Assembly: GCF_000146505.1 (NCBI RefSeq)
Contig: NC_017448.1
Coordinates: 2,910,001 to 2,942,000, forward strand
DNA from: Fibrobacter succinogenes subsp. succinogenes S85
GTDB lineage: Bacteria; Fibrobacterota; Fibrobacteria; Fibrobacterales; Fibrobacteraceae
DNA: 32,000 nt
Reading direction: 5' to 3'
The notes beneath the pieces are model-generated. The model was not told where the DNA came from, did no database searches, and saw only the letters and a list, made by a program, of their open reading frames with translations. Shown in pieces: positions 1 through 32,000 of the stretch (positions are counted from its first letter, which is position 1; each line of letters opens with the position of its first letter). Made by a program: the position numbers and the translations under genes.

Positions 1-999
1 AAAAGACAGGTTGCTGTGCGAAACGGTCAGGCGGTACGTGCCGTTTTTCACGAGTGTATTATTTACTTTGTCTACACCCGTGGTGGTACGCTTGATTTTC
101 TGGATATTCGCATTCTCGTCGTAGTACAGGTAGTCAATATTCACGGAGCGGCGGTAGGTCCAGCCACCTGGCGCGTTTGCGCCGTGATACATGAAATACC
201 AGTGCCCGAGATACTTGAAAATCGCCTGGTGGTTCGTCTCGGAGTTGTCGAGCTTGTCGTTCAGCACGCCCTTCTGCGTCCACGGGCCATTCAGGCTCGT
301 GGCCATCGAGTAATTCGTGGTAGACGGGTAGCCCGAGGCGTAACTGAAGTAGTAGTTGCCGCGGTATTTGTGCATCCAGGGCGCTTCGAAAAAGTCCCTG
401 ATCTTGATGTCTTCGGGCGTACTCGCGAGTTCAATCATGTTTTCCTTGAGCTTTACGCGACGGCCCGCGTTCCACGAGCCCCAATACATCCAGATGTCGT
501 TCCCATCGTAGAAAATTGCGGGGTCGATATTCAGCGCGACATCATTCGGGGTGTTGTCGGTCACGAGCGCCTTGCCGATAGCATCTTTCCACGGGCCCGA
601 GGGGTGATCGGCCACCGCGACGCCAATCGCAAAACCTTCGTCTTGCTTGATGGTCTTATGATGCACCGCCACGTACCAGTAGAACTTGCCATTACGGTAT
701 TCGCAATGGCCCGCGAAGGCGTTGCCGCTCGCCCACTTGAAGGTCCGCCATGAAAGTACCGCACCATAGTCATGGTAGTTTTCCATGTCGTCGGTCACCA
801 GCACATGCCAGTCGTTCATCAAGAAGAACTTGTTGTTGTTCCCCTGAGCGCCCTGCTCATCGTGGCCCGCAAAAATAAACAGGCTATCGTTGTGCACGAG
901 CGCCGCGGCATCGGCAGAGTAGAATTTTGTAGTGAGGGGATTCGCTGCCATCGCAACAGCCGCTACCCCCATCAGCATAGATAAAGCACGTTTAAACAT
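1..999 (-). CDS. GH43-family glycoside hydrolase (arabinofuranosidase/beta-xylosidase type), C-terminal part cut by window edge
   Basis: Absent from the supplied ORF track because there is no stop inside the window. Hand translation of the minus strand from ATG 999-997 stays open to base 1: MFKRALSMLMGVAAVAMAANPLTTKFYSADAAALVHNDSLFIFAGHDEQGAQGNNNKFFLMNDWHVLVTDDMENYHDYGAVLSW...GSWNAGRRVKLKENMIEL...FFEAPWMHKYRGNYYFSYA...NIDYLYYDENANIQKI. It has a signal peptide plus GH43 propeller-type blocks. The last ~20 codons (GTYRLTVSHSNLS) look like the start of an appended module. It starts 20 nt after the arabinanase stop, so it is probably co-transcribed. Confidence 0.8.
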   Translation of the reverse strand, partial: MFKRALSMLMGVAAVAMAANPLTTKFYSADAAALVHNDSLFIFAGHDEQGAQGNNNKFFLMNDWHVLVTDDMENYHDYGAVLSWRTFKWASGNAFAGHCEYRNGKFYWYVAVHHKTIKQDEGFAIGVAVADHPSGPWKDAIGKALVTDNTPNDVALNIDPAIFYDGNDIWMYWGSWNAGRRVKLKENMIELASTPEDIKIRDFFEAPWMHKYRGNYYFSYASGYPSTTNYSMATSLNGPWTQKGVLNDKLDNSETNHQAIFKYLGHWYFMYHGANAPGGWTYRRSVNIDYLYYDENANIQKIKRTTTGVDKVNNTLVKNGTYRLTVSHSNLSF

Positions 1000-1019
1000 A
1001 CCCAAACATCCCTTTTTTG

Positions 1020-3104
1020 TTAGCGATTCATCACCTTGAAAATGTACTTTCCTTTAGGCAGGCCCTGCAGTGACACCTCAGATTCCATGCGCACAGTCTT
1101 TCGAGCCATCAGCTGACCCATCGGGTTCATCACGAAGACTTCGTAATTGCCAGGACGATCAAAATGGAGGGTGTAGCCCAAAGCATTTGCAGTCAATTTA
1201 TAGCCGGTTTTCAAAGACTTTGTCTGAGCGAGAGCCGTCGAAATTTCGCTGGAACTGGAAACTTCAGCGATGCTGGAGCTAGATTCCACCGGAGCCACGC
1301 TGGAGCTCGAGGCAGGCGGTTCGGCAATTTTTCCGAAGCGGATGTTGCCGACCAGCACTTCGCCGCTCATGCCGCTGCCCGTGAGATAGAAGTCCTTGAC
1401 GCCCGAAAGCTTCTTGGTGGCAGAGCAGTTCACTTCGGTCCAGGCGCCGTTTGCGCAGTTCGAAGGAACGGTGCACTTGGAAAGTTCCGTACCCGAAGCA
1501 GAACCTTCGCGGATACTGAGCGTTCCGCCGCGGCACTGCTGCAGTTCGACCTTGACTTCGGTGCTCTTGATAGAATCCGTCACCACGTTTTCGAAGATGG
1601 CGTAGCCACCGCTCTTGACGGCAAGCTTGTCGTCGTTCGTGAGGCGCACCTTGATGCCGTTATCGAACCCGTTGCCCGGAATGGTATCGCGAATCACGCG
1701 CAAGAAGTCGATGCGGTCCAGTTCCGCATAATTCTGGTCGGGTTCCACCTCAATAAAGTTGCCGCCGCGCTTGAGCTTTGCAGGCACCATCGCCACGGAC
1801 TTTTCGGGGAAACTGCCCCAGGCGCCCGTCTTCGGGAGCTTTACCGTCTGCGCCTTTCCATTCACCGTTACCTTGTGCGTAGCATCTTTATCGCCGCCAT
1901 TCGCGTAGCGGTAACGCATAATGTAGTCGCCAGCCTGCATAATGTTCATCGGCAAGCGAATCTTGGAACCCTTCGTATTGATGTAGCCCACGTATTCGCC
2001 GTTCGAGGCTTCCTTCGTGTAATTGAAGGTCAGGTCATCCGTCGCACCGCGTGTCATAATGCCGTGTTCCGCCTCGGCACTCAGGTAGCGCCCGAGGAAG
2101 GGCTGCCCCATTTCGGGCCAGTTGTCGTCGGTAAACACCAAGTCGCGAATGTGGATGTGGTTGAACTTGTCGCCGGTCAGGTCGTAGTAATGATGCACAA
2201 AGCGGATGCGGTTCAGGTCCTTGAAGGCTTCGCCGCCGCCCGGGCCCACGTAACGGCTGTAACGCTGCATCAGGATGGTTCCGCCACCCTTGTTGAGTTC
2301 CTTGCCGCTGCGGTCCTTGTAGGTTCCATTTACCTTGTCGGCGCGGCCCATGGCCGTTTTGTAAGTGGTCTGTTCGATTTCGTTACCTTGTTTGCAACAT
2401 ACGTCCCAGGCCGTGAACAAGAAATACTGCCCGCCGTGCTCGATGAGGCTCGGGCCTTCGATACCCGTACCGCCGCGCGTCGCAATCTGGTAGTTCTTCT
2501 TGTCGTCGCTCGCCTGCTTGCCCGTCTTGGGGTCCAGCTTGATCAAGCGGATACCGCCCGCATTCCACGAACCGTACGTCATCCAGTACTGACCATCGGG
2601 AGTCACCACCACGTCGGCATCAATCGCGTTGTAGTTGTTGCTGTTTGTGGTACGCGTCACCTCGCCCTGGTCCGTCCAGCCCTTTGCCGGATCCGAGAAG
2701 TTCAGGTTCGCGTTCGTCGTGACACCGATTGCAGACGTGCGCTGGCCAAAAACGGAGCCGCAGTAAAACACGCCGTACTGGTTATTGAAATGGAACAGGT
2801 CCGGAGCCCAGATGCCGTCAGTCCTTCCGCCCACGGCATTCTTGAGCCACTGCGGGCTATCCCTGAAAATCTGGCCCTTCGAACTCCACTTGACCATGTC
2901 CGTCGAGGTCCACATTGCTAGGTTGTTATTCGTGGACATAAGGATGTAGCCATTCTCGTCCCTGTACATGGAAGGGTCATGGCCCCCTTGGCGCACGTCA
3001 GTTGCATACCACGACTGAGCGAACGCACCTTGGCCCGCAAAAGCGAGCGTGAAAATTGCCGCGGACACCACTCCGCGAGAATTTAATCCCATTACACCAA
3101 ACAT
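1020..3104 (-). CDS. Secreted GH43 endo-1,5-alpha-L-arabinanase with two CBM6/35-like modules, Ser-rich linker and T9SS-type C-terminal domain
   Basis: From ORF 1020..3158, with the start moved to ATG 3104. This gives the signal peptide MFGVMGLNSRGVVSAAIFTLAFAGQGAFA, and AGGAG (3111-3115) lies 6 nt upstream. Arabinanase blocks: GGHDPSMYRDENGYILMST, IWAPD, AIDADVVVTPDGQYWMTYGSW, GIEGPSLIEHGGQYFLFTAWDVCC. CBM6/35-like block: SNGEYVGY...AGDYIMRYRYANGG...VTVNG...TGAWGSF. Linker: PASSSSVAPVESSSSIAEVSSSSE. The tail NYEVFVMNPMGQLMARKTV...LPKGKYIFKVMNR resembles a Por-secretion sorting domain. Confidence 0.85.
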   Translation of the reverse strand: MFGVMGLNSRGVVSAAIFTLAFAGQGAFAQSWYATDVRQGGHDPSMYRDENGYILMSTNNNLAMWTSTDMVKWSSKGQIFRDSPQWLKNAVGGRTDGIWAPDLFHFNNQYGVFYCGSVFGQRTSAIGVTTNANLNFSDPAKGWTDQGEVTRTTNSNNYNAIDADVVVTPDGQYWMTYGSWNAGGIRLIKLDPKTGKQASDDKKNYQIATRGGTGIEGPSLIEHGGQYFLFTAWDVCCKQGNEIEQTTYKTAMGRADKVNGTYKDRSGKELNKGGGTILMQRYSRYVGPGGGEAFKDLNRIRFVHHYYDLTGDKFNHIHIRDLVFTDDNWPEMGQPFLGRYLSAEAEHGIMTRGATDDLTFNYTKEASNGEYVGYINTKGSKIRLPMNIMQAGDYIMRYRYANGGDKDATHKVTVNGKAQTVKLPKTGAWGSFPEKSVAMVPAKLKRGGNFIEVEPDQNYAELDRIDFLRVIRDTIPGNGFDNGIKVRLTNDDKLAVKSGGYAIFENVVTDSIKSTEVKVELQQCRGGTLSIREGSASGTELSKCTVPSNCANGAWTEVNCSATKKLSGVKDFYLTGSGMSGEVLVGNIRFGKIAEPPASSSSVAPVESSSSIAEVSSSSEISTALAQTKSLKTGYKLTANALGYTLHFDRPGNYEVFVMNPMGQLMARKTVRMESEVSLQGLPKGKYIFKVMNR

Positions 3105-3118
3105 AATACACTCCTTTA

Positions 3119-3139
3119 AATGTACTAAATAATGTACTA
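3119..3139. promoter_or_regulatory. Direct repeat AATGTACTA x2 (12-nt spacing) in the arabinanase upstream region
   Basis: AATGTACTA occurs at 3119-3127 and 3131-3139, 15-35 nt upstream of the arabinanase start. The TGTACTA core recurs upstream of the adjacent TIGR02147 gene (6286-6336). Confidence 0.3.
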
Positions 3140-3213
3140 TAATTTTTCGAAAAATCAATACCTGTAATAAAAAAAATAAGTAAATGCGTCGTTTTTACAG
3201 ATTCCTTGTTTTT

Positions 3214-3241
3214 GCAAAAAAATGCCCCGTTTGAAGGGGCT
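3214..3241 (-). terminator. Rho-independent terminator after lipoprotein gene 3250-5367
   Basis: On the minus strand: GCCCC-ttcaaac-GGGGC followed by ATTTTTTTGC. It begins 9 nt after the stop codon. Confidence 0.7.
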
Positions 3242-3249
3242 TATTCTCT

Positions 3250-5367
3250 TCAATCTTGATTTTTATCAAGGACTCTTTTTTGCAATGCGTAAAAAAGTCG
3301 CATCCAGTTTACGCTCTGCGTACCGTCGAAGAAGAATATTTCATCCATTCCACCTACGAAATTTCTTTCATAGCCAATGGCTGGATTTTTGCAGGCCGAA
3401 AAACCTAATCCAGAATCAAATTTTGCAACTTCTATTTTGACGCCATCGGCGTAAGTAAACACGCTATCGCCCCGAATGGTAAAAGAATAATTATGCCAAT
3501 CGCCATCAAGAATTCTCGCGTTTCCATAAGTTGAATTGTACACGCCCTTGCCATTTGCGCGAGTATCAAGGCGCAAGTTCACCCCAGCCTGATTGGCGTG
3601 TTGTTGCAAAATAAATCCAACACTATCTTTTTTACAAGAAAGCAAACGAGTGTAGCTCTTACCTTCGGGTAAAGTCGCTTGAGAAACGCTATCACCTTTA
3701 ATCCAAATGGACGCCGACATCAGCCTGCCGTTTTCTGTAAATGGATCAAAATCATTGACCAGCATCCACGTATCCGTATAATCAGTCCATAAAGCTCCAC
3801 CTAAAGCCGCCCTCATTTCGCTTGATTTAAATTTTGCGAAAGCTGCATCAGAAACTTTTTCATTATCCAAATGTAATGTGCGGCGCGAAAGTTCGACTTC
3901 AGGTCCTTTATCGCGATAGCAACTGTCTAACAAGTCAAAGCTCAATGAACCGTCCGCACTAAAATTAACTTGGTCTAAACGTCCCCAGTACAATAGGGAA
4001 TCACCATCACTTTTTTCCAACGCAATTACGTTTCGGTTCGCATCGACAAGGCATGGCCTTGCGGCAGGTTTCTCCAAACGGATGGGGAGTGGCATGTCTT
4101 TGAATGTTTCGTCTGCAGAAGATAGGTCTTCGAAACCGTCGGGGAGTTTTACGCTTATTTCTGAAACGTTTGTGTAGTTTGAGGCAAATGCAAATACGGT
4201 TTCATCTTTTTTAAGGGGAAATTCAGCCCAGAACATACCTTCGTCTGTGATGAAAACACTCCATGGACCTTCGGGGGCTTCGGGCATATTATCCAATTTA
4301 ATTAAACCGTTTGCAGCATCAGTAGAATCTAGCACGTGTTTGATGACGCCGAATGTGGAATAGACGGTATTGTTTTTTAGCGTTCTGTCCAAGACTGTTT
4401 TGATTTTCAGCGTGTCCCCGATTTTTCTATCGAGATCTCTGAAATCGAAATAGGCGCGTGCGTTCCCTTCGGTTACTTCTTTCTCTGATATATCGACGCA
4501 TTTTGCGCCTGTGGAATCAATGAGATAATTAGGGCAGTTGCCTAACTCAAAATGGATGGGAATAGTTTTCTTGCTTCCGTCTGTTTTGACGAGAATGGAG
4601 TCGCAAATTTTACCACCCTGCAAGGTTAAATCTAAATCAGAATCGAAGATTCCAAAATATGCAATGCCCATGTCTGTTTCGTAAGGTTCAACGCGGAGAC
4701 CAAAACCTGCATCGTATACAATGAGGGAATCGCCTCTAAACACTTCTTTTTTGCAGTTGCATGATATAAAGCTTTCGCCTTTTAAACCAAACGATTTTGT
4801 ATCAAAGAAAACTTGATTGATTTTGTTTTTTGTAGAATCCTCGGGATAATCGGAACTATAAAAACGTTTCGTTTCCTTAACCATTATGGTTGTTACACCC
4901 TTGTCGTCAATGCGGTAGGTTTCGCCGTCTTCGGTGTCCAAATTAAGAGCGATAGAAATGGCGTTTCCTTTTACGGGTACAATGGTTAAAGTGTCGTAAT
5001 TCTGCACTGGAACATTGTTGATGGTTACGTATCCCATTACAATGTCTGCGTTATCGGCTATTTCTTCTAGGTATTCTGTAGTGGTGAATATGGTGTCGCC
5101 AACAGTATCCCGTACGGTGCGAGAAAGTTGCAATGTGTCGCCTTCCGAAATTTGCAAATCATCGACGATGACCATGACGCGAGCCATGCCACTGCCGGTA
5201 TTCGTTTCAATAAGGACTTTGTTGCCTGTGTTTGTTTCAATGAAAATTCCAGCGGCGTCGGATCCTGAATTTCCGCAACCGATGAGCAATAGTGTGCAAG
5301 ACGCCGATAGCGCCAATACAATGCTTTTTAAACAGGTCTTACGATTTCCCAAAAACTCCCAAAACAT
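3250..5367 (-). CDS. Cassette 1 lipoprotein, ~705 aa, C-terminal LamG (Laminin_G_3)-like domain
   Basis: From ORF 3250..5484, with the start moved to ATG 5367. This gives MFWEFLGNRKTCLKSIVLALSASCTLLLIGC, with lipobox LIGC. GGGAGG (5373-5378) lies 5 nt upstream, inside the preceding gene. The C-terminus matches the LamG pattern: SIWIKGDS...DGDWHNYSFTIRGDSVFTYADGVKI...NPAIGYERNFVGGMDEIFFFDG. The central ~500 aa have no family I recognise. Confidence 0.75.
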   Translation of the reverse strand: MFWEFLGNRKTCLKSIVLALSASCTLLLIGCGNSGSDAAGIFIETNTGNKVLIETNTGSGMARVMVIVDDLQISEGDTLQLSRTVRDTVGDTIFTTTEYLEEIADNADIVMGYVTINNVPVQNYDTLTIVPVKGNAISIALNLDTEDGETYRIDDKGVTTIMVKETKRFYSSDYPEDSTKNKINQVFFDTKSFGLKGESFISCNCKKEVFRGDSLIVYDAGFGLRVEPYETDMGIAYFGIFDSDLDLTLQGGKICDSILVKTDGSKKTIPIHFELGNCPNYLIDSTGAKCVDISEKEVTEGNARAYFDFRDLDRKIGDTLKIKTVLDRTLKNNTVYSTFGVIKHVLDSTDAANGLIKLDNMPEAPEGPWSVFITDEGMFWAEFPLKKDETVFAFASNYTNVSEISVKLPDGFEDLSSADETFKDMPLPIRLEKPAARPCLVDANRNVIALEKSDGDSLLYWGRLDQVNFSADGSLSFDLLDSCYRDKGPEVELSRRTLHLDNEKVSDAAFAKFKSSEMRAALGGALWTDYTDTWMLVNDFDPFTENGRLMSASIWIKGDSVSQATLPEGKSYTRLLSCKKDSVGFILQQHANQAGVNLRLDTRANGKGVYNSTYGNARILDGDWHNYSFTIRGDSVFTYADGVKIEVAKFDSGLGFSACKNPAIGYERNFVGGMDEIFFFDGTQSVNWMRLFYALQKRVLDKNQD

Positions 5368-5368
5368 G

Positions 5369-6286
5369 TTAGCCTCCCTGAACCAAGTCTTTTTCAAACG
5401 GACGACGCTTTTGATTTGCCGAGATTGCGGCGGTGTCGTAGTCGCTTGCTTTGCTCGCGTCTTCGCGGATATTGCTGAACACATGCAGGTTGATGTGTTC
5501 GACGATTTCTGGCTTTTCGCTATCGGCAGTTACGATGTGCCGTATTTGAGCTTTGAATTTTTCTGCAGCAACTTCGACTTGCTTTTGTGCTTTCTTGGAA
5601 ACCGAGAATGTGAATGTGGTCATGTCTCGTGATTCCTTGCCTGCCGATTCCAAAGCCTGTTTTGAAAGTTCTAGACATTGCTTTTGGAACTGTAAAACCA
5701 TTTGGCTCTTGCTTTGTTGCACTGTGGCAAGACTGTCTTTGGTTGGCTTCCAGAATCCGCGTTCATCACGGCGAATCAGCGACATCTTTTTCATCAACTC
5801 AAGGCTCGCTTGCAGTTTTTTCTCGCTTACCGGCGGGAATATTTTTGCGGCAAGTTCAGAGACGTCGTCCGCAACATCCATCACTTCGAGAATCGCATAG
5901 ACCGTGCTGTTGTACCAGTTGCCAAAGAACTCGTAACTGTCCGGGTCCACAATGGCTTGCGGCGTCTTGTTCAGGCGCATCATGGCATCGAACGCTGCCT
6001 CGCGCACCTGGGCAGTCTTCCCCTGGTCGAAATCAATCATCGCCTCAAAATACTTGGCTTCATTGCCCTTTAGCCCAATGACATTGATAAAGCGTTCGCG
6101 CATGTTGTCAGTCACGCGCTTGCCCTGCACCACGTCGTTAAAATAGCTGCGTGTATTCGGGAGACCTAGTAAATTGCAAAATTCGGTGCGCGAAAATGTC
6201 GGTTCTGCGGCTTGCCTACGTTCTTGGTATTCGGCGAGGTATTTGCGGAACCGAGTAAAGTCATAAATGTTCACAAAAGTGCTCAT
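5369..6286 (-). CDS. Cassette 1 TIGR02147-family protein (HTH, DUF4423-like)
   Basis: Matches the TIGR02147 signature: MSTFVNIYDFTRFRKYLAEYQERRQ...FSRTEFCNLLGLPNTRSYFNDVVQGKRVT...KYFEAMIDFDQ...FFGNWYNSTVYAIL...winged-helix-like LELMKKMSLIRRDERGFWKP. No TM segment or signal peptide. The stop TAA (5369-5371) is separated by 1 nt from the ATG of the next gene. Confidence 0.85.
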   Translation of the reverse strand: MSTFVNIYDFTRFRKYLAEYQERRQAAEPTFSRTEFCNLLGLPNTRSYFNDVVQGKRVTDNMRERFINVIGLKGNEAKYFEAMIDFDQGKTAQVREAAFDAMMRLNKTPQAIVDPDSYEFFGNWYNSTVYAILEVMDVADDVSELAAKIFPPVSEKKLQASLELMKKMSLIRRDERGFWKPTKDSLATVQQSKSQMVLQFQKQCLELSKQALESAGKESRDMTTFTFSVSKKAQKQVEVAAEKFKAQIRHIVTADSEKPEIVEHINLHVFSNIREDASKASDYDTAAISANQKRRPFEKDLVQGG

Positions 6287-6336
6287 ACTACAAAATATAC
6301 TATAATTTTGAATGAAAAGTAGTACAATGTGTAGTA
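6286..6336. promoter_or_regulatory. AT-rich upstream region of cassette 1 with three TGTA[CG]TA copies
   Basis: TGTAGTA lies on the minus strand at 6286-6292, abutting the ATG. TGTACTAC lies on the minus strand at 6319-6326, and TGTAGTA on the plus strand at 6330-6336. There is no Shine-Dalgarno sequence before ATG 6286. Confidence 0.3.
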
Positions 6337-6359
6337 AAAATGGCTTTGAATTGAGCTTA

Positions 6360-9008
6360 CTAGAACAGCACCCTGTACGGAACTTGCTTGCTATAGTGAC
6401 GCCCTTTCAGGTCGTGGAAACCTTGTTTGCGAGGGAACAGACGTAAATCATTGCGGTTTGCCGCTTGTCGATTCATAATTGCGGTAGTTGTTGAATCGCC
6501 GACTTCGGTGGAGTCTCCTGCAACAATAGATGATGTTGTAAGCAGTTGTGTCACGCCGATGTAGCGGCTAAAGGTGTCGCCTGCATTGTCCTTGAGCGTA
6601 AATTTGATGTAGCCCACGCCGCCGAAGTTATCGGCAAGTTTTACAGTCATCTTGGATCCGCTCACGGTTGCGGTTACGCCTGTCGGGGCGTTCACGGTAT
6701 AGGAGCCGTTATCGTAGCCCTTGGTAAATTGAGCAAGGTCAATGACCTGGGTTTCACCTTTTGCAAAAGTATAGTGCGCGCGAGCCATCCATTCAAGATA
6801 ACGTTCGAGTTCAGTCCAGCCGTCACCCAATCGGTCTTTGTTTGCGTCGCTAAAGTCACCGCTCTTGGATTTCGGATTGTAACCGTACATATTTTCCCAC
6901 CAGTCCGGAAGACCATCGAGATCGGAGTCGTAATCGTTTGCCCTGCTTGTGCTCGGGTAGGGTTCCCAGCCCTTGATATTCGCTGTGTCAACGGCGTCCG
7001 TTTCGCGGTCAGGGATTCCCTTGGTTTTGCCGACAGAACCCACGACGCTGTAAGTTCCGTTTTTTGTTTCCCTGATCATGCGCTGGTCATGATTGTCGAG
7101 AATAGGCTTTGTTTGGCCTACATCGCTCAGCACGTCCTTGTAAGCTGCCGATGCGCTTTGTACAGTGGCGTAAGAGGCGAAGAAAGGTTTGCTGTTCCAT
7201 GGTTCCCAATCGAGAACTTGCCCGCCGCTCAGTGTGTATTCGCGTCCGCAGTTGTCGTTGTTCCCATTGCAAGTGAATGAACCGTTTGCGGCTTGCAAAA
7301 TGTTGTTGTGGTAATAGTAAGCTTGCGAACCTTTGCCAGTTCCTTCAAATTGGGCGCGCAACGTATAACCGTGAAGAGTTGTGCCTGCGCCTTCCTTGTA
7401 GTAATTGCCGACGAAGTTTACTTCGTGCGCTCCGCCATCGGTCACGCGACTTTTCCAATTGTAGACCACGTTGTTAAAAATGTCCAGGCGACCTGCATAA
7501 TAGCCGTTACCGTCTAGCCCACCGCCAAGACTCCAGTTGCGCCCTGCGTTGTGCGCCAGCAAGTTGTGGTGGAAACTCCCGATGTCGCCGCCGATTGTTG
7601 CTGCGTATCCATGTCCTGTTCCTGCTGCATAATTTTGGTGGTCTGCGACATCCAAGGCTTCCGAAATTAAAGTGCGCTGTAGCGTCAGGTTTTTGCCGCC
7701 GCGACTGCTGAACGCTTCGTCAATTGTCCAGCTGATACTTGCGTGGTCAAGAATGCTGTGGTCTCCGCCTGTAAGGCCCATGCCATCGTAAGTTGTGCCG
7801 TAGCCTAAGCGCACACGCATAAAACGGATAACCATATCCTTGCCCGTAAAGCCGATGGGATCGCTTTTAATCGTAATTCCCTTGCCGGGTGCCGTTTGCC
7901 CAGCTATTGTTACATAATCTTGATTGCACACTAGGCGACTTTTAAGTTGTATTACGCCTGCGACTTTGAACATGATGGTTCGTGGACCGATATCTGCTGT
8001 ACACGCTTCGCGCAAACTGCCGGCGCCATCGTCGTTCAGATTTGTTACGTACACGACTTTTCCGCCACGGCCACCGACCGCGTTACGACCATAGCCCTCG
8101 GCTCCTTCAAACGCTAAACGCCCTGGTTTGAATGACCAGATATTTCCTGCCGTAACCGTTCCGTTCGCATCAACTTCATCCACGCGCCAATAGTAGGTCT
8201 GGAGCGGAGTCGTGCCGCTCACCTTATACGAGTTCCCGGATTGCTCGCCCTTGTAAATGGAAGTCGTTGCGGAATTTGCCGAGGTCGCCTTTAAAACCGT
8301 TGCAGAATCCGTCCCGAAATAGACGCGATGCTTTACGGCCGACTTCGCCGCCGTCCACGAAAGCGTCAGCGCCCCGTTTTCGTGTGGAACGTGGTAATCC
8401 AAATCCGTCGGAGAAGGGCTTGTTGCTTGTGCAGCCACATTGGGAACATTCAATTCAAAACCGTTTAGGGTAATCGTACCCGTGTTTAGTTTTACGGTGG
8501 TTGAAGCGCTTGCGCCGCTTACGGAAAAAGTTACATACGCGATCGCCGCACTGGATGTCGAAAGTGCGCGATTTGTTGGTTTGACCGAGGCTTGCTTTGA
8601 ATTGTTCACGTAGACATCAATGCTGTTGCTTGCCGCAACGCCATCGACATTGTTCAGATACAAAAGAAGGCTATGCGTCCCTGCTGCAAGATTCGAGAAC
8701 GTGAGAGTAATGTTTCCGCCGCCTTCGACCATCACACCATCGCACACTAGTTTTGCATAGGAAGGTGATTGTACTCCTGCCTTGTACCAGTTCGTCTTGA
8801 GATTTCCGCTACCGGCGACCTTGATTTTTACGCCCGAAAGTGTCGTATCTTTGGATGTGACGCCCGAAACCACCCACGGCACATAATTCGGCTCGGTTAC
8901 TTCGCTTGAATTACGTCCGCTCATGTCAAAATCAACTTTGATGATTGGTGAACCCGCGAAGGCATGCGCAGCGAGTCCCAAAACCAACATTGATTTAAAA
9001 TATCCCAT
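6360..9008 (-). CDS. Secreted PL1-family pectate lyase with N-terminal beta-sandwich and Fn3-like modules and a short basic C-terminal tail
   Basis: Signal peptide MGYFKSMLVLGLAAHAFAG, with GGGAG upstream. Catalytic block: FEGAEGYGRNAVGGRGGKVVYVTNLNDDGAGSLREACTADIGPRTIMFKVAGVIQL...VTIAGQTAPGKGITIK...MVIRFMRVRLG. Calcium-binding-type repeat: DYDSDLDGLPDWWENMYGYNP. Tail: RKQGFHDLKGRHYSKQVPYRVLF. Confidence 0.8.
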   Translation of the reverse strand: MGYFKSMLVLGLAAHAFAGSPIIKVDFDMSGRNSSEVTEPNYVPWVVSGVTSKDTTLSGVKIKVAGSGNLKTNWYKAGVQSPSYAKLVCDGVMVEGGGNITLTFSNLAAGTHSLLLYLNNVDGVAASNSIDVYVNNSKQASVKPTNRALSTSSAAIAYVTFSVSGASASTTVKLNTGTITLNGFELNVPNVAAQATSPSPTDLDYHVPHENGALTLSWTAAKSAVKHRVYFGTDSATVLKATSANSATTSIYKGEQSGNSYKVSGTTPLQTYYWRVDEVDANGTVTAGNIWSFKPGRLAFEGAEGYGRNAVGGRGGKVVYVTNLNDDGAGSLREACTADIGPRTIMFKVAGVIQLKSRLVCNQDYVTIAGQTAPGKGITIKSDPIGFTGKDMVIRFMRVRLGYGTTYDGMGLTGGDHSILDHASISWTIDEAFSSRGGKNLTLQRTLISEALDVADHQNYAAGTGHGYAATIGGDIGSFHHNLLAHNAGRNWSLGGGLDGNGYYAGRLDIFNNVVYNWKSRVTDGGAHEVNFVGNYYKEGAGTTLHGYTLRAQFEGTGKGSQAYYYHNNILQAANGSFTCNGNNDNCGREYTLSGGQVLDWEPWNSKPFFASYATVQSASAAYKDVLSDVGQTKPILDNHDQRMIRETKNGTYSVVGSVGKTKGIPDRETDAVDTANIKGWEPYPSTSRANDYDSDLDGLPDWWENMYGYNPKSKSGDFSDANKDRLGDGWTELERYLEWMARAHYTFAKGETQVIDLAQFTKGYDNGSYTVNAPTGVTATVSGSKMTVKLADNFGGVGYIKFTLKDNAGDTFSRYIGVTQLLTTSSIVAGDSTEVGDSTTTAIMNRQAANRNDLRLFPRKQGFHDLKGRHYSKQVPYRVLF

Positions 9009-9027
9009 AACATACTCCCTGTTGCAT

Positions 9028-9059
9028 ATAAAAATACCCTCGATTCAACATTGAGGGTA
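9028..9059 (-). promoter_or_regulatory. Terminator-like hairpin plus T-run in the leader of the PL1 gene
   Basis: On the minus strand: TACCCTC-aatgttgaatc-GAGGGTA followed by TTTTTAT. It ends about 20 nt upstream of ATG 9008. Confidence 0.35.
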
Positions 9060-9408
9060 GAGCTATTGAAAATTAAGGTTGTCCGTGGACTACGCTACCT
9101 TACTTTTACGGAGGTTCCCGATTCTGTTAAGGGTGCGGAGCAGATTGTAACGGCTTGCAATTCCAAGAACTCCACCAAGGATGTTGCGTCGTTTATTGCG
9201 GCGAAAGATTTGGTTCTTTATGTTGGCTTGGATAGTCGTCTAGTTCGCATCCACGGCAAAAACGTGCAAAAGACATTCCGCATCAACAGGGAATAAGCGA
9301 AGGTATATTAGAAGCTGGAAAGCCCATTTAAACACCTTTTACACGGAAAATTTCAAGATTCCTTGTTTTAATCAACAAAAAATCTATTTTCCTTTAGAGG
9401 TGTTGTTT

Positions 9409-10821
9409 ATGGGATATGTTTGTAACTTTGCGAAGGGCGTTGCCCTTCTTTTCCCGCTATTTCTTTTTGCTTGCGGAAACTCTGAATCGGTGAATTTCAT
9501 TTCGCCGAACGAATCGCTCGTTTCGTTTGGCGGCGAAGCCCAGAGTTCGTCCAGTGAACTTTTGCAAAGTTCATCTTCTTTGACGATTATACAGTCCTCG
9601 TCAATAATCACGCAGTCGTCCTCCTCATCGGTAATCGCGCAATCGTCATCTTCGCGGGTTCCCGTACAATCCTCATCTTCGGTTCTCCCTTCGCCTCCCA
9701 ATAACGGAGTCCCTTACATTCGTATTATAACTTATGATTCTACAAATGTCGATAGCGCCTACGCTCTTTGTTCTGTTGAAATTGCTGGGAACGGAATTTA
9801 TGAGGATTTAGCCCCTGCAAGTGGTAAAATCCGAACTCGTGGAAATTCTACGCGCCTCTGGTACCCTAAAAAGCCTTACCGCGTCAAACTTGATGCAAAG
9901 ACTTCTGTTCTCGGACTCCCTGCCAATAAAGATTGGGTGTTGCTTGCGAATTATCGCGATCAAAGCAAATTCATGAATGCGGTTGCTTTTGATATGGCGC
10001 GTTACATGGGGAGCTTCGCTTTTGTGAACGCCAACCGATTTGTCGAAGTTGAAATCAATGGCGAGTATATGGGCATCTATCAGCTTACCGAGCAAATTGA
10101 ACATGGGGTATCGCGAGTCAATACGGGTAATGGAGGGGTGTTGTTGAGTCTTGACAAGGATGATGGACCGGAACTTTCGCCGAGTGCCACGAATAATTTC
10201 TATAGCAAAATTTACAAGTTGCCTGTTGCCGTCAAGTACCCTAAAAATGTGACCACAACGCAAATCGATACCATATCTGCGAACCTTGCAGTTTTGGAAC
10301 AGGCCATTGCAAATTCCGACTATGACAGCGTTCAAAAACTCATGGATATCAGCAGCTTTATGGATTTTCTAATCTTGCAGGAATTGACGCACAATGTTGA
10401 ATTAGAAGCCCCGCGCAGTATGTATTTGTATAAGGATTCTTCGGGTTTGTATCACATGGGGCCTGTATGGGATTTTGATGGTGGGTTTGCTTATAGCTGG
10501 GATGAAGATACCAAGAAATACTTTGTTGATCAGGACTGGATTTTACATAGAAATCGGACGGTTTCCGGATTCTTTATAAACTTGTTTGCAAATGAAAATT
10601 TCCTGGCTGATTACAAGGCTCGCTGGGGTCAGCTTAAAACAAGTATTCTGGCTGATGTATTTTCAAAGCTAGACGATTATATGTTGCAAACACAAAAGGC
10701 TCTTGAAAATGATGCGATAAAATGGACGCCTGTCCGCAGTTACATTGACGAAGTTCAAAGCCTCAAAAGCTGGCTTACTGAACGCGTGAACCGTTACGAG
10801 TCGGCTTTGCAAAAATACTAG
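9409..10821 (+). CDS. CotH-family (atypical kinase fold) lipoprotein with QSSSS-repeat linker
   Basis: From ORF 9400..10821, with the start set at ATG 9409 (AGAGG 8 nt upstream). Signal and lipobox: MGYVCNFAKGVALLFPLFLFAC. CotH blocks: RGNSTRLWYPKKPYRVKLD...NKDWVLLANYRDQSKFMNAVAFDMARYMG...FVEVEINGEYMGIYQLTEQIE...GPVWDFDGGF. Confidence 0.8.
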   Translation: MGYVCNFAKGVALLFPLFLFACGNSESVNFISPNESLVSFGGEAQSSSSELLQSSSSLTIIQSSSIITQSSSSSVIAQSSSSRVPVQSSSSVLPSPPNNGVPYIRIITYDSTNVDSAYALCSVEIAGNGIYEDLAPASGKIRTRGNSTRLWYPKKPYRVKLDAKTSVLGLPANKDWVLLANYRDQSKFMNAVAFDMARYMGSFAFVNANRFVEVEINGEYMGIYQLTEQIEHGVSRVNTGNGGVLLSLDKDDGPELSPSATNNFYSKIYKLPVAVKYPKNVTTTQIDTISANLAVLEQAIANSDYDSVQKLMDISSFMDFLILQELTHNVELEAPRSMYLYKDSSGLYHMGPVWDFDGGFAYSWDEDTKKYFVDQDWILHRNRTVSGFFINLFANENFLADYKARWGQLKTSILADVFSKLDDYMLQTQKALENDAIKWTPVRSYIDEVQSLKSWLTERVNRYESALQKY

Positions 10822-10887
10822 TTAACAAAAGTTCTCCCCTCGACATTCGCCGGGGGGAGGATGGGTTGGGTGTTGGATTAGCTTTCG

Positions 10888-13122
10888 TTATCTTGTTAGA
10901 TAAAAACCACGATGTTTACGTTGTTTCACAAGACGTCCTCGCAAATCATAAACATGTTCAGAACAGTTCAGCAAAGCTCTTTTCGCACGAGGCTTTAGCG
11001 AAGTTGTTTTAGCATTCGGATCGTCAATGGTAAATTTCCCGCTGCGGGTTGCGTCGCCAAATTCCGCATCGCCACCCTTAGTCGTAATCGTGTAGGTGTA
11101 CTCTCCGCTGACGGTTGGCGTTCCGCTGAAGTATAGGGAATTTGTCTGTGCATTCCATTTGGCTGTTACGCCTGCAGGGAGGTTTTCGACTGTTGCACCA
11201 TCGGCATTCTGGATTGCAAAAGTGAACGGGACAATCGAATCACCGAGTGCGATAGTTTGACTGCTGGATCCTGCGCCCTGCTTGATAATCGCGGCGGGCT
11301 TCGGTGTATGATCGCCGACAAGCGTAATGTCAGGCGTCGGGAACTTGTCCTTATTGCCGTATAACCAAAATCCCAAATGCGGAGGTTGATTGTAGGCGGT
11401 GTTTTGCCAGCTCATGCCGAGACGGTAAATCGGGTCGTGCGCAAGCGTGTACATACGGTGTTCCGTCGGAATCGTAGTTGTGTAGATGTAGAGCTTGGAT
11501 GCGCCATCGTGCAAAATGACTTCTTCGCGCCAGTCGCCTAAAATATCACCGCTAAAGTTCGGCGTTGCCTTGGTGGTGTTGCAGCTGTTGCCCTGCATTT
11601 GGAAAAGTGTGTTGCTCTGTTGCTTGGCATGGTCCCACTTGCTGATGGTCGTATTGTCCAACAGTTCATCAAGCAAGTCGCCATCCCAATAAATACGGAA
11701 GTTATAAGCGGGGCGCTTGTCTGCTTTCCAAATTTTTCCTTTTACGGTATAGGTGTTCCAATTAGCGGCAGACCAAAGTTCGTGTCCACGGTTTAGCGAG
11801 TCCACATCGCCTGCGACGCCGCGCCCGTTGTCTCCGGAGCTCGTTTCGCTAAAAAGCAACTTGCCGGTGCGGGCATCGTGCAAATCGTATCCGTAGGGCT
11901 TTTCTTCGTGAACTTGCCAAACTTCAAGACCGGGATTATCGGGGTCGAGATCGCTCAAGTGCATGGCATCGCCGTGGCCCTTGCCTGTGCGGTACATGAA
12001 TTTTCCATCGTGGTCAACGGCGCAACTTCCTTCAATAATTTCATCAAAGCCGTCGCCATCCACGTCGCCTGCGGAAATGTTGTGATTGCCTTGCCCGTAA
12101 CATTCCTGTCCGCTTGTTGCTGCGTTGTAATACCAGCGTTGTGAAAGGGTTTTGCCATCCCAATCGTAGGCGGTAATTGCCATTCGGGTGTAGTAGCCAC
12201 GCTGGAAAACCATGCTTGGCTTTTTGCCGTCGAGGTAGGCGTTTGTTGCGAGGAATCTATCGACGCGGTTACCGTAGCTATCGCCCCAGCTCTTGACGGT
12301 GCCACGGCCGGGGTTGTAATCGACCGTCGCCATTTCCTTGCCGGTTTCGCCGTTGAAAATCGTGAGCCATTCAGGTCCCGAAAGAATATAGCCGTTCGAG
12401 TTTCTGTAATCCTTGCTGTGGTCTGCGCCTTTTGCAGAACCGAGCGATAAATAATTGCCGCTGCCGTCTTTTGTTCCGGGGGCTGTTTTCACCGCAAATT
12501 CTGCTTTGCCATCGCTATCGTAGTCGCCTACGAGCATCTGCGTGTAGTGAGCCCCTGCGCGAATGTTTACGCCGAGATCGATGCGCCAAAGTTTTTTGCC
12601 GTTTATTTTGTAACAATCAATAATGACATTGCCGGTTTTGCCCTTCTGCGAATTGTCTTTAGAATTGCTCGGATCCCACTTGAGAATCAGCTCAAATTCT
12701 CCATCGCCGTCTACATCGCCTACCGCGATATCGTTCGGGCTGTAGGTGTAATCGCTCCCACCATTCGGACGGTCAAGATTTACGGTCAGATACTGATTAC
12801 TCCAAACAGAAACTGCAGCATCCGCCGCTATTTCTTTGCCGCCGACAACTGCCTTTACGGAGTATTTGCTCGATGCTATTCCTTTCGTATCTGTGTAGTT
12901 GCTTGCTTGTGAGCCCGTAAAACTAGCGATTTTCTCGCCATCGCGATATAGGTTAAAACCGGTCGTATTGCCGTCTGTTCCGAGAACTCGCCAACTGAGG
13001 AAAACCCCGTTAGTCGTCTTTACGGCGACCAAGCCGCGATTCAACCATTCCATCTGTCGCGCAGCCTGCGCACTCCCTAGCCCAAGCGCTAGGGATAATC
13101 CCAAACACCAAATTTTGTTCAT
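10888..13122 (-). CDS. Secreted PL11-family rhamnogalacturonan lyase with Ig-like module and basic tail
   Basis: Signal peptide MNKIWCLGLSLALGLGSAQA. The N-terminal block RQMEWLNRGLVAVKTTNGVFLSWRVLGTD...GFNLYRDGEKI is typical of YesW/YesX-type PL11. FG-GAP-like DVDGDGEFE / DYDSDGKAEF / DVDGDGFDE repeats are present. Ig-like segment: FSGTPTVSGEYTYTITT. Tail: HVYDLRGRLVKQRKHRGFYLTR. Confidence 0.8.
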   Translation of the reverse strand: MNKIWCLGLSLALGLGSAQAARQMEWLNRGLVAVKTTNGVFLSWRVLGTDGNTTGFNLYRDGEKIASFTGSQASNYTDTKGIASSKYSVKAVVGGKEIAADAAVSVWSNQYLTVNLDRPNGGSDYTYSPNDIAVGDVDGDGEFELILKWDPSNSKDNSQKGKTGNVIIDCYKINGKKLWRIDLGVNIRAGAHYTQMLVGDYDSDGKAEFAVKTAPGTKDGSGNYLSLGSAKGADHSKDYRNSNGYILSGPEWLTIFNGETGKEMATVDYNPGRGTVKSWGDSYGNRVDRFLATNAYLDGKKPSMVFQRGYYTRMAITAYDWDGKTLSQRWYYNAATSGQECYGQGNHNISAGDVDGDGFDEIIEGSCAVDHDGKFMYRTGKGHGDAMHLSDLDPDNPGLEVWQVHEEKPYGYDLHDARTGKLLFSETSSGDNGRGVAGDVDSLNRGHELWSAANWNTYTVKGKIWKADKRPAYNFRIYWDGDLLDELLDNTTISKWDHAKQQSNTLFQMQGNSCNTTKATPNFSGDILGDWREEVILHDGASKLYIYTTTIPTEHRMYTLAHDPIYRLGMSWQNTAYNQPPHLGFWLYGNKDKFPTPDITLVGDHTPKPAAIIKQGAGSSSQTIALGDSIVPFTFAIQNADGATVENLPAGVTAKWNAQTNSLYFSGTPTVSGEYTYTITTKGGDAEFGDATRSGKFTIDDPNAKTTSLKPRAKRALLNCSEHVYDLRGRLVKQRKHRGFYLTR

Positions 13123-13249
13123 ATCCTATCCCTTTTATTAGCCGAAAAACCAAACAACAATAATCCGGCAAGATTAATATAAATCTGGATGTTGGTAGTA
13201 TGCCTCGCTTGCTCGATTTCTCGTTGTCTGCGGACAACTGCTTTGCCTA

Positions 13250-13279
13250 TGAAAACACCCCGGCGAAAACGCTGAGGTG
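13250..13279 (-). terminator. Rho-independent terminator after the HEXXH-protein gene
   Basis: On the minus strand: CACCTCAGCG-tttt-CGCCGGGGTG followed by TTTTC, 16 nt after stop 13295-13297. Confidence 0.6.
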
Positions 13280-13294
13280 CTGTGTTTCGTTGCT

Positions 13295-15685
13295 CTATCT
13301 TGTTATGTTAATCGGTCTTGCTTCGCGGTAACTGCCCGTCGTGATTTTTACGATGTAGGTGCCGCGCGGCATTTGGCTCATGTTGAGCGAACGCTTGTGC
13401 AAGCCTGCGTTTTGCATTCCCGTGATTTCTTGTGCAAGCAATGCTCCGAATCCATTGAATAGGCTTATCTTCACATTGTCGCGCTGAGGGAGTGTGTAAT
13501 GGATTTCGAGATTTCCATTACGGAGGGCGAGGTTCATGTGTGTCGAAACTTTGTTGAGTCCGTACATCAGAGCTGTGGTCTTTCCGCTTTCGTCACTGCC
13601 TAATCCGTTGGTAATGCTGACCGTGACTTTGAAAAGGACTGTTTTCCTGTTGTAAGCAAGTCCCTGCGTAAAGCTGTATTTTTCTCCGTTGCTGACGCGG
13701 TTGGGGTAGTGGCCTATCGCGAGAGTCCCGTTTGCCAAATCAGCTTCGCTGAATACATAGGCGGTTTCGCCCCATTCAACGACTTTGCCATCTTTGCTGA
13801 ACCAATGGCCCGGTGTGTTTGCCGTGCTGTTGGTGACGATGTTCCCGTCGTTTTCAAGTGCGAAGAATTGTGCCTGTGTGAGCGTTGCTGTGGTGAGTCC
13901 GAGTTTCTTCGCAACTTCGCTAGCGTTGAATTTTGCAGAAACGGTGGCGTAGTTGTCGTCAATCGGGAGTGTCGCTGTGATGTTGTATGTGGTTGCGCCG
14001 TCCGTGACGATTTTTGCGGAACTGCTGGAGCTCGCGGGCATCTCGATGCTGCTCGAAGATTCCGGCGATACGGAACTGCTCGAACTTGTCGGTGCGTCTC
14101 CGATTTCAGGCCATGCATAATCCAATTTAAAGTTGTTGTAATACTTGACGTTTGCAGCCCCAGCGCCACTGACGCCCGTTTCCAATTTCAACTTATAATC
14201 GTAATGCAGCTTGCGAATTCCCGTGTTGCCGGTGTACTGGTAATCGGTATTCACGATTACCGCGAAAACCATCTGCGAGCCATTCGTCGAAGAAGGCGTC
14301 TTGTCCAGGCGAAGCGTCGCAGAACCTTCGCCCGTAATGGGTTCGCTGTACACAGGTGTACCGTCGGTCGCGCGGTAGCACAGCAAGAAATTCATGTTCT
14401 TGTTATTGGAATTCGCGCCGTTCGGGTAGAAACTCACCGTCACTTCTTTTGCTCCGCTTTGCACCTTCAGCGGCACCACGTTCGAACCCGACCATCCCGG
14501 AGTCGTTTCCTGAATCGGAACAAGGTAACCATTGCTTTCCGTCACCGTCTGGTAAGGCGTCATGGTCCAGGTGTAGCTTTTCCTGTTGTTGTCCCACATG
14601 TCCTGTTCCCAGTAGGTGTCGCTTCCGAAATGCTGGTTCAGCAAATTCTTGATTTCGCCGGACCATTTTTTCATGTCAAGCATCGCAAGCCTTGCGCGGA
14701 ATTCGGTAATGAGCCTGCGCACGCCCGCATCGCCAAGACCCTTGTCGAGGCCGTAGGTCTCGAGCAGGTACTTGGTCTTGCCATAAGCATTTCCGTAAAT
14801 CCAGCGCACCGCACCCGTACCGATCCACGTGCCGATAAAAGTCGGGAAGATGTTGCTGTACTGCGAGCCTCCCAACAGGTAACGCTGATTCTTACCGGTC
14901 ACGCCACCGCCATCGGCGCCGCCACCAGGGCCACCGAAGGTCCCGTCAATCAGCCAGCCCGAATAGGTTTCAATAGGCATAAACGGCGCAATGACCGTCG
15001 CCGCGTTCAAGAATCCCATACCGCTGTAAACACCGTTGCGGTGGCTGAACATATCCTGCTGAATCCAGGTGTTGCCCGCTTCCTGAAACCAGTGCGCATC
15101 CTTTGCGCCGGGGTAACCATTCGTCATCGAGTGAATTCCCTCATGAATCATCGCGTCCATCTGCGCCACGCGATCACGGTAAGGGCAACTCGTATTGAAG
15201 CTATACAGCGGATAGAACGAAGCGGCCACGGCCGTGTAGCCTGCTACCCATGTTTGCCAACCGCCCGTAGTATCCGTCTTTGCGCCACCGGCACACGTAC
15301 CCGAACCGTAGTAATAAACGGCGCTGTACTGACCTTCTTGTGCTTGGGCATCCGGCGCCCATCCCATCTCATTGTACAAATACTCAAAATCGGTATCGTA
15401 CTTCTTAAGAATCGAATCAATCGTCACATCGGTAATGCGGCTGTCGCGATCCTTGCCCCAGTAAAACGCCCACCACTTACCGGCCTTCTTTCCGGTAACG
15501 CCCGAACAATTGTTGTTGAACTTGGTCGGCGGCTTGATTTCGCCTAGGTTCGATTTGGTATCGTAATCCAAATCTGAACGATAGCCGGGCCAAGTGTAGG
15601 CATCGCCAGGTGCCGCGTAAACGTTAATGCTTAGGGCGAACGTCAATGCCGTGCCCGGAATCCATCCCAAACAACTTTTTTGCAT
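13295..15685 (-). CDS. Secreted protein of unknown function with HEXXH-X16-E (gluzincin-like) motif, Ser-rich linker and T9SS-type C-terminal domain
   Basis: From ORF 13295..15697, with the start set at ATG 15685 (GGAG 7 nt upstream). Signal peptide MQKSCLGWIPGTALTFALSINVYA. HEGIH is encoded at 15131-15145 (checked by hand: CAT GAG GGA ATT CAC), followed by ...HWFQEAGN. Linker: TSSSSSVSPESSSSIEMPASSSSS. Tail: VKISLFNGFGALLAQEI...MPRGTYIVKITTG. Confidence 0.7.
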   Translation of the reverse strand: MQKSCLGWIPGTALTFALSINVYAAPGDAYTWPGYRSDLDYDTKSNLGEIKPPTKFNNNCSGVTGKKAGKWWAFYWGKDRDSRITDVTIDSILKKYDTDFEYLYNEMGWAPDAQAQEGQYSAVYYYGSGTCAGGAKTDTTGGWQTWVAGYTAVAASFYPLYSFNTSCPYRDRVAQMDAMIHEGIHSMTNGYPGAKDAHWFQEAGNTWIQQDMFSHRNGVYSGMGFLNAATVIAPFMPIETYSGWLIDGTFGGPGGGADGGGVTGKNQRYLLGGSQYSNIFPTFIGTWIGTGAVRWIYGNAYGKTKYLLETYGLDKGLGDAGVRRLITEFRARLAMLDMKKWSGEIKNLLNQHFGSDTYWEQDMWDNNRKSYTWTMTPYQTVTESNGYLVPIQETTPGWSGSNVVPLKVQSGAKEVTVSFYPNGANSNNKNMNFLLCYRATDGTPVYSEPITGEGSATLRLDKTPSSTNGSQMVFAVIVNTDYQYTGNTGIRKLHYDYKLKLETGVSGAGAANVKYYNNFKLDYAWPEIGDAPTSSSSSVSPESSSSIEMPASSSSSAKIVTDGATTYNITATLPIDDNYATVSAKFNASEVAKKLGLTTATLTQAQFFALENDGNIVTNSTANTPGHWFSKDGKVVEWGETAYVFSEADLANGTLAIGHYPNRVSNGEKYSFTQGLAYNRKTVLFKVTVSITNGLGSDESGKTTALMYGLNKVSTHMNLALRNGNLEIHYTLPQRDNVKISLFNGFGALLAQEITGMQNAGLHKRSLNMSQMPRGTYIVKITTGSYREARPINITR

Positions 15686-15780
15686 AACACACTCCATTTT
15701 TATGCTATTTAGAGAAATAATTTTTGGTGTGCCCTAGCGCAAGTTTTTAAGAAAAATGGAATGATTTTCTGTGTTAGAAG

Positions 15781-15858
15781 TGTGTAAATGTGTAAGAATA
15801 ATTAATGAAATATATTTATTTAATTGTAAATTTGTGTATTTTATTGATTTTTGTGTAA
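15781..15858. promoter_or_regulatory. Very AT-rich divergent promoter region with repeated TGTGTA(A/T)/TGTAAAT motifs
   Basis: TGTGTAA at 15781-15787, 15789-15795 and 15852-15858. TGTAAAT at 15825-15831. TGTGTAT at 15833-15839. TAAATTTG at 15827-15834. The region lies between the minus-strand HEXXH gene and plus-strand cassette 2. Confidence 0.3.
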
Positions 15859-15878
15859 AAAATTTCTAGTTTAAAACC

Positions 15879-16730
15879 ATGTGCATTGCGCTTGAACATC
15901 TGTTTGACTATGACGACTTCCGCAAGTTCCTGCAAGACTATTTTGAGGAACAGAAGAAAATGCGGTCGGTGTTTTCGCATCGATTTTTTGCAGCAAAAGC
16001 GGGATTCAGTAGCTCTTCTTATTGCCTGAATGTTATCCGTGGGCGCTTCAATTTGACTCCGAAATCCATCGAGAAAATTTCAAAGGCGATGGAATTCGAA
16101 CCGTTGCAAAAGACGTATTTCGAGGTGCTGGTGCAGTACAACCAGGCGCAACAAGTTGCCGAACGCGAACACGCCTGGAACCAGATTGTCCAGATTCGCA
16201 AGCAGATAGAATTTACACATGTCACGACTCGTGAACAGGGATACTTCGAAAAGTGGTATTATCCGATTGTGCGCGAATTGGCGGTATCGTCGGATTGGGA
16301 TGGTGACTACCGTGTGTTGGCGCGTTCAGTTGTGCCGCAGATAACGACGGACGAGGCTCGCGATGCGGTGAAAAAGCTGCTGGAATGGGGACTCTTGAAA
16401 AAAGAGGGTGAACGCTATGTTGAAACATCGCAAATGCTCGATGCTTCGGAAATTCCGCCAATGGCTTTGCGACGAATTCGTCATGAGTATATGCAGCATG
16501 CGATGGGGGCTGTGGAATCCATGCCCAAAGATGAGCGCTTTGCCGCATTCACGACTCTTGCAATGAGTGAAAAATCCTACAATTATGCAGTAAAGGTGCT
16601 GGAAGATGCTCGCAAGAAGATTATTGCCCGTGCGGCAAATGATTCGGAAGTGGAACGCGTTTACGAAATGATGCTTGTGGCGTTCCCGATGAGCAAGAAA
16701 ATAGGGAAGGAGGCGGAAAATGAAAAATAG
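15879..16730 (+). CDS. Cassette 2 TIGR02147-family protein (HTH, DUF4423-like)
   Basis: A textbook TIGR02147 N-terminus: LFDYDDFRKFLQDYFEEQKKMRSVFSHRFFAAKAGFSSSSYCLNVIRGRFNLTPKSIEKISKAMEF...YFEVLVQYNQA. This is followed by FEKWYYPIVRELA and a winged-helix-like KKLLEWGLLKKEGERYVETS. No TM segment. The 3' end overlaps the next gene by 11 nt. Confidence 0.9.
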   Translation: MCIALEHLFDYDDFRKFLQDYFEEQKKMRSVFSHRFFAAKAGFSSSSYCLNVIRGRFNLTPKSIEKISKAMEFEPLQKTYFEVLVQYNQAQQVAEREHAWNQIVQIRKQIEFTHVTTREQGYFEKWYYPIVRELAVSSDWDGDYRVLARSVVPQITTDEARDAVKKLLEWGLLKKEGERYVETSQMLDASEIPPMALRRIRHEYMQHAMGAVESMPKDERFAAFTTLAMSEKSYNYAVKVLEDARKKIIARAANDSEVERVYEMMLVAFPMSKKIGKEAENEK

Positions 16731-18117
16731 ACAAGTTTATCTAAAGTTGTCGCGTAATTGCGTTGCGTGCGTGATGTCGCTTGCGTTTTCGTTGTCGTTC
16801 CAGGCTTGCTCGGATAGCGATGATGTGGCCGGTGGAGTGACCGATATCGGAAATTCAATTGCGGATTTGTCTGATACGCTGAGGTATTCCGGTGTAGTGC
16901 AGGACTTGCAGGGGCGTGCTGTTCCTGCTGCGCGTGTCGTTGCCTACTTGGATAATTCGAAAGAAATTGTGGATTCGCTTGAAACGGTCGCTGATTCTAC
17001 AGGGTTCTTTAAGCTAGGTCCGATTCCAAGGATCTCGGCGAAAGGATCTCCGCGTTTTTATGCGGAATCCAAAGGGCTGTCCGGTTTGCGTGGCGATGGA
17101 CTCTCTGACGTAAGGTTGGATACGATTTGCATTGCTGCGCACAAAACTTTAAGTGGAAAAATTGCCGACGCGACTTCTGGTTATGTGCGTATTCCGGGAA
17201 CGCATTTGCGTTCTCTTATCAGTGAAGATGGTTCGTTTGCATTTGATTCTATCCCGGCGGGCTATAGAATGGACCTTGTGTACATGCAGAATGATTCGGC
17301 TATCGCTCAGTTCGAATTCACGGCACTGGAATCAAAGGATTCGCTTAAGTTGCCTGAACTTTCGGTCAATGGGGAATGGCTTACGAGCGGTGATATGCCT
17401 GTTATTGCGGAATACTATAGTTTCCATTATTACCTTCCGTATGATTATCCAGAAAATCTCCCGAATGGGTATGGCGACCCGGAAATTGAAGTTTATCTCG
17501 GCATGAACCGCGATATCAATGTGCTCAACCATGATTCTTCTGTTGCGGAAAACGTAAACTATGTAGATGGTTTGAGCGGCAAGGCGGTGCTTTTGGAACC
17601 GGGACAATTTATCGACTTGGATACGCTTAATCCAACGGGCGGCGACTTTACACTTTCGCTTTGGACCAAGTGGAATGGCCCCAACGGCGAACACCAGGTG
17701 TTGTTTTGCCAGCGAGCTTATTGGAGTGATTCTACATCGCGATTCCAGTGGCATTATGAGGTGAAGAGTGGAACGTTTGCCGTAATGAAGGGTATGCCGG
17801 ACTACCCTGGGGCAGTGTATTTCGGGGATTCGACATCCGTGCCTGTCGGGGAGTGGGCTTTCCTTGTGCTCGTTTCCAAGAATCACATGGTGAGCATGTA
17901 TGTGAACGGTAAAGCGGTAGCAATTGCGGGTTCCGATGGAACTGAATTTGCAGGGGAATTTGTGCCGAACGAGCTGAAACGCAGCGTTCCTTTCCGCATC
18001 GGTGGCGACGAAATTGGGACTGAAACTTGGAATGGTGTGATTGACGAAGTTCGCGTTGAATCCATCGCCCGCAGTCCTGAGTGGATTGAGGTCATGTATG
18101 AGCGGCTGAAGCCTTAA
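16720..18117 (+). CDS. Cassette 2 lipoprotein: two carboxypeptidase-regulatory-like repeats plus C-terminal LamG (Laminin_G_3) domain
   Basis: AGGAGG (16708-16713) lies 6 nt upstream. Signal MKNRQVYLKLSRNCVACVMSLAFSLSFQAC, followed by the acidic stretch SDSDD. Repeats: YSGVVQDLQGRAVPAARVVAYLD...STGFFKL and LSGKIADATSGYVRIPGTH...DGSFAFDSIPAGY. LamG: GGDFTLSLWTKWNG...GEWAFLVLVSKNHMVSMYVNGKAV...VPFRIGGDEIGTETWNGVIDEVRVES. Confidence 0.85.
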   Translation: MKNRQVYLKLSRNCVACVMSLAFSLSFQACSDSDDVAGGVTDIGNSIADLSDTLRYSGVVQDLQGRAVPAARVVAYLDNSKEIVDSLETVADSTGFFKLGPIPRISAKGSPRFYAESKGLSGLRGDGLSDVRLDTICIAAHKTLSGKIADATSGYVRIPGTHLRSLISEDGSFAFDSIPAGYRMDLVYMQNDSAIAQFEFTALESKDSLKLPELSVNGEWLTSGDMPVIAEYYSFHYYLPYDYPENLPNGYGDPEIEVYLGMNRDINVLNHDSSVAENVNYVDGLSGKAVLLEPGQFIDLDTLNPTGGDFTLSLWTKWNGPNGEHQVLFCQRAYWSDSTSRFQWHYEVKSGTFAVMKGMPDYPGAVYFGDSTSVPVGEWAFLVLVSKNHMVSMYVNGKAVAIAGSDGTEFAGEFVPNELKRSVPFRIGGDEIGTETWNGVIDEVRVESIARSPEWIEVMYERLKP

Positions 18118-18143
18118 AATGTGTTTCCAAAAATTATGTATTT

Positions 18144-18168
18144 TGTAAATTATATATAAAAATTTACA
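18144..18168. promoter_or_regulatory. Inverted repeat TGTAAATT-N9-AATTTACA upstream of cassette 3
   Basis: The 8-bp arms lie at 18144-18151 and 18161-18168, 37 nt upstream of ATG 18205. TATATTTG lies at 18192-18199. Confidence 0.35.
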
Positions 18169-18204
18169 TTGAAAAATTGATGATAATTGCTTATATTTGG
18201 AAAT

Positions 18205-19044
18205 ATGATAGATGTTTCCAAAATTAGTGTATTTATGTATTTTGATTACCGCGATTTTATTCGCGCTGTTTTGGAAACAATGCAGTCAAAGGGGCTTTCG
18301 CTCCGAGCGATTCAAGAAAATGCGGGAGTTTCTGGTTCTGCGTTTTTCAGCCGAATCCTAGATGGCTCGCGCCCGCTGTCCATTGCGAATGCGAAAAATA
18401 TCGCCAAGTCTTGGGGGCTTTCTGTTAATGAATCGGATTACTTTCTCGATTTGGTGCGCTTCGGTAACGAAAAGAATGTAGATGTACGCGAAGAATTGTT
18501 GCGAAAGCTCCTTGCGGTCCGTGCGAACAATCAGGAATTTGCTCTGCAGGATTCTTCGCTCAAGTTTTTCTCGAAATGGTACTATCCCGTGTTGCGCGAC
18601 TTGCTCCCTCTGCTTCCGCCAAATATGCCGGCGGAAAAAATTGGACGCATGTTTACGCCAGTGCTTCGCGCTCCTCAGGTGGAAAGTGGTATTCGCTATT
18701 TGATGGAATCGGGATTCGTTACGTTAGATGAAAATGGTGTATATCGTGTGGAACAGCCTATTGTTTCAACTCCGCCTCGCGTGCGTTCTACGATTTTACG
18801 CAAATACCATCTGAAAAATCTTGAAGTGAATAGTGAAGTTTATGATCTGTTCACTAGTGATGACCGCAGCGTTACGAGTGTTACGTGCAGCTTGTCTAAA
18901 GAAAGCTTTGAAAAAGTCCGCGAAGAAATTGCGAAACTTCGCGAAAAAATTCTTGCGTTATCTCGTGAAGAGAAAAATCCAGACCGTGTTTGCCATGTAG
19001 GGTTTCAGTTGGTGAACCGCGCCAAAGTCAAGGAGGTAAAGTAA
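18205..19044 (+). CDS. Cassette 3 TIGR02147-family protein (HTH, DUF4423-like)
   Basis: The ORF 18187..19044 begins with TTG. The first ATG is at 18205, with an alternative ATG at 18235. Motifs: YFDYRDFIRAVLE...LSLRAIQENAGVSGSAFFSRILDGSRPLS...DYFLDLVRFGN...FFSKWYYPVLRDLL...IRYLMESGFVTLDENGVYRV. The stop TAA (19042-19044) shares one base with the next ATG. Confidence 0.85.
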   Translation: MIDVSKISVFMYFDYRDFIRAVLETMQSKGLSLRAIQENAGVSGSAFFSRILDGSRPLSIANAKNIAKSWGLSVNESDYFLDLVRFGNEKNVDVREELLRKLLAVRANNQEFALQDSSLKFFSKWYYPVLRDLLPLLPPNMPAEKIGRMFTPVLRAPQVESGIRYLMESGFVTLDENGVYRVEQPIVSTPPRVRSTILRKYHLKNLEVNSEVYDLFTSDDRSVTSVTCSLSKESFEKVREEIAKLREKILALSREEKNPDRVCHVGFQLVNRAKVKEVK

Positions 19045-20270
19045 TGTACCTCCGTAATGTTTTTCGAAAACTGGTTTGGGTATTCCCTTTGGGTGTTGTG
19101 GCTTTTGTCGCAATCCTTTGTATTTCGATTGTTGGCTGTAGCGGAAATTCTGACATCGCAAACGGCACGGGTAGTAATGCTGGTGAAACTGAAATTGCAG
19201 GGATTATCACGGCGACAAATCATGGGAAACCTTTGGTGAATGCGCTTGCCCGTGTGTGGATTTTGGACGAAGACTCCATGCATGTGGCGTATGAAGATTC
19301 TTTGGATAACAATGGTGTTCTTGAAATTAGGTCCGCTGTTCTTGGTGAAAAAGCGCCTGTCCAGCTTTTGGAAACGCGTTCGGGCGACTCGTTATCTACA
19401 ATGCGCTGGGTCAATCTCGAACGTAGTCCCGAACAAACCCTTTCTATTGCGGCAAGTGAGACTCTTAAGGGTTCGATAACGAATAACGGTGTTGCAGTAG
19501 AAGGTGCAACTGTTTCCATTTTGGATAAGTCCGTCGTTACAGATGTAAACGGAAACTTTGAATTTAATGATTTGCCTGCGGGCGTGCATTATGCTTTTGT
19601 CGAAGGCTATTTTGGAAAGTTCTCGTACCAGATGGAAACCGGATTGAATGAAGGTGCGACAACGAACAACATTAATCTCGCAGATAGCATTTTTACGGTT
19701 GTCGAAGATTTTGAAAACTGGAAAAAACAGACATTTATCGGAAAAAGTTTTGGACAGGGCTGGTGGTTTATTTGCACAGACTCGTTGCAGGGTGGCGGAA
19801 GTCGTGCAAGCGCGGGTGTCGATAGTGAAAATCTTTTTGTTTCTGGCGATAGCGCCAAAAGTGGAAAAAGCTTGCACGTCTCATTTGATATAGATGAGAA
19901 AACTCCGGGGCATTATGGAGTTATCGGTTTTACGATTGGTGACGATTTTGATAAGGCAGAAATGTTTGCGTTCTATGATTTGCGTAAGGCGACTGCAATT
20001 TCGTTTGATGCCAGAGGTTCTGGAAAAATCTCGTTGCAGATAGCCAAACGCAGTGATAAAGGCGAACGTGAATATCACGAATCGTACTTTGTGACGCTTA
20101 CGGAAAAATGGGAACATTTCACGTTTACGGCAGATGATTTCGATACAGAACTTATTGCGGTCAATGCAATCAACATTCTCGTTATTGACGATACCGAAAT
20201 TTACCTTGACAATATCCGCTTTGACGGTATTTCGCCCAGTATGTGGCCGAGTCTCGGGATGCGTTTTTAA
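19044..20270 (+). CDS. Cassette 3 lipoprotein: carboxypeptidase-regulatory-like repeats plus C-terminal CBM11-like beta-sandwich
   Basis: From ORF 18990..20270, with the start moved to ATG 19044 (AGGAGG 19031-19036, 7 nt upstream). Signal and lipobox: MYLRNVFRKLVWVFPLGVVAFVAILCISIVGC. Repeats: IAGIITATNHGKPLVNALARVWILD and LKGSITNNGVAVEGATVSILDKSVVTDVNGNFEFNDLPAGVHY. C-terminal pattern: EDFENW...GGGS...LHVSFDID...ISFDARGSGKISLQI...WEHFTFTADDFD...IYLDNIRFDG. Confidence 0.8.
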   Translation: MYLRNVFRKLVWVFPLGVVAFVAILCISIVGCSGNSDIANGTGSNAGETEIAGIITATNHGKPLVNALARVWILDEDSMHVAYEDSLDNNGVLEIRSAVLGEKAPVQLLETRSGDSLSTMRWVNLERSPEQTLSIAASETLKGSITNNGVAVEGATVSILDKSVVTDVNGNFEFNDLPAGVHYAFVEGYFGKFSYQMETGLNEGATTNNINLADSIFTVVEDFENWKKQTFIGKSFGQGWWFICTDSLQGGGSRASAGVDSENLFVSGDSAKSGKSLHVSFDIDEKTPGHYGVIGFTIGDDFDKAEMFAFYDLRKATAISFDARGSGKISLQIAKRSDKGEREYHESYFVTLTEKWEHFTFTADDFDTELIAVNAINILVIDDTEIYLDNIRFDGISPSMWPSLGMRF

Positions 20271-20297
20271 AATTCTTTTTCACGTATAGGAGAGAGT

Positions 20298-22193
20298 ATG
20301 AAAAAGTCAAAAATGGCGATTGTCGCCTTGTGTGCGTTTGCCTTTGTGGGTAGCGCATTTGCAACAATTCAGCCCACGCGCGTAGGTCCCGTAAGTCAAT
20401 ACGGTGCTTTGCAAGCCGGCAAAAATTCCGCTGGCGAAGGCCGCATTTATGGAAGCGTGCAAGGCGTCAAAGATGGAGCCGAAGTTCAGGTGCGCGGAAT
20501 GAGCCTTACCTGGAGTATCTTTTGGCCAAACGGAATGTCGTTCTACGGCAATTCCTTTATTGATTCGCTTGTAGGCGAGTGGAATGTTGAACTTGTTCGC
20601 TCTGCAATGGGTTCCGTTGGAAATTGGGGACAAGGGAATTACAAGACTCGTCCTGAATATTATTCCGCACAAATGGACACGGTCGTACAGGCGGCTATCA
20701 GAAACGATGTTTATGTTTTGGTGGACTGGCACAGTGAAGGTGGCTATTATAATTGCATTCACAAGGGTGTAAAACCGAAGTACGAATTTAATGATAATAA
20801 GGCTTGCTTTACGGCAAGTGATGCCGCGAAATTCTTTGGAATCATGGCTCAGCGTTATGGCAAATACCCACATGTGATTTTTGAAATTTACAATGAACCT
20901 GTGAGTGAAAGTTGGAATGACCTCAAGGCTTATGCTGATACAGTCGTTCAGGAAATTCGTAAATATTCGGATAACTTAATTGTTGTAGGGACACCGATGT
21001 GGTCTTCTGCGGCTGGCGATGCTGTTGCAAATCCCGTCGTTGACAAGAATGTTGCTTACACGCATCATTTTTATGCCAATATGCATAACATCAATGAAAC
21101 ATCGACTAGCCAGAATGCAAGCCCGAACAAGGCTATTGCTGCGGGTCTCAGTGTTTTCGTGACCGAATGGGGCTGGGTTGAAAAAGATATCAACGATGCC
21201 AAGACCAAGGCGAATGCCGATGCGTTCCTGAAATGGGTTGACGAAAAGAAACTTTCTACCGCCAAATGGGATGTCGAAAAGCCGTATCTTGAAGATAATG
21301 ATGACGACAACTATATCAAGGCGAACGTTCTTCCGCAAAAGACGACTTACACAAAGAACCTTGATTGGGCTTCGCAAATTAACGATGATCTCCCGTTTGC
21401 TCTCAAGACGACATCGACAGATGCTACCGGAGAATGGAGCTTTATTACGGATGTGAGCGGTAGCGATGAACAGGGTGACCACGGTAATTCTAGTTTCGAA
21501 GATAACTCCGAAAACGGAATGGTCAAGATGGATAAAATCAAGCTTGATACGGTCGGCACTGCTTTTGACTATGCACCTTATGTGAATGCCGATTTTACTT
21601 TCAATTTTGATATTTCCAAGTGCAAAATGTTCAGCTACCGCTATAAAGGTACGAACCATCAATTTGTAGCCTATAGCGATTGGAATACGTCTACCGAAAT
21701 TCTCGGTCAGGGACTTTGGGATTATCCGTTTGTCGGCATGCCTTATTCTCCGGAATGGACAACCGCTTATGTGGATTTTGGCTGGATGGTCAATAATGGC
21801 TGGCAGGCTGATGTACCGACAATTTTCTCTACAAAGTTGACGACGGCGCTCCGCTTTAGTGTTACCAACGTTGCGTTTGGCGATTATCTCTGGATTGATA
21901 GTCTCAAGTGCGTCGAAGATGTGTCCAATTACACGGTTATGGAAATCCCGGACATTTTAAGTATCCCGACGGCGAGAATGGCTGCTCGCAATTTTGTTCG
22001 CGTGAATACTGACGGCTTGAATATCGTTGCGACGGGCGTTAAGAATGGAAGCCATTATTCGCTCTCCAATGTTCTTGGACAAACTTTGCGTGTGGGCGTG
22101 GCGAAAGCGGGCAATTTCTCGATGACTGCGCCGCGTGCTGGTCGCTACATTCTCCGCATTGGAAATTCTGTCTATCCGGTAACGGTAAAGTAA
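20298..22193 (+). CDS. Secreted GH5 endo-beta-1,4-glucanase with CBM-like module and T9SS-type C-terminal domain
   Basis: AGGAGAGAG upstream. Signal peptide MKKSKMAIVALCAFAFVGSAFA. GH5 blocks: VRGMSLTWSIFW, VYVLVDWHS, VIFEIYNEP (acid/base NEP), YTHHFYA, VFVTEWGW (nucleophile). Tail: HYSLSNVLGQTLRVGVAKAGNFSMTAPRAGRYILRIGN. The gene starts 27 nt after the cassette 3 lipoprotein, with no terminator between them. Confidence 0.85.
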   Translation: MKKSKMAIVALCAFAFVGSAFATIQPTRVGPVSQYGALQAGKNSAGEGRIYGSVQGVKDGAEVQVRGMSLTWSIFWPNGMSFYGNSFIDSLVGEWNVELVRSAMGSVGNWGQGNYKTRPEYYSAQMDTVVQAAIRNDVYVLVDWHSEGGYYNCIHKGVKPKYEFNDNKACFTASDAAKFFGIMAQRYGKYPHVIFEIYNEPVSESWNDLKAYADTVVQEIRKYSDNLIVVGTPMWSSAAGDAVANPVVDKNVAYTHHFYANMHNINETSTSQNASPNKAIAAGLSVFVTEWGWVEKDINDAKTKANADAFLKWVDEKKLSTAKWDVEKPYLEDNDDDNYIKANVLPQKTTYTKNLDWASQINDDLPFALKTTSTDATGEWSFITDVSGSDEQGDHGNSSFEDNSENGMVKMDKIKLDTVGTAFDYAPYVNADFTFNFDISKCKMFSYRYKGTNHQFVAYSDWNTSTEILGQGLWDYPFVGMPYSPEWTTAYVDFGWMVNNGWQADVPTIFSTKLTTALRFSVTNVAFGDYLWIDSLKCVEDVSNYTVMEIPDILSIPTARMAARNFVRVNTDGLNIVATGVKNGSHYSLSNVLGQTLRVGVAKAGNFSMTAPRAGRYILRIGNSVYPVTVK

Positions 22194-22214
22194 TATTCAT
22201 CTTTCTATCAAATC

Positions 22215-22274
22215 CTAAAATTGGCTTTGCCAATAAAAAGCACCCTAGAATTGACTTTGTCAATAAAAAGCACC
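22215..22274. repeat. Two tandem 30-bp repeats, each containing a 5-N3-5 palindrome
   Basis: Unit 1, 22215-22244: ctaaaaTTGGCtttGCCAAtaaaaagcacc. Unit 2, 22245-22274: ctagaaTTGACtttGTCAAtaaaaagcacc. There are three differences, and two of them are compensatory within the palindrome. Confidence 0.8.
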
Positions 22275-22300
22275 TCGACGTTTGCCGAGGTGCTTGATTA
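22264..22300. terminator. Bidirectional rho-independent terminator between the convergent GH5 and PL1 genes
   Basis: AGCACCTCG (22269-22277), an 8-nt loop, then CGAGGTGCT (22286-22294). It is flanked by AAAAA upstream and by TTGATTATTT downstream. Confidence 0.7.
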
Positions 22301-22319
22301 TTTGGATCGATGAGAACAG

Positions 22320-24077
22320 TTAAAATAAAATCCTGTATGGAATTTGCTTTTCGAAGCGGCGGCCTTTGAGGTCGTGGAACGTGTTCTTGCGCATTTGAGG
22401 CACGTTGCGGAATGTGTGGGCTTCTTGGAAAGCATCTCGAATTGCCGTTGTGGAATCTTGCGCCGTCTTGCTAGAGTCTTGAGCCGTTTCGCTGGAGTCT
22501 CGCGGCTGTTCCGGTGGCTCGCTTGCGTTTGCGGACTTTTCGACGAGTATTTCTACGCGGCCTGTGTATTCAGTGTTGTCGTTTCCTTTGACGGTGTACT
22601 TGAATGAGGCGAGTCCTTTGAAGTCTTTGTCGGGTGTGAATCGGGCGGTATAGCTGTCACCCGCGAGTTCCACGGTCCCGTTTTCTGCAGCCGATACGGT
22701 GTAAGACGGTTTTACTTCCTGGAACCCGCGAGTGATTGTACGCAGGTCAAAATCGAGCGTTCCGTTGCCTTCGACTTGTGCATGCATGGCACCGAGCCAG
22801 TTGATGTATTTTTCAATGCGGACGTAGCCGTCGCTTTCCTTGGTCATGGCGTCGTCTTTTGCGGTGTCATAGCCCATTGCTTCTTCGAAGTAGTCCGGCA
22901 TACCGTCTTTGTCGCTATCTGTGGCTGCTTTCCCGGCGATGACTTCACCCCAGCCGTTGTTTGTTTTGAGGCCCATAGCGCCTACGGATTTTACGAGCGC
23001 GCCTTCCTTGCCGAGCGTGCCGACCTGGTGCCAGATAAGCGAATCAATGTCGTCGTAGGGGAGGACGCCACTTTGCGAGGTCACGTAGCGCCAGGCGCTT
23101 GCCGCACTCATCATCGGGCCCTTTGTCGTGAGCTCGTTCCACGGATTTTTCAGTTCTTCGCCAGGTCCCTGGTAGTAATAAATGCTTGTTGGCCCGCCAT
23201 TGAGCACTCCGTCGCGGTTTTTGTCGATTAGGTTTCCGCTTGCGTAAATGCTTTGGTTTTTATCAACCTGAAACCACTCGTTTTTACCTTCAGGACCATA
23301 GACAAAGTAGTTGTTCACGATGTCGTGCTTGAATTTTGCACTAGTGTGTGTCGTGTAGCCCGCTTCGAAGTTGTAAAGGATGTTGTTGACGAAAATGTCG
23401 TTAATCTTGTCGAGCGGGTTTCTGTTGTGCGTATTCACGAAGGCGTTGTAGTACCACGCCCAAGTACCGTCAATGGATTCGATGTGGGCGCCGAACTGCT
23501 GGCCAATCGGGTTTGCAATGAGCGAATTCTGCACAGTGATGCCAGTGACACGGTAATCTGCGTTGTCCGAAGAGCCTCCGAAGTTATTCCACGGAGCAAG
23601 TTCTACCGAGCAATGGTCCACAATGACGTTTTTGGCATCGTAGAGGTTGAGCGCGTCGTCTTTGGTGCTTGCCGTATTTTCGCCCGGACGGATGCGCAAG
23701 TAACGGATGATGATATTGCTCTGCTTGCCTGTCGAAAGTTTTCCGCCGTGAATGGCGATCCCCTCGCCTGGGGCTGTCTGCCCGGCAATAGTGATGTTCG
23801 ACTTGATCGAAACGGCAGTTTTGATATTGATGATGCCGCCAACGTCAAAAACGACAATGCGGTTCCCTTGGCTAACCGCATCGCGGAATGAGCCTGCGCC
23901 GTCATCGTTCAAGTTTGTTACATGGTAAACGGTGCCTGCGCGGCCACCCGTAACGTTTGCGCCAAATCCCAGCGCTTCAGGAAACGCGAGCGGCTCGGCG
24001 CTTGCTTCTATACACCAAAACGATAAACAGAGCGCCGAAACCGCGAAATTTCGCTTAAAACCAAAAGAATATCCCAT
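22320..24077 (-). CDS. Secreted PL1-family pectate lyase with short basic C-terminal tail
   Basis: The ORF 22320..24083 begins with TTG. The first ATG is at 24077 (MGYSFGFKRNFAVSALCLSFWCIEASA). Catalytic block: FPEALGFGANVTGGRAGTVYHVTNLNDDGAGSFRDAVSQGNRIVVFDVGGIINI...ITIAGQTAPGEGIAIHG...IIIRYLRIRPG. Calcium-binding-type repeat: DSDKDGMPDYFEEAMGYD. Tail: RKNTFHDLKGRRFEKQIPYRILF. Confidence 0.8.
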   Translation of the reverse strand: MGYSFGFKRNFAVSALCLSFWCIEASAEPLAFPEALGFGANVTGGRAGTVYHVTNLNDDGAGSFRDAVSQGNRIVVFDVGGIINIKTAVSIKSNITIAGQTAPGEGIAIHGGKLSTGKQSNIIIRYLRIRPGENTASTKDDALNLYDAKNVIVDHCSVELAPWNNFGGSSDNADYRVTGITVQNSLIANPIGQQFGAHIESIDGTWAWYYNAFVNTHNRNPLDKINDIFVNNILYNFEAGYTTHTSAKFKHDIVNNYFVYGPEGKNEWFQVDKNQSIYASGNLIDKNRDGVLNGGPTSIYYYQGPGEELKNPWNELTTKGPMMSAASAWRYVTSQSGVLPYDDIDSLIWHQVGTLGKEGALVKSVGAMGLKTNNGWGEVIAGKAATDSDKDGMPDYFEEAMGYDTAKDDAMTKESDGYVRIEKYINWLGAMHAQVEGNGTLDFDLRTITRGFQEVKPSYTVSAAENGTVELAGDSYTARFTPDKDFKGLASFKYTVKGNDNTEYTGRVEILVEKSANASEPPEQPRDSSETAQDSSKTAQDSTTAIRDAFQEAHTFRNVPQMRKNTFHDLKGRRFEKQIPYRILF

Positions 24078-24114
24078 AAACAACCCCTATATTGCAATAT
24101 ACTGAAAAAATACC

Positions 24115-24168
24115 ATTGTTTTGAAGAAAACAATCTACCATTATTATAAATGGTTGTCTATAGACAAC
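24115..24168. promoter_or_regulatory. Inverted repeat and perfect 16-bp palindrome in the divergent PL1/yceD intergenic region
   Basis: ATTGTTTT-gaag-AAAACAAT at 24115-24134, flanked by TACCATT at 24111-24117 and 24136-24142. The perfect palindrome GTTGTCTATAGACAAC lies at 24153-24168. Confidence 0.35.
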
Positions 24169-24230
24169 GGCTAATGTTTTTCAGTTTTCTTCTTCCTACT
24201 GTCTACCGCCTACTAACTACTAATCCCCAC

Positions 24231-24261
24231 TTGACCCCTTTTATGCGTTTTACTACATTTG
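24231..24261 (+). promoter_or_regulatory. Candidate promoter of the yceD-rpmF-plsX operon
   Basis: TTGACC (24231-24236), a 17-nt spacer, then TACATT (24254-24259). The same bases read TACATTTG (24254-24261), which matches the TAnnTTTG -7 element of Bacteroidota-type promoters. Confidence 0.35.
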
Positions 24262-24268
24262 TGCCACT

Positions 24269-24796
24269 TTGAGAATAAATATCGCACAAAAACTTACTGA
24301 TTCCGAAGACCAACGAGTGGTCTGGTCCCATGCCGACGCTCCTGAAATCTTCGACGAACTGCACCTCAAGGGCGATCTGGTAGCCGAGGTGCTGGTTAGC
24401 CCCGAAGGCAACGGCAAGTGCCTTGTGACCGGTACTATCTCTGGAGTGCAAACACTCACTTGTGTCCGCAGCCTGGATCTTTTTGACCGTCCGTTCGAAA
24501 CCGAGATTGTTGTCGAGGTGGAGCGCGGAGCATGCGCTGCACAGGAACTTCATGACGACGACGATGATGTTTTCGCCTACACGATTCCGCAGACACAGGA
24601 CTTCGTAGATGTTTCCGAGTGCGTCCGACAGCTGGTGACCCTACAGGAACCCATTGCGCCCGTGAAAAATCCTGACGAAGATTTTATCTTTGTAACAAAC
24701 AATCAAGCTGGCGATGGTGCCGATGCTGAAAAGCCGCTCGACCCCCGCTGGGAAAAACTCAAAGCTCTTAAGAGCAAAATGGAAAACAGGAGTTAA
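24269..24796 (+). CDS. yceD: YceD/DUF177-family protein (upstream partner of rpmF)
   Basis: Conserved position directly upstream of rpmF. DUF177-like core: [53 protein letters not shown]-terminal [11 protein letters not shown] motif. The start is uncertain: TTG at 24269, with no in-frame ATG. Confidence 0.7.
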
Positions 24797-24798
24797 AA

Positions 24799-24987
24799 AT
24801 GGCAGTACCTAAGAGAAAAACTTCGACCGCTCGTCGTGACAAGCGCCGCACCCACTGGAAGATGGAAGTGCCGGCTATGGCTACCTGCGATCATTGCGGT
24901 TCCGTGAAGCGTCCGCATCGCGTGTGCCCGGTTTGCGGCTTCTACAACGGTGTGGAAGTTGTTGACATGAAGGGTGCCGAAGCTTAA
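24799..24987 (+). CDS. rpmF: 50S ribosomal protein L32
   Basis: [21 protein letters not shown]...[25 protein letters not shown] upstream. Confidence 0.95.
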
Positions 24988-25001
24988 TCTAGGAGGAATC
25001 C

Positions 25002-25985
25002 GTGATCAAAGTTGCACTGGATGCCATGGGTGGCGATTACGCCCCGAGTGTTTGCATTGAAGGCGCCGTTAGCGCAGTCAAGAAAAACCCCAATATTCAT
25101 GTGGTTCTCTGCGGACCGGAGGCCGAGGTCAAGGCTTCTCTCGAGAAGCTTGGTTACACCGGCAATCAGATTTCCGTAGTTGATGCTCCGGACCTCGTGG
25201 CTATGGATGAACATCCTGTCATGGTGGTCAAGAAGAAGCAGCATTCTGGCTTGGTGACTTGCGTTGCCTTGCAGAAGAAAGGTCTTGTGGACGCTTCCGT
25301 CAGTGCCGGTAACTCTGGCGCTATGATGGCTAGCTGCCTCATGATCCTCGGTAAGACTTGCGACGAGTTCTCCCGTCCGCCTATCGGGGTTGCACTTCCG
25401 ACAAAGGATCGCCGCATTGTGTTGGTCGATGGCGGTGCAAACGTTGATGAACGTGCTTCCACTCTCGTTGACTTTGCCATTGCAGGTTCTGCATTCGCCG
25501 AAGCTTACCTCGGAATCGAAAATCCGAAGGTTGGCCTCTTGAACATGGGCGAAGAAGAACACAAGGGCCCGGCGGTTCTCCAGGAAGCTTACCAGCTCCT
25601 CAAGTCCGCTCCGGTTAACTTTATGGGTAACATCGAAGGTCGTGACCTCATCGCAGGTAAGGCCGACGTTGTTGCGACTTCTGGCTATACGGGTAACGTT
25701 GTGCTCAAGCTCCTGGAAGGCTTCTTCGAAATGCACCAGGAAATGTTCGGCACAATCGACACTCCGGCTGGCAAGCGTTTCTCCGAAATGTGGGACTACC
25801 GCGCTACGGGTGGCGCCTTGTTGCTTGGCCTCAATGGCATTGGCATCATCGCTCACGGCCGTTCCGACGCTCTCGCTATCGAAAAGGCTGTTGAAGTGGC
25901 TGCCAAGTATGCTGAAGCCGACGTTGCCAACAAGGTTAACGCTCGCCTCGCTGCAATCAAGTCCGAGGAAGCTCCTAAAGCATAG
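25002..25985 (+). CDS. plsX: Phosphate acyltransferase PlsX
   Basis: GTG start, with AGGAGG 5 nt upstream. MIKVALDAMGGDYAPSVCIEGAV...NSGAMMA...VDGGANVD...GNIEGRDL...GYTGNVVLK. Confidence 0.9.
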   Translation: MIKVALDAMGGDYAPSVCIEGAVSAVKKNPNIHVVLCGPEAEVKASLEKLGYTGNQISVVDAPDLVAMDEHPVMVVKKKQHSGLVTCVALQKKGLVDASVSAGNSGAMMASCLMILGKTCDEFSRPPIGVALPTKDRRIVLVDGGANVDERASTLVDFAIAGSAFAEAYLGIENPKVGLLNMGEEEHKGPAVLQEAYQLLKSAPVNFMGNIEGRDLIAGKADVVATSGYTGNVVLKLLEGFFEMHQEMFGTIDTPAGKRFSEMWDYRATGGALLLGLNGIGIIAHGRSDALAIEKAVEVAAKYAEADVANKVNARLAAIKSEEAPKA

Positions 25986-26018
25986 CTTTTGTCTGCATTA
26001 AGACTTTAGTTGCAATTA

Positions 26019-26051
26019 GACGGATCTAGTGAACGCTAGGTCCGTTTTTTG
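26019..26051 (+). terminator. Rho-independent terminator after plsX
   Basis: GACGGATCTAG-tgaacg-CTAGGTCCGT (one mismatch) followed by TTTTTTG. Confidence 0.7.
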
Positions 26052-26160
26052 TTATCTTGGATAACAAATAATATGCTTTGGACGAACCGTCTGGCACCGG
26101 TGGTGTGACGGCTATTCTAAGCTTAAATCATTTGTATTCACCCATGACACTTAATGTCAT
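26051..26160. promoter_or_regulatory. fabG upstream region with two small palindromes
   Basis: GTTATC-ttg-GATAAC at 26051-26065. ATGACA-cttaa-TGTCAT at 26144-26160, immediately before the AGGAGG of fabG. Confidence 0.25.
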
Positions 26161-26178
26161 ACAGGAGGTCAATTTATA

Positions 26179-26907
26179 ATGCCTACGAAGTCTATTGTGA
26201 CTGGCGCATCTCGCGGTATCGGTCTTGCCATTGCAAGAGAACTTGCTGCTCGCGGCTCTGACGTTGTTCTTATTTCCCGTGGTGGCTGCCCGGAACAGGC
26301 CGAAGCTATCGCCAAGGAATTCGGTGTCAAGACGTTCACGTTCGCATGCGATGTGAGCAACTCCGACTCTGTGAAGGACGCTTTCAAACAAGCTATCGAC
26401 GCACTGGGTGGCGTGGACTGCCTCGTGAACAACGCTGGCATCACCCGTGACGGCCTCGTACTTCGCATGAAGGACGAAGATTTCGATAACGTTATCGCAA
26501 CGGACCTCCGCTCGACGTTCCTCTGCACCAGAGCCGTCCTCAGGACGATGATGGGCGCCCGCAAAGGCAGCATCGTGAACATTGCAAGCTTGAACGGTAT
26601 CAGAACTCAGGCTGGCCAGGCCAACTACGCCGCTGCTAAGGCTGGCGTGATCGGCATGACCAAGTCCAACTCCATGGAATTCGGCTCTCGCGGTATTACC
26701 GTGAACGCTGTCGCTCCGGGATTCATCGATACGGACATGACCGCTGCCATGAGTGAAGAAACTCGTGCAAAATATGCCGCCCAGATTCCGCTTGGCCGCC
26801 TCGGTCAGCCGGAAGATGTCGCCAAGGCAGTCGCATTTTTGGCCTCCGACGATGCCAAATACATTACCGGACAGGTAATTGGTGTCGATGGGGGCTTGAA
26901 CGCTTAA
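26179..26907 (+). CDS. fabG: 3-oxoacyl-[acyl-carrier-protein] reductase
   Basis: SDR motifs: TGASRGIG, NNAG, and S...YAAAKAG. FabG-typical blocks: ITRDGLVLRMKDEDFDNVI and GITVNAVAPGFIDTDMT. The gene is adjacent to acpP. Confidence 0.9.
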   Translation: MPTKSIVTGASRGIGLAIARELAARGSDVVLISRGGCPEQAEAIAKEFGVKTFTFACDVSNSDSVKDAFKQAIDALGGVDCLVNNAGITRDGLVLRMKDEDFDNVIATDLRSTFLCTRAVLRTMMGARKGSIVNIASLNGIRTQAGQANYAAAKAGVIGMTKSNSMEFGSRGITVNAVAPGFIDTDMTAAMSEETRAKYAAQIPLGRLGQPEDVAKAVAFLASDDAKYITGQVIGVDGGLNA

Positions 26908-26954
26908 AAACATTTTATTAAATTTGGACAAAACTTTTTCCCATGGAGAAAAAA

Positions 26955-27194
26955 ATGAACGAAGAAATTTTCAAGAAGGTCACGGACGTGATCGTTGCTA
27001 AGTTGGAAGTCAAGGCTGAAGATGTCAAGCCCGAATCTGAATTCGGTAATGACCTCGGTGCAGACTCCTTGGACCGTGTTGAACTCGTTATGGCTCTCGA
27101 AGACGAATTCGATGTCGAAATCCTCGATTCTGACGCTGAAAAGTTCCAGAAGGTTTCTGACGTTGTTGCTTTCCTCGAAGCACACAAGAAGTAA
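26955..27194 (+). CDS. acpP: Acyl carrier protein
   Basis: From ORF 26943..27194, with the second ATG at 26955 preferred (GGAG 7 nt upstream). Phosphopantetheine-attachment motif: LGADSLDRVELVMALEDEF. Confidence 0.9.
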   Translation: MNEEIFKKVTDVIVAKLEVKAEDVKPESEFGNDLGADSLDRVELVMALEDEFDVEILDSDAEKFQKVSDVVAFLEAHKK

Positions 27195-27243
27195 TCTAGT
27201 TTTACTTTAGCCCGCATCCGTTGGGCAAAGAAAGAGCTTTGGG

Positions 27244-27272
27244 TCCCCGGTTTCACCGGGGATTCTTTTTTT
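27244..27272 (+). terminator. Rho-independent terminator after acpP
   Basis: TCCCCGG-tttca-CCGGGGA followed by TTCTTTTTTT. Confidence 0.75.
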
Positions 27273-27275
27273 ACC

Positions 27276-27300
27276 GTCATCCTGAGCGAAGCGAAGGATC
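27276..27300. repeat. REP-like element with GTCATCC core
   Basis: GTCATCCTGAGCGAAGCGAAGGATC. The core recurs at 30123 (plus strand) and at 30184-30194 (minus strand). Confidence 0.5.
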
Positions 27301-27352
27301 CAGTGAAATTCCTTTTTTAAATTGTAAGTCTAAAACTCATAAGGAGATTCTG

Positions 27353-28165
27353 TTGGAAGAACAAAACTTGCTCCACAAGATTCTTAAACTCTGGTTTCGC
27401 CAGAAGTCCGGTGACGGGCTTGAGGCTAAGCTTGGGTACAGATTCCGCGATCCAGAACTGCTGGCTCATGCACTCGTCCACCGCTCGTTCCTTGTTGGCA
27501 AGGATGTCCCGTACGCAAGCAACAACGAGCGCCTGGAGTTCCTCGGCGATTCCGTCCTCAACATGCTCACGACGGAATTCCTGTACAGGACTTATCCGAG
27601 CGATCCGGAGGGCGAGCTCTCCAAGCGCAAGAGCGCGATAGTCTCGGGACACGCCTGCGCCCAATCGTCCAAGGAATGGGACTTGAGCGAATACGTGAAA
27701 ATTGGAAAGTCCGAAGCCAAGATGGGCGGTCGCGGCAAGGAAAGCATCCTCGCTGATGCCTATGAAGCTGTGCTTGGCGCCGTCTATCTCGATGGCGGTC
27801 TCGAAGAAGTCCGTGCCATTTTGAACAAGTTCCATTTCCCGCGCGTGCAAGAAATCATCAGTGCAACCGACTTTGTGAACTACAAAAGCGAACTTCTGGA
27901 ATTTTGCCAGGGCAAATTGCGCTGCTCTCCGGAGTACGTGATTGTCGGCGAAGAAGGTCCGGAACACCAGAAAGTGTTTACGGTCGAAGTGGTTGTGAAC
28001 GGCAAATCGTATGCCCGCGGTCAAGGCCCGAACAAGAAGAAGGCTGAACAGGAAGCCTCCCGTTTGTCGCTTGAAACGCTCAAGGCCGAAGCCGCCGAAG
28101 CCGATGCTAAAAAAGCCGCCGCACCCAAAGTCAAACAACCCGCACACCATATCGGATTGCCGTGA
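27353..28165 (+). CDS. rnc: Ribonuclease III
   Basis: The ORF 27221..28165 has no in-frame ATG after its first codon, and its first 44 codons run through the acpP terminator and the REP element. TTG at 27353 has AGGAG (27342-27346) 6 nt upstream. Motifs: HRSF, NERLEFLGDSVL, ADAYEAVLGAVYLDGG and a dsRBD (YKSELLEFCQ...GPEHQKVFTVEVVVNG...GQGPNKKKAEQEA). An Ala/Lys-rich tail of about 30 aa follows. Confidence 0.85.
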   Translation: MEEQNLLHKILKLWFRQKSGDGLEAKLGYRFRDPELLAHALVHRSFLVGKDVPYASNNERLEFLGDSVLNMLTTEFLYRTYPSDPEGELSKRKSAIVSGHACAQSSKEWDLSEYVKIGKSEAKMGGRGKESILADAYEAVLGAVYLDGGLEEVRAILNKFHFPRVQEIISATDFVNYKSELLEFCQGKLRCSPEYVIVGEEGPEHQKVFTVEVVVNGKSYARGQGPNKKKAEQEASRLSLETLKAEAAEADAKKAAAPKVKQPAHHIGLP

Positions 28166-28171
28166 TAAGAA

Positions 28172-28232
28172 CTTAGAGCTTAGAACTTAGAGCTTAGAAA
28201 AAGTCTAAGTTCTACCAACTAAGTTCTGCCAA
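28172..28232. repeat. Heptad repeat array forming nested inverted repeats
   Basis: CTTAGAG/CTTAGAA x4 at 28172-28199, then aaagt. CTAAGTT-CTACCAA-CTAAGTT-CTGCCAA follows at 28205-28232. TAGAACTTAG (28181-28190) is the reverse complement of CTAAGTTCTA (28205-28214). AGAACTTAG (28169-28177) pairs with CTAAGTTCT (28219-28227). Confidence 0.8.
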
Positions 28233-28234
28233 CT

Positions 28235-28256
28235 GCGGCGAAGCCGCTATTTTATT
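28235..28256 (+). terminator. Small GC hairpin plus T-rich run (weak terminator or 5' UTR structure)
   Basis: GCGGC-gaa-GCCGC followed by TATTTTATT, ending 12 nt before ATG 28269. Confidence 0.3.
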
Positions 28257-28268
28257 ATCTTGTCTTGC

Positions 28269-30095
28269 ATGAATACATTCTCCCTCCGCTCTTTACTTGC
28301 CGTTCCGATGGCGGCTGCTCTCGCCTTTGCTCTTGTCGCCTGCAATGAATCCGGCGATTCCAAATCTGGCCAAGCTGCGAAGTCTAAAAAAGGCACCGCC
28401 GTTTCCGAAGCGGATTGCCCGATTCTCCCGCTTGATTCTACGGCAACAGGCGAGTTTGACCCGATTGCCTCAAAAGAAGCTCGCGCCTGCGGCTCCATCA
28501 CGCTTTGGGGCTCCGCCATGCCGAAGTCTTTCAACATGTGGGAAGACTACAATAGCTTCTCCGCTGAGCTCATGAACATGATGTTTGAACCGCTCGTGAG
28601 CCTGCATACCACTGAAGACCGCGAAGTTGGCATCCTTGCCGACAAGTGGGATGTCTCCGAAGACGGCAGAACGTTCACATTCCATGTGGACCCGCGCGCG
28701 GAGTGGAGCGATGGCAAGTCCATCACCGCTGAAGATGTGCAGTTCTACTATGACGTCATCATGGACGAAAAGAATCTCACGCCGATTTTCAAGGTGGGGC
28801 TCAGCCGCTTTGAACGCCCGGAAGTTGTGGATAGCCTGACGGTCCGCATGACCGCGAAGGAATCGCACTGGGGCAACTTCTGGGAAGCTGCCGGCATGCT
28901 TGCATTCCCGAAGCACGTGTGGGGTGGTAAGGACTTCAACAAGATTCGTTACGAATTTCCGGTCGTCTCTGGTCCGTACATTATCAAGACGTTCCGCGAA
29001 GACCGTTTTGTCGAACTCCAGCGCCGTAGCGACTGGTGGGGCTTCAAGAAGAACTGGAATCATGGCAAGTACAACTTCCAGAAAATCCGTTACCGTTTCA
29101 TGAACGACCAAACCAAGGCGCTTGAAGCTTTCAAGAAGCAGGACTTTAACGCCTATGCCATCTATACGAGCAGCATCTGGATGAAACAGACCGACTTTGA
29201 TGCCGTCCAGAAGGGCTGGGCTGTCAAACAGCGCATCTACAACAAGGAACCGATTGGTTTCCAGGGCATGGCGATCAACCTCCGCAAGCCGCAGTTCCAG
29301 GATGTCCGCGTCCGTCGCGCACTTTCGTACCTCTTGAACCGTGAAGCGATGAACGAAAAGTACATGTACGGCCAGTACTTCCTCCTCAACAGCTACTATC
29401 CGGATCTTTGGGCGAATAATCAGAACCCAACGGCGCCTGTTTACAGCTACAACCCCGAAAAGGCCCGTGCGCTTTTTGCCGAAGCGGGCTACAAGGTGAA
29501 TGGGGAAGGCGTTCTCGAAAAGGACGGCAAGCCATTTGCGATTAACTTCATCACGAGCCAGGAAGACTTGCGCCACCTCACGCTTTTCCAGGAAGACCTC
29601 AAGAAGGTGGGCGTTGTGGCGACCATCGAACAGATGAGCCAGAGCACGCTCCGCAAGCGCTTGGACGATGCGGACTTTGACCTTTACTGGGTGAACTGGG
29701 GCGCAGGCCGTCTCCGCGACCCGGAAGCTAGCTGGATTTCTACGACTGCCATGCAGAAGGGCACGAACAACCTCGCTGGTGTTCAAGACAAGGTTGTCGA
29801 TAGTCTCATCAATTTGCAGAAGACGGAATTCGACCTCGCGAAGCGCAATGAAATCTTGAAGGCGCTTGATAACCGCCTTGCCGAAATTGTCCCGTACGTG
29901 CTCATGTGGCAATGCGACCACCACCGCATCCTCTACTGGAACCGTTACGGCACGCCCGAAAAGATTCTCGACCAGTTCAACCGCGAAGATGCAATCCCTG
30001 TTTACTGGTGGGTGGATCCGGTCAAGTCCGCTGCACTCGACAAGGCGATGAAATCCGGCGAAAGCCTCCCCATCCCGCCGTTCGATATCCGCTAA
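28269..30095 (+). CDS. ABC-transporter family-5 (peptide/oligosaccharide, YejA-like) solute-binding lipoprotein
   Basis: From ORF 28260..30095, with the first ATG at 28269. Signal and lipobox: MNTFSLRSLLAVPMAAALAFALVAC. SBP_bac_5 pattern: FEPLVSLH...ILADKWDVSEDGRTFTFHVDPRAEWSDGKSITAEDVQFYYDVI...RVRRALSYLLNREAMNEKY. The length of about 600 aa is typical of YejA-like proteins. Confidence 0.8.
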   Translation: MNTFSLRSLLAVPMAAALAFALVACNESGDSKSGQAAKSKKGTAVSEADCPILPLDSTATGEFDPIASKEARACGSITLWGSAMPKSFNMWEDYNSFSAELMNMMFEPLVSLHTTEDREVGILADKWDVSEDGRTFTFHVDPRAEWSDGKSITAEDVQFYYDVIMDEKNLTPIFKVGLSRFERPEVVDSLTVRMTAKESHWGNFWEAAGMLAFPKHVWGGKDFNKIRYEFPVVSGPYIIKTFREDRFVELQRRSDWWGFKKNWNHGKYNFQKIRYRFMNDQTKALEAFKKQDFNAYAIYTSSIWMKQTDFDAVQKGWAVKQRIYNKEPIGFQGMAINLRKPQFQDVRVRRALSYLLNREAMNEKYMYGQYFLLNSYYPDLWANNQNPTAPVYSYNPEKARALFAEAGYKVNGEGVLEKDGKPFAINFITSQEDLRHLTLFQEDLKKVGVVATIEQMSQSTLRKRLDDADFDLYWVNWGAGRLRDPEASWISTTAMQKGTNNLAGVQDKVVDSLINLQKTEFDLAKRNEILKALDNRLAEIVPYVLMWQCDHHRILYWNRYGTPEKILDQFNREDAIPVYWWVDPVKSAALDKAMKSGESLPIPPFDIR

Positions 30096-30122
30096 CTCGC
30101 GCGCATCTCGTTGCCGCATCCC

Positions 30123-30205
30123 GTCATCCAGAGCGCGTTCGCGCGCAGTTCCTTAGCACTTGTCATGCCCGTCCCGGAACAAGTCCGGGATGACAGTCGG
30201 GCATC
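30123..30205. repeat. Cluster of REP-like GC-rich palindromic elements
   Basis: GTCATCCAGAGCGCGTTCGCGCGCAG starts at 30123. A hairpin TCCCGGA-acaag-TCCGGGA lies at 30172-30190, nested in GTCAT...ATGAC and ATGCCCG...CGGGCAT arms (30162-30204). Confidence 0.5.
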
Positions 30206-30231
30206 TCCATCTCATCAAATCTTGAAACGCA

Positions 30232-30259
30232 AAAAGTCCCGGCATCGCCGGGACTTTTC
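30232..30259. terminator. Bidirectional rho-independent terminator between the convergent SBP and OMP genes
   Basis: AAAAA-GTCCCGGC-atc-GCCGGGAC-TTTTC. Confidence 0.75.
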
Positions 30260-30282
30260 AATAGATGGATAAAGAATCTTAA

Positions 30283-31059
30283 TTAGAACGTAGCGTTGAA
30301 AGATGCTTCCAACGTAAGCGACTTTTTAGTGTTGCCGCCCACGTAGATGAGGTAGTCATCATCGCCCAAGCCAAGCGTTACGCACAAGTCAAAGGAGAAC
30401 GTCTGGTTGATCTTGATGTTTGCACCCACATACGGGTCCACACCGATGTCACCGCTTGTTTCAACGTGCTTGTGACCGTCGTACTTTTCATCGTTCAGCA
30501 AAATGTTCATGGTGACGCCGAAGTACGGAGAAATCACCGGAGAAACGTTCGGATCCAATTCTGCATTGAGGGTCAAGGTCATCGGACTCTTAACCTTGTC
30601 ATCACCTTGAGTCGACATGGAGAGGCCTGCTTCTGTACCGAGAGCGAGAGAGCCGAAGTCCTGGGAATATTGGCCACCGAAATAGAATCCGAAACCGTCA
30701 TCCGGGTAAATAATCCTGTCCTTACCGGTCGGAAAAGTCACATCAAGGAATGCGGCGACTGTCGGGATAATCTGGTAACGAGCACCAAGAGTCAGGTTCT
30801 TCATACCCGTTTTCTTGTCGCTTTCGCCATCGTAGCGGCTAATCGGTCGGAACGGAAGGCTGAGGTAGAGTTCCAAGTTCTGGACCGGAACAAAGCGAGC
30901 CTTAGCGCTCAAGTCAAGTCCCTTCCACTTGTCATGAATAATGAAGTCTGCGACTAGCTTGGCTTCGCCTCTCTTTTCTGCCGGGACGGGAAAGTTGCTA
31001 AAAGTAGCAAAACTGGTGGATGCAAGAAGAGCTGCACCGATGATGATTTTTTTTAACAT
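30283..31059 (-). CDS. Predicted outer-membrane beta-barrel protein (paralog 1)
   Basis: Signal peptide MLKKIIIGAALLASTSFA. Alternating amphipathic strands and a C-terminal aromatic residue (...LEASFNATF). It shares LTLGARYQIIP...FLDVTFPTGKD with the next gene (LVIGARFALDP...FLDFNLPIGKD). Confidence 0.6.
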   Translation of the reverse strand: MLKKIIIGAALLASTSFATFSNFPVPAEKRGEAKLVADFIIHDKWKGLDLSAKARFVPVQNLELYLSLPFRPISRYDGESDKKTGMKNLTLGARYQIIPTVAAFLDVTFPTGKDRIIYPDDGFGFYFGGQYSQDFGSLALGTEAGLSMSTQGDDKVKSPMTLTLNAELDPNVSPVISPYFGVTMNILLNDEKYDGHKHVETSGDIGVDPYVGANIKINQTFSFDLCVTLGLGDDDYLIYVGGNTKKSLTLEASFNATF

Positions 31060-31130
31060 ATTTACTCCATAGGAAAGAAATTTCCAGTAAATATAGATAA
31101 AAACTATAAAATTTGTACAATTTATGTAAA

Positions 31131-31166
31131 CAAAAATAAACCAGCCGGAGTAATCGACTGGTTTTT
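31131..31166 (-). terminator. Terminator hairpin between the two OMP paralogs
   Basis: AACCAG (31139-31144) pairs with CTGGTT (31158-31163), with two further inner base pairs. On the minus strand it is followed by TTTATTTTTG. Confidence 0.5.
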
Positions 31167-31215
31167 AAGAATTTTAGACTTTTATTTTTTTATGTCATTA
31201 GCCTAAACTAGATGA

Positions 31216-32000
31216 CTAGAACTTGAATTCCAAATCCATGGTAAAGCCGAGTGCGTCACCTTCCATGTCGATTTGAACGCCGTTGTCCTTGGCCTTTTTC
31301 TTCAAATCCTGGCTGCGGGCGATAATCTGTCCGTTGATAGACATGTTGTCGCTGACGGCGAATGTTGCGCCAAACCAGAACTTGAACTGGTTGGACCAGT
31401 CATCGTGCAAGTCCACGTCCTTGTTGCCGTTGTAGTATTCAGACTTGAAAAGGCGCATCCAGAACTGACCGCCGACCAAGAGCGTCAACGGAGCGGAGGG
31501 GAGGGTATAGTCAAATTCACCGCCCAGACGGACTTCAAGTCCTCTTTCCAGGTTGTGGTGTTCAAAACCCCAGAAAACACCTGCTTCGGTTCCGTAAGCG
31601 GCACCCTTGATAGCGTTGATGTTGTTGTGGTGTTGGGCGCCGAAGTAGAGGTACATTTCACCGTTGCTCGGAGCGGTCGTGCCAACGCCCTTGACCTTGT
31701 CCTTACCGATTGGGAGGTTAAAGTCGAGGAAAAGGTAAAGTTCCGGGTCCAAGGCAAAACGTGCGCCAATCACGAGGTCGCGAAGACCGTTGCCGCCTTC
31801 AGAGCAGGCGTCGCAATCCGTTTCGCCCCAGAACTGGTAGCCAAAACCTTGCAGAGAAAGTTCAAATTGCGGAGTCACGTTCATACGGGCGCCGACTCTG
31901 AGGCCCATCTGGGACCAGTCATCGTCTGTATCGTAGTAAAGCCCGGCCTTGAAAGAACCCTGACTGTTCTGAAGCAGGCCGAAATAATCCCATGTTGCAA
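31216..32000 (-). CDS. Predicted outer-membrane beta-barrel protein (paralog 2), N-terminus beyond window
   Basis: The ORF track starts it at ATG 31908. Hand translation upstream stays open to base 32000 (...ATWDYFGLLQNSQGSFKAGLYYDTDDDWSQMGLRVGAR...), so the true start lies outside the window. It ends ...FTMDLEFKF. Confidence 0.6.
   Translation of the reverse strand, partial: ATWDYFGLLQNSQGSFKAGLYYDTDDDWSQMGLRVGARMNVTPQFELSLQGFGYQFWGETDCDACSEGGNGLRDLVIGARFALDPELYLFLDFNLPIGKDKVKGVGTTAPSNGEMYLYFGAQHHNNINAIKGAAYGTEAGVFWGFEHHNLERGLEVRLGGEFDYTLPSAPLTLLVGGQFWMRLFKSEYYNGNKDVDLHDDWSNQFKFWFGATFAVSDNMSINGQIIARSQDLKKKAKDNGVQIDMEGDALGFTMDLEFKF

Follow-up and report, generated by a model that had tools for sequence, protein, structure and literature searches.

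In a 32,000-nt stretch of Fibrobacter succinogenes subsp. succinogenes S85 (GCF_000146505.1, NC_017448.1, positions 2,910,001–2,942,000; hereafter the window), a two-gene unit of a predicted regulator gene (gene 1) and a coupled lipoprotein gene (gene 2) was found in three copies adjoining plant-cell-wall enzyme genes. Cassettes A and B lie in tandem, and cassette C lies separately at 3250–6286. The three copies had been described in the original prediction, and the unit proves to be broader than was then supposed. We propose, at about even confidence, that the cassettes regulate nearby CAZyme genes in a paralog-specific way, with a cognate ligand-binding lipoprotein as the presumed sensor in each. 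A Pfam scan of the window ORFs placed only CAZyme and housekeeping genes besides the cassettes and detected no histidine kinase, ECF sigma factor, SusC/D pair or AraC-type regulator, in agreement with the absences noted earlier; the CAZyme context also holds, with GH43+CBM6 and GH5 genes as neighbours. By contrast, the view of the unit as a minimal analogue of a polysaccharide utilization locus (PUL) was not borne out, SusC/D genes being absent, and neither was its restriction to Fibrobacter, as the pairing recurs in several bacterial phyla. No paper describing a function of TIGR02147 was found within the literature library searched.

The three gene 1 products matched the TIGR02147 profile with 210 (1A), 183 (1B) and 247 bits (1C) against a cutoff of 50 bits, and PF14394/DUF4423 with 73–82 bits (1A, 82) against a cutoff of 30 bits, which upholds the predicted family assignment for all three copies. 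Since 1B and 1C share only 20–21% identity with 1A, the copies are old paralogs rather than products of a recent duplication. Scanning by Kyte-Doolittle found no hydrophobic segment in 1A, 1B or 1C (maximal 19-residue average of 0.5–1.0), and thus the predicted lack of a transmembrane (TM) segment stands. The AF2 model of gene 1 has an XRE-type HTH at the N-terminus, followed by a central winged helix. Foldseek matched the HTH to C.AhdI, C.Esp1396I, SinR and HigA (target-normalised TM-score 0.55–0.68) and the middle part of the model to MarR/ArsR-type structures, all with E-values >0.01 and with a C-terminal third of low model confidence. Profile matches of 1A in the PDB were to C.BclI and an immunity repressor (E = 0.008–0.009), and also to SlyA. 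Of the whole gene 1 protein, the XRE-HTH shows the highest conservation as well as the highest model confidence. Based on the observed family, fold and upstream repeats, we infer that gene 1 encodes a cytoplasmic sequence-specific DNA-binding protein.

Four different group-specific repeats were found upstream of gene 1, those of groups A, C and D being conserved and that of group B a candidate. In cassette C, where gene 1C (5369–6286, minus strand, 305 aa, TIGR02147/DUF4423) precedes gene 2C (3250–5367, minus strand, 705 aa), two TACTAY-N6-TACTAY repeats lie upstream of 1C (6286–6336; 6319–6336 on the minus and 6286–6303 on the plus strand) as candidate 1C operators, and a third with one mismatch (3123–3140, plus strand) lies 18–36 nt upstream of the start codon of the GH43+CBM6 gene (1020–3104, minus strand; Pfam). 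These three matches in the window compare with 0.08 expected. In 1.41 Mb, 35 of the 36 exact matches fell within 1C loci, where the repeat occurs only upstream of 1C and of the next gene, encoding GH43+CBM6 or GH53+CBM6. Orthologous loci carry it in the equivalent place before GH43 (L089) or GH53 (L082), alignment of the upstream regions likewise supports the 1C repeats, and the 1C-2C-GH43 gene order is conserved. A predicted intrinsic terminator (GCCCCTTCAAACGGGGC followed by a T-run; 3216–3240, minus strand) follows 2C. The GH43+CBM6 gene is thus likely a regulon member of cassette C.

In cassette A, three TGTGTAA boxes (15781–15858, plus strand, starting at 15781, 15789 and 15852) are candidate operators of gene 1A (15879–16730, plus strand, 283 aa, TIGR02147/DUF4423, cytoplasmic). 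They fall in conserved blocks of 50 orthologous 1A upstream regions, and 111 same-strand matches were counted ≤200 nt upstream of 1A at 50 loci, with few elsewhere. The intergenic region that holds them is shared with a divergent DUF4859/DUF6055 gene with a T9SS tail (13295–15697, minus strand; Pfam), which is a possible target of 1A; in 17 of the 20 loci holding a homologue, this gene is divergent from 1A, at 70–94% identity. Upstream of gene 1B (18205–19044, plus strand, TIGR02147/DUF4423; 279 aa with 18205 read as the start ATG), an inverted repeat, TGTAAAT-N11-ATTTACA (18144–18168, plus strand), is a candidate operator read from the sequence, the orthologous upstream regions among the sampled loci being all near-identical. 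Gene 2B (19044–20270, plus strand) is followed by a GH5 cellulase gene (20298–22193, plus strand; PF00150) after a 27-nt spacer with a ribosome-binding site but nothing that resembles a terminator. The 1B-2B-GH5 order is maintained in L123, L125 and L131 at 66–87% identity, and the GH5 gene is probably co-transcribed with 1B-2B. A bidirectional intrinsic terminator (22268–22295, a 12-pair stem and then a T-run) closes the co-directional A/B/GH5 block. In a further group, D, a palindrome, GTGGACAAAAATGTCAAC, lies in the promoter shared with a GH26+CBM35 gene and recurs in front of the gene that follows. Hence, the predicted role of gene 1 as a putative DNA-binding regulator gains comparative support from the group-specific repeats, that of cassette C also standing before GH43/GH53; the repeats could instead be promoter elements or sites of another factor.

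Gene 2 is tightly coupled to gene 1 in all three cassettes, as had been predicted, with start codons at −11 to +2 nt relative to the gene 1 stop when read from the DNA. The ATG of 2A (16720) overlaps the end of 1A including its stop by 11 nt, that of 2B (19044) begins on the last base of the 1B TAA (19042–19044), and that of 2C (5367) is separated by a 1-nt spacer from the 1C stop (5369–5371); a GGAGG-type ribosome-binding site precedes each start. The lipoboxes SFQAC (2A), IVGC (2B) and LIGC (2C) mark all three products as lipoproteins. Gene 2A (16720–18117, plus strand) encodes 465 aa with the lipobox Cys at residue 30, two beta-sandwiches and a C-terminal LamG. This module matched LamG/PF13385 in Pfam with 67 bits, and by fold it comes closest, within the PDB, to domain 4 of the GH43 arabinanase AbnA, which binds arabinan (5hon_A); the AF2 model of 2A has a pLDDT of 83, with residues 29–48 disordered (pLDDT <50). 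The C-terminal LamG-like module of 2C scored 25.6 bits, slightly under the 27.6 cutoff, and its L089 ortholog passed with 29.5 bits, so that of the two LamG copies predicted, 2A passes the cutoff and 2C lies just below it. The 408-aa 2B protein has a CarboxypepD_reg sandwich (E = 4e-7) and a C-terminal jelly roll with a sub-threshold CIA30-like match; as PF03425 gave no match, the CBM11-like module ascribed to it was not demonstrated.

Among orthologs, 2A retains about 32–51% identity where 1A retains 74–86%. The C-terminal LamG of 2A is well conserved. Orthologs of 2C vary in length between 195 and 715 aa. In other lineages, the partner modules are of the beta-propeller, Kelch, Reg_prop, PKD or DUF2341 type. 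Among the 25 partner-module families listed, none is catalytic and all are binding modules; Reg_prop is the sensor propeller of two-component regulators. Glycan binding by gene 2 therefore finds support in the AbnA fold match of 2A and fails as a conserved trait, since the modules of other lineages differ. What gene 2 does conserve is its lipoprotein leader, together with a short tether motif.

To what extent gene 1 retains this partner was evaluated in 160 related loci of Fibrobacterota, Desulfobacterota and Bdellovibrionota, which were picked by similarity to 1A and 1C rather than as a full census of any genome. A coupled partner was found in 36 of 42 non-redundant TIGR02147 lineages (clusters <60% identity; ~86%), and a coupled ORF with a signal and Cys stood beside gene 1 in 82/91 and 77/82 cases in two independent locus sets. 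The predicted preference for a downstream lipoprotein is thus confirmed in the sampled loci, and the pairing recurs too often to be accidental. Orphan TIGR02147 genes also occur (the L005/L137/L142/L151 group, L061 and L118), and no third conserved gene, a transducer included, was detected near cassettes in the loci surveyed. Shortly after the lipobox Cys, the partners carry the tether motif (G)G(S/T)(E/D)(T/I)(G/T)N, which had escaped the original prediction. It was present in 94 of 148 adjacent partners versus 2 of 196 other lipoprotein-like ORFs (p = 1e-42); joint inheritance of the whole cassette could alone account for the restriction of the motif to genes beside gene 1. In 2A the motif (GGVTDIGNS, residues 38–46) lies within the disordered segment and is invariant in 36 orthologs, the rest of the protein being 43–95% identical. 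In 2C it is AGIFIETNTGNK, duplicated, and retained in 16/16 orthologs, and in 2B it is degenerate (SDIANG / GETEIAG). Paralogs of one genome carry differing variants, each fixed per ortholog group.

In the mechanism we propose, gene 1 would bind paralog-specific repeats in its own promoter, giving autoregulation, and would also bind repeats in that of the CAZyme gene next to it. The translationally coupled gene 2 would supply a lipoprotein in which a leader and an invariant, disordered tether motif are combined with non-catalytic modules for ligand binding; in the window these are LamG or jelly-roll modules resembling carbohydrate-binding domains. This lipoprotein would act as the extracytoplasmic cognate ligand-binding partner that conditions gene 1 activity, with the tether motif as a putative coupling element; the sensor role is suggested by pairing, coupling and motif, which persist from phylum to phylum although the binding modules are exchanged. 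The exported lipoprotein and the gene 1 regulator occupy different compartments, which counts against a sensor. Candidate ways across the inner membrane are release of the tether peptide by proteolysis and its subsequent uptake, an unlinked transducer common to the cassettes, or recognition of the lipoprotein precursor ahead of export.

Co-expression without signalling is the main alternative and has a substantial, if clearly smaller, chance of being correct. Gene 1 would then be a one-component regulator of a cytoplasmic cue, the lipoprotein a regulated SusE/F-like surface product for glycan binding or adhesion, and the tether motif an envelope element (surface or vesicle sorting, docking, shedding) that travels via unit duplication. 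Operator-like repeats and CAZyme synteny suit such a plain local regulator, the lipoproteins diverge far more quickly than the regulators, a trait of exposed surface proteins, and no signal route over the membrane is visible, gene 1 having no TM segment and no linked transducer. Fibrobacter partners also carry an acidic stretch after the Cys (CSDSDD...), which resembles the lipoprotein export signal of Bacteroidota. However, regulator families normally diversify their targets, and partner retention with overlap is typical of proteins working together; here, 36/42 lineages in several phyla retain a partner of a single kind, joined to gene 1 by a stop/start overlap. The motif is missing from ~194 other lipoprotein-like ORFs of the same DNA and is therefore not a general sorting signal, and its paralog-specific variants argue against a single common envelope receptor. 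Moreover, F. succinogenes has no transport and catabolism for hemicellulose products, which it does not import (PMC3079729), and extracytoplasmic sensing is thereby favoured.

Two further readings appear improbable. Were the cassettes variable surface lipoproteins with their own regulators, expressed conditionally or exclusively (e.g. at phage- or host-facing surfaces) beside incidental CAZyme genes, then the many paralogs, the adjacent cassettes (A+B in the window, C+D in L095, two side by side in L101) and partners that diverge rapidly and change their domains beside conserved regulators, as in the 2C length range, would be explained; but no invertible element and no switch repeat turned up, the cassette-C repeat stands before GH43/GH53, CAZyme synteny is retained over 66–94% identity, and the LamG of 2A is conserved. 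Slightly less probable still, gene 1 might be, rather than chiefly a transcription factor, a cytoplasmic partner of the lipoprotein precursor (a dedicated chaperone, targeting factor or secretion-coupled partner switch) that reads the tether motif before export, like winged-helix elements binding leader peptides. Near-universal translational coupling, a disordered linear peptide specific to gene 1 partners and the winged helix of gene 1 agree with this, against which the XRE-HTH leads the rest of gene 1 in both conservation and model confidence, DNA repeats specific to each group are found upstream of gene 1 and of neighbouring genes, and Sec/lipoprotein export ordinarily proceeds without a dedicated cytoplasmic factor.

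Our preferred reading, a local regulator tied to a lipoprotein sensor, has partial counterparts among known systems. By sequence and fold, the N-terminal domain of gene 1 is best matched by restriction-modification controller (C) proteins and by phage CI/Cro-type immunity repressors (XRE/HTH_3). As in these, short sites are repeated immediately ahead of the gene, a hint of autoregulation; gene 1 is, however, roughly fourfold longer, has a winged helix and a C-terminal region besides the HTH, and is tied to a lipoprotein gene. RRNPP systems of Firmicutes (Rap-Phr, PlcR-PapR, NprR-NprX, PrgX) combine a regulator bearing an N-terminal XRE-type HTH, in many paralogous cassettes per genome, with a coupled or overlapping next gene for a secreted protein with a short cassette-specific peptide motif. 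The Fibrobacter cassettes similarly join an HTH regulator to a coupled exported protein with a cassette-specific motif; unlike RRNPP, gene 1 has no TPR sensor domain, the partner is a 200–930 aa lipoprotein instead of a small pro-peptide, the motif directly follows the signal peptide instead of being C-terminal, and the hosts are diderm, peptide release and uptake being putative here. Bacteroidota PULs (SusR, hybrid two-component or ECF/anti-sigma regulators; SusC/D, SusE/F-like proteins) likewise cluster a regulator, a glycan-binding lipoprotein and CAZymes, one unit per glycan, whereas the cassettes have no SusC/SusD homologs in the window, a regulator lacking a membrane or periplasmic sensor domain, and a different lipoprotein family, defined by the tether motif. 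RcsF (Rcs phosphorelay) and NlpE (Cpx) are outer-membrane lipoproteins that condition a cytoplasmic transcription response, but via inner-membrane kinases or IgaA, of which no linked gene was found here, and without being a coupled gene pair with the regulator. In Streptomyces XRE/WhiJ-DUF397 systems, many paralogous XRE-type regulators per genome are locked to a few partner genes, and the TIGR02147 cassettes resemble them in this fixed partnership; the Streptomyces partners are cytoplasmic, however, and no sequence relationship between the two was detected.

Few recognisable regulators have been noted near the CAZyme genes of F. succinogenes (PMC3079729), and regulator-lipoprotein pairs may account for how Fibrobacter controls its plant-cell-wall enzymes. 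If our reading is true, these cassettes would provide Fibrobacter with polysaccharide-specific switches for arabinan/galactan (GH43, GH53), glucan (GH5), mannan (GH26) and pectin genes.

Profile searches placed all three gene 1 proteins, encoded at 15879-16730 (+, 1A), 18205-19044 (+, 1B) and 5369-6286 (−, 1C), in the TIGR02147/DUF4423 family to which the original prediction had assigned them. They scored 210, 183 and 247 bits, respectively, against TIGR02147 (the NCBIfam ‘Fsuc_second’ paralog family; curated cutoff 50), with model positions 2-272 of 272 covered in each, and 82, 73 and 78.5 bits against PF14394 (DUF4423; gathering threshold 30), which matched the C-terminal half. TIGR02147 is described in TIGRFAMs as a paralogous family of unknown function. 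Mutual identity among the three proteins is only ~20%, which indicates that the three cassettes (A, B and C) are ancient paralogs. For 1A, orthologs at 97% identity occur in metagenome-assembled genomes of F. succinogenes, and a protein of Fibrobacter sp. UWB12 shares 95% identity with 2A, the lipoprotein partner of 1A.

The AF2 model of 1A (mean pLDDT 77; ~90 at residues 1-110 and lower past residue 185) consists of a helical N-terminal domain, a central winged helix and two long helices. By Foldseek, the N-terminal domain resembled the XRE-type DNA binders C.AhdI, C.Esp1396I, SinR and HigA with target-normalised TM-scores of 0.55-0.68 and probabilities of 0.9-1.0, at E-values that were all >0.01, and >0.1 for C.AhdI, C.Esp1396I and SinR, while the middle of the protein resembled MarR/ArsR/HxlR-type winged helices (E > 0.01). 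A sequence-profile search of the PDB with 1A returned C.BclI (E = 0.008), an immunity repressor (E = 0.009) and, over residues 155-205, SlyA (E = 0.28). Pfam HTH_3 had no match in gene 1 at E ≤ 0.1, neither a TPR nor another known sensor domain was detected with Pfam, the AF2 model is without a TPR array, and no hydrophobic segment was found in 1A, 1B or 1C. Longer representatives were considered as possible Rosetta-stone proteins in which gene 1 is joined to a sensor or membrane domain, but looked like mis-called starts. Searches for distant homologs were dominated by near-identical rumen orthologs, and the alignment was therefore shallow and the confidence in the C-terminal part of the model low.

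Each gene 1 abuts a lipoprotein gene, 2A (16720-18117, +), 2B (19044-20270, +) and 2C (3250-5367, −). The start of 2A lies 11 nt before the 1A stop, the ATG of 2B (19044) and the 1B stop codon have one base in common, and 2C starts one base past the 1C stop, with a GGAGG-type ribosome-binding site before each start; the tight junctions originally proposed are thus seen in the sequence of all three cassettes. The comparison was then extended to related loci in two independent sets of 80, about half of each being distant relatives at 22-34% identity: set 1 was drawn from species-representative genomes with the three paralogs as queries (taxa including Fibrobacterota, Chitinispirillaceae/Chitinivibrionales, Desulfobacterales, Smithella and Bdellovibrionota), and set 2 from metagenomes with 1C and 1B as queries. 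A same-strand ORF started −20 to +5 nt from the gene 1 stop in 82 of 91 copies in set 1, and an ORF with a signal peptide and Cys lay downstream of 77 of the 82 copies in set 2. The anticipated preference of TIGR02147 genes for a downstream lipoprotein was accordingly observed in both sampled sets, and at the level of gene 1 clusters (<60% identity) a partner with signal peptide and Cys was present in 36 of 42 and tight coupling in 31 of 42; among clusters at <40% identity, 12 of 13 had such a partner. The most frequent junction is a 4-nt ATGA overlap. The family from which these loci come is large, a profile search of 50%-identity clusters having returned 19,035 at E ≤ 1e-3 and 13,589 at E ≤ 1e-10.

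Some apparent exceptions to the pairing were misses of the script, such as locus L115, where an ATGA-coupled partner carries the motif GTGSSAGNG. True orphan TIGR02147 genes were found in locus L061, in locus L118 and in one Fibrobacter subgroup without a coupled downstream lipoprotein, represented by L005 (1071-2126, −) and by the minus-strand copies of L137, L142 and L151. The proteins of this subgroup have HWRHLTIRSL in place of the KWYYPVIREL of paired members and end in FALFPVGGK, and they could serve as a natural control for pairing. No third conserved gene, be it a transducer, protease or sigma factor, was found around the pair in 30 distant loci, and the largest neighbour cluster covered only 4 of them. 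Cassettes often adjoin one another: A and B are in tandem in the window (15879-20270) and C and D in locus L095 (4959-8062), a second cassette lies beside a B-type unit in L123, L125 and L131, and an environmental contig (L101) has two adjacent cassettes.

By sequence, the three partners belong to the lipoprotein class, with the lipoboxes SFQAC (2A), IVGC (2B) and LIGC (2C). The lipobox Cys is retained in at least 90% of 32 diverse partners, and the signal peptide, the Cys and a short tether motif just after it are conserved among partners. Canonical lipoboxes have G, A or S at −1, whereas in many distant partners this position is H, R, K or Q (ALLHC, TALRC, LLKC, LFQC; loci L049, L052, L056, L059, L060, L061, L064, L069 and L076, and also L098, L110 and L150), which raises the question of whether these are processed by LspA or matured by another route.

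The modules beyond the tether agreed in part with those originally assigned. LamG (PF13385; gathering threshold 27.6) was clear in 2A at 67.1 bits and borderline in 2C, at 25.6 bits just under the threshold, with the 2C ortholog of locus L089 above it at 29.5 bits. The CBM11-like assignment of 2B was not borne out, as PF03425 had no match even at E ≤ 1; 2B has a CarboxypepD_reg sandwich, and both it and three paralogs match CIA30 at 16-22 bits, below the cutoff of 24, CIA30 and CBM11 being members of one Pfam clan. The folded part of 2A comprises two beta-sandwiches and the LamG domain, whose best match among solved structures is domain 4 of AbnA, a GH43 arabinanase, which binds arabinan (5hon_A; target-normalised TM-score 0.61, E = 3e-10), followed by lectin domains of trans-sialidases and clostridial neurotoxins; arabinan-type ligands are accordingly predicted for 2A. 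Across the 32 diverse partners, Pfam identified CarboxypepD_reg in 12, LamG in 6, DUF2341 in 5 and Beta_propel in 2, besides Kelch, Reg_prop, PKD and fn3, with no catalytic family among the 25 families listed. The lipoprotein diverges much faster than gene 1, 2A orthologs being ~32-51% identical where 1A orthologs are 74-86% identical (loci L001-L047), and whole domains are gained or lost (445-573 aa in ortholog group A, 195-715 aa in group C); despite this divergence, neither the C-terminal LamG domain nor the tether motif changes.

The tether motif lies 2-16 residues past the Cys and has the consensus (G)G(S/T)(E/D/Q)(T/I/V)(G/T)N(G/P/S), as in AGGVTDIGNS (2A), GGTETTNG, ATSETTNG, NTEIGNPE and GTGSQAGNG, with GSGSETVIG and GIFIETNTGNK (2C) as variants. 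Its strict form was present in 94 of 148 lipoprotein-like ORFs adjoining gene 1 compared with 2 of 196 others in 1.41 Mb (Fisher’s exact test, P = 1e-42), and both non-adjacent cases sit 230-290 nt downstream of a TIGR02147 gene. A general lipoprotein sorting signal is ruled out by the absence of the motif from the remaining ~194 lipoprotein-like ORFs in the 1.41 Mb. Paralogs within one genome differ in motif variant, and each variant is fixed per ortholog group.

In 36 orthologs of 2A that are 43-95% identical overall, G39, T41, D42 and I43 are invariant and the flanks at least 90% conserved, yet residues 29-48 are unstructured (pLDDT < 50) in the AF2 model of 2A (pLDDT 83). Being invariant and predicted as disordered, the motif appears to be a short linear motif in the tether rather than part of the fold. 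Its identification with the first beta-sandwich strand is unsupported, given the disorder and given that in Desulfobacterales it also precedes an unrelated beta-propeller; the latter arrangement means that gene 1 keeps leader and motif next to it as the remainder of the lipoprotein is swapped. At the DNA level, a perfect 10-bp palindrome, CCGATATCGG (16838-16849), lies inside the TDIGN codons of 2A and most orthologs. It was rejected as an operator because synonymous positions vary freely among orthologs (ACC/ACG/ACT/ACA, GAT/GAC, ATC/ATT), which places the constraint on the protein, and the palindrome appears to be a by-product of codon choice. The signal peptide is unlikely to be a relayed signal in the style of enterococcal pheromones, since among 2A orthologs the signal peptide is not a conserved feature, against ~85% conservation in 1A.

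In ortholog groups A, C and D, the DNA ahead of gene 1 contains a conserved repeat that differs from group to group, and group B has a candidate repeat at this place. In group A, three TGTGTAA boxes at 15781, 15789 and 15852 upstream of 1A are candidate operators. Across 50 loci, the AT-rich region has diverged except for these boxes, which stand out as conserved blocks, and in these loci 111 same-strand matches fall within 200 nt upstream of 1A and few elsewhere. Over the window, TGTGTAA occurs 6 times against 3.1 expected, which is not significant, and the remaining three matches lie inside coding sequence, which speaks against such boxes at other window genes; the signal is thus positional and not global. 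The region is a divergent promoter common to 1A and a DUF4859/T9SS-tail gene; a homologue of the latter is present in 20 loci, and in 17 of these the divergent arrangement is retained.

The group C repeat, TACTAY-N6-TACTAY, occurs 3 times in the window against 0.08 expected, and 35 of its 36 exact matches in 1.41 Mb are in 1C loci, where matches with up to one mismatch are found only upstream of 1C and 90-155 nt past the 2C stop. The second of these positions is just upstream of the next gene, which encodes GH43+CBM6 in the window and in L089 and GH53+CBM6 in another 1C locus, L082; in the window an intrinsic terminator separates 2C from the GH43+CBM6 gene. In group D, whose partners carry ATSETTNG, the palindrome GTGGACAAAAATGTCAAC is located in a divergent promoter shared with a GH26+CBM35 gene and occurs again upstream of the next gene along. 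In group B, an inverted repeat, TGTAAAT-N11-ATTTACA, before 1B is a candidate operator. The order 1B-2B-GH5 is conserved at 66-87% identity, and the 27-nt spacer between 2B and GH5 has no terminator-like site, the strong terminator lying at 22268-22295. That terminator is bidirectional, with a 12-bp stem, and is common to the convergent GH5 and pectate-lyase genes; its stem segment AAAAGCACC has a second copy at 22236-22244, ~32 nt upstream. In a set of 53 genes that lie downstream of distant cassettes, GH5, GH2, several esterases and other putative glycosidases were encountered repeatedly, which is a plain tally and not a measure of enrichment. Together, these sequence patterns suggest that gene 1 would bind the group-specific repeats and may control its own operon along with the adjacent CAZyme gene.

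The neighbours of the cassettes are GH43+CBM6, two pectate-lyase-like genes, CotH, an RGL11 lyase, the DUF4859/T9SS-tail gene and GH5, followed by housekeeping genes. As the original prediction had it, the gene 1 copies are the only regulator-like genes of the island, no other regulator being found among the ORFs scanned; SusC/SusD, TonB_dep_Rec and Plug families were likewise absent from these ORFs. Membership in a defence system was rejected, as PADLOC models gave no match beyond a 13-bit AbiEii fragment (E = 0.009). The pectate-lyase-like proteins at 6360-9008 (−) and 22320-24083 (−) share a basic tail, HDLKGR(H/R)(Y/F)(S/E)KQ(V/I)PYR(V/I)LF, reminiscent of FPm-1, the basic terminal domain of F. 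succinogenes that PMC3079729 mentions. The protein at 13295-15697 matches Por_Secre_tail (T9SS), and the GH43 protein has a similar C-terminal stretch. Among the pectin and hemicellulose genes, 9400-10821 (+) encodes a lipoprotein of the CotH kinase family whose long linker is rich in serine (SSSSE...SSSS); CotH genes are also seen repeatedly downstream of distant cassettes. An OppA/DppA-type solute-binding lipoprotein (SBP_bac_5; 28260-30095, +) lies 8 kb away among plsX, fabG and rnc; it is probably unrelated to the cassettes, and would be relevant only if tether peptides were imported.

The cassette is a conserved, translationally coupled pair in which the lipoprotein carries a partner-specific tether motif and non-catalytic binding modules, and its repeats are shared with CAZyme promoters. 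We consider the chances about evenly balanced that it works as a split sensor-regulator, with gene 1 as the local regulator and the lipoprotein as its sensor; in that role the lipoprotein would be the cognate extracytoplasmic ligand-binding partner of gene 1. A regulator family that retains one kind of partner with overlapping stop and start usually encodes proteins that work together, and the retention of one partner kind across phyla with such overlap is one reason for preferring a sensor over a pure output. The alternative of co-expression only, with the lipoprotein as pure output, strikes us as rather unlikely, although there is no visible route for a signal across the inner membrane, neither a linked transducer gene nor a hydrophobic segment in gene 1, and although the confinement of the motif to gene 1 neighbours could also result if the two genes are simply inherited together. 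Besides the retained partner, what argues against it is that the motif is no general lipoprotein signal and that its variants are paralog-specific. The sensor role is further favoured because F. succinogenes does not import hemicellulose products (PMC3079729), so that a cytoplasmic regulator would be left without a ligand.

Two other readings carry little weight with us: a variable-surface-lipoprotein system is very improbable, and a chaperone or partner-switch role for gene 1 has, if anything, a slimmer chance still. A more specific form of signalling, which we regard as doubtful, is a trans-envelope pair of diderms in which the lipoprotein module would bind an extracellular ligand and an invariant, paralog-specific tether peptide, released or exposed, would carry the signal to the double-HTH regulator in the cytoplasm, uptake being one conceivable route; the ligands of the variable C-terminal module would here be arabinan, galactan, glucan or mannan.

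Compared with known systems, the cassette is not a PUL, since PULs are defined by the pair of a SusC-like TonB-dependent transporter and a SusD-like lipoprotein and neither was found among the window ORFs scanned. It shares with RRNPP systems the gene order and a coupled secreted partner with a cassette-specific peptide motif. It is nevertheless not one of them, because gene 1 has no TPR domain: where RRNPP regulators carry a TPR peptide-binding domain C-terminal to the HTH, gene 1 has a winged helix and two long helices. In RRNPP systems the partner yields a short peptide that, once re-imported, binds the regulator; on this point, sequence and model show a conserved disordered motif in the cassettes. 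In its predicted working, the cassette would be most like a local XRE-type autoregulator.

In the paper library covered, full-text searches turned up no mention by name of TIGR02147, PF14394 or its InterPro entry, and no description of a function for TIGR02147 or of a regulator-lipoprotein coupling with a signature motif for the family; one paper does no more than list a DUF4423 protein, Bd3700, as upregulated while Bdellovibrio grows inside its prey. The genome paper of F. succinogenes explicitly left the regulation of its CAZyme arsenal unresolved, with few recognisable regulators near CAZyme genes (PMC3079729). With many paralogs per genome beside GH5, GH26, GH43, GH53 and pectin-related genes, and with predicted operators in the promoters of these genes, this question becomes testable in Fibrobacter, for which candidate sites and target genes are now named. 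The coupling of a regulator to a lipoprotein with a signature motif represents either a new sensor-regulator wiring or a new lipoprotein signal, and would be categorically new if the lipoprotein does signal to the regulator. Should the trans-envelope reading prove true, the cassettes would be a previously unrecognised signalling pair, a Gram-negative, lipoprotein-based counterpart of RRNPP peptide signalling, and would provide Fibrobacter and related phyla with dozens of insulated one-ligand, one-promoter switches.
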